Of a stretch of 64,000 bases of DNA, positions 1 to 64,000 are shown piece after piece. The notes beneath the pieces were generated by a model that was not told where the DNA came from, did not search any database, and saw only the letters and a list, made by a program, of their open reading frames with translations. The stretch comes from Rhizaria sp. SCN 62-66 (lineage: Eukaryota), in the NCBI GenBank assembly GCA_001724265.1, contig MEDY01000134.1, positions 1 through 64,000 of the forward strand, in the 5' to 3' direction. Both the position numbers and the translations under genes were made by a program. Within the stretch, counting starts at the first letter, position 1; each line of letters begins with the position of its first letter.

Positions 1-2274
1 TGTACACGGTGACCTCAAAGCGCTCAACTTTGTCTGGGGCGTGGAGGCTCAGGATACTCGTCCGAGCGTCAAGGTGTCCGACTTTGGCAACTCGAAGCTT
101 CACGAGACTGCGAGGAGTCTGTCAGTGACCCCTGGTACGTTTAATATTGACGAATTAATTTCGATTTTCTGATAACGAAATAACATATCCAATACTAAGT
201 TTGTGTTATTTAGCTTTCTCTCACCTTTTGATTGATTATCTTCTCGCTTCACATGCGCGCGATAGTCTCGTCAAATACGGGCACGGTGGGATGGATGGCA
301 CCAGAGCTGTTGAACTTGACCTCCCGGCAGACGGCGAAATCAGACGTCTATGCGCTGGGCATGACTCTGTACGAGATTGCGTTTGGTGTTATGCCTTTTG
401 CGAACCTGCCTTCCAATTTGGTCCGGTCCTCCGTGCTCGGAGGTGCACGGCCCACAGTTGACATTAGTGACTTTGACGACGTGAAGAATGACGCGTTCCT
501 GTCAGGCACGGAGCCAATGCCGGAGCTGATTGAGATGATTCGTAACTGCTGGGACGCTGACAGCAACAAACGGCCTCACATCGATGCTGTCCGCGAGAAG
601 ATCGACGGACTTCCCAGCGATGAACGTGCCGTTCGCGACTTCATGCTAAAGATTCTTGGCCGCAGTCCACCTCCGCAGCAGCTCTCTGTTAGTGGCGCAG
701 ACTTCGCAACGCGTGCCAGCCCGGCCATTATTCGGCAAACGTGTTCGGATGACTCTGGAGCCGTAAGCCTTGAGAACGTGACTCCTGTGACCGAGCCTAC
801 CCCCGCGAAGTCAGGCAGCATTCGCGCTACCGCGCCGGGCTCCAAAGCCTCGGGCTCAGCACTGGGCCAGTCAGAGCAATATACTGCTGCCGACGACGAA
901 GAGGAAGGAGGGACTTTAGCTGTCAAGTCAGATTTTGTCACCTCTACAGCAAGCCCAAGCCAGAGGCCCTTTGCCGTGAAGCCAGCGCAGAACATGCATC
1001 TGCTGCCGGTGCCTGTCTCGCAGCAAGCGCGCGGCAACGACTTAACGCAGGAGGGTGTGTACCGGTTGCAGCAAGTGACGAAAGCCCACTCTTACGCGGA
1101 CTCCAGTGATGTCCAGTTTGACGTCATCTACGCGTCGCCGTCGCCGACCGGCATCGTGGGCAGCTCTTCGACGTTGAATGCGCCAAGTGTGCCGCAGCGG
1201 CAGAGCTCGGGGCCGATCTCGCTCGATGCACTGACTGTGGCCGCTAATCGGGGTGACACCGATGCGATTCGTCAGCTTGTGCACTATTACACGCAGCCCG
1301 AGTCGGGCCGCTATAGCGCGTTTGACGCCAAGAAGTGGATGAAGAAGTTGGTCGACGTTGACGGAAGTTTCAACTACGAGTGCGCGCTTTGGCTCATGTC
1401 GCACAAGCTTGACTTGGACGATGCACATTACTTCTTACAAACCGCCTTTGCGCTGGGCCACCCGCGTGCAGAGGGCGCGCTGGCGGCGCTCGAAGCTGAC
1501 CGTGCTCTGGCGCGCAAAACAGTGGATTCACTGAGTGACGCTCAAAAGAACGACATTGTTAAACGGTTATAGCGTGGCATTGAGGCCGGTGACACCGCGT
1601 CAATGTTTACTCTTGGCCGCGCAATGCACGACGGGCTTTTCGGCCTCAGTAAGAACAAAGAGGCAGGGAATGCAATGATGCTGCGTGCTGGACATGCCGC
1701 GGAAGGCGAGGACTTCTACGGCCCCGCGGCTGCGTACTACGCGAAGAGGAAGCACTCTGCGCCTCATCTCCGGGCTGCGGCAGAGGCGGGGCAGACCGAA
1801 GCTCAGCTCTCTCTGGGCGAAAACATCGCCGGCAGCGGCGACCACGTCACAGGGCTTAAGTGGGTCCACATCGCCGCCGATGCAGGCGACGTGTGGGCTC
1901 TGATTTGTCTCGCCGAGATAAGCTTCAACGGACTGTACGGACAGCCGCGTAGCACAACCGACTCGTTTGAGTATGCGTTCCGCGCGAGCTCGACGGAACA
2001 CCCCGCCGGGCAGACGGAACTGGCGATGCACTACGTGCTTGGGGCGGGCACCGCGCAAAACCAGAGGCTCGGCGCGGGTATGCTGCAGGATATCGTGAAT
2101 CGGACGGGCAACGACGAGGCCATCTACTGGCTCGCTAAGTGTATGGCTGAAGGATGGGGCGTTACGCGAAATTTGCGAGACGCCAAAGCTTTGCTGCAAA
2201 ACGCAGTACGTTGCGAGAAAGTTATGGATTTGTTTCGTCTCATTGACAGTTACCAAAGCAGGAGTCCCATGTGA
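1..2274 (+). CDS. TKL-type Ser/Thr kinase plus Sel1-like repeats, 5'-partial; exons <1-134 and 266-2274; one in-frame TAG at 1570-1572 (nonsense allele/pseudogene or readthrough)
   Basis: Frame 2 from base 2 reads VHGDLKALN...VKVSDFGNSKL. A phase-1 intron 135-265 (GTACGT...ATAG) joins it to VSSNTGTVGWMAPE...KSDVYALG. After a linker come Sel1-like repeats, which continue in the same frame past the TAG to TGA at 2272-2274. Clear paralogue of 13290-16663. Confidence 0.85.
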
Positions 2275-2626
2275 TGACGCTTCGAACCGTCACGCTGTAA
2301 TAGTCACAAGGGCAACTATATCTTTGTTTTGTTTTGTTACTCGCTAAACTTAACACCTGATACGTACTACCTCATGTCAAATCTTGTACATCGATCTTCT
2401 TTGTATTTGATCTTGAATCAATTGCATTACACTCTTTGAAAATACTCACAACGATCAAGAAAACAAAACGAAACCATAATCATAAACACACAAAACCACA
2501 CTAAAAACATGATTTTATCAACAATACGCATGGGCACACGTTATGTGCCTGCGCGAATCTTTCAATCACAACAACAACAACAACAACAACACGTCTCGTC
2601 GTCACATTTGCACATGATGCGTGCAT

Positions 2627-4270
2627 TTACTGTTGTCCGCCGTTCTTGATGACCTGCGCAAGCTCCTTCGCGGCCGCCGCGACCTTGGCATCCGCGCTGG
2701 CGCTCCAGTCGGCCGCCATATCGCCGACGCCCATGGCCTGCACGAACTCGTGCAGCGACACGGCGCCGTCGCTGTCGCCGCCGCCGCCGCTGCCGCCGTC
2801 GCCGCCCGCGCCGACAAGGAGCGTGCCGACGACGACGATGAGGCGGTAGAGGATCGCCGCGCTGCCCGCGCTGGTGACGTCGGCGCCAACGCCCGCGGCG
2901 AGCGCCTCAACGACGGCGTTGAGCAAGTAAACCTGCGCGTCGGTGACGCTCAGCGCGGGGTCGCGGCGCGGCGAGCGGGCTGCCAAGTCGAGCGTGATGG
3001 TGAGGTTGATCAGCACGGCCAGCGTCGACACTACGACGGGCTCGTCCGCGGCAAACCGCGCGAGGTTGTCTGCGCACAGGTCGACGATGTCGTCGTACGC
3101 ACGCGCCGCGAGAGCGCGCATCTTCATGCGGTCGAACGCGTTAGCGACTGCGCGGACCGATAGCACTGCCACCGTCTGCGTCGCGGCGCCCTTGCTCGCG
3201 CGGCACAGAGCGGCGAGCGCGTTGGGCGCACCCGCGCCGGGGCCCGCGCGCGGGATGGCCTTGCCGGCGCACAACCCGTCGCAGCCGGCGCCCGTGGCGG
3301 CGAGCCCGCGGACGAGGTGCAGTGCGGAGCCGAGCTGGTCGGCGGGCCAGGCGAGGAGCTGACCCACGGCGGCGAACATCTCGTCGTCAACCAGCAGCGG
3401 CTGCGAGCCAGAAGACGCGGCGGCAAGCGCGGCGCACAGCGCAAGCAGCGGCGCCTTGAGTGCGGCGGCGGACGCGAAGCCGGGGCTGTACAGCGCCTCG
3501 GCTACGGCGGACGCGTCGAGAGTGGCGGCGATCTTCTCCGCGACTTTGTCGTACATGACGGCCTTGTAGAACACCATCTCGCGCTCGACAAGCGGAAAGT
3601 GCACAAAGCGGCGCGCGTTGCGGCGGGTCTCCTCGGCCTCCTCGGCCAGCGCGTAGATGAGTGAGCGCATACGGTTAAGATCGACGCCGCGGACGGTCTC
3701 GCGGCACTCGCCGTCGGGCGCCGCGTAGAACTTGAACGTCGGGTACGCGGTAATGTCGGCGTGGCGCGCGGTCGAGAGCAGGCGCTCGCAGTTGACCTTG
3801 ATGAACACGGCGCGACCGGCGAGGGAAGCGGCGAGCTCGGCGAAGCGCGGGGCAACCATCTTGCAGGGGCCGCACCAAGTGGCGAAGTAGTCAACGGCGA
3901 CGGGGAATCCTTCCTTAAGCGCGCGCGCGAGCAAGGCGTCAAACGCGGCGTCGTCGGCGGGCTCATGCACAGTGCCAGTCGCGGCGCCTTTGGCGGCGGC
4001 GGTCGGGGCAGCAGCGGCAGCGGGGGCGGCGCCGGAGCCCATGCCACCACCCATACCGCCCATACCGCCGCCGCCGCCGCCGCCGCCGAGGGACTGCATC
4101 TTGGTGATAATCTTCATAAGCTCGGGGTCGCGCATGGCCTCCATAGCCTGGGACGGATCCGACATGAGGGATTGGAACTTGGCGAGGATGTCGGGGCGCT
4201 GCAGGAGCTCTGCGATCTCGGGGTCGCTCATCAGGCGCTCCGCCATCTGCATCATCGCGTTGTTATCCAT
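2627..4270 (-). CDS. STI1/DP-like domain + thioredoxin (WCGPC) + PUL-like domain protein
   Basis: The N-terminus has Met-rich DP repeats (LMSDPEIAELLQRPDILAKFQSLMSDP...MRDPELMKII), then a Gly/Ala linker and VDYFATWCGPCKMVAP. The C-terminal helical region starts HFPLVEREMVFYKAVMYDKVAEKI, resembling the PUL domain of PLAA/Ufd3. ATG at 4270, TAA stop. Confidence 0.8.
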   Translation of the reverse strand: MDNNAMMQMAERLMSDPEIAELLQRPDILAKFQSLMSDPSQAMEAMRDPELMKIITKMQSLGGGGGGGGMGGMGGGMGSGAAPAAAAAPTAAAKGAATGTVHEPADDAAFDALLARALKEGFPVAVDYFATWCGPCKMVAPRFAELAASLAGRAVFIKVNCERLLSTARHADITAYPTFKFYAAPDGECRETVRGVDLNRMRSLIYALAEEAEETRRNARRFVHFPLVEREMVFYKAVMYDKVAEKIAATLDASAVAEALYSPGFASAAALKAPLLALCAALAAASSGSQPLLVDDEMFAAVGQLLAWPADQLGSALHLVRGLAATGAGCDGLCAGKAIPRAGPGAGAPNALAALCRASKGAATQTVAVLSVRAVANAFDRMKMRALAARAYDDIVDLCADNLARFAADEPVVVSTLAVLINLTITLDLAARSPRRDPALSVTDAQVYLLNAVVEALAAGVGADVTSAGSAAILYRLIVVVGTLLVGAGGDGGSGGGGDSDGAVSLHEFVQAMGVGDMAADWSASADAKVAAAAKELAQVIKNGGQQ

Positions 4271-4739
4271 GATAACAAAGGGTCTACACAAGGATTATGA
4301 GAGGTGGAGCAAAGTATGTAACGATTCATAAAGTGTTTTTTTCGTACAAAGCTAGAAAGAAGAAAAAATGAAGGTTTCAAAGCACCACAAGGAATATCAC
4401 GAACTCCAGTGCTGTCAGCCGCTCAACGTCTCGAATGCCGATTGTATCAAGCTGGATGAAAGGGAAGATCACAGTTTCTCAGGGCGTAAAAAGCACAACA
4501 TAAAGAAAACATAGTAAATCGTAGCATACACAAACAAGACTCCATTCACACGCTCGCAATGCAACTATCGTATCGCTTTTTGGTTGGCTGACAAGGACGA
4601 TGTCAAAGCTGTAGCAGCAATAACTTTTGTGGCTAAAACGACATGTTCGGCTATATCAACATAAAACAAAGCAGAAGAGAAGCAGCCCAAGTAAATAAAA
4701 TTAGAGCGGTTGTATTTCTTGTTTATACCATGATATTAA

Positions 4740-7700
4740 TCAATAATGACACTGGAAGACGAACTGCAGACTGTCCGCATAGCTCTGCACAGCCTGCGGC
4801 GACAGATACGCCGCACTCTGCGCCAGCTCCGTCGCGAACGCCGCGATCAGCCCCTGCGCCTCACCGCGCACGCGGCGCCGCAGCGCGTCCTCTGAGAGCG
4901 GGGCCTCGGCGCCCGCGCGCGCGGCGACCTCGTGCAGCACCATCGGCGGCTGCGGAAACGCCATTGCGAGCTGGTCCGCCTTGGCTTCAAGTGCGGCCAC
5001 TCCCTGCAAAACGGCTGACAGCAGCTGGCCCTGCTTGCGCAGAATCGCGCGCGCCGCCGCGTGCAGCTGCACGGCTAGCGCGGCACTCGCGCCGGCCGCC
5101 GCAGCGCTGCTTCCGCTGCTCTCGGTGGCCGAAGCGCGCGCTGCGTCCGCGACCTTGGCCGCAGCAGTAGCGATATCTGTCAGTCCGAGAGCGAGAACGG
5201 CCCGCAAAGTCGCCCAGTAAGCGTCGTCAGCCGCGCCCGCGGCAAAGGCGCCCATGGCGGGCGCGGGGCCTATGAGCCAGCCTAGCGCGGACTCGATCGC
5301 GACGGCACCCATGGCCACGAGCGCCGGGACAACCACCTCCACGTGCTGCCGCGACGCGCGCCAGAACAGACTCACCTGGTCCAACAACACCCAGTGCGCG
5401 GCGCATGCCTGCAGCGCTGCGGAACCGTCGCGCGCAGTCACCACGCGCGGCGAATTGACGGCCCCCGCCGCAGCGGCCCCCACCGGGGCGGGGAGCGGGG
5501 CGAGACACGCGGCGAGCGCGGGGCCGAAGCGCCGCAGCATTTCGCGCATATGCGTGTGCGTGGGGGAGCCGCGGCGCAGCAGAGCCGTTGCCACGCCGGT
5601 CAGAGCGGGGTTCACGGCGTCCGGGCCGCAGGAAGGCGCGAACGGCGGCACTGCGGCGGCGGACGCAAACGCAGAGTCAACATCAACATCCGCACCCGTC
5701 GCAGCCACGCTCGAGCTCGCGTCGGACATCGCCGCAGCGGTGATGTTGGCTGCGGTGGCGGCAAGATCGGCCGCGAAGCGCATCGAGGGCCAGATGCCGA
5801 GAAATACGCACTCATTCAGCAGCGCCTGCGAGCGCGCGCGCGCGTTGGTGACCGCGGCCGCGTCGCTGACGTAGTCATGCGCGGCCGCCGAGCCGGGCAG
5901 CGCGCGCGCCGCGAACCCGCGCGCAAGGTGCTCGATGTCGGCAGCCGTGCCGCTCTCGCGGATCGTCGCATCAACAGTCACGGCAAGCGCGGCGGAGGCC
6001 TCGAGCATCGACGCGGCGGGCGGCGGCAGGGCGGGGTTGGCGCCCGCGGCGCTGGCGATGATGAGCTGGCCCTGCGAGAGGTAGTCGAACGGCAGCGGTT
6101 GCGCCGGGAACAGCGGGTGGAACGGCGGCGGCACGTGCTGCACCATGTTCTCGAAGAACGTAAGGCAGACGGAGCGCTCGATGACGCCGCGCACAAACAC
6201 GGCGTGGGGCCCCAGCGCGGGCTCCAGCAGCGCGGCCTCCCACCGCTCCCAGGGCCAGAGGAAGCTCGCGTTGGTGAAGTGGAACGCGTGAAACGCCGCC
6301 AAGCGCGCCGCCGCGGCGGGGACGAGGCGGCCGACACGGTCGAACAGCGCTAGCAGACGCGGTCCGAGCTGGCGGGGCACGGCAACGTCCTGGAGCTGTA
6401 AGTGGACGAGGAGGCGCATTGCGGCGGCGGGAGCCGGGCGGGCGCCGGCGCTGGGGGCGAGGAGCGCGGCGACAGCGGCGTCGACGACGGACGGGAGGCC
6501 CGACAGTGAAGCGGCGGGGGTCAGCGATGCCCCCCACTCAGCACTACTGTAGAACTTCACTGCAGCAGACGCAGAATCGCCGCCATTGCTCTCAGCGCCA
6601 GTGTTGTTGGCGTCGGGGCCCATAGTAGGGAGCGGGGGAAGCGTGAGCAGCGCGTGCGCGAGCTCGTCACGGAGACGGCCGTACGTCACGATACAGTCAG
6701 CGGCGGCAGTCTGCAGCACAAGAGCGTCGATACTCTCCGCAACAGCAGCAGCAGCAGTGCCGTTGCCGTTGATGCCGGGGTGCAGAGACGGCAGCGGCGC
6801 AGCGCGTGCGGGCGCCGGCACGCCCACCAACGCGACGCGAGTCGACTCGGTCACCACTGCATTCACAGGGTTAGATGTGGCGGTTGCATGAGTCGCAGAG
6901 CCGAGACGGCTGCGGGCGGGCGCGAGCGTTTGTAGCCTCGCGGCGGCCTCGGCGAGCGGCGCGGCGACCGCGGCGGCGAGCTCGGGCGCAGCGTGCCTCA
7001 GCTGCTGCTCGGTGTCCGCAGAGGCCGTGATGAGCTCAGCGCAGCGGGCGCGCGACGGTGCGAGCATTGAGTACACCGACACAAGCGTATGGTACCGCCC
7101 CTGCCCCTCCTCCTCAGACTGAGAGAGCGCGGCGGCGGAGGGCGCGCGGCCGAGGAACGCGGTCAACAGTGCCGTGGCCAGTGGGGGAAGCAACGAGAGA
7201 CTCGCCTCAGCCTCCGCCCCAGTAGTGGCACTCATATCGCCGGTAGCAGCAGCAGGAACATTGGGGTTGCTGTTGACGGTCTCCCAGACGGGGAACAGCG
7301 GGTGCGACCCGTTGCCGGCGCAGTGCACGGCGCGGGCGACGGCCCAGGCTTCGAGCCGCGGCAGCACGGCGGCAGCGAGCGCGGCGACGGCGGGCGCGGC
7401 GGCGGCGTCGGTGGCGGCCAACAGCTGCAGCAGAGGGTGGGAGTGCACGAGGGCGTCAGTGACGGCCTCTGCGATGGCGTCCGTCGCGGCCACGCTCAGC
7501 GCGGAGACGGACGCGGGCAGCGCCATCACAGTCGCGGCCACAGGGTTAGAGTCAGAGTCAGACGCTGCATCGGCAAGTGCGGGCACGCAGTCGGGCAGAG
7601 CGGCAATGGCGCCACTGGTGCCGTCGGTGCTTGCCTGTAACGTGGCCAGCAGCGCACCGAGTCCTCCAGCCGCGCTCGCACTCTCTGACTTGGCGGTAAC

Positions 7701-8600
7701 TTCGGTCTGCGTCGCTTCGGTCTGCGCGGAGTCTGTGTTCGTTTTGTTGTTGATATCGACAGCGCCGCAGTCAAGCAGCGCAATAGCAAGCGCGTGGAAC
7801 GCGCCCACGGTCATCACGCCCATCCCTGCGAGCGCGGCGGCGAAGCGGGTCAGCAGACGCAGCTGCAGCGCTGCCGCGGCGAGCGGCGACTCGGGTGCGG
7901 AGTCACGCGTCGGTGCGGCGCCGAAACCGCTGGCCAACAGGGCGGACAGCGCGGCCGCGGCCGCGGGGGCGGCGGGGGCCGCAGCGGGCAGCGCGAGCCC
8001 GGCGGCGGCGGCGCCGGTGCCGGGGGCGGGCACGGCGGCAGTGCATAGCGCGCGCGCGGCGGCGGCGAGGCGCTTGCTGAGCTCGAACGCAACGTATGCG
8101 CCGAAGCGCGCGCTGCCGCGGTTGTTGAGCTCGGCCGCAAGCGCGGCAAGCGGGAGTGTCTTGGTGGGCAGCGCGGCGGCGGCGCGCAGCAGGGCGTCGC
8201 AGTGCGCGGGGTAGTCGCGCTCGAGGGTGAGCGACAGCTGCTGCGCCGCACGAGTCAGCTGCTCGTCGAGGGAGATCGCGGACTCGGACGCTACAGCCGT
8301 GTCCAGGGGGACAAACTTCGGCAGCGCGGCAGCGTCGGGCGCGTCGGGCGCTGCGGCGTCTGCGGCGGCCTTTGCGCTGATGTAGACGTCTCCGAGGCGG
8401 ACGATGGTGCCGACTGCGCCGCCGACGGAGACAATGTCACTCTTCTTCTCAGCGGGCGCGGCGGGACGCGCGCTGTCGCGGGGCGCGTAGTGGCCGCCGC
8501 GACCACCGCCGCCGCCGCCGCCACGGCCGCCGCCACCGCGGGAGAAGCCGCCGCCACCACCACCACCACCACCACCGCGGTCGAACCTTTGATGCTGCAT
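4740..8600 (-). CDS. NCBP1: Nuclear cap-binding protein subunit 1 (CBP80), with N-terminal RGG-rich tail and Ala-rich insertions
   Basis: Motifs LPTKTLPLAALAAELN, FHAFHFTNASFLWPWERWE, RRGSPTHTHMREMLRRF and VSLFWRASRQHVEVVVPALV match the MIF4G-type segments of CBP80. Likely ATG at 8600, TGA stop. Confidence 0.82.
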   Translation of the reverse strand: MQHQRFDRGGGGGGGGGGFSRGGGGRGGGGGGGRGGHYAPRDSARPAAPAEKKSDIVSVGGAVGTIVRLGDVYISAKAAADAAAPDAPDAAALPKFVPLDTAVASESAISLDEQLTRAAQQLSLTLERDYPAHCDALLRAAAALPTKTLPLAALAAELNNRGSARFGAYVAFELSKRLAAAARALCTAAVPAPGTGAAAAGLALPAAAPAAPAAAAALSALLASGFGAAPTRDSAPESPLAAAALQLRLLTRFAAALAGMGVMTVGAFHALAIALLDCGAVDINNKTNTDSAQTEATQTEVTAKSESASAAGGLGALLATLQASTDGTSGAIAALPDCVPALADAASDSDSNPVAATVMALPASVSALSVAATDAIAEAVTDALVHSHPLLQLLAATDAAAAPAVAALAAAVLPRLEAWAVARAVHCAGNGSHPLFPVWETVNSNPNVPAAATGDMSATTGAEAEASLSLLPPLATALLTAFLGRAPSAAALSQSEEEGQGRYHTLVSVYSMLAPSRARCAELITASADTEQQLRHAAPELAAAVAAPLAEAAARLQTLAPARSRLGSATHATATSNPVNAVVTESTRVALVGVPAPARAAPLPSLHPGINGNGTAAAAVAESIDALVLQTAAADCIVTYGRLRDELAHALLTLPPLPTMGPDANNTGAESNGGDSASAAVKFYSSAEWGASLTPAASLSGLPSVVDAAVAALLAPSAGARPAPAAAMRLLVHLQLQDVAVPRQLGPRLLALFDRVGRLVPAAAARLAAFHAFHFTNASFLWPWERWEAALLEPALGPHAVFVRGVIERSVCLTFFENMVQHVPPPFHPLFPAQPLPFDYLSQGQLIIASAAGANPALPPPAASMLEASAALAVTVDATIRESGTAADIEHLARGFAARALPGSAAAHDYVSDAAAVTNARARSQALLNECVFLGIWPSMRFAADLAATAANITAAAMSDASSSVAATGADVDVDSAFASAAAVPPFAPSCGPDAVNPALTGVATALLRRGSPTHTHMREMLRRFGPALAACLAPLPAPVGAAAAGAVNSPRVVTARDGSAALQACAAHWVLLDQVSLFWRASRQHVEVVVPALVAMGAVAIESALGWLIGPAPAMGAFAAGAADDAYWATLRAVLALGLTDIATAAAKVADAARASATESSGSSAAAAGASAALAVQLHAAARAILRKQGQLLSAVLQGVAALEAKADQLAMAFPQPPMVLHEVAARAGAEAPLSEDALRRRVRGEAQGLIAAFATELAQSAAYLSPQAVQSYADSLQFVFQCHY

Positions 8601-9316
8601 GAGGTCTGGATTTGCGCAAGATGAGAGAGCGATCAAAGGAAATAGTAAGTTAATTTGGACATGATCTGACGTGTTTTACGGGTTCATTCAGTTGCAGTGT
8701 GACACAATTCGTGTGGGTTGAGATCCGAAGAAAACAGTTTGAACTCGGAGCTGACGCGGCGCGTTAGTGACGGAGCGATTGGATGAAGCGATATCGGAGC
8801 TGTTCGTAAGAATAATGGCATTCCCAAAATGCATTATTAATAGAATATAGATACGCGCTAGATAGGTATATTATATCAAATTGCAGCGCGATCTGGCGAT
8901 CATTCTTTGGCACTTATATGTGTTGAGCAAACTGCGAGACTGAACACTTCACTCGCCTCTTCCCTGTGGCATAGCACCCTTCGTCCCCGCTGTCGACAGC
9001 AACGGCCACTAGCTGCGGCACGAATGGCGTCGCCTGATACACTGTGTTTGACTCACGGGTTTGGTGTTGTATTCCTAGCTAGCGGCTGCTGTATTGGCTG
9101 TGACGAGCAGCTCGCGTCCCTTTGACTCGAAACACCGGACCACTCGAACATTAATTCTCTTTGATTTCCCACGACAGTGTCCTTCAAAAAACAAAAGCCG
9201 AATGATATCTAGTTTTATTTGTTGTAATAGTTGCGAAAGTGATGCCTTTTCTTCATAACTCACACATAATCTCTGTCATATTCCCAGTTTTCCGTTCCAT
9301 CCCCACAACAAGGTGA

Positions 9317-10030
9317 ATGCTACCTTTGTCGCATTGCGCCCGCGCTGCAGCGCCCCGCGCTCTCTTGCGAGGTTTTGCCAGTGCTACCGCATTTATCGGT
9401 CCGATCCCCGCCCCGCACTGCTCTCTCACCGCGTCCTGCCCATCCCTCAAAGCAGTGAGCGCTTCCTCACGCCCGGCAGTCGCTCACGCTCACGCTGCGC
9501 CAAGTGTGTTTCCTCGCCGTTTCCACTCTATCAGCGTTCTGAAGCACGCCCCCAATGACACCACGCCACGCTCCCATTTTGCATCACTGGCCACAGTTAC
9601 GGTTACTTCACCCGCTTTCGAGCCCACTATCGAGCTCCCCATAGTCAGTCTCACTCCGAACCAGTCAACGTACAGCAGTGAGACGCTTATCGAACCCATC
9701 GCAGCTGCGTCACACGACTCGGCGACTGCCAACGACAACGACGGCGCGTTGACTGTGGAAACGACGACTGAGGAGGATATCCGCGCAGTGTTGCTGGACA
9801 AGGTCGCGCCCGCCATCCGCGACGACGGCGGCGACATCGAGCTCGTCTCGTGGGACGCCGCCGCCGGGGAAGTCTGCGTCCGCTTGCTCGGCGCGTGCCG
9901 CTCTTGCGACCGCTCTACGGTCACCATGCGCATGCTCGTTGAGCGCGCGCTTAAGTTCTATCTGCCCGCAGTGCGGCACGTGCGGCGCGAGGAGCGCACG
10001 GAGCCCTACGAGCGCGAGTTCAACGGGTGA
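9317..10030 (+). CDS. Mitochondrial NifU/NFU-like Fe-S cluster carrier (C-terminal NifU domain only)
   Basis: Arg/Ala/Ser-rich presequence (ARAAAPRALLRGFAS) and a C-terminal VAPAIRDDGGDIELV...VRLLGACRSC motif with CxxC. Confidence 0.85.
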   Translation: MLPLSHCARAAAPRALLRGFASATAFIGPIPAPHCSLTASCPSLKAVSASSRPAVAHAHAAPSVFPRRFHSISVLKHAPNDTTPRSHFASLATVTVTSPAFEPTIELPIVSLTPNQSTYSSETLIEPIAAASHDSATANDNDGALTVETTTEEDIRAVLLDKVAPAIRDDGGDIELVSWDAAAGEVCVRLLGACRSCDRSTVTMRMLVERALKFYLPAVRHVRREERTEPYEREFNG

Positions 10031-10579
10031 GATTGCGCACTCATATCACATATTCGCCGTGTGTAAATGGGGCGATCAAGTTACATAGCACATTATTTAT
10101 AAAGATCGATCAGTGATACAGTATATTTCCACGTTTTGCATTGTTATATGCTTGTCAAGGTTGTCAACGGCAAGTGAAGATGAAGATGCATTTGTGACTG
10201 ACTCTTGCGATCGCACTGTGGTTGGTGAAACAGCATGATATGTGGCTTTGTTTGCCATCCGTATACCAGCCTAAATAAAGGGTCAACAATTATTGACAGC
10301 ACCAAAGGAATCGGACATTTGCATTGATATAGTGTTAGAATGTTGATTTTATTATAATGTTTTGATAAAACAGGACTATTTTGGAAACCTACCACGCGAC
10401 TCGTGACAAGCGAGAACGTTTCTGCTGGGCCACGCGCTGTTCCGCTGCTACGAACCGCATTCTACTTGAACTGTGAGGTAAATACGTAAATATTGGCCAC
10501 ATAAGTTGTTAACTACCCGTAGTTTTGGTCAGTCATCACATGCACTCATTAGACTTGCGCTTTTTTTTTTTTTTAAACG

Positions 10580-11512
10580 TTAACACGCATTAAGAACATG
10601 TGCGGCTGACACAACGCCACCAGCGCCAAACGTAATCTTAAGCCCTAGCTTGCTGAGTTTGCTCTTGGCATCCGCGTGGCCACGACTTGCCGCCGCCCTG
10701 TACAGCTCAACAGCGGTTTCTGTGTCCTTCTTCACACCTTTTCCGCCCTCATAGAGCGTACCCAAGAAGAACATCGCCTCTGTCTCACCCGCCTTCGCCG
10801 CCTTCACGAGCATGTCGACTGCGGTCTTCGAGGAGGAGGGCAACTCCAGTTCACCACCCGATGCAAAGCTGTTAAAGACGTTTTGTTTGCGCTCCGTCTC
10901 TGCGTACAACACAGCGCCACGCACTTCGCCAGCTTCGAAGGCACGCTTGTACCACTGCATAGCAGTCTTGAACTCATTGATCCGGACGTAGAAGTTAGCA
11001 AGGTTGATCATCCCCGCTTCGTCGCCAGCGTTGGCTGACTTCTCGTACCAGTAGATAGCCTGGCTTGGATCGCCCTTGACGCCGTCTGCGTTCGAGTAGC
11101 AATAGCCGACCGGACAGTACGCCTCCGTGCATCCGGCTTGTGCTGCGGTGAGATACCACTTGAAGGCCTCCTCAGCGTTGTGTTCCAGACCTAGATCGCC
11201 ACGGTCATGCAATTGTGCGAGGTACATCATACAGCTTTGGTTGCCTCGGTCCGCAGCTTTGGTGAGCCACTTGACACAATCGGGCCCATAACGCTCCTCG
11301 TCGACATTTTTGGAAAGAAACTGGAAGACTGCCGCTGCACCACGTGCTGCGTCATTGTGACCCGCTTCGTGCGCGCGCGAAAACCATGTCACAGCCTCCA
11401 TTTGCCGCTCAATGGCCTCTGATGACGTGCCTGGAGCCTTTTTGACCAACCGTAGACCCATCAAGAAGAAGGTTTGACCAGGCTGCTCCTCTGCTGATCC
11501 GCACGCTCCCAT
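10580..11512 (-). CDS. Sel1-like repeat protein with predicted N-myristoylation/palmitoylation
   Basis: Repeated SLR motifs (AFKWYLTAAQAG, AIYWYEKSANAG, AMFFLGTLYEGGKGVKKDTETAVELYRAAASRG). N-terminus MGACGS has Gly2, Cys4 and Ser6. Confidence 0.9.
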   Translation of the reverse strand: MGACGSAEEQPGQTFFLMGLRLVKKAPGTSSEAIERQMEAVTWFSRAHEAGHNDAARGAAAVFQFLSKNVDEERYGPDCVKWLTKAADRGNQSCMMYLAQLHDRGDLGLEHNAEEAFKWYLTAAQAGCTEAYCPVGYCYSNADGVKGDPSQAIYWYEKSANAGDEAGMINLANFYVRINEFKTAMQWYKRAFEAGEVRGAVLYAETERKQNVFNSFASGGELELPSSSKTAVDMLVKAAKAGETEAMFFLGTLYEGGKGVKKDTETAVELYRAAASRGHADAKSKLSKLGLKITFGAGGVVSAAHVLNAC

Positions 11513-11697
11513 CTGTTAATTGGACTGAAAGGAGATTGGAGTTGGTCGTAGTGAAATCACAGTACATTGCACAAAACAATAAAAATGATGATAAGTGAGC
11601 TTTTGGTCTTGTGGCGTGCGACAACTCGTCAGCCGTTCCAACCAGAAGCTGGATCGTCGCCATCGCGACCAGTGTAGGTAGGTGGTAAAAAGTGGCT

Positions 11698-11856
11698 TCC
11701 TATTGATCGATACTCACCAGTATATGTTATCTACTCGCTCTCTCGGCTCTCATGTATGCAAACATGTTTTAAGTAACACTCTATGCAATAGAAAGCATTC
11801 CTTTTGATCGATACCCACCAGTATATGATGTCATCTACTCGCCCTCTCGGCTCTCA
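11698..11856. repeat. Imperfect direct duplication of about 55 bp
   Basis: ttgatcgatactcaccagtatatgttatctactcgctctctcggctctca near 11703-11752 recurs as ttgatcgatacccaccagtatatgatgtcatctactcgccctctcggctctca near 11804-11856. Confidence 0.9.
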
Positions 11857-13289
11857 GCCCCTTGCCCCTTACCTCTCTTTGACCATGGCCAGGGTGAGGG
11901 TGAACTTTACCATCTTTGATATTTTGAGAACCCTGGCAGAGGGGGCGGGGCAGGTGGTGTCGACGTGTGCGCAACTTGTACAATGTGAGATTGCTAACAC
12001 CATGTGCGCATAACAATGACGTCGATTACATGTGATGAACGTGTTTATGGATTGAATAGATGTATAGTGAAGATCGCGGGAATTATTATAATATGACAAC
12101 GATGTGGTGTGGAATGTAGTGAACACTCGGCTTTGACAGAACGAAGTGGCAGTGGACAATGGCTGTATTGGAGGGAAATAAAAACTAAGTTTGTACTTTC
12201 CAAGAATTTTGGTTAGAGTGTTACAGGGCAAATCGTGACCCTCCCGTGATTGTGAGAAGAAAAAAAAGGTTGCGTTTATACATCTCATTTAGTTAGTTAA
12301 GCTTTAGTTAAAATTTGTATTGCACTGTGGATCGAAAAAGATCTTAACTTCAATAAACTTACAAAAAAAACGAGTTATGAAGTACAATACTGCATCGTGG
12401 ACCACGCGGTCAGGGCGTGCACCACCGGGCTACTCTCCCGAAACGCCGAGTCACCCATCTTCATAGTCTGTAGAACTATTACTCGGATAGGGATAAGAGA
12501 AAAAATAATGACAAAAAAGAAACTGTGTTGCTTGGCTGGCAAGTGAGAAGAATGCCGTTCGTACGAACAGTGCGTACGAAGGGGGTTATGCTGTGTTTGT
12601 GCTATATGTAAGGTAATCGTGGTTGCTACTCTTTGTGAGGTGTTATTGTTGATTGTTGTGTGTCAGCGCGTGACTGTGCGCGTCCGTGTTGTTGCGCGTC
12701 CGTGGTGTCATTTTGTAGTCTGTTGTTGTTACGCTGTTATTCTGTTGCCAGCGTGTTGGTCAAGAGGTGGCGCGATTGTAGAGTCGATTTTTGTGGTTTG
12801 CTGTTGGTGTGCTCTATCTGATGTTGTAGGTTCTGTCAGCGTGTGACCATGGTGATCGAGCGCGCATGATTTGTTTGTTGTCATTTTGTCGATTGCTGTT
12901 GTTTTGACGCCGTAGTTTTTTTGTTGTTGGTGTCGTTGTTTTCGGTGTGTTGGAGCTCGTGTGAATGAAGTGGCGCGTTTGTGTAATTATTGTCGTTTGT
13001 TGTTGGGGGTTTTCAACGCTGTTGTTGTCAAATATTCGTTCTTATGCTATCGATGTTGAAGTAAGCTTGTGGAATGATTGTGGCAATTTGTGTGTGAGTT
13101 TTTGTAGTTTCACTCGATCCCACCGGCCGTGACATCACGCCAGGAGTTGCTCCTCCCACCGTCGATTCGACAACAGCGGTTGCGACAACGCTGTGAAGAA
13201 GATAGCAACGACGTTTTGTTGCCGTCACGAGTCTTATTTCATTGACGCAGAATAACGATGTTATAATCGTGTCGGTTCAGCCCGAATCA

Positions 13290-16200
13290 TTACCAGAACG
13301 AAGGCTTGAGCAGCTTATCAAGTCGCGCCATGGCTCCGGGATGCTTTTCGCAGATTCGCGAAAGAATCGAGATCGCCTTGTCCTTGTCCTTCTTCACACC
13401 GAGGCCGTCGGCATAGCACAGTCCGGCCTGGTAATGCGCCTCAGTCCAGTCGGGCATCGTCTCAGCAGTGCGCAAAATCAGCTCTGCGGCGCGATTCTTG
13501 TTCGTGGAAACGCCAATGCCGCGCATGTAGCACTGCGCCAGCGCCATTGCGCCTTCAGGTACGCCCTTTTCATTTGCTTGCCATGCCAGCTTAAACGCTC
13601 GCACCTTATCCTTGATGAAGCCGTACTTGCCTTCCATTGTGAGCATCGCGACTTTGGCCATTGCGCGTCCCGAGCCGTTTTCGACGGCGGTGGTCCACCA
13701 CCACATCGCGGCGTTGATACGCTCACGGCTTTCGCACTCATTGCCCAAAAGGAACTGTGCATCCACAATGCCGATTTCTGCTGCAGTCTGCAAATGCTCG
13801 AACGAACTCTTCTTCTCACCATAGTACGCTTGCGCAGGTCCATACGGAATTGCGCAGCTGCCTGCTTTAAGCTTAAGCATACGTCCACCCTGTTCGTCAA
13901 TTTGCAGCCCAAAACGTCCCAGTTCGCGGGCGCAGCCAAGCTCGAACATTGCTGCAGCGTCACCATCATCGGCGCCTTGCTGCAGCCGCTCGGTCAAGTT
14001 ACGAGCGCGCTCGTCGTGTTCCATCATCTCACCACAATTAAGACGCAGCGCGGCTAACGCGGCCAGCGCGCCACTGGCTTTGACGTAACCTGACACTTGC
14101 GCCCGTTGCAGCCACATCTCGGCCTCATAGAACTCAGTACCGCGCGCCATAAGCCACAGGGCGCACTCGTACGCACCTTGTGCGCACATCGCCGCCAGTT
14201 GACGCATCAAGGCAAGCGCGCGAGCCATGTTGTACATGTCCCAGTGGCCAGTGCTGTAGATGCGCACGTGCAGACGCAGTGCATCAAGAGAACCTCCGGC
14301 AGCCGCTTTTGCAAATAAACTCGCAGCGTTTGCACCCGAATGCTTCGAATAAGCACCGCCAAAAAAGCGTTTGCCATCGTTGTAAGCATCAATGGCAACT
14401 GATGTCGGTACCGGGTTATCCAGTGGCAGCTTGGCAATTTTATGGGGCTTCGACGCAGCTGAAGGTCGTGATGGCTTCGGCGGCGGGAGGCGCAGCGGCG
14501 CAGCCCCAGAAAAGGGGTTATCTGTCTCATACGGCGGTGGCGGTGGTGGCGGAGATTCATCTTTGCCATCTTGTTGTGGCGGCAGCGGCAAAGAGTCGCC
14601 CCAGGCGCCGCTCCCAGAGGGTGGTATCTGCGGCAACGGCATAATGGGGCGCGGCGACGCAGGACGGCGATGTGATGGCACAGCAGGCACGCCGAGCAAG
14701 ACTGCCGGTGCAGCAGGCACAGCTGCTGCGGACGCGGATTGGCTGATGATATCGAGCATCAGCGCGCGGACACTACTCTCGTCGCTTGGTAGATCCTCAA
14801 GTCGTTCCATAACTTTGTCAGCTGAAGGGCGAGACTTCCGGTCAGCAGCCCAGCAGTCAGCGATCAGGCTGAGCATTGCCGGCGACGGCTCTGTTCCAGA
14901 CAGCAGCGAGGGGAGCCCGTCGTCGTCGCCGTCGTAGTCGCTTAGGTCCAGCGAAGGGCGCGAGCCACTTGTCACCACTTCTTTGATCTGCGCGTTATTC
15001 ATCCTTTTGAATGGCGCGACACCGAACGCGATTTCGTACAGCGTAATTCCGAGTGCGTACACGTCCGACCGTGAGTTGTGGCCCAAACCGTTCATGAGGA
15101 GCTCTGGAGCAAGCCAAGCTGTTGTGCCTGATACGGAGTCTGTGTGCATAAAGACACAATAAAACGTATACGTACACACGAACAAATAATGAATTAGTTG
15201 AAACTAATGTTAGACGGCAACACGTCAACGCAATTCAAACAATGAACAAAAAAACAAACAACTTAAGCAACGATGTAACGCTACAAAGGAAGTACATGCA
15301 CAACATAATCAAAGGACATTGCAAACGAAAGATACGTACGATTACTTGAGCCAGTGGCAACCGACATGCTTTGCAGTGTTGACTGCAGACGCGAGTTGCC
15401 AAAGTCGGAGACCTTGACTACGGCGGTGGAGCCATGTCCCGCAACGTTCCAGAGAAAATTGAGTGGCTTGATGTCACCGTGTACAATATTTTTCTCTTTG
15501 AGAAACTGCACGGCGCAGGTCACCTGCCGCGCCAGCCACACGCGGCCCGCAGTAGGAACAAAACGATAGCCCTTGTGACCAAGCACGATGTTGAGAGAGC
15601 CAGCGAAGAGCTCCATCACGATGGCCATCCTGCCGCCCCTGCCGCCGCCAAAGGCGGTGTTGCCGGTAAATGGCGTGACAGTGAGACCACGGCAGCGCAC
15701 AACGTACGGAGACCGCAGGTTATAATGCACTTTAAGTTCTTCCATCACCTCATGATCGTGTTGCAGCGCATCAGCATTGGCGTCAAGCACTTTGAGCGCT
15801 ACTGCAACAGGCTCAGCAGACCCATCTGTGGGGGCGTACAGTGCGCGGTACACGCTTGCATAGCCACCGCGTCCGATAAAGCCCGCGCCGTGAAAGTCAT
15901 CGTACTGCAGCGTTGGGATATCTAATGGCTGCGATTTGCGCGTATCAGCCACGGGGATCGCAGCCACGGGTGAACTAACGGTATTGCCCACAAAAGTCAC
16001 AATCGAGAGAACTATTGTGTCTTTGATTTCTGCAAGACGCTTATGTAAAGTTTCAAATGTCTCCTTGATACCACTTGATAACACGATCCGGACAAGTGCA
16101 TTGCGCTTCTCTGTTTTAGTTAAGTAATCCTGACAGTCGCTTAGCACCTCTAGAAGATGTTCCAAAGCCATCCGATTGTTCTCAACAAGAGGCTTTTTCA

Positions 16201-16663
16201 TACCGTTGATGATAGCTACAAAATAGAAATAAACATGTGGCTGAACATGTGAGTTAGCGTTGTGCTCAGTGACTTTTTTATCGTTGAAATGCTAGCATTC
16301 TAGCGCAACACCAACAAGCATAATCAAAAACGACACGCAGAAACTGAATCGGGGGCGCAGGCTGAAATTGTTGAGCAGCTGTACAGAGCAGCTGTACACA
16401 CACTCTGTGTTGCGGGACTCGTCGAGTGTGCGTCGTGACAAACGCAACCGTCACAGCTTGCACACAGCTGGAAAGAAGCGGCCATCATACTGCCAACGGT
16501 GTCGTGTTGTTGTCATTACCTTGTACTCTCTATGAACACACGTACCCATGATGATTTTCACATCATTTCTCAAGGCGATGGCCTCCTCAGAATTACTCCG
16601 CTCGGTTTGCACAGCGTCATAGATGCGTTTTGCAACGTCAAAGGCCTTAATGAGCAAATCCAT
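13290..16663 (-). CDS. MLKL-like N-terminal four-helix domain + TKL kinase + Pro-rich linker + Sel1-like repeats (947 aa); exons 16663-16546, 16215-15340, 15139-13290
   Basis: Two phase-1 GTACGT introns restore one 2844-nt frame. Kinase motifs: GRGGYASV, VALK, HGDIKPLN, SDFG, GTTAWLAPE, SDVYALG. SLR motifs in the C-terminus. The N-terminal about 110 aa follow the MLKL_NTD-type pattern. Confidence 0.9.
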
Positions 16664-17284
16664 GCTGACTTACACACGTACGCGGTGGCTGCAGCGTGTA
16701 CCACGCGGTATTTGTTGTGGGATATTCGAAGAGACTGCGGCTGCTGGGTGGTAGAGGTTGCTGTGAGGATGGCAACGTTCGAATTTGACGAATTGTGAGC
16801 TAAAAGTACATTATCATAGTACACCATCTTCCAATCATAAATGAATCTGGTAATTTGGTGTGTGAGAAGATCTGTTACGACGAAATCAGCCGCCACTCCT
16901 GTGGTATTATTCCTCTCAAAGCGGATGTAGACCAGCGACTGCAGAGCCACGATGGTCATACTAGTAGCCCAAAAAGAAGAGGACACAAAGAGTCGAAGTT
17001 CGAGAAGAGAGCAAATGAATCCAGCAACAACAAAAAAATCAAAAAGACACCGGGCAAATAAAATGGGGCCAAACGACTGATGCTGCGTTGCTGGTCACGC
17101 ACTTCGAGGTGGCCATGGTACAGAGACACTGGCCAGAAGGTGCCTGACCAGGGGCAAGGGGGTCTGCCGGCCGCTAAGGAGGGTGATCTTGCTCAGACTG
17201 CGTCTCGCTCAAACGTCCGTCCTTTGATATACAACATTAAAAACAGACGTATATAGTGGGAGTTCGCTTAATTCTCTTTTTACA

Positions 17285-20200
17285 ATGGCCTTTGTTGCCG
17301 CCGTCCTTGACAAGGCCGATGAACTGTACGTCCCCCCGCCCGTTACAAACTCCCTCGCTGCCCCACTGCTTTATTCCCTCCTGATACAGCCATCTCACTT
17401 CTGCCTTGCTTTATCTTCTTCTGGGCGAGTAGATGCTCCAACGGCCTTAACTATCTCGCCGCGCTCCGCGTCGAGGAAGCCATGACGTGCTTCTCCCGCG
17501 CTATCTACCTCCAGCCCAACGGTACGACACTCGCGAACAACTCATCTTTTCAGCACACTCTCTATATCACACCCAAGTCTTTTCTACGCATTGTATATCT
17601 CACTTTGTTTATGTCTGTGTCTATTCGTGTTTCTTTTTGTTTCTGCAGTCGCGGTATTCCACGCCTACCGCGGCGACTGCTGCCTCGCCCTCTGCGACCT
17701 CACAGGCGCACTCGCCTCCTATCGCAAGGCCCTGCGCCTCACGCCGCACGACACCACAACAACCACGACCACGCAGGGCGCGGGCGGGCCGCAGCTGCTG
17801 TTGCTGTCGCAGCGCGCGCTGCTGGCAGAACGATTCACGAGGCTGTTGCTGTGTCTGGCGCGGCTGCACATAGCCGAGGGCGCCCTGCCAGCTGCCCAGG
17901 TACGACTGGACAAACCAAGACGAATTTCCTTAAATATGCACTATTTTAGAGTATAACTTTGCATTATCGTTTGTTTTAATTATAATTATGTACTCATGCT
18001 AAATTTAACGTGGAATTCATAAATATACCGCTCTGTATCATTCACTTAATGCGTTTGTCTCATGTTTGCTCGCATCGCTTAACTTGTTTGCTTCTGCTCT
18101 CGCCAGGCGTCCCTGGCCGAGGCTCAGGCGCTCGCCCCGTGGGACCCGTTGCTGTGGGTGCACCGCACGGCCGTGTTCCTCGCCGCGCGCCAGTGGCGGG
18201 GCGCCGCGGCGCAGCTGGGCGCTGTGCTGGAGCCCGCCGCCGCCGCGGGGGCCGGGGACGCGATCGAGGCGGCGCTGGCAGAGTCGGCTGAGATCGCAAA
18301 CAACAGCAACAACACCGACAACAATTGTGGTTATGGTGAGTATAGTGTTGCTAACATGCCGCCGCCGCAATCTCCTGCGCTTTTGCGCGCATTGAGCCTC
18401 GCGCGCGTCCCCGTGTCACAACTACAACCTGAAGCTTCAACTGCTGCTCACGGCCAGTCTGTTGCTGTGACAGGGCCGCAGTATGGTCCGATGCCGGCAG
18501 TCAGTTTGATGGATGGGCCATGGGTTGCCTTGCCCTTCCAACAGCAGCAGCAGCAAATGAGCCCTCGGTCCCATCAGGGACCTCAACCGTCACAGTCCTC
18601 AACCTCCTCTCAATCACAGTCACATTTCACTCAGTCTCCACAGCACCAGCAGCAGCAGCAGCAGCAGTGCGTGCTGGCCCGCGCCGTGCCGACCGTGGCG
18701 TCCTCATGGGCGACGCCGCAGACCGCAGTCGAGGCGGCCCACGCGGCGACCGACTGGCTCAACCACCGGTTCGCGGTGCATCTCCCACGCTGGCTGCTTC
18801 TGGCCGCGGTTGAGGTCGCTCTCGACGACGGGGACGCCTCCGTGAACGGCGCGAGCGACAGCAGCGCCACCGGTATGTTTGGCGGTGACTATCCGAACCG
18901 AGGAGCTGGTGGCAGCGGTGGAGGAGGATCGCGGTGTGTGATGTTGGTGCCAGTGCCGCTGTTTTTGGAGGCGGTTCTTCTCCGCGCGCGCACTCGCCTC
19001 GCGCTAGACGAGCTTGCCCTGGCGCGCGACGACCTCGCACTTGCCCACGCGGCGCTGCCGACGCTGCCCGAGGTCGCCGAGCTGACTGGCGCGCTCTCGT
19101 CCGCCGCGGGCGCGCTGGCGCTGCGAGCGCGCGCGCACATCATGGTGCGCGCGCCAGAGGCAGCGATCGCGGAGCTGACCCATGCTCTGGTGTTGTGTCC
19201 GCGCGATGTTAGGCTGCTGCACCTGCGCGCCACCGCGCGGAAGCAAATGGTACGAGACTCTCAACAGAAAACACAAACAAACGATTAACTTAATATTGTT
19301 TGCTATTGACTACAATCGAAGTAAGATGACCTTTAACGGAGTTGTATGAACTAGTCTAAGAACTGCATTGGATTTGTACAACTCTGGCTATTTGTTTCTC
19401 ATTTATTTCTTGCTTGACTTGTTTTGCTTCATGATTAAAAACAGGGCGATTTGCCTGGCGCACTGGAGGATCTGCAGGCTGCGCTTCTGCTGTTCGCCGA
19501 AGCGCGCGCCGCCGACGAGGCCCGCTACCGCGACGCCGTCACCCAGCACGCCGAGCAGCGCGCGCGGCTGTCGCTGCAGCGCACCGCGGCGCGCGCCGCC
19601 GCCGGTGGGTCCGCGGACCCCGGGTCAACGTTTCTCACCGGTCTCGCTGATAATGAAAACAACGACAACGGGGCTGAGGGCGAGGAGGCAGAACGGTTAC
19701 TTGAAGTGCCGGATCCAGCGCTCTTTTCGACGGCGCCGACGGACGTGCTGCCGGCGCTGCAGCGGCTGCTGGCGGCGTCTCTGGCGGCCATGGGCGACGC
19801 GATGCGCGCGAAACTGCCGCGCATTGCGCCCGCGCCGCTGATCAATGCCAACGCCGCGACGGCACACAGTAGCGCGAAGCACGGCAAGACTATGGTGGGC
19901 CGCGGCAGCTCTGGCGCCGCTGCTCCCGGGTTCACCCTGTCTAGCGCTACGATAACAACGACTCCAACGACGATGACGGTCGCCCGTGGCAGCTCTCGGA
20001 TCGGGCGAAACGCGAACTCTCCAGCTGTGGCAGCGCAGGCCAAGGCCGAGGCCGAGGGCGCGTCGTGGACCGCCGTTCTCGCGCTCTACGCGCGCGCGGC
20101 CGAGCTGGAGCCCGCGCTGGCGAGCCACTGGGTGCGCCGCGGCGACGCGCACGCCGACGCCGGCAGTCTGGAGCTTGCACTGGCTGACTACGAGCAGGCC

Positions 20201-20727
20201 GCGGTCTGCGAGGTACGTTAAGTCGAAACGGCAATAACAATATGGGACAATATAGTTATGCAACGCATGATGAGTACCTGTATCGCAAAATAATCTCATG
20301 CTTAACTAAATCTTTTTTGTTTCCTCTTTAATCTTTGTTCATTTTTGTTATTACGTCATCACGCGCATTAATATAGCGGGAAGATAGTTTCTCCTCCGGC
20401 GCCTCAGTGCGGCCGTTGACCAACGCCCCGTGGGCGCCCTCCACGGCCCTGCGCGCGCGCCTGGCGCGCGTGCGCGGCGAAGTGGCCCGTGCGCTGTTTA
20501 ACGGCGGCCGTCTTGCCGAAGCCGAGGCCGAGCTCACGCGGGCGCTGGCGGCGGCTCCTGGGTTCGCTGCGCTGTACATCCAGCGCTCGCTTGTGCGCGA
20601 GCGGTTGACGATGCTCGTGGGCGCAATCAAGGACGCACAGATGGCCGCGCAGCTCGCGCCGGGAGACGCTGTGGCGAAGCAGAGGCTGGCGCTGTTGGCT
20701 GCCAAGTACGGCCGCGCAGTCGCGTGA
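17285..20727 (+). CDS. TPR-repeat protein, TTC16-like; exons 17285-17325, 17433-17521, 17649-17899, 18107-19249, 19445-20212, 20377-20727
   Basis: Five GTACG...AG introns give a continuous frame. The N-terminus EEAMTCFSRAIYLQPNVAVFHAYRGDCCLALCDLTGALASYRKAL resembles TTC16, and further TPR motifs occur throughout. Confidence 0.8.
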
Positions 20728-21193
20728 GCCACTTTGAGTCACGTGTTACTCTGTGCAAAGAGTTTCATCGCTAGTCATGAATCGTTGTCTTTTTGTGTGT
20801 TGTGTTGTTTTCATCTTTAATCTGTTAATAAAAACCGTAATACTATTATTTTCATACAAGACTCTATTGGATTTTTGTTTTGCCTGCCGTTGGTCAACGG
20901 TTTTCTCAAAGAATTTTTCAGGGTCGTAACCAGTGTCATTGAGCATGATTGTCCCGTTGAGAACTTGGAATCGTACTCGTTTGTACTGTATTGATTGATG
21001 ATTCGTCTATGTAACTAAAGTCCACTTAGCTTCTACACTCAGTTAACGTGGCTTGCTGGCCCCCTTGTACGTACAAACAACGCCTGAAATCAGTGACTAA
21101 TAACACGGTCAGCGTAAACACTTTAAGAACCCAAACAATGGATACTTAAATTGCACACTTGACGAAACTTACACCGCAGCACAGACAGTTCGC

Positions 21194-23067
21194 TCAATTA
21201 TCTCCCCACTCAATGTCGACCACCTCGTGAGCCTGCGCCTGCGCCTGCGCCTGTGCCTCTGCCGCCGCCGCCGCAGCAGCAGCAGCAGCAGCTGCAGCAG
21301 CAGCCTTCGCCTCAGCCTCAGCCTGAGCCGTAGCCTGAGCCCCAGCCCCAGCCCCTGCACTTGCACTGGCAGCGTTGGCGCCAGCGCCGGTGTTGGTCTG
21401 GGTCCGGCGAGCCCGTGCGTACAGCCCACCGGCGCCCCTGCTTGTTACAGTCACATTCGCAGCATGAGGCGCACTCGCACTGCTGCTGTTGCTGCTGCTG
21501 TTGCTGTTGCTGCTTGGTTGCGACGCGTGATATCCGCTGGCGGCAGCGTATGCCTCCTCCTCCTCCTCCTCACCCAAGCCAAAGTGGTCGTCCTGACGGT
21601 CAAAGTCGCGGTCAAACGTGCCCACACCCGCCGCCATCGCAGCCTCAGCCTCAGCTTCAACTTCGCGGCGCTCGCGCTCGACCCGCGCCCGCTCTTCCTG
21701 GGAGCGGGCGCCCAGCGCCTGCTGACGACGCTGCTGCGCCTCTTGACGCTTGCGCTCGATGGCGGCCTTCATGTCGTCTCTCAGCGCGATCGCACTGCTC
21801 GCTGCAGCACTCACACTCGCTCTCGCACTGCTACTGCTGTTGTTGTTGTTGTTGTTGTTGTTGTTGTCGTTGTTGCTGCTCCCGAGAACGATGTTCTTCT
21901 GTGCAAGGTGCTCGTTGTACTCCCGCAGCAGCCTGATGCGGTCGCGCTCGTCCAGCGAGTTCATGCGACGCTTAAGTGACCGCTGCTGGTTTTCGCGCCA
22001 CTGCATCAGCTGCGAGGAGCCCTCGCGCTGCGCCAGCAGGTCAGAGCACCGGCGCATCTGTCGTTACCGCAACAACAACGGAAAGCAGCAATAAAAAGCA
22101 GAAAAAGAGCAAAACAAGATAAAAGAATAAAAAAAGAGCGATATGAGCAGAGAGCAAACAGTAGAAAAAGGAAAACAACAGCAAGATGAAAACGAATCTG
22201 AGCTGAGTTATGTGAGAATGCAATCGCTTTGCGAGACTTTGATGTGAGAGCGACGTACGAGGCGGCGGAAGTGCATATTGGGGTGTAACCGCGCGGCCCA
22301 ATTGCGGTATCCATTGACAATCACGCGTGTATCCGCACTCAGATGAGCCTTGTCGCGGCTTAACTTCCAGTGCGGAGCGTCTTCCTTCAGCACGATGATG
22401 CCGAGGGGGCCAAGCAGACGCTCGGCGTCGAGCGTGAGGCGTGACTTGCGCACGATGGACTCTTGTGCGGCCTGCTGGTCGCGCATGGCGGCCAACTCGG
22501 TGTCGTCAATCTCCCACAAAGACTGACACACGGAAAGTAAATCAAGACGTATAAAGCACAAACGATCATGTTGTCAGTCGCTAAACATAAATTAAAACTG
22601 TGTAAATCAATATTTAAATGAATATACTATGAATCCATCGATAGAAATCGTCATACTGAGGATATATATGAGAAAATGTGTTTACATACCTGGCGGCCAG
22701 GAAGGTGCACAAGCTTGATCGGATGGCCATCCTTAATGCCGTCAACGAAGCGGAACTCATCGCAATCGGTCACGAAATCATCCGGGCAGTCCTCGATATC
22801 GTACTTAAGCTGGTAGCGGAGCCGCCGCGCCATGGGGTTATTGCGTCCCTTGCCCTCACGCGTGACGCGGACGACGACAGCGCGGTGCTTCTGCTTGTTC
22901 TCCATGATCGCGCGTTCCACGGAAACGACGGGGAGAACTTCCTCATAAGTGCCGTCGTCGCCAATAATCGCACTCGCACGCTTGCGTTTAGAGTCGGCGG
23001 TGATGGGGACGCGCTCCAACGCGTAGTCGTCGTCATCGTCGTCGAAGTCGCCGTACCGATCGCCCAT
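21194..23067 (-). CDS. TIPIN: TIPIN/Swi3/Csm3 replication-fork protection protein; exons 23067-22690, 22522-22259, 22057-21194
   Basis: Exon 2 encodes RLTLDAERLLGPLGIIVL...IVNGYRNWAARLHPNMHF, the Swi3 domain pattern. Two phase-0 introns; low-complexity C-terminus. Confidence 0.78.
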
Positions 23068-23431
23068 CTCGACTGGGGGGGGGGAGAAACAGCGGAATAG
23101 AGAGCCAGGTGAGCAATCGATGCAATATTATTAAACATAATAGCAGAATTAGTGAATTTAAAACGTTGGCAACATGTATCATTTGCATTGACGGAGTCCC
23201 CACGGCTTAGCAGGTTTGATTGGTAAGACGCTCGATCTGGCGCGAACTTCGAGCGTTGGCGCAGAGGCGAGAAGCAAGCCTGTGAAAAGCACTTTACGGA
23301 GTCAAACCAATACAGAACAGAGTCAAAGCACAGCAAATAGCATATGATAGAAAATGGCAGATTGTTTTGTATTATAATCTGTGGGTTAAATTTCCGCGAC
23401 TGCGCGTTTGTGCTATGCTAACAGGTACTAT

Positions 23432-24176
23432 TTAGTTGGGGCCGAGGGTCTCGGCGGCCGAAGCAAGGATCTTGACGGCATCAGTGTACTCAGGAGAGCT
23501 CTTGGCCTCCTCGGGAGCGGCAGAAATAATCGTCTGCAGGTCGCTCTTGGCGCCAGCAGAGCGTGTGACACAGTCCTAAACCAGAAAGCAAGGTTAAACA
23601 AGAGTTTGTGTGACGAGAGCTTTGGTTAGTGAAGGTTACTAAACACTAGAATTCGGTGGTGATATGTTAATCAAATCAAATTAAAGTGCGATAAAATGCA
23701 TAAAACAACTCCTTTGTGAATATGCCTACGATTTAAGTCAGGTGTTCAAGATATAATGCGCATATATTGATCATTTGTGCGGGAAATACCTGAAGCGCGA
23801 GGGTCGTCTCCTCCATCTGGTTGTTAATAAGCTTGACCTTGGAGTTACGGTCGCCCTCATCAGCAATCTCCAGAGCCTTGGCTATGCTCTTCTCCATCGA
23901 CTCGAGCTCCTTGGCGTAGGACTTGATGTCGCCAAGCAGGCTAAATGCACGACAAAGAGCGTTTGTGGTGCGGTGAGGGAAACAGTGAAAAGGTGATTGC
24001 AAGGTGAGACTAGACAAGAAAGATTGACAGCTGGGGAGTCCAAAACAAAATATAGAATAGTCCATCGTGTACAGTGTCCTAAAAACGTGGTTAAGAAAAG
24101 GGTTAAGGCTGACGTACCGCTTGAAGCGCCCGCTCTGGATCTTGAGATCCTTCTTGGCCTTGTCGAGAGAGGACAT
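23432..24176 (-). CDS. TBCA: Tubulin-folding cofactor A (117 aa); exons 24176-24118, 23940-23790, 23575-23432
   Basis: The spliced product MSSLDKAKKDLKIQSGRFKRLLGDIKSYAKE...QMEETTLALQDCVTRSAGAKSDLQ matches the TBCA pattern (LKIKTG-VKRL...ES-MMIPDC-RRL). Confidence 0.8.
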
Positions 24177-24752
24177 GAAGCTGACTTGGCACGAGCACAA
24201 CACAGGGAAGATAACATCAGAATGATGAGTAAAAAGAATGACAAAGAGACTACATCGCAGAATTTCACATGCGCTTCCTAAAAATCACTTTGACGATGAA
24301 AAAAGTGAGATATCAATGCAGATTCAAAACCTAGCCGTTTGAACTCGAGACAAGCTCTCTTCTTTGTTTTTGTGGCAAGCTCGGTGACTGTGTGACTGTG
24401 AGTTGGAGCCCCCTTAGACGGCCACCGCGGTTTCGTTTGGCCGAGCGGCCGAGCAGCGAGCCAAGCCCGCGCAGATCGATCGCAGAGCACGACAGCGAGC
24501 GCGTTGGAGATGATAATTATGTCCATGAGCTGTGTTGTGGGTGACTCTTTTTGTACAAATTAGGAGACGCGCGCTTGACGGATCTATGGTGGTCCAATTG
24601 CGCGTTTTCTTCATGCCGAAAACGCCCGACCCTTCGGCAAGAATCCCGATCTCTCCCTAATGCGTCTTTTGCTTCTCGCCGACGACTTCCTTTGCTCATT
24701 TGTCACTTTGCCTGCGTTTTCTGCATTGTTCTCCTTTTAGTTTCGAGACTCA

Positions 24753-25247
24753 ATGGCTGAGGTTCCCCACTACGGCGTCGCTGGCACCAAGGACGAGCGC
24801 ACCTTCATCGCGATCAAGCCCGACGGCGTCCAGCGCTCCCTCACCGGCACCATCATCTCCCGCTTCGAGCAGAAGGGCTACCAGCTCATGGGCCTCAAGC
24901 TCCTCGTTCCCTCCAAGGAGCAGGCTAAGGAGCACTACATCGACCTCGCGTCCAAGCCCTTCTACGGCTCGCTCGTCGACTACTTCTCCTCCGGCCCCAT
25001 CGTCGCCATGTGCTGGGCCGGCCTCGGCGTGATCAAGGGCGGCCGCACCCTCCTCGGCGCCACCAACCCCGCCGACTCGCTCCCCGGCACCATCCGCGGC
25101 GACTTCGCCGTCGAGGTCGGCCGCAACATCTGCCACGGCTCCGACTCCGCCGAGGCCGCGCAGCGCGAGCTCTCCTTCTGGTTCAAGGCCGACGAGGTTG
25201 CCTCCTGGAACTCCGTCGTCAAGGGCCAGATCTACGAGAAGCCCTAA
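24753..25247 (+). CDS. NDK: Nucleoside diphosphate kinase (group I)
   Basis: [22 protein letters not shown] and the active-site motif [10 protein letters not shown]; strong C-ending codon bias. Confidence 0.98.
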
Positions 25248-25644
25248 AGTGACCGACCTTGGCATGCTCTCTTTGCTTTTCTACTCCCCTGCTCGCTCCT
25301 CACTTAACATTGATCATTAACCAATCAATGATGTCAGGAAGAGTTATGGAGAAAGGAGTGTAAAGTATTCGTAGCAAGATATTCGTTAGTTTTATGGTTT
25401 AGCACGCAAGTGCTGACACCATGCTTGGCTATAAGTCTCGAAATACATATCTAATTTATAGATCATCACACTCTCACGCCTCTGCACTCGATTGGATCAT
25501 TTCATGGGGGAATTAAAAAAGACGAGGTAACGAAGTATAGCAACTTGTGTGTTGTATTGACTACTATATAATATAAAATGACGAAAACAAGCGACTTCAC
25601 AGCCGCATACGCATTAAACCACACCGCATTTCGCGCTGAACAAA

Positions 25645-26523
25645 TTAGAGGAGGAGCTGGTCGATCTTGTCGCGGATGGCGCCGATCTGGGACTCGAGCT
25701 GCTTGCCATCGGAAGTGAGGATCGAGCAGGCAACGACGGGGCGCGCGACACCGCACGCGCGGCCGAGGGCGGCACGGGAAGGGACGAAGATGTAGGGCAC
25801 GTTCTTGTCCTCGCAGAGGAGGGGCAGGTGGAGGACGATGGCGAGGGGGTCGGCGTCACCGGCGATGATGATGAGCTCGGTGACACCGCGGGAGAGGGTC
25901 TTGACGGCCTCGTTGGCACCCTTCTTGATCTGCTTGTAGGCAGTAGCCTGCTGGACGAGCTCAAGGATCGAGGTGGTGAGGGAGCCGTCGGCAAGGGGGA
26001 AGATCTTGGAGTCGGAAGAGGCAACGACCTCAGTCTCGGCCTTGTCCTTCTTGTCCTTCTTCTCCTTCTTGTCCTTCTTGTCCTTCTTAGCGGTGAACTC
26101 GATCTGCTCCTCGTCCTCCATGGGCTCGGACTCCTCGAGGGCGCGCTTCTCCTTCTTCTCCTTCTTGTCCTTCTTGTCCTTCTTATCCTTCTTAGTCTCA
26201 GACTGTCAAGCAAGAGCAGTCGAGAAGATAGGGGAAAAAAGGCGCAGTAAGGGAGCAAAAAGAGAAAGGGAAGGGGGGAAACACAAACGCGGGAGTAGAA
26301 AAGCACGAGGCAGTCACGAAAAGTAATTTGCAGACGGCGGGGGAAACAGGAGAGGCAAAAAGAGGCGGGGAGCCGTGAGCGGAGTTGCCTCGTGGGGGTG
26401 GGACGATGCAGCGAGGCGGCAACTTGGCTCGTGTCGAGTCAGCACGCGCCTGCACCACAAATCCTCAAAACATCAATCAACATGAACAAGAGCATAATAT
26501 CGCGGGATCCGGTCACTTACCAT
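25645..26523 (-). CDS. SNU13: Snu13/15.5K (NHP2L1) K-turn binding protein with N-terminal KKD/E extension; exons 26523-26521 (ATG only) and 26202-25645
   Basis: FPLAD...[25 protein letters not shown]...[32 protein letters not shown] is the Snu13 signature. ATG|GTAAGT at 26523-26515 and acceptor TTGACAG at 26203 give an in-frame join. Confidence 0.92.
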
Positions 26524-27134
26524 GGTTGCTATGTGTCGACTTTGACGTTGTGCAAAAGGTTTCCTCTCGATGAGTGCGCCGTCTTCTGTGGTTGGCTGTG
26601 TCCGAGTGACCGTGGGCTTAACTTTCCAGAAAAAGTTCCGAAAAAGTCAACTTAAAAAGTAACTAATTGGCATGTTTCATGTTTATTATGTGATGCAATA
26701 AATGTGTGTATTTTTTATTAGTACATCAACAATAATGGGATGTCGTATGGAAAAGGTACCCTAGCACTACAAGTCGTATATCACTCCGAAATATGTCTCT
26801 GAAGTACCAGAGCTCGTGACACGAAAGCGGTGTTGGGCCACATAAACAGCACAAACAGAGGGCAATATAGAAAAGAAATCAAGAAAATCATCACAGGTAA
26901 GTCGTATCACGTGTAAAAGGGGTGTTCATTCGGATTGCAAAGCCACAGAGAGGCGTATGATTCATTCAAATCTTAACGAGTTTTGTCCAGAATGCAGCAT
27001 TATTCGTAAGGTTGTGCTATCCTCAGCAGCCGCGATGTCAAATCATAGAAGGTCGACACCAAACTCTGCTGACGCTGTTGCCTTACTGCCGTCAGGTCTG
27101 TCTTCTCTTTAAGTTGTTTTGCTTCAAGTGGCGT

Positions 27135-27521
27135 TTAGTTGCGGCGGGAACGACGACGCTTGCTTTGCTCTGCCTTATTATCATCATCGTCGTCGTCATT
27201 CGGGAACATGAGCTGGTCTGGAGGCGGGTACGAGCCCCGGCGCTGGTGCAAGCCGCGACTGCTGCTGCGGTCATTGTTGCTGCCCTTGCTGCCATCCATA
27301 GAGTCCTTAGAGTTGTTATCAGCATCTTGAGCGTAAGTATTGCTCCTCCACTGCTTCTTAGAGGCGGTAGCTTCGCTCTTGTCGCCGTCTGCGTCGTCGA
27401 CATCGCTGTCAGAGTCCTCACGCTGGCCGCGGCGCTCGGTGGTGTGCTTTTTGTTCTTGTTCTTGCTGCTTTTGCTCTCGAAAGCGCTGCGTATGGCGCG
27501 GATCAAGAGGAAAAGCACCAT
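27135..27521 (-). CDS. Hypothetical small protein (about 128 aa): hydrophobic N-terminus then charged low-complexity region
   Basis: GC-richer open frame MVLFLLIRAIRSAFESKSSKNK...DDDDDDNKAEQSKRRRSRRN, preceded by an acceptor-like CCCACAG; no recognisable family. Confidence 0.4.
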   Translation of the reverse strand: MVLFLLIRAIRSAFESKSSKNKNKKHTTERRGQREDSDSDVDDADGDKSEATASKKQWRSNTYAQDADNNSKDSMDGSKGSNNDRSSSRGLHQRRGSYPPPDQLMFPNDDDDDDNKAEQSKRRRSRRN

Positions 27522-28389
27522 CGAGTACGCTGTGGGCAAAGTTGAATAGAACAATACACAGCAAACATCATGAGATACAATCATCACTATCTTTGGTAAA
27601 ATACTTGATAATATTATATATTTTGATTATACTTCTTTTTGTTGACATCTAGGCCTCCTAACACTCGTGCAAAGAGACTGAAGGGATGGAGAGTGCTTTC
27701 AGTTTGAGTGGCCACAGAAAGTGGCGTCAATCACCAACCTCCGCAAAAGCAAATGAGATATAATAAAGTGAAAATACATAAACGCAAGTTTTCATAGCAA
27801 AGCCCAGTCAGAATTCTTGTTTTAACGATTGTTCACGGCTGGCAGGAGTGAAACAAGATGAAGGTCGTGAGTCTTGCAGTGGTCGGATTTTTTACGAACC
27901 CGCCACAGCCCATTTTCTGCTGACTGGCTGGCGACGAGATGGTGACCTTGATCGATCACGATCTGGTTCTCGTTCTGATCATCATCACGCGGTTTGTCAT
28001 TGAACAATGACGAAGAAGTGACAGTGTTTGAATTGGATTTATTATTGCCTGCGCTTGGACTAGCTGTTCTACCCGTCTATATCCTCCTGCCCCACGTCAG
28101 CCGATCTGATCGACAGCCGCTTCATGCCTCGCCTACAAGACGCTCTACAGGGTTGCATAAGCTAGGAACCTCTTTGTAAAGCTGTTTACAGCCCTGCAAA
28201 CCGACGCGTGTGCACGCTTATACCAGTAACTTTTGCTTACTCTATCATGTCCGCTCGGTCAGACCACTCACCAGACACCTCCTTCCTCCCCCGTATTCGC
28301 ACACCCTTCCCCCTTTGCCTCCCTCTCACCCACTGATCCTGAAACGCTTTTTCCCTGACGCCTCGCTTGCTCAGAAAGCGCTTGATAGG

Positions 28390-31300
28390 ATGCAGAAGAA
28401 CTCTGTCATGCGCGAGGCGATGCGCGCGTTCAACTCGCAGCCGCTGAACCCTCCGCAGTGCGTGACGATTCTCACCTCGATCATGTTCCTCATGCACCAG
28501 GGGGAGGAGTTCACCCGGGAGGAGCTGCGCGACCTCTTTTTCGCCTGCACCAAGCTCTTCCAGACGAACCACATGTACCTCCGCCGCATGGTGTACCTCG
28601 TCACGAAGCAAATCGCTCCCTGCATTCCTCCTTCCGAGTCCCTCATCATCATCAACTGCCTCAACAAGGACATGATCTCCACTTCCGACGTATTCCGCGC
28701 CAACGCCACGCGCGTGATGCCCAAAGTCATGGATGGCAGCATGGTTGCCAACATCGAACGCTTCCTCAAGCAGTCCGTCGTGGACCGCAACCCCCTCGTG
28801 GTGACGGCCGCGCTCGTCGCGGGCGCTCAGTTCCTCAAGACCGCGCCCGAGGTGATCAAGCGGTGGACTGCCGAGTTGCAACAAGCGCTTGAGTCGCCGT
28901 ACCCGCTCGTGCAGTTCCACGCGCTTTCGCTCATCTACCGCACCAAGATGGCGGACCGCGTCGGCTTCCTCAAGGTCCTCGCCCAGTGCTCGCAGACGCA
29001 GACCGCGCCCCGCGCCACGCTTCCGCTCATGCTGCAGGTGCGCACGGTCGCGCGGCAGCTCCGCACGGAGGCGACGCCCACGCCCGCGCTGCTCGTATTC
29101 CTGTTCGAGTGCCTCAACTCCTCCGCGCGCGACGCCACGGGCATTGTCACTCTCGAAGCCGCGCGCGGGCTGGCCGCGCTGCACTCCCTGTCCGCGGCCC
29201 AGATGCAGCCCGTTGTCGTCGTTTTGGCCTCCTACCTGGCGTCCAACGTCGCCGCCGCGCGCTTTGCCGCCGTCCGCACGCTCGCCGACGTGGTCACGCG
29301 GTGGCCCGCGCTCGTTGTGCCGTACGCCGCGGCGCTGGAGAAGCTTGTCGCCGACCCCAACCGGTCCGTGGCCACGTACGCAGTCACGACGCTGCTCAAG
29401 GCGGGCGCCGAGGGCACCATTGACCGGCTGCTCAAGTCGCTTGTGACTTTTATCGCGGAGGTTAACGACGACTTCCGCATCGTGCTCATTGACAGTATCC
29501 GCGATTTGGGCGCGAAGTTCCCCCACAAACACGCCGCTTTGCTGCGGTTTCTGCTCGCTGCGCTGCGCGTCGAGTCCGAGTACGCCGACAAGTGCGAGTT
29601 CCTCTACCAGCGCGCCGTCGTAGACTGCATGCTCGGCATCTGCGACGCTGTGACGGAGTCCCGCGAAGTCGCCGTAGACACCTTCGCCGAGGTCATCGAG
29701 GACTGTGAGTTCCCCGAGCTCTCCGTCGCAGTGCTGAACAAACTCGCCGAGGTGGGCCCTCTCACCCAGCGGCCGGCGCGGCTCGTCCGCTTTGTGTTCA
29801 ACCGCGTTTTGCTCGAGAAGGCCGCCGTGCGCGCGGCCGCCGTGACCACGCTCGCCCGCTTCGGCCTCGCACTGCCGGCGCTTGCTGGCTCCATCGCGGA
29901 CCTGCTGGCGCGGTGCTTAACCGACAGCGACGACGAAGTGCGTGACCGTGCGACGATGTACCTCGCTTTGCTCCGCCCTGCGTCCACCGCCGCCCCCGGT
30001 AACACCACTGCTGTGTCCTCGCCCGTCGCTGCTGCTGCTGGGGAGGCGTCGGTTGATGCGTCCGCGGATGAGACCAAGAGCAACGACAACAATGCACCCT
30101 CCGTTTCTAACGCCGCCGCGTCCACTGCGACTGCAACTGTGAGCGCCGGTGCCCGCGATCGTGCGCTGAAGATGCTCGTTGACCCCATTGCAGTGCGCCG
30201 CGCCGCGCCGGCCAAGGCCACTTTCGCCGCCGCCGTCGCCGCCACCCCGAACATCACCTACTCCAGCGCCAGCGCCGATGCGGCTGCAGCTGTGCCGGCA
30301 GCTCTGGTCGCTCCCGGCGAGCCTGCCGCCTGGGGCGGGCCGTCTCTGCCCGCGCTGGCCGACCTGCGTCACTCTCTGCAGACGTACCTCGCCGCCGCGG
30401 GCGCGAGCGACGAGGCCGCGGCCGCCGAGCCTTTCTCGCTCAAGCAGCACTTTGTGCACGCGCCCGTCGGCCCGGCGCCGCTGTCGCCCGCCGCGCGGTC
30501 GCCGCAGGCCGGGTACGAGGCCGCTGTCGCCGCCGCCACGGCCTCCGCCGCCGCGCCGGCCTCCGCCGCCGCCTCCGCCGCCGCCGCGGCCGCTGCAGGG
30601 GATGGCCTCGCCGACACCGACGCCGCGCTCACGGCACTGCTCGCCGCCGCGCGCCCCGTGCTGCCGCTCGACGCATTGGCGCAACAGGAGCCGCTCTGGC
30701 GCGTGGCGGACCCCGTGCCGTTGGCCACCGCGGAACTGGCCGTCGAGGTCACCAAATACGTGTTCAAGCAGCACGTCGTGTGCGCTTTTAAGGTCGTCAA
30801 CAACCTGCCCGACGCGTCCTTAGCGAAGGTCGCGGTCGCGCTCACGGATCCCTCGGGCCGCTGGGTCACCCGCGCCGCCGCCGCCGCGCCCGCGATCGCG
30901 GCCAACGGCGGCGCTGGCATTGCGTATGTGGTGCTCGCGGCCGCCGACCCTCTGGCGCTGCTGCGGCCCGCGGCGCTGTCGGCGCAGCTCAACTTCACCA
31001 TGGTGACTGCAGACGGCGGGGAAGACGCGGATGAGTACCAGCTTGAGCCCGTCGCACTGCGCGCCGTCGACGCCATGCGCAGGCTCACCCCGGCCAACGC
31101 TGTCGGCGTCGCCGCATTCAAGCAGCAGTGGGAGGCCGCTGGGGCGGAGCGCGAGGCCGTGCGCAAGCTCAGCGTCCCCGCCTCATCACTATCGGCCGGC
31201 GTCGCGCTCATCGTGCGCAGGCTCGGCATGATGTCGTGCGACGGCGCGCCCATCGCCGTGCCCGCGGAGGGGCAGTCGCATGTTCTCATGGCGCAAGGGT

Positions 31301-31434
31301 TGACTTTGGGCGGGCACCCGGCCATCGCGCGGCTCGGGTTTATCTTCGACGGGCGGGGCGTGACGTTCAAGTGCGCGATTCGCGCGCCGTCGGTGGAGCT
31401 GGCAGAGGCGCTTGCGCAGGGGCTGTTGCAGTGA
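28390..31434 (+). CDS. COPG: Coatomer subunit gamma (exact start uncertain)
   Basis: AFNSQPLNPPQCVTILTSIMFLMHQGE...LFFACTKLFQ...LRRMVYL; NRSVATYAVTTLLK; IEDCEF; DSDDEVRDRA; appendage KYVFKQHVV and DEYQLE. Confidence 0.95.
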   Translation: MQKNSVMREAMRAFNSQPLNPPQCVTILTSIMFLMHQGEEFTREELRDLFFACTKLFQTNHMYLRRMVYLVTKQIAPCIPPSESLIIINCLNKDMISTSDVFRANATRVMPKVMDGSMVANIERFLKQSVVDRNPLVVTAALVAGAQFLKTAPEVIKRWTAELQQALESPYPLVQFHALSLIYRTKMADRVGFLKVLAQCSQTQTAPRATLPLMLQVRTVARQLRTEATPTPALLVFLFECLNSSARDATGIVTLEAARGLAALHSLSAAQMQPVVVVLASYLASNVAAARFAAVRTLADVVTRWPALVVPYAAALEKLVADPNRSVATYAVTTLLKAGAEGTIDRLLKSLVTFIAEVNDDFRIVLIDSIRDLGAKFPHKHAALLRFLLAALRVESEYADKCEFLYQRAVVDCMLGICDAVTESREVAVDTFAEVIEDCEFPELSVAVLNKLAEVGPLTQRPARLVRFVFNRVLLEKAAVRAAAVTTLARFGLALPALAGSIADLLARCLTDSDDEVRDRATMYLALLRPASTAAPGNTTAVSSPVAAAAGEASVDASADETKSNDNNAPSVSNAAASTATATVSAGARDRALKMLVDPIAVRRAAPAKATFAAAVAATPNITYSSASADAAAAVPAALVAPGEPAAWGGPSLPALADLRHSLQTYLAAAGASDEAAAAEPFSLKQHFVHAPVGPAPLSPAARSPQAGYEAAVAAATASAAAPASAAASAAAAAAAGDGLADTDAALTALLAAARPVLPLDALAQQEPLWRVADPVPLATAELAVEVTKYVFKQHVVCAFKVVNNLPDASLAKVAVALTDPSGRWVTRAAAAAPAIAANGGAGIAYVVLAAADPLALLRPAALSAQLNFTMVTADGGEDADEYQLEPVALRAVDAMRRLTPANAVGVAAFKQQWEAAGAEREAVRKLSVPASSLSAGVALIVRRLGMMSCDGAPIAVPAEGQSHVLMAQGLTLGGHPAIARLGFIFDGRGVTFKCAIRAPSVELAEALAQGLLQ

Positions 31435-32438
31435 ACCTGACCGCGAGCGTGAAACTGCTACTATGCGCAAGTGGCCAACACTCTGAGTATCAGGATGAAG
31501 CGAGTGCATCGGTAGATGGAAACACAAACTAACTGTTGCTGTTTTTGCGAGGGTCACCTCGAATATTGATACGAGAGACTCGTTGCACAATAATACGTCT
31601 CATCCTTTAATGTGTAGTAGAGTGCAGTCCGTACTTATAAGTTAGATACATATGTTCTTGTACTTTGATTGTGTCAAATATTAATACAATAATTAATGTA
31701 CAACTGAATCGAGTCACGTCGTGCACGCATATCTATATATATGGCAGGTACTTTAAGATAGAGCACCCCAACAATTCATGAAATAAAGAACGGGGTGTCC
31801 ATAGCTGAATAAGAAATGTATTGGTTGTTTGGTTTTTGGAAATACGTTTTGGCTTTTTGTTTCATTATGGTTCTCTTGTTAGCTGAACTGGCGTGAGCAT
31901 CAACTGCAGAAACCTCTCCAAGCAAATCTGTGGACAACTCGTGCGAGCATAGTGTGTTGACAAACGCAGCAACACGCACGTGGTGCTCCGACTTGTAGTC
32001 GTGTTCTGCTGTCGGTATTTTTGCTTGATTTCGCAGCAGCATGTGCCATCAAAGACAAAGGTCCGTCACTGTCAATGTGGGTCACCGTGAAATGATGGCA
32101 GTCACACTGTCAGTGCTGTCAATGTTGTCACTCTCAATGCGCCCGGCCATATGGCCCCATATAAGGCGCACTCTCTCATCCGTGCTCTCTTCACCCCACT
32201 AACATAAACACACTTACACCACACACGTACACACACACAGGCACATACGTGCAGCCCGGGTGGCGCAGACTTGCTCTACCAGTCGCCATGCACGCCGTGA
32301 CCGCACTACGGTCTGTGTTCGCTCGCCGGAGTTATTTGCGCCGTGTTTTGATTGTTCTGGTTGAGGTTGAGTTCACTGCTTGTTTCCGGCTAGCTTGGTG
32401 CTTCCTTTGTTTGCTGCTAACTTGCTTGCTTGTTTGCT

Positions 32439-32909
32439 TTAGTCGTCCTCCTCCGAGCGGCGGCGGCGCTTCTTCTCGCCGGCCTTCTTCTGCGACGCCT
32501 CAGGCACGTGGTTCGGGTCGGACACGGCGTCCTGGAAAAGCATGATCTTGGCCTCGTTGACCTTACCGGCGAGCAGCGGAGAACCGCCCATATCGGGGTG
32601 ATTGAGCCGGATGATGACGCGGTACCGCTCCATCACGTGTTCCTTGGACGACGACTCGCGGCAGCCAAGAATCAGCGCGGCCTCGCGCTTGCTCATCTTA
32701 TCCTCGAACCCGCCCTCGTAGTACTGCGGTTTGACCGTCATATCGATCGGCGGGGGCGCGTCAGGCTCGGGGACCGAGTTGGCGGCGGCCTTGCCGGCGC
32801 GGAGGGCGCCGACGATGTACTTGCTGCCCAGCGCCATGGCGCCAAAGCCCAGCGAAGCGATCGCCAAGCCCATGGATTGGGCCGGGCGCGTCGGGCGCAG
32901 CGCGAGCAT
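32439..32909 (-). CDS. PAM18: Mitochondrial import motor J-protein PAM18/TIM14 (DNAJC19-like)
   Basis: N-terminal hydrophobic segment, then YYEGGFEDKMSKREAALILG...NHPDMGGSPLLAGKVNEAK. Confidence 0.93.
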   Translation of the reverse strand: MLALRPTRPAQSMGLAIASLGFGAMALGSKYIVGALRAGKAAANSVPEPDAPPPIDMTVKPQYYEGGFEDKMSKREAALILGCRESSSKEHVMERYRVIIRLNHPDMGGSPLLAGKVNEAKIMLFQDAVSDPNHVPEASQKKAGEKKRRRRSEEDD

Positions 32910-33142
32910 CTGGGGTCCGCGGGGAGTCGTCAAAGAGAAGCGAAGTTGAGGTTGCTTGGGGGGTGTTGGGGAGGGAAAAGAAAAGAGCTGGGAAAAAGGC
33001 AAGACGGGGCACTAAAGGATGAGAATTAAGGAATTGAACAAATACAATTTCGTTGATATATGGACACCCTATTAATAATCCTTTTACGGTCACTACGTGT
33101 CCCTATACGATGTTCACACAGTCCCCGCTCTCAGTGTCCTGT

Positions 33143-33205
33143 GTGACCGACCGAGTCGACTCGGCTGGTCGGTCGACTGACCGAGCGCCAACGGGTGACC
33201 GAGCT
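33143..33205. promoter_or_regulatory. Nested inverted repeat / GACCGAG motif cluster in the PAM18-RPT4 divergent spacer
   Basis: Perfect 14-bp palindrome CCGAGTCGACTCGG at 33151-33164, overlapped/flanked by GACCGACC (33145) and GGTCGGTC (33167); GACCGAGC again at 33179 and 33197. Regulatory function is inferred from position only. Confidence 0.45.
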
Positions 33206-33587
33206 TTTGACTGGGACGGAAGTTAAGTCGTCTCACCACAACCGACTCTTGGTGTCTGGTGGTCAGACCTGTTCTTTTCGAGCCGCTTCAAAAAAGCGGT
33301 GCAATCTGGGTCATGGCTTCCGTCCTTTGGAGATCTGATATGTGTTTGGAACTGCCTGTGGGCGGAAACGTGCGATATCTTTGTTTGTTGTCTTCTATAT
33401 GCCTTCCTTTCTCACCAATTCGTGCCCTGATTTTCTGCTCCACTCTTTGTGTCTTCCAGACCCAACAACTAACTCTTCCCTCGCTCCCCCTCGCGCCCAG
33501 CTCAGCTCCAGTTGTGTTGTGGAACTTCATCGCTCCTGTACTCCTAATCCTGCTCTCTGTAGCGTCTACTCTCCACTCCTAAGCACA

Positions 33588-35020
33588 ATGTCTGCCGACC
33601 CCGAGCGTGAGCGGATCATCAAGGTACGACTCTTATTTCACCACTCGCGAACGAAGGAAACCTCAAATCGAACAGTCGAACCCCAAATTGCAAGCAGCGT
33701 AACATCATATGTTTGTGTTAGACATGGTACCACGCATATCAACCATCTTCCCTATCTATCACTTTCCACTCACCCAACTTCCCGTGCTATATCTCTTTTT
33801 ACTTTATTGCTCCCATCGCCTTCCTTCCGTTGCTCCCGAACCAACACCCTCTTCGCGTGCGTCTCCCTCCGTCTTAACAGGAGTTCCGCTCCGTGTTCCG
33901 CACGCACCGCGACATTGAGGCGGCGCAGAAGAAGCTCCGCCTCGAGATCCGCGCGATGCAGCGCAAGTTCGATGAGTCCGAGGACCACCTCAAGGCGGTG
34001 CAAAACAGCGGTCAGATCATCGGTGAAGTCCTCAAGCGCCTCGACGACGACCACTTCATCGTCAAGTCCTCCTCGGGCCCGCGCTACGTCGTTGGCTGCC
34101 GCACCAAGGTCAACAAGGACAAGCTCACGGCGGGCACTCGCACGGCGCACGACATCACCACGCTGACGATTATGCGCATCCTTCCGCGCGAGGTTGACCC
34201 CATGGTGTTCAACATGGTCAACGAGGACCCGGGCGTGGTGCGCTACTCCGACATCGGCGGGCTCAACGACCAGATCCGCGAGCTCCGCGAGGTCATTGAG
34301 CTGCCTCTGTCCAACCCCGAGCTTTTCGTGCGCGTCGGCATCAAGCCGCCCAAGGGCGTGCTGCTCTACGGCCCCCCCGGTACCGGCAAGACTCTCCTCG
34401 CCAAGGCCCTGGCTAAGAACATTTCCGCCTCGTTCCTTAAGGTCGTCGCGTCGGCGATCGTGGACAAGTACATCGGCGAGTCCGCGCGCGTGATCCGCGA
34501 GATGTTCGGCTACGCTAAGGACCACCAGCCGTGCGTCATCTTCATGGACGAGATCGACGCCATCGGCGGCCGCCGCTTCTCCCAGGGTACGTCGGCGGAC
34601 CGCGAGGTGCAGCGCACGCTGATGGAGCTGCTGAACCAGCTCGACGGCTTCGAGCAGCTGGGCCAGGTCAAAATGGTGATGGCGACGAACCGTCCCGACA
34701 CGCTCGACCCCGCGCTCCTGCGCCCCGGTCGCCTGGACCGAAAAATCGAGATCCCGCTGCCCAACGACATGGCGCGGCTGGATATCCTCAAGATCCACGC
34801 CGCCAAGATGGCTAAGCGCGGCGACATCGACTTGGATGCCGTAATCAAGCTCACCGACGGGTTTAACGGCGCGGATATGCGCAACGTGTGCACCGAGGCC
34901 GGCATGTTTGCCATTCGCGTCAAGCGTGACTACGTTGTTGAGGAGGACTTCATGAAGGCGTCGCGTAAGATTGCCGAGGCCAAGAAGCTCGAGTCCAAGC
35001 TCGAGTACGAGAAGGTCTAA
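33588..35020 (+). CDS. RPT4: 26S proteasome AAA-ATPase Rpt4 (PSMC6), 391 aa; exons 33588-33623, 33881-35020
   Basis: [68 protein letters not shown]-terminus [12 protein letters not shown]. Confidence 0.97.
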
Positions 35021-35837
35021 GAGCGAAGCAAGCAAGGGGCGACTAAGTGACGACCGCGAGGGTTAGTCTGATAGTGATACGTTTTTGTTTATAAGTTTGT
35101 TGTGCAATATATACGAGTATTCTAGTAAAGCTAGGGTGTATGATGCTAGCTTTGATGCATAATACTATAATTATACGAATATAATATAAATACAAAAGAA
35201 ATAACCCAAGTAAATTCGTTTAAACTTCTCGTCTCTTCTGAAGATCATTTTGCGAGTCACGATTGACGATTAAGACGCTTTTGTGAGGATAGATTTAAGT
35301 TTGTGTTAAAATCTTGCAGTCTTATCGTTATTGAGAATTTTGACAATTTAAAAATTAAGAGTTCAGTTCCGGCGATCTTTTTTTGCATCGCCCGAAATGA
35401 GAATAAGAAATGTTCAAGCAATAGAAAATGTGTAAGCCTGCTATTTTGTCAGAATAATGTACATATGCGTCACTTATAAAAGAATAAACAATAAAACAAA
35501 TTAGTAAGCACTTTATACAGTATAAAAAGAAAAGTATAGATATGTACATGCACATTTAGATGCAAAGAGACAGCAATGTATTCTAACAATGTCGCACTGG
35601 AACGCAGACAAAGTCGTCTAATGGTCTCAAAACCTTGACTAAATAACACGAAATGCCACAAAAATATATAGCATTTCCAACAAAAGAATAAAATAAAATA
35701 TACTGGTAATACAACACTGATCACAATAGTTCAACTCCATGAGTTTCTCTCGCGTCACAGAGCCGCCATAGCCTCGAGAGGTTTGTTTGGTTTTCTTCAG
35801 TCAACAAAACACTCCCATGAAAAGCGAGTCCGTCGAG

Positions 35838-38800
35838 TTAGACAAAGTGTTTGCGGATGACCCTATTGAGCAGCGCGACGGCGTCCACAGCGAGCGTCTC
35901 ATCGAGGATGAGGAAGTTCGCGTCAGGCGCCGCCCGTTCCCCGCGCTCAGCGGAGTCGCGCCCGTTGCTCTCAATCGCGAGTAGCTGCTCGAGATCGATG
36001 TCGGCTGGCACGGGGAGCACTTTCCCTGCGGTCACAGCGGGCCCTGCGGCCGCAAGGCGGTAGAGACCGCGCTCGAGCTCGGTGAACGTCCACGCCAGTG
36101 CGCGCAGCTCAGCGGGTTTCACCAGCGGCGACACGCGAGCGATAACGCCCTTGTTCACCAGCACCATGTACGTGTAGCTGCGCCACCGCAGCGGCGCGCG
36201 CGCGCCGTTCGCCGCAGACGCAGACGCAGCAGCGGCCGCAGCGGCAGCGGGCCCAGAACCCGTTGCCGCCGTGTGATTCGCGGTTGACTTCCCGGACAGT
36301 GACCGGGCCCTCGCCGCCGCCGCCGCTGCCGCCGCGACCGCCGACGGGCCGTTGTTGGTACTCGCAGCAGCGGGATTCGCGGTGTTGGCGGTGTTGCTGC
36401 GCGAGCCAGCCGCCGCCGCAGCAGCAGCGCGCGCTCCGCCGTGCATACACGCGTCTAAGTACGCCTCATACGTCGCCACACGGTCATTCAGCCGCACTCC
36501 ATGCGCGTCGACGACGGACAACACCGCGCCGAGGTGGCGGATGCGCTGCCGCGTCTCGGCCAGCACATGCGCGCGCGTGGGCAGCTCTGACAGCCACTGC
36601 GAGACCCACCGCGCGCACACGCGCTCGGACCGCGCGCAGCCGTCGGGAGCGACCTGCACTACGGCGCCCGGCGCGCTGAGGCATGCGCGCACGGTCGCCA
36701 CGGTAAGTTCGGTTGCGCTCGCGCCGCTGCTCCGGCTGCTGCTGCCGGCGTCGACGTGCGACGCCTGTGCTGCAGAGCTGAACTCGGAGGCGCGAAGAAG
36801 TTCGCCGTGCTCTGGAGCGCTGCGGGGCGTGCACAGGGCCTCGAGCATGGCGACGACGTCGGCGACCTGCTTCGAGGGGCGGAAAGCGGCGGCCGCGGCG
36901 GCGGAGGCCTCGGCGAGGGAGGACGCCACAGCCGCAGCGCCCACCGCCACACCGGCGATATTCCCCACCACAGGGCACGCCGTGTTAACGCCGTTGGCGT
37001 CAGAGACGGTGGTCGTATTAGCAGGCGCGGCGGGGTCGAGGACTGGGGCGGCGCAGCGGGCGCATTGGAGGCCCGTTTCGCCCTCGAGCGCGTCTGCGGG
37101 CGCCGCGGGGACCGCGACGGTGGCGCCGACGCTCCACGCACAGCTCGGGCACAGCACGACGACAGCGGGGGCCGCGGAGTCACAGGTACCGGCACTCATG
37201 GGGGAACTCGAGTTGAGAGACAGAGTAGCGGCGCGTGAGTTACGGTCCCAGTCAGGGTCACTATGCGCTCGCACCCACGGCAAACTCGCGCGCAGAAACC
37301 GCAGGAGCGCGGTCACGGGGGCTCGCGCCGCCCACCCGTCCGCGCCAGGCGGGCCCGACACGGGCGCTGAACCAGAGACTGAGCCTACAGCAGAGGCGGA
37401 GGCGAGGGCAGTGGGCTCGTCGTCGTCCTCCTGCAGCTCAGGCACCGTCGCAGGCGCATAATTCGATACATTACCAGAGACGGAGGCCGGGACTGAGGCA
37501 GAGAGAGGAGCGGATGTAGACGCAGATGCAAAGACCGCGGGGGTGTTAAGGTGAGACGCGACCGGGATGGGCACCGCGCGCGAGGCTGCACGGCGGAGAT
37601 CAGGCGCGCTCAACGCGTCCAGCGGCGGGAGGTATCGCAGCACGTCCAGTAAACGCCCGTAGACAAGCATGTCCGAGGCGTGGGTCGCGGCTTCGGCGGC
37701 GGCGTCGGCGGTGGCAGCCGCGCCCGCGCCGCCGAAGCCGCCACTGGGGCCGCCGCTGTGGCCGCCGCCGAGCGTGCTGTGTGAGTGGCTGTGCATGCCG
37801 CTGACGCTGACTTCCCGCGATGACCCGTGGTGGTGATGCAGTAGGTGGCCCAGCCCCCCAGCACGTGCAGTGTAGCTACCCGCACCCGCACCAGCGCCAG
37901 CGCCAGCGGTATTGGCATTACTCCGCTGCGCCGCAGCGCCGCCGCCGCCGTTGTTGCGGTGGCGCGAGGGCGACTGCGAGCGCGAGGGCTCACGCGTACC
38001 ACCATGAGTGCTGCTGGTACCCGTGGTACCCGTGGCCGGGCGGCGGCCGTCTGGCGAAGGGGACGACGACCGTGCGCGCGCCCAGTCTGCGCCGCTGTTG
38101 TTGGCGCTCACGCTCCCAACGTTGTTGTTGATCACGTTACTGTCGGTACCTGTGAGGACGCGTGAGGACGCGCCGCGCGCGAGGAGGATATGCGCGGACG
38201 GCAGCGAGCGCGCGAGCGCGGACGTCGTGATGCCGTTGTTGACGGCGCCAGCGGCCGCCGCTGCTGCAGCTGCAGCAGCGTCGGCGTTCAGACTACCGCA
38301 GGGAACACCGTTACCAATCGCCATGTTCGCGCTGGCCCCGCCGTTGCCGCCACCGAAGGCAGCAGCAGCGGAGGCGGTGGAGTCGGCGGCGCAGGCGGCG
38401 ACCGCGGCTGCGGCGGCGGCGTTCGTGGCCGCGACGGTCGACTGTACCGCGACCTGCACCGTGCTTGGGTCGCGCGGGCGCAGCACCAGCGAGCTCTGCA
38501 GCGCGGCGCGCTCGTCGTCGGCCGACAGCGCAGGCAAACCGGGGAAGAACACGGCGAGGCAGCGGCGGACTTCGCCGAGGCCGGTGCGAGATAAACCGCG
38601 TGAACCGGGATAGGACGTCGTCTCCGCGGGGGCCGCTAGAGTGCCGTCGGGGCTCGTCGCAGTCGTTAAAGGCGCGAACTCGGCCTCCCAGGCAGCGTCT
38701 TCGGCGGCGCGCGCGCGCTCGGCTTCCTCGGCGTCGTCGTCCTCGTCGTCGTGGTCACTGTCAGTGTCCGAGGCGGTGGCATTCTCGGCTTCCTCATCGC

Positions 38801-41800
38801 CGTCGCCGTCCGCTGCGTCGTCGCGGTCATCGCTGTTGCTGTTGTTGTTGAGGTTCAAGCTGCTGCTGTTGTTGTGCAGGGACGCGAGGGCGAGCGCAGC
38901 GCGGGCGCGGGCGGCGTGGGCCTTTGACGCCGCCGCCTTGCTGTTGTGACTCTTATCCGCGGCGCTCGAGTTCACAGTCACGGTCGTGGTGCTGACCGCA
39001 GTCGGAGTCGCGGGAGTGCCACCGTCGCCGCCGTTGCCATGCGCGCGATTGTTGTTGTTGTTGTTGTTACTGGCGGCGTTGGCGAGGCTCGCGAGCGGAC
39101 TGACCGTCTGGGCCAGCAGCGACACGCGGCGGAAATGACTGGCGTTGATGCCGCGCGCGCGGGCAGTGGCGACTTCGCGCACTTGGCTCGACGCCATGCC
39201 GCCGTACACAGGCTGGGCGGGCGTCGCCGCGGGCACCAGCGACGGGGACACGTGCTCAGAAGCACTGGAGACAGCTGTCACATTCGCAGTTGCTTTTGGA
39301 GATGACGTGTTGTTGTTGTCAGCAGGAGAGCCAAGCGACTTAACTTTGCTGTTGCCAGTGCGCGAGACACTCACAGACAACTTGGCCTGCTGATTGACAC
39401 TGCTAGCATTGCCACTCTTGTTTTCGCCGCTGTTGTTCATTGAGCAGACTGAGTCACTGCGCAGCGCCGCGCGCTCGGTCTCGGCGTCGACGCGCACCAC
39501 GGCGGCCATGTCGTCGAGTCGCGCGCGCAGCAGCAACAGCAGGTTATACAGCCGGCCGGCAGAGGAGAGCACGGGCTGCTGCGTCCGCAGAAGCCGCGCC
39601 AGCGCCAGAGTGTCCACTTCGCTCTCGTTCTCTCTCGCAGCGCTTGAGGCGTTCACATTGGCGTTGTTGCTGTTGCTCTGGGAGGCTGAGGAGAGGTGGC
39701 CGACGCCGACGCTGCCGGCCGTGTTTTGTTGTTGCTTGACAAGAAGCGCAGCGAGCGGCTCGACCATCGTGACGCGGCGGAAAAAGGCGCGCATTCGTGG
39801 CACGTGTCTGTCGATAAAGTCGTTACACGTGGCCATGTGTGGCTCCGAGGCCGCGTTGAACGGGTGCCCGTTGGCGATGCGCTGGACGAGCCGCGCGAGG
39901 GTCACGAGTGTCTGTCGCGCGTACCGGCTCGGCGCTGTTTGTAGCAGTTCGAACGCGTGGGGGGTCACGAGAGCCGGGTTAAGGATGCGCAAGATGAGCA
40001 GACTCCCGACGAAAGCGTACTCTTCGTCCTCAGCGAGGGCGGGGAAGCGCGCGCGGGCCGTTTCGGCAATGCGGCGGCACACCCAGCGCACGCCGTGGGG
40101 GAAGGAGTCCGCGGAGAGATATAACGCGGTCAGCAAACGCTCGGCGACTGCGAGCAAGACGGCCTAAGGAGCGCGAACGGAAATGAAGATTACACGATTG
40201 AGATAAGTGAGAAATGGGAATATCAAAAATGAATTCGATAAAAAAATAAGAAGATACACTGAAATATCAAGTTGATATGGCGCAATAGAAAGATATTTGT
40301 TGCTAAATTAACGTACTTGGCGGAAGTCCCTCTCCGCTGCGAGCACGGGCAACGACGCCAGAGCCGTTTGCTCCGCAGACGCGAGGGACATTGCGGCGCC
40401 GCTGCCACCGCTGTTGCTACCGTCACTGCTGCTGCTGTGGGTGCTGGCTTGCTGTGCGGCTGCGGCGGCGGCTTTGTACGCAGCAACCACGCCCTTGACG
40501 CTGCTGCAGTCGTTCTGCGGACTCGGTGGCGATTTGCTGCTGCTGTTGTTGTTATTGTTATTCGCACTCGAGCTCGAGTGGTTGGGCGTGTGCTGCTCCC
40601 AGTCCAGCACCAGCGCCTGCGGCCTCAGCTCCAGCCGCAGCTGCAGCCCCGCCGTGGCCTCGGCATCCTCCGCGCTGGCCCCCGGCAGCACAGGCACCGC
40701 CACGCCAGCGGCCTCCGCGCCCGCCGCGACCGTGGCCGCGGCCAGCCAGCGCACCGTGGGGCCGAGCACCTGCCGCACCGCGGCCAGCCCCGCGCCGCGG
40801 CGCGCGTAGGCAGTCAGCATCGCGCTCAGCGGCGAGTTGCCGCGGAGGAACGTACCGGCGTCGTTGCACTCCATCGCTTGGTGTGTGATGGCGCCCGCGA
40901 AGAGATCCAGCAGCGCCTGCTCCAGCGCGCCGTCGGCCGGGTCGCCGAAGAGCTCCAGCACGACGCTCTGCACCAGCGCGTCGGCGCGGCCGAAGGACAC
41001 GATCCAGTCGGCGGAGTCGCGGCCGACGACATGCGCGAGGGCAGCCAGCAGTCCGGGCCGCCGCTGCAGCACGAAGACGAGCGCCTCGGCCGCGCCGCGC
41101 TGGGCGCGGGACAGACGCAGCGTCTGCGGCTCAGTGGCAGCCGCAGCCGCCGTCGCAGTCCCACCAGTCGGAGCCGCCGCAGCTTGCGCACCGGCGGCGT
41201 TGGGGCCTGTTGAGGAGGACTGGGACTGCGCGGGCGCGGGAGTGATGCCGAGCTCAGTGGCGTTGGGGGGCAGCGAGGCGCCCATAGGCCGCGCACTCGC
41301 CGCCGCCGCAGCAGCAGCGGCGGCGGCGGCAGCGGCGGCGGCGGCGGCAGCTTCACGCTCTTTCGCGGATTTGCTGCTGTTGCTGCTCGAGTTGTTGTTG
41401 TTATTACGGGCAGTGGCAACGTTGTGGATGTGGAGCTGGATCCGCGAGTCTAGCCCCGCGACGGTGCGTTCGAGCGCGAAGTTGCGCTGCGAGGCCCTGA
41501 GCGCGCGCAGTCGCAGCGCGGCGGCGCGGGCGCTGGCGCGGTGCAAAGACAGGGCGGCGGCGGCGGAGTCGGCCCGGAGACACGCCAGCACGGCCCTGAG
41601 CGAGGCGACGGTGACCGCGCCGGCGCCGCTCCCGCCGCTCTTGGACTGGGGGTAAGCGTGCGCGTGGCCGTGGCCGCCGCTGAGGGGGTGGCCGTGGGCG
41701 GAGGTCGCGGCGGCGGCGGTGGTCGGGGTCAAGGGAACCGAGGCGGCGGCGGCGGCGGCCAGCGCGAAGCTCGCACTGCTGTCGTTCGCAGCCGCAGTCG

Positions 41801-43583
41801 TATTCGATGTGGTACTTGCTGCCTTCTCAGCAGGAGTTGCAGCAGTGTCCGTGTTGATAGAAAGTGCGATGCCGGGGGTCATCAGAGACGCAACGTCGTT
41901 GTTTCTATCGAATCCAGAGCTGCTGCTGTTGCTGCTGTCCGTCGCTGCAGTGCTGCTGGGGCCGGTGCCGAGCTTCTGGTGCAACGCGAGCGCGGACGCC
42001 AGAACGGACTTCGACGGCGGCTGCTGCTGTGGGGAAGGGGAGGCGGGCGCCAAGGGCGACGGCGAGGCCCAAGACCGCGGCGACTCTGCGCCCTCGATGC
42101 CACCCCTGTTAAAACTCCCCCCCATGCCGCCAAAGCCACCATTGATACCATTACCATTACTGTTGCTGAACGCGGCTGCGGCAGCCCGCGCGCGCGCCAT
42201 CTGCGACAGATTCGCAAACGGATTCGCCGAACCGCCACCTCCGCCGCCGGCGGCGCCGAGGCTGCCGACAGGCGGGGAGCGGGCCTGCAGTCCAAACGGA
42301 GACGATGCCGCGGGGTGACCGTGGGTCAGCCCGGCGCCGGCAAGGGAGGACGCGGCGGAGGAGGAGGACGTGGTGGACAGTGCGGGGGACGGGGACGGCG
42401 CGGGTGACCGGCCGCCCATGTAAGTACCCCCAATGTAAGTACCCGCGCCCGGTAACGCGGGCCCTAAGGCGGCGGCGTTGGGGGGACCGACAGGGATGTT
42501 GCTGCTGTTGAACGGCGCCGGCGCAGTGGTAGTCGCAGTCGCCGTGTTGCCAGCGGAGGTGACGGCGGCGGCGGGGGTGGGTGAGCCGAAGTTGACCGTG
42601 CTCGAGCGGGCCCGTCGGCCGCCCGCGGCCGCAAGGCCTGCGAAGTAGTCGTCGTCCGCAGACGCCGTCGCGAACGTCAGGTCTGCAATCCCCCCGTTGC
42701 CGTTCGCGCCGTCAGCATTGCCGCTGCCGCTGCTGTCGTCCGCTCTCGCGCCGAGACCGGGGCCGGCGAGGAGAGTGGGGGCCCGGTGCTGGCGGTTGAG
42801 CGCCCACCCGCCGGGGCTGTTGGCGATAGACGTGGCGTTTGCATTGGTGTTGAGGCCGTGGTTGTGGAGCGCGGAGGGTAAGGGGGCTGAGGAGGGGCCA
42901 CCAAAACGGCTGCGGGCGCGGGAGCGGTCAAACGGACTCCCGTTACCAGCGTTACCAACACCAAGACTTGCACCAAAGCCAGAGTTGGAGTTTGGAGAGA
43001 AGGCCCCGCTGTTGCTGTTGTTGTTGCTTTGGCCGATGAGCATCGCCGAGGACCGAGCAGGCTCAAGCCCAGCGCCACCGGGGCCTATAGCACCGGGGGC
43101 GGCGTTGTTGCCGGGGCCGAAACCAGGGCTGAGACCGGGACTCAGACCGTGGGCGTTATTGTGGTTGTAGCTGAAGCCGACGCCCCCGGCGCCGCGCAGG
43201 CGCGCGAGGGAGCCCTTGTGCTGCAACAGCGACGGCGGTGACGTCACCGCGGGGGACGCCATCGCACTCGCCCCGCCCGCAGCGACGGGAACGGGGGAGG
43301 AGGCGCTGGGCAGCGCGGGCACGGTGTCGCTGTGGGCGGAGCTGTTTGTGGTGGCCGAGTCGCTGTGGGAGCGGCCACGCTCGCGGTGCGCGAACAACGC
43401 GGCGTCGGCGGGCTGCGGCTGCGGCGGAGTCGCAGCAGCAGCAGCAGTAGCAGCAGCAGTAGTAGCAGCAGTAGCAGCAGCAGCAGAAGTGACAGCAGCA
43501 GTGGCAGAGGGGGAAGCGGCGCTAGCATTTAGGGTGGCGAGGGGCAGCAAGGACGCCACGGAAGCGTCGTGAGGGGCGCTCAT
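35838..43583 (-). CDS. Large IQGAP/DGAP1-type RasGAP-domain protein (2530 aa); exons 43583-40317, 40163-35838
   Basis: GTFLRGNSPLSAMLTAY, FPHGVRWVCRRI, VGSLLILRILNPALVTP and LARLVQRIAN are RasGAP motifs. The C-terminal YTYMVLVNKGVI resembles RasGAP_C. Phase-0 GTACGT intron at 40316-40164. Confidence 0.88.
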
Positions 43584-44989
43584 GCCCGGTTACAGGTGCA
43601 AATTACGGCAGGCCGTAGCAGGGTGCACTGCGGAGAGAAGGGCACTGACCCGGGAACTGGGGGGAATGGACTGGCCCGAGGACCTGATACGGTCACTAGG
43701 CGGGGCAAGAGGGCGAAAGGAAACGCACCAGCAGGAGGGCGAAATAAAAGATTTAGCAAATAGAATTGAAACATCGCATTAAAAAAGAGATTAACAATAG
43801 AACAAAGACATTGCACGCAGTTTTGACAATGGCGAGACCGGGAAATCTCATTAATCAGGAGAGTCCAAATCCACTTGCTCGCTGTCTGCAGTGCCCGCCC
43901 GTGGCCACCACTCGCAGAACAAAATAAAAAAATAAAAAAAATGGGTCACTGGTCACAAATTGCCGTCACGTCCACCACCAAAGAGCAGAGACAGCAACTT
44001 ATCTGGACATTATGTCAATATCTAAAGCAAAGCAAAATCACTTTTTTTTTTTAATTTTTAAAACTGGCTCTTGAACTTGGCAACAGCAGGTGTAAATTCG
44101 TTGAATCAGAGTTTTATCACGGAGCGCAAAGCACCATTCACGCGTCGTCTTAGCTGCGCTGCTGTTCCACACGGCGCAGTTCGCCCCAGCTAATATTTCC
44201 AGGGCACAATCTAGCTTTGACTATGTGCGTTGCTGATCTCTGGCGCCCTGACCGGGTGACTGAGACACTGAGACGAGTCCCTCCTAAAGTTGACTTGAAA
44301 TTTAACTTGAGTATGAATGACGTTTGTGACATGACAACGACGCACCGCGTCACTCAAATTAATGTTGCGGAGGTTGCGACTGTGACCACGGAGACCTTTA
44401 TAAGTTAGGATCATTTCGCTACGGTCTTAGGGCGCAAGAGTCCGCATGATCAAATGAACACCGGCACTTCAAGTTGCTAGATTTGCAGCTGTAGAAGCTC
44501 GTAGACATGCGTCACGTCTAGCTGCTCAAATTTTCAGACAAGAAACAAAACAGGGTATTGCAAGAGTTACTAAGGCAACGGGCTAAAAAACCTGTTAAAA
44601 ACGATTAAACGACGAAGAGGAGCAATTTCATATGTGGTTCCCGGTCCCTATTGCGTCTTTTTTTTTTTAATAAAAAAATATTCCCGCGAGTCAGCTGTCG
44701 CGAGACGGCGGTCCGTGAACGCAAAACTGCGACCAGCGCGCAGTCATCGTATATTCCGCCAAACAGTTCACGAAGAAGTGCAATAGGTATTTCGCTTAAC
44801 AAAAAACTTTTCTTCTTTATACGACTTTCTAACTTCTCAATCTTCCCCGTTTATTCGCTGCAGTCCGTCTCCTCTTTTTCCCCTCCCGCAGTGAGACGCA
44901 TCCCTCCCGTCCCCCTTACTTCCCGACTCCCCCGCAGCCCACCTCCGGCCCCGCGCGCTCCCTCCGCCCCGCCCCCGTCCGCGCGCGCC

Positions 44990-47900
44990 ATGTTCCGCCG
45001 CGCCCTGGGGCTCAGCTGCCACTCCGCGCTCGCCGCGCGCGTCCCCGCCTCCTCCTCGGTCTCAGCCGCCGCGGCCGCGGTTGCAGCCACCGCGCTGAAC
45101 GCCGCTGCCGCGATCGCAGCACCCGCTAATGCCGCGAATGCTGTCGTAATCAACGCAAGCGCGGCTCATGCGCGTGCTTTCTCCACCGAGAGCAACAACA
45201 GCAGCGGCGGCAATGCCGGCTCCGCGCAGCCGCAGCGCAACAGTCATCACAACAACAGGCAGCACCACAGTGGCAACAACAACAACGCAGGCCAGCAGGG
45301 CAATCAGGGGCAGCAGCGGCCTGCGCATATGCGTCGCCGCACCCCCGTCGCCATGGCTCCTTCCGCCGCCTCTGCTTCCGACATGGACATCTTCCCTCTC
45401 CCGAACAGCAACGCCAACAGCAACTCGAGCGGCAAGAGCGGCGGCGGCGGTGCAGGCCAGACGTACAGTTCCAACTTCCAGAAGAACACCGCCTACCGCA
45501 ACGCCCCCGCCAGCAACAACAGCAGTGGGTCGGCCAGTGACAAGGCCGAGCACAGCGGCAGCGGCGGCCACGGCGGCGGCGGCAGCAGCTTCAGCCACAG
45601 CAACGAGGGCGGGGGTCTGTCTTACCACGACGACCTGATCGTCGCGGGCGGCATCATCCCCCAGCCCAACACTTCTCTGTTCGACTGTCGCTTCGACAAC
45701 AACTACGTCCACCAGCCCATCCGTCTCCCCGACTTCCCGATCCCGCCGCTGCCCGCGTCGTACTCGCTCGGCGACGTCCTGCGCTACACGGCCTACCTGC
45801 ACGACGAAGTGCTCGCCCGCGTCGCCTCGCACCGCGCCAGCAATGACCTGCTGGGGCCTGTCTTTTCCCAGGCCGACACCGCGATTCGGCTTCTGTTCGC
45901 CCGCTACCAGCACCTGTACCGGTACGCGCGGGTCCTCAAGTACCCCGTGTCGCGCTTCGCGGGGCTGCCGCCGGACGTGATCTACTGGACCACCGAGGAG
46001 GCGGCCGACGCGACGGGCTTGACCGAGGACGAGCGCGCGACGGTGCGGACAGACATTGCGCGCATGGAGGCCCTCGCGAACTCAACCCCTACCCCTCTCG
46101 CCACATCCACAACCTCCGCCTCCTCTCTCTCATCGTCAGCCTCAACCGCTGTCGCTCAGAACGCTGGCGCTGACGCTGGCGCTGACGCCTCAGCCGAGGC
46201 TGCTGCTGCTGCTACTGCTGCGGCCGCGGCTGCTGCTGCTGCGGCGGCGGCGAGTGGTGACCTGCATTTCGTCACCGAAGCAGGCCTCACCTCCGCTCTG
46301 TTCCTTCCGCCGTCCCCGGAGCTTTCCCTGTCCATTCAGGCCCTGTCTTCCCCGCAGCTCTCCTCCCTGCCGCGCGGCGACCTGGCGCGCGACGTGGCGT
46401 TCCTCAAGCCCAACTACTTCGAGGCGTACCCGGCATTCATCACAGACAAAGACGCCCGCCGCCGCTACCGCGCCACCGTCGACCGCGTCGCCGAGGTCCG
46501 CGGCCGGCTCAACGCCGTCAACACCATGCTCGCGGCCGCCGCGGCGCGGCTGCGCGCGGCCCGTCTGGCGCGCACGGCGCTGCTGACGCACACGAACCTC
46601 AGCGACGCGCTGGGCGAAGGGTTTACTACCGTGGCCGAGGCCGACGCGGCGTTCATCCAGGCGGGCGCGGCCATGCGCGTGCTGTTTGAACAGCGGCTGA
46701 CGCTGTTCCGCGACGTCAGCACGCTCGAGGCGCACTCGACCGACGTCATGTTCTCCGACGTGTGGCGGTGTATCGATGACGTCATGATCAAGTTCGTCAA
46801 CCGGCGCGCGTCGCGGTCGCTCACGGTCGTGTTCGAGAAGGTGGCGGCCACGCTCAATGTGATGGGACAGCCCGGGCTCACCGTGCGCACGCTGTCCACG
46901 CTGCTCAACGCTAATGTTGCGCTCAACGAAGAGACTATCCTCCAGGTTCGTACAAATTAAACAACAAAGCGATTCTCTCTCAAGCAAGAGAATCTTCTGA
47001 GTCAGAGTTCCAAAATAATTATTGACTATCCTCAATCGCTGTCGATATGACCATGTTTTTAAATGTTTTAGGCTTGACATTGTATATTTAATATCATTTC
47101 AATTATTTTATGTTCCATATTCGTATATTCATCTCATTTCCCAAACTTCTATTTGTTTAACGCATTTTAGGGCATCATCGGCGCCGTCTCTCTGCGCGCC
47201 CCTGAGCTCATCACGGGCTTCTTCAAGCTCTTCATCGACCAGTACGTCACCGGTGGCGCCCGCCCCGCCTCCCGCCACGACATCATCCGCGTGCTGAATC
47301 TGTCTGCGACCGCTTTGCTGGCGTCGGGCCACACGCGCGCAGCTCTCGTCGCAGTGGGCTCGGTCGCCTTCCACTTGTCCAAGGTGTCCGCGCCGCCCAC
47401 TTGGAACGTCGCGGCGATGTCGCACGTGCTCGCTAAGACCTTTGCGGCGTCGGACGCGCTGTCTGAGGCGTGGTCCGTGCTCATGCCGCCGCGCAATAAC
47501 CCTTATTTGGGCATCGACGCGCTGACCATCGAGGGCAAGGTCAAGCGGCTCAACGAGTCGCGGCCCCTCGCGCTGCCCGCCGACGCGAGCTACACTGCGT
47601 ACGTGTCGGACACGGTGCCGCTGCTCCGGCAGGGCGAGGGCGCCGCGCCCGCCGCAGGGGCCGCCGCGGCCGCGAGCGGCACCGGCGACACGGCCGGGGT
47701 GCAGCTCATCGCCCCTCAGTTACCGTCGCAAAACCTCTCTGACCTCACGCGCGCGATCGTCGGCGGGTACCTCTCGGGCCACTCGTCGCTTTTCTTCACC
47801 TCGGTCGAGACGGCGTCGGCGATGCTTGAGGGCATGGCCCTCTGCAAGCAGGTCAAGGGCGAGCGTGCTCTCAGGCACATTGCTGCCGTGGTGTCAATGG

Positions 47901-50900
47901 TCACGTACATCTGCCGGCCGACGCACCCCAACGTACGTTTCTTCGTATATTAACACATCAAAATCAACAAATACGATGTATTGTTTCTTCAAAAGATGAA
48001 ATAACTGTATCTTATGACTTTTTGCTACTATTTTCTCTCTAAAATCTTTTGCCTTTTGCGCTCTATTTGTGGTGTTTGTACAGGAGCCGCGCACACAGCA
48101 CCGCGATTCCCGCCAGGCCGCGAATGCTTCCGCCGGCACTAATACGTTCTCGAACGCCGCCCCCGCTGCTAGCGCCGCGACCGCGACTGCACCTGACGTG
48201 TTTACCGCCACCAGTGACCTCGATAACAACAGCAACGCGAATAACACCGCTAATGCTGCTGCTGCTTCTGCTTCTGTGCCCAATGACTCTGCTGTGGGTC
48301 GTCTGTCCGCCGTCGACACCTTCGACCGCGAGCTGGACGTGTTTCTGCAGTCGCAATACACCGACATCCCCGTCGCTTCCCTCGGGATCGCCGAGGCGCA
48401 GCGCGAGCTCGACTACCTTTCCACGGCTGCCACCTGGGACGCCGCGGGCGCGCCCACCGCGTTTGTGACGCGCATGGAGGACGCGTCGTCGCCGCTGCCC
48501 GGGCGCGCGGTCGGCACCATCACCAACTCGTTCGTCGAGTCGCTGACGGCTGCGCTCACCACCGCTGGCTTCCCTGAGGCCGCCGCAAGGTACGACTTTA
48601 AATAATAACTAAAACAAGAGATATCTCCACGTTACTAAACTTATATCAAGTGATTTTTATTTCTGTTTATTTTTGATTTTAATCTATAATTAAATGTTAC
48701 ATTTGCTGTTTTTATATTCTGAACGTTGTATCTCACTGTTACATAAATTAATATTCACTTACTCTTCACAGGATCTCGGAGGCGCTTCTGGTGTCCGACT
48801 CTGCGGCGTTGCCGAGCGAAGCGGTGCGCAACGACCGGTGCAACGCCGGCGTGGCTTACGCGCGCACCCTCACGGGTACCGCACGCGTTACCGAGCTCGT
48901 CACCGTCGCCGTCGTGGGCATCATCGAGCACCAGCGTCAGGTGCTGGCCGCGTCGCGCCGCCTCGCCAGCGGTGACCGCATGCAAGAGCGGTCGACGCGC
49001 CTCATCGGCTCTCACTTGGGCATCCCGGGGGACCTGGTCGACGGCAGCGATATGGTGCAGATCATCTACGGTTCGGCAAGCAACGCGCGACCCGTGAGTA
49101 CGGACTCGTGGCTAGCGCTCGCCGGCGCGTACCGCGGGCACATCCGCTGCTCCACCCCCACGAGTACCCCCACGAGTACCGCCATGAGTACCGGTGATAA
49201 TCATAATAACGCGATGGTGTTCGCGCACGACGCGATCCTGTCCCCTTTCCGCCGTCTCTTCATCGACGCCAGCGCCCATCATCCTCACTCCACCGCCGCC
49301 GCCGCCGCCGCTGCGACGATCGAGGCCCCCGTGACCATCCTGGACCGGAACCGGTACTTGCACGTGTACTCCGGCCCCCACACCGGTCTCGCCGGCCCCG
49401 GTGCGGGCGAGGCCCGCGCGCTGCCCCTCGAAGCCGCGCCCGCCGGCGACAACCTCGACTTCCAGCTCGATTTCCTCGCGCGCGTGCTGTACGCCGAGTC
49501 CGTCGGCGAGTGCTTCAACGGCACCGTCGGCACCGAGAACGACGTCGTCAACACCATCCCTGTGCACACGGACTCCAACGCGGCGCAGCTGACTAAGATC
49601 TCCGCCATCTCCGTCGCCACAGCTGCCGGTCCGCAGGGCGTCGCGGCCTTCAAGGAGGCCGCCGAGGCTGCTGTGGAGGCCGCCGCCGCCCGCGAAGCCA
49701 CCAAGGCGGCCGAGGAGGCCCAGCGCGCCGCTTTGGGCCTGCCCGCAGTCGTCCCACTCGCTAATACAAGCGCCGGCTCTGAAGGCGGGGCGGCCACGCG
49801 TGCCGCCGCGCTCGCCGCCGCCACCACCGTGCGCGTGCAAGACGAGATCGAGTCTCTGCAGTCAATCGCGCGCGCTCTGACGCAGCGCAGTGAGCAGGAG
49901 ATTCGCCCACACTCGCTCGACTCGCACTCGGCGCGTGTCACACAGCTGACGGAAGCGTTTGCAGCGATGCAGATCCGCGATTTCGCGCTCGACCTCTCCG
50001 AAGTCACAACGGCCATGAAGGCTGACATTGCCGCGGGCGTCCATGGCGCGCTGGCGGAGGCCATCGCGGCGAACGCTCTGCGCAAGCCTCGCGTCGGTAA
50101 CCGCGGGCGCATGGCCTCGTACGAGGTCGAGGACGCGTATCTGCGCCGCGGGTTCGCCCGCAATTCGTCAGATCTGCGCTTCTTCCGTCCCCTGGTCGCC
50201 GCGGGCACCCCGCCCAGCCTGAACGCCATGTACGGCCCGCGGCCGCACCAGACGCTCAAGCTGTTCCGTCCCGTCGCGCGGATGTCGGGCCCCGTGATGA
50301 TCAATCTCGCGACGAACCGGTCGAACCAGACGCGGCGTGCGACGGCGCTGGTCAACGGCTACGACAACGGCTTCGCGGGAGAACACGCCGCCATCGCCGC
50401 TGACTGCGCGTTTGCCTCCTCGGTCGACTCACTGGCCGCCGACCCCATGCCGTCGTCGCCGCCCATGATCCCGCGCGTCACGCTCCCCGTCTCCCGCCGC
50501 ACTGTCGCGCTGGGGCTTGGTGCGTCGGGACCGGAGCGGCAGGTTGCGGCCCACAGGCTCCGCGCACAGGCCAATCCCGCGCACAGGCCGGTGTCGGTCG
50601 CCGCCGCGGGCGCAGTCTACGACATCGTCGTACAGGTATGCTAAAGCAAAAGCGAACAACGTACTATGATGATATATCGCTCTATTAAGCTAAAATTGTG
50701 GTTTATTTGTGTCGTCAACATATTATTTATCTTATTTCCATATCATAATCTCTTATCTTGCCTCTCAATCTATAATTTTTGTTGATTCCCCCACTCTTGT
50801 AGGTGTTCCGCCGCGTGCTCGTGGAGCGCCCCTTCAACCTGGGCGACCCCAGCCAAGCCGGCACGTGGTCCCAGCGGCCCCAGCGCCCCGACGGCCTCAT

Positions 50901-53900
50901 GACGTCCCTCACCGCGCCATTCGCGGGCCTCGCACAGTACGTCCGCTTGCTCAAGCAGTACGCGCCCATGCCGCTGACAGCACAGCTCGCAGCGCTGCAG
51001 ATGCGCCGCCTCGCCGCCGAAGCCACCGCTGCCGCCGCCACCGCCGCTGCCAACGGCGCCACAGCAACCCCCGCGGCTACGGCTGACCGTGCCCGCGCCG
51101 AGGCCGAGCTCGCGCAGATCACCGCCGCCGAGGCCGAGACCCACGCTGCCGGCGTCGCGGCCGGCGCCCGTGCCCGCGCGTTCCTGGCCGACTTCACCGC
51201 GATCCTCGCCCCCGCGCTAGAGCGCCTGCTCGCCGTGCGGACCGCGCAGCTGATGCGCTACCGCGACCTCGTCACGCAGCGCATGCACGGCGCCGAACTG
51301 CTCGACACGGAACCCTTCGCGGCAGCGCTGCGGCAGCTGCACGAGGAAGCCGCTGCGCTCGCGGCGGCATACTCGTTCATCGCGCCGGAGAAGATCACGG
51401 AGAATAACGCGAATCCGCTGCGGTTTTCACCGGTGGCGGCGTATATGACGCATATCACGCCCTATATCACCAATCTCGCCCCTGCACTGCGCTCGGCGGT
51501 GCCTGTGGCGCTTACCCCCGATGGCGCCGCCGCCGCCGCCGCCGCCGCTGCCGAGACTGCCGCTGCTGAGGCCACTGCTGCTAAGAAGGGCACTGGCAGT
51601 GGCAACAAGCGTGGTAACAACAGCGCGAACGCTGTGAATGCGAGTGCTTCTTTTGCGGTGGAGAGCGTTGATGTGCTGCCGTTCACCCCCGCAGCCACTG
51701 CAGTCTACACTTGGGCCGATGACAGCAACGCTGATGCCGAGGCCGCCGTTATCGCTGTCCCCGCGCGCCGTGATCTTCTGGCCGGCGTCAACCCGCCCCA
51801 GCCGCTCGCAGGCGTGACCGTCGCCGAAGTCGCCGTCTTAGCCTCGCCCCCGCAGGCTCTGACGCGCGAGCACCTCGACATCTGGTCACGCGCCAACGCG
51901 ACCCCGCGCGCCCTGCCCATCGCGCTGCCCGATCCGGCGGCGATCGCGGCGCAGCGGCCGGTGCCCGTGCCGGCGTCCGCGCCCGTCCACGCTCCAGGCA
52001 TCCCCAGCGACTCACACTCTGGCTCCGCGAGGGCGACTGTGACTGCTCTGCCGTACACCGCGCTGTCCGCGGGCCCCTCGGCCGCTGCGCTGCTGCGCCT
52101 GGCCGAGGCGTCCCTCCCCGTCCCACTCGCTGGTCCCACCGACGACGCGCTCTCCCGCTCGCGTGTGCTCAACGAAGTCGCAGACGGCACGGGCGCGCTT
52201 AACTTCCGCCGCGGCGCGCTGCTGCAGCCGTCGCCGCGCACGCTCGTCTCCGCCGCGGCCGCTGCGCTCAGGCAGCGCGACGAGAAGGCGCTTTACACAG
52301 CATTGTACGCGTTATTCGCGTTCCGTCCTGCGCTGGAGAGGGAGTTGCAGCATTTCGCAGACACGGGTGCTTGGAGCCAGTCTAGCCCCGCTAACAACAA
52401 CAACAACTACAGCAACATCAGTGGCAATGCTGCTGACAGTAACGGGATGATGACGGTGGTCAGTGCCGGCGCTCAGCAACAGCAGGCGCCTCTTGTCTTC
52501 CGTCGCGCCAACAACTTCCACCACCGCGTCGAGTCATCCGACTCTAACGGCAACGGCAACAGTGAGAACAGCGACGCTGAGTCTTCTGCTGCGAATGGTG
52601 CCAACAACGGCAAGCCCGTGGCGCCCCTGTCTGCGATCCCCGCATCGCACAGGCTGGACCCATTCCTGTTGGACGACCTCGAGCTGACCCGCATGCACGC
52701 CAGCGGCCGCCAGTCGTTCCTGGGCGCCGTCCAGTCGATGTACTCGTTCATCGCGCAAAACGCCCTGCTGCAGACGCCCTGGGAGATCCCCAACGAGGGC
52801 TCGCCGGTCGAGGCGCGGCAGGCACGGCTGCTGTTGCGGCTCAAAACGCTTCAGAGCCTCCGCGCCGCGCCCGCCGGGCCCGGCGCCGCGGCGGCCGCGG
52901 TGGGGGCCGCCGCCGCTTCCGTCGTGACTGGCGGGACTGCTGGCGCTGGGAGCGGCGGCGCACCGAAGCCGGCGCTGCCGATCCCGGGCCTTAAGGTAGG
53001 GCTTCCCGGGCTGCCCACGAAGGTCGGCGGCGTGCTGCTGGGCGGGCTCAATACCTTCGCGATGCCGCAGCCGCTCGCACTCGCGAAACCCACCCCTGTC
53101 GCTAGCTCCGCCGCTTCTGCTGCTGCCACCGGTGGGGAGAGCGCGGGTGTGCGCGCCGCGGGCGGCGGTCTGCGCCGATCGTTCCTCCGCGGCGGCACCG
53201 GCACTGCCGCGGCGGCCGGCGCGCTGCAGACCGCCGGCGCCGGTGGCGCGGGCGCCGGCGCGGGCAAGGGCGGCGGCGTGCGCGACCTGCGCGATAAGAT
53301 GTCTCAGGCCGAGCGGACGACGCGGCTGACGTATTCTCTCAGCGACGGCACTACGTACTCGCGGCCGATGCTGGCGCAGCCGCCGACGGAGCTGTTGTCG
53401 GTGTTGGAAGGTGTGCAGGAGCAGATCGAGCGTGGACTGTTTGCGGATATGGACGAGGTGAAGCTGGCCAAGGTTCTCAAGCAGGCCACCAGTCATCACC
53501 TCGCCACCCCCGCCACCCAGTCTCACAGCAAGTCTCAGGCTCAGACGACGAGCCAGATCCAGCTGCCTAACGCGGTCGCGTTCGCGCGACCCGACGTGCG
53601 CCGCGCCGTCGCGCAGCAGATGACTGCGACGCTGCTGGCCCAGGCCGGCGAGCTCGAGTCACTCGAGTCCCGCCTGCTGACCGCGTTGTACTCTTCGGTC
53701 GCGCGCATCAACGCCGTGTACGCCGCCGAGGACGCGGCGCCCACGTCCCCGTTCTCGGCCTCGGGTTCCGGATCCCATGCCGCGCGCGTCATGGCGCTTC
53801 CCTCCGTCGAGGGCGTGATCGAGACGGCGCTGTTCCTGGCCTGCGGGCGCGTGTTTGCGCAGCTGCGGCTGCTGCTGGACGAGGTCGCGCCCGCTCTGCC

Positions 53901-54081
53901 CACGGTCCCCAAGCAGAGCGACTTCGAGCCGCTGAGCGAGAAGCCCCAGCTGCGGATGCTGATGCCGAGTACGGGCAGCAAGATGTTCAGCACGACCACG
54001 TCGTCGTCGGAGCGAGGCGCGGTGTCGGCCGTGGAAGTGCCCGTGCAGCTACCGCCTGTCGTCGAGCTCATGGGCTGGTAA
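44990..54081 (+). CDS. Very large uncharacterised protein (2788 aa) with predicted mitochondrial presequence; exons 44990-46945, 47171-47932, 48084-48589, 48772-50635, 50803-54081
   Basis: Four AT-rich GT-AG introns join five ORF segments into one 8367-nt frame. The N-terminus is MFRRALGLSCHSALAARV...HARAFSTES. No family recognised. Confidence 0.82.
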
Positions 54082-55140
54082 ACTTGTAAGCTTAACTCTA
54101 AACTCTATAATGCCTGACACAAAGACAAAGCTTCAAAGCAACTTTGCTTTGCCATGATTTTTCAAGTGCTTTGTAACAACGATATTGTCTTCAAAGATGA
54201 TAATATCGTCCCTTTATACTTTAATATTTATTCGCCACACTGCCAGGGTATGTTGTGTGTGGTTATTTTTAACAACGTTTCATGTTCGAAACGATATTGA
54301 TAACTAACAATAACTTGTGGACGCTTTTTGAGTGTCGCACGCAGCATCAAAGCAAAACTGGATACTCTAATACAATCGACATCATGTTTCTACCGTTTAA
54401 AATCAACATGATGGTGCTATTTTCATCCACGCTAGTTAGTCAAGCTTCACTTCTGGACATCATTGCGTGACGGAGGGAGTTGTTTTGAGTACAATCAGAC
54501 GATTTTATTAATCTTTTGGTTCAATATTAGATATGATTATAATCACAGTGCCGATATATGTTATCATCGCCACTGCTTTGTCACATGACACTGCAGCACT
54601 CCAAACAACAAACACACACTCACATGACACACATCGCATAGTCTCCGAATAAACACAGAGTAAGATGATAAGCACAAAGAATGCAAACACCTAAAAAATG
54701 ATAGACGAGAACATGCCGTGTGCGTGTGTGCAAGAGTATGCCGCTGCTGTACGCGCAACGTGTCTTTTGCATAAATACAACAACCGCTCCATCACACACT
54801 TCTGAGAGTTCTCAGAAGCATCTTGGAATTGTTGACTGACTTTTACTACTACTTATACGACTATCGAAAGGGAATATACAACAAACTAGAACTACTAACT
54901 AAAACATCACATTTTTTTTCGCACGTAGCTCAACAAAACAAGAGGAGAAAAAGAAAGGGGGAGTACAACAATCTGCATTGTTTGTCGCCTACATACTTTC
55001 TTCAAGATCTTGAAGCCGCGCTCTGAAACTGACGTACACCCAACCACAAACCACACGCTCACTATTTTGAAATGAAATGAGAGATTGTGGACTTGACGCT
55101 CGGGTACTTAGCTTAGGCTTAAGCACTGGGGCGGCTTAAC

Positions 55141-56232
55141 TTACTTCTTGAAGGGGCGCGCCATGACCTGCTCGACGGCGGACACGACGTTGCGGATCTG
55201 GGGGTACCAGGCCTCCTCGAGGTTGAACGCATAGGGGTTGGGGACATCGGCGGTCGACACACGGACGGGGGGCGCGTCGATGTAGTCGAACGTGCCGGTC
55301 TCGGCCATAGCGGCGATGATCTCAGCGCCGACACCCGACTGGGGCCAGGCCTCCTCGACGGTGACGAGACGGCCAGTCTTCTTGACCGAGGCCGCGATGG
55401 TCTCGATGTCCATGGGGCGGATGGTACGGAGGTTGACAACCTCGGCAGAGACGCCCTTGGCGGCGAGCTCCTCGGCGGCCTGCATCGCCGTCTGCATGCC
55501 CTTGGAGTAGGACACGATGGTGACGTCGGTGCCGGCGCGCTGGATCTTGGCCTTGCCGATCGGCAGCACGAAGTCGGGCGAGTTGTACTCCTCCGAGACC
55601 GGGAACGTCACACCGTACAGCAGCTCAGACTCGAGGAACACCACGGGGTTGTCGTCGCGGATCGCCGCCTTGAGCAGGCCCTTGGCGTCCTCGGCGTCAT
55701 AGGGCGCGAGGACCTTGAGGCCGGGGACGGACGAGTACCAGGCCGCGAAGCACTGCGAATGCTGCGCGCCGACCGCCGCGGCGGCGCCGTTGCAGCCGCG
55801 GAAGACGATGGGGGAGTTGATCTTGCCGCCGGACATGTAGTAGGTCTTGGCGGCCGAGTTGACGATGTGGTCGATGGCCTGCATGGAGAAGTTGAAGGTC
55901 ATGAACTCGCAGATGGGGCGCAGACCGGCGAAGGCGGCGCCGACGGCGAGGCCCGTGAAGCCCATCTCGGTGATCGGGGTGTCGACAACGCGCTCGGGGC
56001 CAAACTTGGCGAGCATGCCCTTTGAGATCTTGTACGCGCCGTCGTACTGCGCAACCTCCTCACCGATGAGGAAGACGTTCTTATCGCGGGCCATCTCCTC
56101 GCACATGGCGTCGTTGAGCGCCTGACGCACCGTCGTCGAGGTCACGGGGGCGGAGGAGGCGGCCGCGGCAGTGGAGAAGCTGCGGGAGGCCACGCGGAGC
56201 GCGCCGGCCGTCTTGAGGGCAGTCTTGAACAT
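55141..56232 (-). CDS. PDHB: Pyruvate dehydrogenase E1 beta subunit, mitochondrial
   Basis: Presequence, then [52 protein letters not shown] and [11 protein letters not shown]. Confidence 0.98.
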
Positions 56233-57359
56233 GCTGTGGGACGTGAGGGCGGTAGGGCGTTAACAGATGAGAGGGGCGGCGAGGGCACAAATCGGAGAAG
56301 CGGAGATAGGATACAGTGAGATACAACGGGTGAGCTAGAGGACGATTATGTGATGAGAAGAAAGTTGAATAGTTAAGGTTTCTTAAAACAACGCTTGTTT
56401 TTGCATAGATAAGCCGTTCAGAGCGTGGTGAGCTCTCGAAAACGGAATACGTCATGATGCGGCTGCCAGTGGACATTGAGTTTCCACGGTCGTCGAGTCA
56501 CGGAAGACAAGAGGGCGTGGCGACACAGCGTTTGCACGAGATGCATCCGCGACCAGAGAAGCTTCACTATCAGTGTCCACGGTATATTATCATATGCGCT
56601 GCGTTTAAGCACGCGCCCGGCGACGGGGGCAGCGGCGCGAAAGTGAGGTGGCGATGACCGCAGTGCCCTGGGCTGGCGTCGCCGTTGGGTTCCCTTCACC
56701 GTGCACAAGCTTCTGCGCGCACACAAACGCGATAGCGCCCTACATCAAGTTGCCACATATCTAGAAACAATTGAGATTTCGCGAACAACGGTTCTTACAG
56801 AGCATAAAAGCCCGCTCAAAAGCCCGCCCCTAGTCAACAATCGACGGCTTAACTTCCCGCGTCCGTGACCGAGTCGGCCACCGACAGACCGAGCTCTCTC
56901 ACGGTCGCAGCCAGTCAGTCAAGCCCACAATGAGGCATTCAAGCGAGAGGTCAAAAGTGGTAGTAGACACCGTTTGAGGATGTATATCAGAGTTCATATG
57001 CTCTATGCGAAATTGGGATTGTTGTTTTGTTTTTCGTTTTCCGTGGCGATCGCTGTGGCACGCAGTATGCGAGTCGTTTTGGAATGCAGGGGACAAGATT
57101 CTCCTTCCAGAGCCTCGCTCCCTTTCCCTCTATGAAAAAACGGCATTCCCAGCCACTCACAACAGTTACACGTGCATTTCTATCACTATCCCAATCTTAA
57201 GTCACGGGATATATCTTTCTTTTCCTAACATGACGTCATTAACTCTGGTTTCTGCTTTTGATATGATGAAACGCTGACTCATCCTATCTGTCTATGTTCC
57301 CTCTGCACTCCGCTCCCATCCTCTCTCGCAACATTCCTAGACCCAGTCGTTTCCCCAAG

Positions 57360-57944
57360 ATGATGATCAAGTCCATCCTTGTTGGCCTCATCGGCCTGCT
57401 CGCGCTCGCCTGCGCTGACCCCACCATCACCAACAAGGTCTTTTTCGACATTTCCATCGACAACGTCCCCGCCGGCCGTGTCATCATGGGCCTCTTCGGC
57501 AACGACGTCCCCAAGACCGTCGAGAACTTCCGCGCCCTCTGCACTGGCGAGAAGGGCATGGGCTCCTCCGGCAAGCCCCTGCACTACAAGGGCTCGACCT
57601 TCCACCGCGTGATTCCGCAGTTCATGATCCAGGGCGGCGACTTCACCCACGGCACCGGCACTGGTGGCGAGTCCATCTACGGCGCTAAGTTCGCCGACGA
57701 GAACTTCAAGCTCAAGCACACCACGCCCGGCATGCTCTCCATGGCTAACGCGGGCCCCAACACCAACGGCTCGCAGTTCTTCATCACCACCGTGCAGACG
57801 CCGTGGCTGGACAACCGCCACGTGGTGTTCGGCAAGGTCGTCGAGGGCTACGACATCGTCCGCAAGGTCGAGGCCCTCGGCTCTGGCTCTGGCCGCCCCG
57901 CCAAGAAGATCACCATCGCCGACTCCGGCGAGCTCCCCCTCTAA
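57360..57944 (+). CDS. Cyclophilin-type PPIase with signal peptide (cyclophilin B-like)
   Basis: Signal peptide [79 protein letters not shown]. Confidence 0.97.
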
Positions 57945-59227
57945 GCGAATCAGCGGCTAAGTACGAAGCCCCCGAGCGCAAAGATGCGTGAAAGCGTCTC
58001 TGAAGAGATGAGAGTTTTGGTGTGATTGTTCTATGAGTAACAACATGAGTTGTGATGTCTGTTGTGTGTTTGTTTTTTTCTTACTTACTTAACTGGGATG
58101 AATACACAGAAACACGGATCTATCAAACACGTCTATTGCCATTATTTGTGGCACTATTTGCTCTGAGGCTGCTGCTTGCTCGCTCGACGTTTGTGGTGGG
58201 GCAAGGGGGGCTGTTAGGGAGGAGGTATGACCGACAAGAATTTTATGGGCACGAGATCATTCGATCGTTAACAGCATACACGCTGATGTATCCAATATCT
58301 CCGCACTTGATGTATACAGTTTCATTATATTTTCTCCTATAGCAAGCACCTGTGCACATTGAATCTCGTTTTCTGTTCTCCACAAGCGTCATCGTCATGT
58401 TGAGGAGAGCTTCATTCAGATTCACTGATTACCTTGCTATACGGCATTAAACGCAATATTTCCTATTTGCACCGCACTGTCATGACGCATGTCTTAACGG
58501 ACTTGGTTTAGTTGCTTAGCTAATCGATTTATGCTTGTTCTCTCACCCCTTCTTGACACTGTAGCTTCACTCGCCCGTCGCAAGATAGGAAAACTGGAGC
58601 CTACAACACCGTAGCCGCCCAATTTCCTCTTCCGCGTTGTCTTCTTCAGGCCCCCGCCCGTCCGCCTTACCGCACCCTTTCTCCTCCCTCGTCAACCACA
58701 GCCAAGGGCAAGGGCAGGCAGGCACGGGCAATCCTAATACCACCGATACGCTGAGTTCAAACGCTCCTGTTAACAGCAACAGCAGCAGCCGCGGCAACAG
58801 CAACAACTTGCTCCAAGTTCCCCATCAACAGCAGCAGCAACATCATTAGCGTAATTCATTGTCTCTGTCGGTCTCGTCAGCGTCGTCGGTTTGTAGTGAC
58901 GATCATACCGAAGAGAAGCCTCTCACTGCACGCTACAACAATAACAACAACAGCAGCAGGAGCGCGTACAACAACGCTCAAACTGCTTCGGTTGCCAAAC
59001 AACTCTCTCTAAACAACAACTACGATAACGAGCGCCTCGACGGTCGCAGTAACATTCGTATCGCACCTTTGAACAGCAGCGCGTCTCCACAGCAACATCG
59101 CATCGCAACAATCGCTCCGGTCACTGTCACAGTTACCCAGGCGCAGTTTCTCTCTCTCGTCGACGATCTGAACAACAAGACCAACAACAATAGTCGCAAG
59201 AATAGCGATAGCGTGAGCCTAAGTACG

Positions 59228-61123
59228 ATGAACCGCACTTCGTCTCGGTCCCTGCCCCCCCCGCCCCCCGTTGCCTTAGACAACGTCTCCGCCGCCTCCA
59301 GAGCCTCTGCTGCCCGCGGTGGTGTCGGCGCCACGTGTCCTTCGGTACCTATGAGTGGTGGCAACAGCGCAGGACCCACGGGTACCGTTGTCATCTCCCC
59401 GAACGCGTGGGATGAAGCCTCCTTACGCGCGGTCGGCTGGCGCAGTTACGTCGTCGACGTCGCCCTCGCCGTGGTGTTCGGCGCCGTCGCACTGCTCCAA
59501 CACAAAGACGTCTTCGACGGTGGGCCCCACATCCGCGGCTTCTTTCAGACCGACCAGTCAATTTCCCTCCCTTTCCACGTCGAGGACGCCGTGACGTCGC
59601 CGGAACTCATGGTGTTCGCTGCGCTCATGCCGGTACTCGTGATTATCTTCTTCGCCATTTTCGTCGATAAGGCGTACAAAGACTGGGTGCGGTTCCGCCG
59701 CTTCCTTTGGCGGCCGCTCGCGGCGTTGGTTTTTTGCGAACTCGCCTGCTCGTTAACCACGGATGTCGTCAAAAACATGGTTGGCCGCCTGCGGCCTGAC
59801 TTCATCTCTCGTTGCCAACCTGACTACACACTGCCGGGCGTCGTTGTTGAGCCGTACTCCGGCTACGTCGCACAGCCCTTTGTTTGTACTGGCGACCCCA
59901 AGGTGATCAAAGAAGGCCGCCGGTCTTTCCCCTCGGGCCATTCGTCCGCAGCCTTCGTCGGCGGCACGTACGTACAAAGCAGTAACATTTAAACGTGAAC
60001 AAACCGGCTCTATATGCAATTCTCGAAATGTTAAAACCAATCGTTAGTTTGTGTTTGTTATGGTCTCTATTATGATATAATTTATACTGAGTCTCTGATG
60101 TGTTAATCATTGTCACTTTCTAACCTAGTATGTCTTTTTCCCCTATATTGTTCTTTTTGTAGTTTCACGTCTCTCTTCTTGTTCCAGCGCCTCTTCGCTC
60201 TGGCACTGACGTCGTGGCCCCAGCTTGTGCGCCCCACGCTCTGCTTTGCGCCCCTTCTCGGCGCCGCCGCCATCGCCGTCTCCCGGTCGGCTGACAACCG
60301 TCACCACGCTGGCGACATCGCGACCGGCTCGCTGCTCGGCGTCATCTGCGCGCTGTCGACGCTGCTTTTCTGGCGGTTCACCCCCGATGGGGGCATGGGG
60401 GCGTTTTACCCGGCGCGGGCGGCGCACCCATACACCGACGCGAACGACACGGCTGTCACTGCGCTCTACAGCCACAATAGCAGTAAGAATAACAACCGTG
60501 CATTGGCTGACAACAACGCGAATGCAGCTGACGATGACGCGATTCTCGATGGCGCTGGCGGCAGTACTCTGGCCGTGAGCAGCTCTGGCAGCGCTGGCAT
60601 GGCGCATCGCACAAGCAGTCACGGTGGTGGCCATAACAATGACTTCGACAATAGCAACGACGATGGCTTTCCTGGAATCACCGGTTCTGATGCGCATTAC
60701 TGCGAATACGACGCCTATACCAGCCTCACTTCCGCCCTTCACTGCGGCCCGGAGCCCCCGCTGCGCGTTTCTGCCCTGGGCAACACGGCGGGCGCCGACG
60801 GCAGGGCTTTGTTGCGGGTCACGACGACTGCGGCGCCGGCGACTGGGGCAAACCAAGGCGCTGGAAACTCGTTTGTGGTAGTTGCGGATGCCGAGGCAGC
60901 GGCTGGGATTGCACTCGCACTGCGCAATCCTCACAGCCACGGCCACACCAGTTCACTCCAGCAGCAGCAGCAGCAGCAGGGGCAGAGTCTCAGTGGGAGC
61001 GGAAGGGGGACGAGCTCCGGCTCTGGCGCTGGCTCTGGCTTAGGTCTGGGGCCAGGGTTTGGCTCTGCGTCTGTGAGTGCACAGGGGCAGCAGCAAACGC
61101 GGTTTGGCGGGGATCTGGCGTAA
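59228..61123 (+). CDS. PAP2-family lipid phosphate phosphatase; exons 59228-59967, 60163-61123 (N-terminus may extend upstream toward 58565)
   Basis: Catalytic motifs KNMVGRLRPDF, SFPSGHSS and SRSADNRHHAGD, with transmembrane segments. Phase-2 GTACGT intron at 59968-60162. First in-frame ATG at 59228. Confidence 0.92.
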
Positions 61124-61993
61124 GTGCGTCGAATCTAAGTCGTACATGTACTTTGCTGTTGTCGATGATGTAAGTAGTGTGACGGTCATCGGATTTGTTT
61201 TTGTGTTTGCTGTTGAATTTATTAGTTATGCTATGTCGTCGTATCTGGGGTAGTATTGCCAATAATAATGCCTCATGAGCGTTTTAAGTTTTGTTTTGTA
61301 GATATATATGCGTAGTTATGTCGCTTTTTGTTTGTGTTGAGTGTGTCGCAAGCAGTGACATGGGCGAAATGCGGTTATGTACCGCTGTTGTCTGAGTCAC
61401 ATTCAGCTTTATTCGATGATAATATACATTATTCTACTGTATACTAACGTAGTATCTGTATCGCTTGGTTATCATGCATATCAGAGCATTTTAGAGATAC
61501 CTAGGTGGTGAGACTGGTCGGAAAAAGAAAATGAATTTTGTCCTACCTCCGAGATCTGGTCGTGGGGTGCGCACTGAGGCAGATTAGAAAAGCACACAAA
61601 CGACGGTGATTGAGCGGGGTACGTGACTTTGTATATCGTTGTATAGTCCTTTGCGACATCTTCGGGTATTCACATATTTCCCAGGATCTGATTTTCGCCA
61701 ATATCGACGCAGGATCCGTAAAATACTGCGAGCCCGAACCGTGGACATTTGCGCGCCTCTTCGGCTCACTCTTTGTCCCGCTCTCTACGGCTCCCATCTC
61801 ACTCTTCCGCTTCCAATCCCCGTTGTGTTGTTTGCTCCCTCCGCATTTTCGCCATTACAGGTATTTCCTCGTCTTTTGCGCGCGTCTGTGTTTGTTGATT
61901 CTCTCGCTTTCGCTCTACGCGAGGTTGACAAGAGTCTCATCTCTTTTTCGGACAGATCAGTCTATCTTTCTCTCTGGCATCTCAGTCGCAGCA

Positions 61994-64000
61994 ATGAGCT
62001 CCCCCGGCGCTTCTCCCGGCGCTGACGACGACTCTTTCTCGTCACAGCCCGGCGAGGCTGTGCGCAAGCAGCCCGACTCGATCCTGACCTACCTTACAAC
62101 CCTGCCTAAGTCCGAGCTCTCTGCTCTGTACCAGGACCCTTTCTCCGTCATGACCGTCTTCCGTTCGCTGCCCGCCGTGTCCCGCCAGCTCATCATGCGC
62201 TTGCTGCTGCTCACCGCGCCCTCGGGCGTCCCGCACTCGCTCGCGCTCAGCTTCCTCGGAACAGGCGCAACCCGCGCGCTTGGGAGTGAAGCGCTCGTCG
62301 ACCGCCTCCGCAACCTGCACATCATCTCGCAGGTTAAGCCGCCTGTCCAGCAGCAAACCGGCGGCGACCAACAGCAGCAGCAGAAGCAGCGGCATTACCA
62401 GCTGAACCCTGCCTTCCAGCGGTGTCTCATCAACGCTCTCTGCGCCGTCCCACCCTCAGCATCTGCGTCAGCGTCTTCAAACGGCAACAAGAGGGCTTCA
62501 CTGCCGGCGACTGCGGGCAGCGCGGCGCCGAAGCTGTCTCTGTCGTTTGCCAACTCAACCTCAACTGACGACACGAAGAACAAGACTGATGCTGCTTCTC
62601 CCGCTGCTGATGCTGCTGCTGATGCTGCTTCTGCTGCTGCTGCTGCTGCCGCGACTAAGCCCACTGCGGCTGTAGCAGCGCCAGTGACTGTGACACTTGC
62701 CTTAAACGACACGACCGTGCCTGTTCCAAAGCGCCGCCGCCGCTCCCGCCAGACCGTGTCCTCTCTCGACATGCACGCGCGCGCTCTCTGGGCCCGCTTC
62801 CTGCTCTGGCTCATCGGCATCGGCCAGGTTCATCAGCAGCCGCCCTCGCGGGTCCGCGCACTGGCGCAGGGCATGGGCCTGGTCGCGCCGCTGCCGCGGG
62901 GCCGCGCAGGGCAAGAGGAACTCGCGTTCCGGCTGGGGGGACTGGCGGCGCACCTGGGCAGCCGCGATATCGCGATCACGCCAACCGGGGTCGCGTTCCT
63001 GTTCAAGCCGCAGCCGGCACAGGTTTGGCAGGTCGTACTCTACTACATGGACACGCTGCAACAGCAACACACCAGCGGCGGCAGCGGCAGCAGCAGCAAC
63101 GGCGCTTCCTCCTTGTCGTCTGACCCCCACGGCAACAACAACACTGCAGTGAGTCGGGATGAGATGCTGCGGCTAGTGTTCCGTCTCTGTTTCCTCACGC
63201 TGGGCCAGGAGTACAGTACGCATGAGTTGTCCGACGGGCAGCGCCGCATTCTGCAAGACTTTCGTGGACTCGGTACGTTTACATCGATCTTATTACATCT
63301 TCTTTTTGTTTTATTGTACTTTTTACGTGTGTGCTGTTTCTGAATGATGATTTCAACAATTTCCATGCTAACTCCGAGTTACCCGGCTTGCCGGTGTGAG
63401 GATCTATTTGTTCATATCTGACTAGAAATACCACTTCAAAATCAAAAACAAGTCTCGTTTTTCTATTTTCGGTGTCTAATCAAATTTCTCACTTTCTCTA
63501 TTCTTTTTGTGATTTCTTGCGCTTTTTCAGGCCTCGTTTACCAGGACGCAACCGATTCACAGACCTTTTGGCCAACGCGTCTCATCACAACCCTCTCTGA
63601 CCCCACGTCCACCGCGTCCCAGTCTGCCACCACAAACGCATCTTCATCTTCGTCGTCATCGTCGTCGTCGTCGCTGTCATCCGCGTTGTCGTCTGCGGCC
63701 GCCGAGGCGGTGCGGACCTGTTCCTCGGCCAACGCCGCCCGCGCCTTCACCGCCGCCGACCTCGTCATGTCCTCCCTCGCTTCCTCCAGCGGCGGCGGCG
63801 GCGGCGGTGGTGGCGGGGGTGCCTCGGGTACCCGTGGGTCTGGGGGTGTCACGGGTTCTAATAACGCCAACGCGGCGTGGACAGGTGCTGAGGAGGAAAC
63901 CGACGCGTTTATCATCATCGAAACCTCTTTCAAGGTCGTCGCTTTTACCCGCTCCCCGTTGCGCATCGCTCTGCTGTCCATCTTTGTCGACTTGACGTAC
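61994..64000 (+). CDS. TFB2: TFIIH subunit p52/Tfb2, 3'-partial; exons 61994-63272, 63531->64000
   Basis: LYQDPFSVMTVFRSLPAVSRQLIMRLL, ITPTGVAFLFKPQPAQVW, FLTLGQEYS, LQDFRGLGLVYQ, FWPTRL and FIIIETSFKVVAFT match the GTF2H4/Tfb2 family. Confidence 0.93.

What the first reader, a model, noticed from the sequence alone, without database searches (positions are those of the whole stretch)
1..16663. Three-gene Sel1 cluster: two paralogous kinase-Sel1 genes plus a Sel1-only protein among housekeeping genes
Seen: 1-2274 (+) and 13290-16663 (-) are diverged paralogues. They share a phase-1 intron in the activation loop and a distinctive insert (DISDFDDVKNDAFLSGTEPMPELI vs DLSDYDGDDDGLPSLLSGTEPSPAML), and also NYECALWLM vs AYECALWLM, but their linkers are unrelated. 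A Sel1-only gene lies 1.8 kb downstream of the second copy on the same strand. All three show visibly weaker G/C-ending codon bias and lack the poly-Ala expansions of neighbouring genes. Inference: a locally expanding, fast-evolving accessory family (birth-and-death, typical of immune receptors), possibly of different origin from the flanking genes.
Basis: partly seen in the sequence, partly recalled or inferred. Interest (0 to 1): 0.7.

Follow-up and report, generated by a model that had tools for sequence, protein, structure and literature searches.

The report
Fast-turnover protist kinase-Sel1 gene family
These genes belong to a small, quickly changing family of signalling kinases in a little-known wastewater protist; they are built like fungal and animal cell-death and immune proteins and may help the cell detect parasites, though one copy here is cut short by a stop codon.

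Summary
Both kinase-Sel1 paralogues and the Sel1-only gene are real, as are the shared phase-1 intron and the low GC3 (0.58-0.66 against 0.71-0.96). The family is not a local expansion. About ten loci were recovered, all from metagenomes, and copy 1's kinase groups with loci elsewhere (support 98), not with copy 2. Architectures vary: MLKL-like bundle-kinase-Sel1 (copy 2), kinase-Sel1 with no bundle (copy 1's sister haplotype), bundle-pseudokinase, and kinase with an orphan domain. All five readable catalytic loops are non-RD. In two haplotype pairs, 14 of 28 kinase C-lobe changes fall in one 20-residue alphaF-alphaG stretch (permutation p=0.0012), the surface where PKR fights viral mimics. 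Nothing supports foreign origin. Best reading: a birth-and-death family of intracellular defence or non-self signalling kinases, convergent with fungal MLKL-like kinase-Sel1 expansions; the function is inferred only. Oddity: 3 of 3 internal stops are TAG, while 0 of 18 inspected gene ends are. Nonsense alleles are likelier than UAG=Gln.

The parts
1..134 (+). g1 exon with kinase catalytic loop (VHGDLK, non-RD) and DFG; the gene begins upstream of the window
   Evidence: translation; Pfam Pkinase piece; N-terminal part seen in haplotype L001
135..265 (+). g1 phase-1 intron in the activation loop, donor GTACGT
   Evidence: predicted from sequence, not seen spliced
266..2274 (+). g1 last exon: kinase C-lobe with family insert (to about 660), low-complexity linker (about 661-1215), Sel1 solenoid (about 1216-2271), TGA
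388..447 (+). alphaF-alphaG segment of the g1 kinase, where haplotype differences cluster (7 of 14 C-lobe changes against L001); helix names are from general kinase knowledge
1570..1572 (+). in-frame TAG in the g1 Sel1 region, aligned to Gln of g2, in the 8th of 21 predicted helices
   Evidence: same letters in run X4
2368..2633 (.). 3' flank of g1 carrying a second haplotype that reaches into the last codons of the neighbouring STI1-thioredoxin-PUL gene
   Evidence: tables 3-4 (X2, X4, X6)
10580..11512 (-). g3, Sel1-only protein of 310 aa; begins MGACGS, which fits an N-myristoylation/palmitoylation motif (motif recalled, not run through a predictor); ATG directly follows a possible splice acceptor
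11680..12290 (.). multi-copy interspersed repeat between g2 and g3, with a roughly 60-nt direct duplication and 16-nt imperfect inverted arms (11773/12224)
   Evidence: summed depth 377 at 11964 in X4 against 5-8 for single-copy contigs; no Rfam match
13290..15139 (-). g2 exon 3: kinase C-lobe with insert, Pro-rich linker, Sel1 solenoid (about 14402-13293), TAA
15140..15339 (-). g2 phase-1 activation-loop intron (alternative donor at 15345)
15340..16215 (-). g2 exon 2: rest of the MLKL-like helical domain and kinase N-lobe to DFG (GRGGYA, VALK, alphaC-Glu, VHGDIK, DFG intact)
16216..16545 (-). g2 intron 1, phase 1; same position in paralogue L003
16546..16663 (-). g2 exon 1: first helices of the MLKL-like domain; gene model 947 aa in total
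   Evidence: 14 identities with L003 over the first 41 columns

Best explanation
g1 and g2 are members of a lineage-restricted family of about 10 non-RD tyrosine-kinase-like kinases in a divergent protist (possibly a rhizarian), evolving by birth and death, and most likely serving intracellular defence or non-self signalling. SHOWN: the architectures, the family size, the broken copies, the haplotype divergence and its clustering. INFERRED mechanism: the C-terminal Sel1 solenoid binds a foreign or damaged protein, or guards a host protein, and releases the kinase. Activated kinases then phosphorylate or oligomerise the members that carry the MLKL-like helical bundle (g2, and the pseudokinase L003), which acts on membranes or signals, as RIPK3 does with MLKL. 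Members without the bundle (the g1 type) act as sensors or decoys. Their alphaF-alphaG docking surface is kept polymorphic by conflict with parasite inhibitors. The window's g1 haplotype is most likely a recent nonsense allele that keeps the kinase and loses 13 of 21 solenoid helices. g3 is probably a lipid-anchored Sel1 adaptor and may or may not belong to this pathway. Confidence in the descriptive part (expanded, decaying, polymorphic family) is about 0.9; in the defence role about 0.5.
For: DOMAINS: Pfam Pkinase and Sel1. MLKL_N matches in two paralogues over the same model region 50-110 (E 1.2e-4 and 6.5e-4, below the cut-off), and 4 of the 7 ESM Atlas rows shown carry MLKL_N in 22-62% of members (scores 0.82-0.84, lead only). 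The Sel1 region folds as a solenoid (pLDDT 83.6) whose top PDB matches are Sel1 proteins (E 5e-10). FAMILY: 4 of 22 metagenome loci are close kin; further members are P0005, P0006/7, P0009, P0132, P0134 and P0139, with sources JGI, ENA, Logan or MetaClust only. All 12 family rows form one side of a branch against 38 others (SH-aLRT 81, not starred). TURNOVER: TAG in g1, L002 and L003; deletion of window 806-2077 in L001; L004 lacks the N-lobe start; P0006-type proteins stop where P0007-type continue. NON-RD: HGD or HSD in 5 of 5 readable loops; non-RD kinases are linked with innate immunity (PMC8463890, passages). POLYMORPHISM: L001 has 60 differences in 805 nt from g1, while the 16 longest listed X2 and X4 pieces have none. 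7 of 14 changes in each of two haplotype pairs lie in residues 42-61, and only 1 of 14 in conserved columns (pooled scan p=0.0012). PKR's helix alphaG holds mimic-escape variants (PMC11556786, passages). PRECEDENT: MLKL homologues with Sel1 in Glomeromycotina (PMC8778642); kinase and Sel1 genes as strain-specific accessory sets (PMC8647823).
Against: No function or expression was shown. dN/dS between g1 and L001 is below or near 1 (kinase 0.63, alphaF-alphaG 0.86, linker 0.99), so positive selection is not demonstrated. dS is also raised in the tract (0.28), which fits balancing selection but equally gene conversion or decay. The alphaF-alphaG loop is variable in kinases anyway; restricted to variable columns each pair alone gives p=0.013, and the second pair (P0112/P0114) is protein-only and could be paralogues or assembly mosaics. 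MLKL_N scores (19.7-22 bits) are under the curated cut-off of 27. HGD loops could simply be inherited from a fungal-type TKL ancestor. g2 and g3 are invariant in the listed pieces of other samples. That all ten loci come from one species is inferred from shared sources and intron features, not shown. Fungal kinase-Sel1 expansions themselves have no tested function (PMC8778642: 'no clear function').
Confidence: 0.55

Rival explanations
1. Neutral or near-neutral turnover: a family of weakly expressed signalling kinases duplicating and decaying without any conflict. The divergent g1 haplotype is an old gene-conversion tract or a dying duplicate.
For: dN/dS 0.58-0.99, never above 1; lesions in at least 4 of 5 DNA-readable family loci (g1, L002, L003, L004; L001 deleted); low GC3 drifting toward non-coding GC of 0.32-0.47; an interspersed repeat beside the genes.
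Against: Changes avoid conserved kinase columns (1 of 14 in each pair) and cluster in the same 20 residues at two separate loci (p=0.0012). Each TAG-bearing gene has a single lesion with long open frames on both sides. The MLKL-like domain is kept in two diverged paralogues (39 identities in 119 columns).
Confidence: 0.27
2. UAG is a rare sense codon (Gln), or a strongly leaky stop, in this organism, so g1, L002 and L003 make full-length proteins and the family is less decayed than it looks.
For: 3 of 3 internal stops in 3,110 family codons are TAG. 0 of 18 inspected gene ends use TAG (13 TAA, 5 TGA; p=0.012 for 20 ends if TAG were 20% of stops). The g1 TAG aligns to Gln. Four protein records end exactly where near-identical ones read Gln (P0006/P0112/P0113/P0115 against P0007/P0114; codon unknown). 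2 of the 3 internal TAGs are followed by C (leaky context recalled). A rhizarian with UAG=Leu is known (PMC5304391).
Against: 0 TAG in 12,146 codons of other window genes, with 407 Gln codons (Fisher p=0.011 against all Gln, 0.14 against CAA), whereas the known rhizarian case has 384 UAG in 71 genes. A standard-code relative of that rhizarian ends all but one sampled gene in UAA, so few TAG ends is not unusual. About 49% of random nonsense mutations in these genes would be TAG, and 11-28% would come from Gln. L003 plausibly ends in TAG. No tRNA gene in the window.
Confidence: 0.1
3. The TAG in g1 is the acceptor of a small in-frame intron (1522-1572, 51 nt), so g1 is intact but one helix shorter.
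For: An in-frame GT exists 51 nt upstream.
Against: The donor GTGGAT differs from the GTACGT used by the five family introns printed cleanly; the stretch aligns colinearly with g2 coding sequence; the modelled family introns are 115-330 nt long.
Confidence: 0.03
4. The genes were acquired horizontally (bacterial or viral Sel1 or kinase), which explains the codon bias.
For: The only 3 non-self hits of the g2 Sel1 region are unnamed or bacterial-like Sel1 proteins at 24-36% identity; top fold matches are bacterial Sel1 proteins.
Against: Such identities are generic for Sel1 repeats. No relative was confirmed among 78 viral, 75 prokaryotic and 2 viral candidate stretches. The genes have conserved spliceosomal introns; RSCU correlates with host genes at rho 0.75, with the same top codon for 11 of 18 amino acids. 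The nearest named kinases are eukaryotic TKLs.
Confidence: 0.05

Closest known systems
MLKL-like kinase-Sel1 expansions of Glomeromycotina (Rhizophagus) and kinase-Sel1 proteins of Mortierellaceae
   Same: MLKL-like plus Sel1 combination (PMC8778642, passages); high-copy, strain-specific kinase and Sel1 genes (PMC8647823, PMC6123716, passages); Actinomortierella and Dissophora kinase-Sel1 proteins are among the named hits at 24-34% identity.
   Different: Protist host; about 10 loci found rather than the very large fungal expansions; the kinases form their own group apart from the fungal Sel1 kinases in a quick tree; family-specific insert and intron. No Rhizophagus sequence was in my tree.
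Animal MLKL / RIPK3 necroptosis pair; fungal HeLo-like and plant RPW8-like four-helix domains
   Same: N-terminal MLKL_N-like helical domain before a TKL fold; paralogue L003 is bundle plus degenerate kinase with no C-terminal domain; RIPK1 and other TKL or tyrosine kinases are among PDB sequence matches. Background from PMC10197012 (passages).
   Different: g2 keeps all catalytic motifs and adds a Sel1 solenoid; the four-helix fold and membrane activity are not shown; no RHIM-type motif was looked for.
PKR under attack by poxvirus K3
   Same: Variation concentrated around helix alphaG and the activation loop (3 of 3 changes in g1 exon a lie after DFG; PMC11556786, passages).
   Different: Unrelated kinase group; here dN/dS is not above 1 and no antagonist is known. 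Analogy only.
Rhizarian exLh (UAG=Leu) and Iotanema spirale (UAG=Gln) nuclear codes
   Same: Internal stops all UAG; gene ends UAA or UGA (PMC5304391, passages).
   Different: There UAG is common in core genes; here it is absent from 12,146 core codons.

Membership tests
Sel1-like repeat proteins | Pfam Sel1 (PF08238) above the curated cut-off | tested here: met
   g1 3' part 33.5, g2 38.5, g3 112.6 bits against 30.7
Sel1-like repeat proteins | alpha-alpha solenoid of helical hairpins | tested here: met
   g2 model pLDDT 83.6, 21 helices; Foldseek top hits are Sel1 proteins, E 5e-10
TKL-group protein kinase, catalytically competent | G-loop, VAxK, alphaC-Glu, HxDxKxxN, DFG, APE | tested here: met
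   present in g2 and in the g1 haplotype L001; degenerate in L003; activity not assayed
non-RD kinases | no Arg before the catalytic Asp | tested here: met
   HGD in g2, L001/g1, L002, L004; HSD in L003
MLKL (necroptosis executioner) | N-terminal four-helix bundle (Pfam MLKL_N) | tested here: inconclusive
   g2 22 bits and L003 19.7 bits against cut-off 27; the fold test lacked exon 1 and gave only a generic helical hairpin
MLKL (necroptosis executioner) | catalytically dead pseudokinase ending the protein | tested here: not met
   g2 has intact motifs and a Sel1 tail; only paralogue L003 fits
MLKL (necroptosis executioner) | oligomerisation and membrane permeabilisation after phosphorylation | not testable with these tools
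   needs experiments
Glomeromycotina / Mortierellaceae kinase-Sel1 families | kinase followed by Sel1 repeats, with or without an MLKL-like N-terminus, in an expanded accessory family | tested here: met
Glomeromycotina / Mortierellaceae kinase-Sel1 families | common descent of the kinase domain | tested here: inconclusive
   the family is separate from 8 Mortierellaceae rows in a 128-column quick tree, but with support 81 and 85 only, and no Glomeromycotina rows
UAG-reassigned nuclear genetic code | in-frame UAG at conserved positions of core genes | tested here: not met
   0 in 12,146 codons of 26 segments; one 64-kb window only
UAG-reassigned nuclear genetic code | UAG absent from true gene ends | tested here: inconclusive
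   0 of 18 window ends; L003's end is TAG or, read through, TAA 9 codons later
UAG-reassigned nuclear genetic code | cognate tRNA(CUA) and altered eRF1 | not testable with these tools
   no whole genome held; no tRNA in the window

The most novel reading that the evidence does not exclude
This protist reads UAG as glutamine at very low frequency (an early-stage, UAG-only reassignment visible mainly in weakly biased accessory genes), so g1, L002 and L003 are intact. The family is then a working, polymorphic RIPK/MLKL-like cell-death system of a free-living protist, with sensor kinases, a bundle-pseudokinase executioner and an alphaG surface in an arms race with intracellular parasites. The defence-system part alone, without the code change, has a probability of about 0.35-0.5.
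Probability: 0.08. Interest if true: 0.85.

Novelty: new variant of a known kind. Interest (0 to 1): 0.47.

Why it matters
MLKL-like kinase-Sel1 expansions are on record in arbuscular mycorrhizal fungi without a tested function. A parallel, apparently independent family in a phagotrophic-habitat protist suggests this architecture is a recurrent eukaryotic solution for intracellular surveillance. The repeated clustering of haplotype differences on the kinase docking surface gives a specific, testable place to look for a parasite antagonist. It would add to the little that is known of immunity in free-living protists, which host intracellular bacteria and giant viruses. The TAG pattern is cheap to settle with the full assembly, and would be a new nuclear code variant if real. 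As it stands the finding is a well-supported comparative observation with an inferred function.

Tried and rejected
WHOLE GENOME: none is held, and the records behind L001-L004 are not searchable, so copy number, synteny and genome-wide stop usage are open.

RNA: polyA run X5 gave pieces on the neighbouring housekeeping genes, but zero depth in the bins over g3 and most of g2, and only one unspliced piece (112-351, second haplotype) on g1. These are shallow contigs, so this is no evidence against expression and no intron was seen spliced.

FOLD TEST OF THE N-TERMINAL DOMAIN: exon 1 could not be included. The exon-2 part gave a three-helix model (pLDDT 70), no Foldseek match at E<=0.001, and only generic helical hits (best Z 9.2); MLKL was not among the rows shown. 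Uninformative.

MLKL-LIKE EXON UPSTREAM OF THE g1 TYPE: six-frame profile search of L001 330-900 gave best E 0.57 and Pfam found none. Rejected for that haplotype; the window's own upstream DNA was not seen.

OTHER NEGATIVES: decayed family remnants between g2 and g3, none by tblastn. g3 as kin of the P0132-type repeat, no BLAST similarity. P0005 and P0132 end inside a Sel1-like repeat; I first counted these as possible TAG stops, then dropped them because both can be intron donors and their DNA is not held. L004's TAG at 1426 was dropped as a likely splice acceptor or break point. C-terminal domain of P0270: no Pfam family and no usable Atlas hit. Viral and prokaryotic relatives, none confirmed. 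Rfam and tRNA scans of the window were empty. Four look-ups of earlier findings returned nothing.

HOST PLACEMENT BY COPG (weak): best hits are unnamed at 49% identity or less. A record labelled Ploeotia vitrea (46%) and Lotharella globosa (45%) rank above plants. In a quick tree of 55 of the 120 listed hits the window is a long, composition-biased branch.

CORRECTION: one search had the first L003 exon out of frame; one search holds the corrected counts.

LITERATURE: no report of this family in protists appeared in the listings of searches (open-access library only; supplements not read).
Full report
OBSERVATION. The window is eukaryotic: GC-rich exons, AT-rich GT-AG introns and housekeeping neighbours (STI1-thioredoxin-PUL, MIF4G-like, NifU). 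g2 (minus strand, 16663-13290) models as three exons and 947 aa: a helical N-terminal domain, a kinase, a Pro-rich linker and Sel1 repeats. g1 (plus strand, to 2274) enters the window at the catalytic loop. The two are 34% identical over the last exon, share the quoted insert and YECALWLM, and have the same phase-1 activation-loop intron with donor GTACGT. Their linkers give no tblastn match. g3 (11512-10580) is a 310-aa Sel1-only gene 1,778 bp downstream of g2, only 25% like g2. GC3 of the three (0.66, 0.58, 0.61) is below all 26 of 26 other segments. The poly-Ala contrast is weak, because 12 of those 26 also have no run above 3.

g1 has an in-frame TAG at 1570, opposite Gln in g2. It falls in the 8th of 21 helices of the predicted solenoid. 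It is not an assembly error: a contig of run X4, from another study, covers 639-2107 with no difference.

THE FAMILY. Scanning metagenome contigs with the g1/g2 alignment gave 22 loci, of which L001-L004 (one common record prefix) are close kin and the other 18 are distant kinases. L001 is 92.5% identical to g1 over 805 nt, then jumps from window 805 to 2078, a frameshifting deletion. It shows the missing N-terminal part: an ATG about 50 codons before the G-loop, and no MLKL-like sequence in the 570 bp up to a divergently oriented ORF. L003 has the MLKL-like domain (39 identities in 119 columns with g2, same intron), a degenerate kinase and no Sel1. L002 and L004 are further paralogues, the latter lacking the start of the N-lobe. 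Protein searches added P0006/P0007, P0009, P0132, P0134 and P0139/P0270, about 10 loci in all, from metagenomic sources only. That they are one species is inferred. In a quick tree of 50 C-lobes the 12 family rows group together (support 81, not conclusive). g1 lies with P0005, P0113/4, P0132 and P0134 (98), apart from g2. So g1 and g2 are not a recent local duplication: the family is dispersed, and its members differ in their N- and C-terminal modules.

POLYMORPHISM. Runs X2, X4 and X6 carry a second haplotype over g1 and its 3' flank. 21 of the 22 listed differences in 46-576 match L001. In X4 this form has about half the summed depth (3.8 of 7.1 in the kinase; 4.1 of 7.5 at 2633, inside the neighbour gene's end), which suggests alleles. 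Contig depth is a poor guide, however, and the full-depth X4 contig over 639-2107 does not fit a simple heterozygous deletion. The 16 longest listed X2 and X4 pieces, including those on g2 and g3, have no differences. Between g1 and L001, 7 of 14 C-lobe changes fall in residues 42-61 (alphaF-alphaG by general kinase knowledge), and 3 of 3 changes in the upstream exon lie in the activation loop. The independent pair P0112/P0114 also has 7 of 14 there. The pooled scan over variable columns gives p=0.0012, and only 1 of 14 changes per pair hits a conserved column. Against over-reading this: dN/dS is 0.63 for the kinase, 0.86 for the tract and 0.99 for the linker, with dS raised in the tract. That is compatible with balancing selection, with conversion or with relaxed constraint.

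DOMAINS. The Sel1 region folds confidently and matches Sel1 solenoids. The N-terminal domain matches Pfam MLKL_N in g2 and L003 below the cut-off, with weak Atlas support; the fold test without exon 1 was uninformative. All five readable catalytic loops are non-RD, a class linked to innate immunity (PMC8463890, passages seen).

ORIGIN. No viral or prokaryotic relative was confirmed. The nearest named kinases are fungal, rotifer and other eukaryotic TKLs at about 25-35%. Codon preferences follow the host's (rho 0.75). The low GC3 is best read as weak translational selection, not transfer. The host is a divergent protist of bioreactor, wastewater and sludge samples (laid for X2, X4, X5, X6). COPG hints at Rhizaria but does not settle it, and one higher hit is labelled as a euglenid.

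THE TAG QUESTION. All 3 internal stops in 3,110 family codons are TAG, and 0 of 18 inspected gene ends are. Four protein records stop where near-identical ones read Gln. But 12,146 other codons with 407 Gln contain no TAG (p=0.011 against all Gln, 0.14 against CAA). Half of random nonsense changes here would be TAG. In the known rhizarian case UAG is frequent in core genes, and a standard-code relative almost never ends genes in UAG (PMC5304391, abstract and passages seen). I put reassignment or strong read-through at about 0.1 and nonsense alleles as the default.

MECHANISM (inferred). Sel1 solenoid as ligand or guard module; non-RD kinase as switch; MLKL-like bundle on g2 and on the pseudokinase L003 as output, by analogy with RIPK3-MLKL and fungal HeLo-like domains (PMC10197012, passages). 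Bundle-less g1-type kinases would be sensors or decoys whose docking surface varies, as PKR's alphaG does against K3 (PMC11556786, passages). g3, starting MGACGS (lipidation motif recalled), would be a membrane-anchored adaptor. None of these steps was observed.

COMPARISON AND NOVELTY. MLKL homologues carrying Sel1 are reported in Glomeromycotina with no clear function (PMC8778642, passages). Kinase and Sel1 genes form strain-specific accessory sets there (PMC8647823 and PMC6123716, passages), and Mortierellaceae kinase-Sel1 proteins appear among my hits. This family works like those by architecture and turnover, but common descent is not shown, and g2 fails the pseudokinase criterion of MLKL proper. 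Searches listed no report of it in protists.

VERDICT. Real; a new variant of a known kind; function plausible but untested; interest 0.47.

Noticed in passing
window 11680-12290: Unannotated multi-copy repeat between g2 and g3 (summed depth up to 377 in X4 against 5-8 for single-copy contigs), with a short direct duplication and imperfect 16-nt inverted arms 420 nt apart; possibly a MITE-like element. No Rfam match.
   Followed up: partly
P0139 / P0270, residues about 255-542 of P0270: One family kinase carries a C-terminal domain of about 290 aa with no Pfam family and no usable Atlas hit; a candidate integrated domain.
   Followed up: partly
L003 690-2329: Paralogue with MLKL-like domain plus degenerate kinase (no G-loop, HSD, DVG) and no Sel1, the closest match to true MLKL architecture; carries an internal TAG.
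   Followed up: partly
P0006/P0112/P0113/P0115 versus P0007/P0114; P0119 versus g1 and L001: Records combine kinase and linker haplotypes in mosaic fashion; either recombination between alleles or assembly chimeras.
   Followed up: partly
clusters of P0009 and P0129 (L002): Both list a longest contig of 106,564 bases and are sisters in the tree, so they may be a linked pair elsewhere in the genome.
   Followed up: no
window 44855-54081 (+): Very large multi-exon, Ala-rich gene (about 2,800 codons in five segments); the three longest segments have no Pfam match at E<=0.1, and the N-terminus looks like a mitochondrial targeting sequence.
   Followed up: partly
window 35838-43589 (-): RasGAP gene of about 2,500 codons, its GAP domain split by an intron and embedded in long Ala/Asn/Ser low-complexity tracts.
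   Followed up: partly
window 2627-4264 (-): STI1/HOP-DP, thioredoxin and PUL domains in one protein, next to g1; the divergent g1 haplotype block ends in its last codons.
   Followed up: partly
window, 18 gene ends listed: No gene ends in TAG (13 TAA, 5 TGA).
   Followed up: yes
L002 2-90: Poly-Asp acidic tract where other family members have the alphaC-beta4 region of the kinase N-lobe.
   Followed up: no

Follow-up and report, generated by a model that had tools for sequence, protein, structure and literature searches.

We propose that UAG is a rare sense codon in the uncultured single-celled eukaryote to which this DNA belongs, with UAA and UGA serving as stops. This reading, which is known here from DNA alone, has in our estimate a probability of about 0.93. 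The residue specified by UAG is probably glutamate. The case in hand is a TAG within a gene for a kinase with Sel1-like repeats in the window, the whole stretch of 64,000 nucleotides that was analysed. It is set here beside stop codon usage in a sample of the 34.9 Mb genome (714 contigs), a tRNA whose anticodon is CUA and the release factor eRF1.

In-frame TAG codons of the window

The window features that bear on the argument are as follows.

Positions 1 to 134, forward strand: 3' end of the upstream kinase exon, with the gene start outside the window (tblastn match to the kinase exon of the paralogue at window positions 2 to 145).
Positions 135 to 265, forward strand: putative intron, GTACGT...ATAG, that would bring the kinase back in frame (sequence and paralogue alignment).
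Positions 266 to 1569, forward strand: C-lobe of the kinase, a low-complexity linker and the first part of the helical-repeat region (Pfam Pkinase, E-value 5.9e-12; paralogue alignment).
Positions 1570 to 1572, forward strand: in-frame TAG between the kinase/linker and the Sel1-like C-terminal parts, a predicted sense codon, most likely for Glu.
Positions 1573 to 2271, forward strand: 233 codons after the TAG with Sel1-like repeats, free of further lesions (Pfam Sel1, 33.5 bits).
Positions 2272 to 2274, forward strand: true stop TGA (reading frame, gene-end tally).
Positions 13290 to 15203, reverse strand: last exon of a paralogous kinase-Sel1 gene, with stop TAA (alignment, Pfam).
Positions 58847 to 58849, forward strand: second in-frame TAG, 5' of a PAP2 phosphatase frame (frame reading, Pfam).

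Apart from the TAG at 1570-1572, frame +1 is open throughout (232-2274), which confirms the observation in the initial annotation that 233 further codons follow the TAG, up to the TGA at 2272. This segment is 33-52% identical to its paralogues, and the Sel1 match is strongest at nucleotides 2116-2205. A search of the organism's own genome with the window gene gave 12 matches, and the seven paralogues that cover the TAG site all have Arg or Gln there. It had been stated that the TAG lies exactly where the paralogue has Gln; the paralogue in the window does have CAG at 13982-13980, but across the family the statement holds only for the three more distant copies and not for the four closest paralogues (42-52% identical), which have Arg. 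Three other members of the family carry TAGs elsewhere, one of them being a frameshifted copy.

The TAG at 1570-1572 is real. An assembly error or a polymorphism was ruled out by contigs from three runs of three different studies, in which the site is unchanged with zero differing letters (depth 35.5 in X2, 6.45 in X4 and 2.5 in X8), one of these runs possibly being the source of the assembly itself and contigs being prone to lose rare variants. This speaks against C/T variation or an error at 1570, which the initial annotation had asked to be checked. In the fourth run compared, X5, the contigs span only positions 1888-2083. The alternative of a short spliced-out intron ending at the AG of this TAG was likewise rejected. 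Over about 320 nucleotides upstream there are five in-frame GT sites, and none is a donor of the GTAC type, the form seen at introns of this genome; the AG is not preceded by a polypyrimidine tract, and the alignment with the paralogues includes the residues just ahead of it.

The family of kinases with Sel1-like repeats is expanded to about 10 loci (window 1-2274 and 13290-16291; L002-L012). Its codon bias is low, and it is rich in TAG, L003 alone having four; one copy, L006, is frameshifted. Locus L009 (G000:C585) is a copy of the window gene, 85-92% identical, whose match is confined to residues 1-192 and 617-657; the middle of the gene, including the TAG site, is thus missing from it. Related rearranged pieces were seen near 2078-2352 in the run contigs.

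The second TAG, at 58847, had been put forward for its shared TAG-CGT context. It does exist, but its value as a coding TAG is low, as the first in-frame ATG of the PAP2 frame lies downstream at 59228. Three more in-frame TAGs precede it, giving four within 58517-58849, one of which is at a probable acceptor (58562). It may sit in the 5' UTR, or the region may be an upstream exon; for these reasons this TAG alone is weak evidence.

Stop codon usage across the genome

To view stop codons on a larger scale, 851,777 nucleotides comprising the window, bulk stretches and targeted loci (2.4% of the genome) were segmented with a Markov model. In the symmetric version of this model all three stops were allowed inside coding sequence at equal cost. 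Among 195,073 internal codons there were 36 TAG, 2 TAA and 3 TGA, numbers that should be read bearing in mind that the model was trained on the output of a first pass in which TAG was permitted and that the sample holds loci picked for having stops. When inspected by eye, the five internal TAA and TGA codons were found in introns, run-ons beyond gene ends or dubious segments, both TAAs resembling an intron or a run-on. The 100 coding-segment ends, in turn, comprised 57 TAA, 43 TGA and no TAG. The share of TAG among stop triplets in non-coding DNA is 21%, which would make zero of 100 ends an event of probability 4e-11; the absence of terminal TAG is thus not compositional. The initial annotation had listed 13 TAA, 6 TGA and 0 TAG among the gene ends of the window. 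Its zero for TAG stands, while the gene set read here (n = 20) has 16 TAA and 4 TGA. When no internal stops were allowed, 19 segments broke at a TAG, and 16 of these were followed by at least 40 open codons. The option of rare UAG decoding raised in the initial annotation is upheld by the internal counts, the absence of TAG from segment ends and the tRNA described below.

The TAG codon amounts to 0.2 per 1000 codons in the 2.4% of the genome that was sampled, and about one in ten of the long coding segments (31 of 293) contains at least one. Extrapolated from this sample, the whole assembly would hold some 1,500 TAG sites. This rarity answers the objection that the long genes of the window are free of in-frame TAG. 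It also makes the change nearly invisible to routine annotation, and rare-codon reassignments may consequently be under-counted in metagenome assemblies of eukaryotes. Stops were present in 14 of 137 kinase matches: five TAGs were exonic, six were intronic or acceptor AGs, and all eight TAA or TGA triplets were intronic. Of 88 TAG candidates, 50 were scanned with Pfam; four TAGs fell at ordinary kinase positions and two more in kinase inserts, most of the scanned candidates having no domain. In a search for DEAD-box proteins, the single TAG among 43 matches was at an intron acceptor and none was exonic. A database protein of this organism, P0354, begins directly behind a TAG. As a separate observation, many kinases lie within very long open frames of 2,000-7,100 codons (L121, L130-L134).

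A tRNA with anticodon CUA and the release factor eRF1

Two loci outside the window are central to how UAG may be decoded.

G000:C84 (L051:1489-1561), reverse strand: tRNA-CUA (cloverleaf, Rfam 58 bits, single copy).
G000:C63 (L048, match 1117-1821), reverse strand: eRF1 gene with 4 exons, 441 codons and stop TAA.

The initial annotation had named a tRNA with this anticodon as something to look for. A pattern search for the anticodon CUA gave three matches, one of which folds as a tRNA. It is followed by a T-run, and its neighbours on both sides fit the same coding model. Compared with the organism's own retrieved tRNAs, its best match is tRNA-Glu(CTC), with 46 of 72 positions identical without gaps. 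Over the acceptor and T arms it shares 26 of 32 positions with Glu-CTC, 25 with Glu-TTC, 20 with Asp, 14 with Gln-CTG and 13 with Gln-TTG. The tRNA has U11-A24, U13-G22 and A46 and lacks base 47, while C36 is lost; in E. coli, U11-A24, U13-G22:A46, the missing base 47 and C36 are the determinants of GluRS (PMC9976931), rules that are bacterial and are applied here to a eukaryotic host. The tRNA-Gln(CTG) of the organism also has U11-A24 and U13-G22 and also lacks base 47. No CUA copy of this tRNA-Gln was found, the five matches in the genome all being CTG. Among the best 19 rows of a comparison with phage records, 10 were annotated, all 10 as tRNA-Glu, at E-values of 0.2-7 and with some duplicates. 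For UUA and UCA, 15 raw and unfolded pattern matches were obtained against 10 for the control. These figures come from a survey in which Rfam scored 63 of 506 candidates and 30 loci were read, with a pattern that is blind to intron-bearing and long-arm tRNAs.

In its C9 and its CCC D-loop, tRNA-CUA differs from the tRNA-Glu genes of the organism, whereas tRNA-Glu genes of bacteria and phages can be aligned with its 5' part. It may therefore be of foreign origin or a product of convergence; the tRNA-CUA pattern was absent from the viral contigs that were searched. The major tRNAs of this organism are present in numerous identical copies, which lie on small contigs (L013-L073); of the A/T-ending readers Glu-TTC and Gln-TTG a single copy each was seen, as of the CUA tRNA.

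A search with the eRF1_1 profile retrieved one eRF1 and one pelota, and a second eRF1 copy was not found. Codon 111 of the 441 codons in this eRF1 is itself an in-frame TAG. The equivalent position is E107 of the human protein, a column in which 107 of 117 homologues have E, nine have D and one has V. The homologue with V is P0005, the closest eRF1 relative (84% identical). The same TAG is present in eRF1 on a metagenome contig (L155), which is identical there. Termination at this codon would delete the catalytic domain. Sequence changes in eRF1 had been named earlier as a possible trace of UAG reassignment, and here the picture is mixed. Against near-invariant columns, the N-domain has T32S, M34V, G57S, T58K, F114V, L124M and K130Q, all of which except F114V fall at columns that are 97-100% conserved. 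P0005 has M34V, T58K and F114V in common with this eRF1, and H at position 130. There are thus changes around the stop-reading pocket, but E55, Y125 and N129, to which Kryuchkova et al. tied the recognition of UAG (PMC3632111), are kept, as are S70 and F131, and L69 is unchanged. For position 32, T32S was neutral in human eRF1 in vitro (Kryuchkova et al., PMC3632111), T32A was lethal in yeast (Blanchet et al., PMC4381064), and T32G in Iotanema has been linked to the loss of UAG recognition (Panek et al., PMC5304391).

In the eRF1 tree, the present sequence and P0005 share a long branch (SH-aLRT 100; stem length 1.69), which marks a fast-evolving eRF1, within a weakly supported group (85) that includes Mataza, a cercozoan, and Luapelamoeba, an amoebozoan. 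Fast evolution together with the substitutions T58K, M34V and F114V common to P0005 suggests that the whole clade may share the code change. Public data include at least one relative (P0005, P0353). The datasets listed as containing this DNA are mostly metagenomes from bioreactors and wastewater, and an RNA dataset was not among them. Two further loci are recorded for their own sake. Ubiquitin (L165:1490-1730, L169, L170) is unusually divergent, with an extra Met-Ser at the start and a three-residue tail, and occurs as monomers; no polyubiquitin junction was found among the ubiquitin copies, two of which are at contig ends. The Ser before the monomer presumably recalls the insertions of rhizarian polyubiquitin. 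Locus L167:1-2100 (G000:C681) holds a frame of 699 codons in which a duplicated repeat at the N-terminus is combined with a ubiquitin-like and a Peptidase_S74 chaperone domain, and is possibly of mobile origin.

Taken together, the following mechanism may be envisaged. A duplicated tRNA-Glu(CUC) would have acquired the anticodon CUA by a change of C36 to A and would still be charged by GluRS. It would pair with UAG and not with UAA, and would beat a weakened eRF1 at UAG. With its UAG-linked residues kept, this eRF1 may still compete there; such residual competition is plausible and might account for a codon that has been lost from gene ends and is yet very rare inside genes. New TAGs would arise mostly from CAG, as a tolerated change of Gln to Glu, and from GAG, as a silent change, and slow or leaky decoding would keep them rare. 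The window gene would then encode a single full-length kinase-Sel1 protein in which Glu occupies the position of the TAG at 1570; this TAG probably derives from CAG. A bolder and rather unlikely extension is that the clade is part-way through the code change, UAG being read as Glu by one tRNA, eRF1 still recognizing UAG in part, and the TAG in the eRF1 gene acting as a feedback switch. Higher eRF1 levels would lead to more termination on its own mRNA. Autoregulation of eRF1 by readthrough is known in plants (PMC5397192). At the measured rate, the estimated chance of one TAG in a gene of 441 codons is about 8%, which makes the feedback part speculative. If true, this would allow the 'ambiguous intermediate' model to be put to the test on a nuclear genome.

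The residue read at UAG and the competing explanations

Glutamate is favoured as the residue since sites under purifying selection and the tRNA were given most weight. Both single-copy conserved sites point to Glu: the eRF1 site described above, and a NEK-like kinase with E at the TAG position in homologues that are 89% and 53% identical. In the column of a TAG in a kinase hinge, E is the commonest residue (21, versus 4 for Q), with D in two paralogues. Other sites are less clear. A CaMK column has Q in 6, K in 5 and E in 1 of 20 close homologues, and a ubiquitin-like copy with several other changes has TAG where its paralogues have CAG. Pfam bits summed over six domain sites were 499.8 for E, 498.5 for Q, 498.1 for K, 493.7 for A and S, 488.8 for Y, 487.3 for L and 484.0 for W, so that E is ahead of Q by 1.3 bits and E, Q and K lie within 1.7 bits.

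The sequence context of TAG was examined at 38 sites, about eight of which were judged by eye to be doubtful or to lie in a broken paralogue. Their flanking residues differ strongly from those around GAA (0 of 5000 resamples) and come closer to those around CAA (median p = 0.13, mean p = 0.003). In a mixture fit, with expectations that depend on the assumed acceptance rates, the Gln expectation was ahead by about 0.5-2 log units, and the best fit was 50-65% Gln-like and 0% Glu-like. The base after TAG (C 17, A 8, G 8, T 5) was near the CAG/CAA pattern as well. However, the mutational supply into TAG is 41% from CAG and 16% from GAG, whatever TAG means, so Gln-like contexts are expected under Glu as well. 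The flanking context thus mostly reflects codon origin, and together with the paralogues it shows that many TAGs arose from CAG.

That UAG is a sense codon for Gln, as in Iotanema and as was proposed in the initial annotation, is doubtful and probably wrong. UAG would then have to be read either by the tRNA-CUA with its Glu-type body, which GlnRS would recharge by way of U35, or by a second CUA tRNA that escaped the search pattern. The Gln-like contexts speak for it, as do CAG in the ubiquitin paralogues, the Q that three paralogues have at the window site and Q in 6 of 20 sequences of the CaMK column, and in E. coli glutamine is known to be charged onto amber tRNAs of other types (PMC9976931). 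These contexts, however, follow from the CAG-biased supply under Glu too, the only tRNA-CUA found has a body of the Glu type, tRNA-Gln(CTG) has no CUA copy, and the two single-copy conserved sites are both Glu. In addition, the middle codon of poly-Gln contexts (n = 1070) was CAG in 597, CAA in 171 and TAG in 2 cases; with TAG 85-fold below CAA, it is no free synonym of CAG. An ambiguous mixture of Glu and Gln, with the Glu-bodied tRNA as a substrate of both synthetases, is less probable still. It would fit a Glu tRNA body and conserved Glu sites alongside Gln-like contexts, as well as the fact that TAG is avoided also where codon bias is weak (19 in 118,947 codons below a GC3 of 0.8, next to 17 in 83,583 at or above it), but the split evidence is already explained by mutational supply.

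Explanations in which UAG is still a stop fare worse. Under the standard code, the TAGs would have come from nonsense mutation of genes that are decaying, and the tRNA would be a pseudogene or a weak suppressor. The frameshifted paralogue L006, with its TAG at an invariant Trp column, and the expanded, TAG-rich kinase-Sel1 family agree with this, and the initial annotation had considered a recent nonsense mutation at 1570. Nonetheless, this is very improbable, because nonsense mutation at a rate giving 36 TAGs predicts 18.5 internal TAA or TGA codons whereas at most five were seen (p = 2e-4), none of the 100 segment ends is TAG, and the apparently sole eRF1 would be cut at codon 111. The programmed, context-dependent readthrough of a UAG stop to give short and long sensor isoforms, suggested by the C after both TAGs of the window, has the least chance of all, given that a common context is absent across the 38 sites, TAG positions differ between paralogues and fall inside kinase domains, eRF1 and many unrelated genes also contain TAG, a dedicated tRNA is present, and UAG was never a terminal stop.

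To our knowledge, UAA and UAG nearly always change meaning together. Of the few nuclear codes in which they are uncoupled, those in the literature examined here have UAG as Leu, Gln or Ser (PMC11687900). McGowan et al. (2024; PMC11687900) list changes of UAG only to Leu or Gln in phyllopharyngean ciliates, to Gln in Protocruzia and to Ser in Scotinosphaera, in all of which UAG is sense and UAA is still a stop, as here; no case of UAG only to Glu was seen in that listing. The present genome, rich in GC and with introns about 130-300 nucleotides long, is unlike that of typical ciliates. Closest in form are Iotanema spirale, with UAG for Gln, and the rhizarian exLh, with UAG for Leu (Panek et al. 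2017, PMC5304391). In both, UAG alone is reassigned, UAA and UGA are stops, and a CUA tRNA is the predicted reader. The GTS motif of eRF1 is altered in Iotanema (T32G) and here (T32S). In the present case, by contrast, the tRNA was found and is of the Glu type, with far lower identity to the organism's tRNA-Gln (14/32 and 13/32) than to its tRNA-Glu (26/32), L69 is unchanged, and Leu, the residue in exLh, is 12.5 bits under Glu over the six sites. Codon usage, tRNA and eRF1 come together here from one genome, which was not so in Panek et al.

The meaning Glu also has precedents. In Oligohymenophorea sp. PL0344, UAG is Glu and UAA is Lys (McGowan et al. 2023, PMC10553269), and ten CUA tRNAs are 69-93% identical to tRNA-Glu (PMC10553269). 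The likeness lies in UAG being read as Glu through CUA tRNAs closest to tRNA-Glu; the differences are that UAA is sense there and the main stop here, that one CUA tRNA (46/72 to Glu-CTC) was found here instead of ten, and that TAG is very rare here. In peritrich ciliates and Blastocrithidia, UAR encodes Glu (PMC11687900, PMC5304391), so that Glu stands at UAG as here, with UAA and UAG coupled there and uncoupled here. The open-access main texts searched yielded no code in which UAG is Glu while both UAA and UGA are stops, and if the residue is indeed Glu, this combination appears to be new to that literature. Were the residue Gln, the organism would represent another independent case of a known code.
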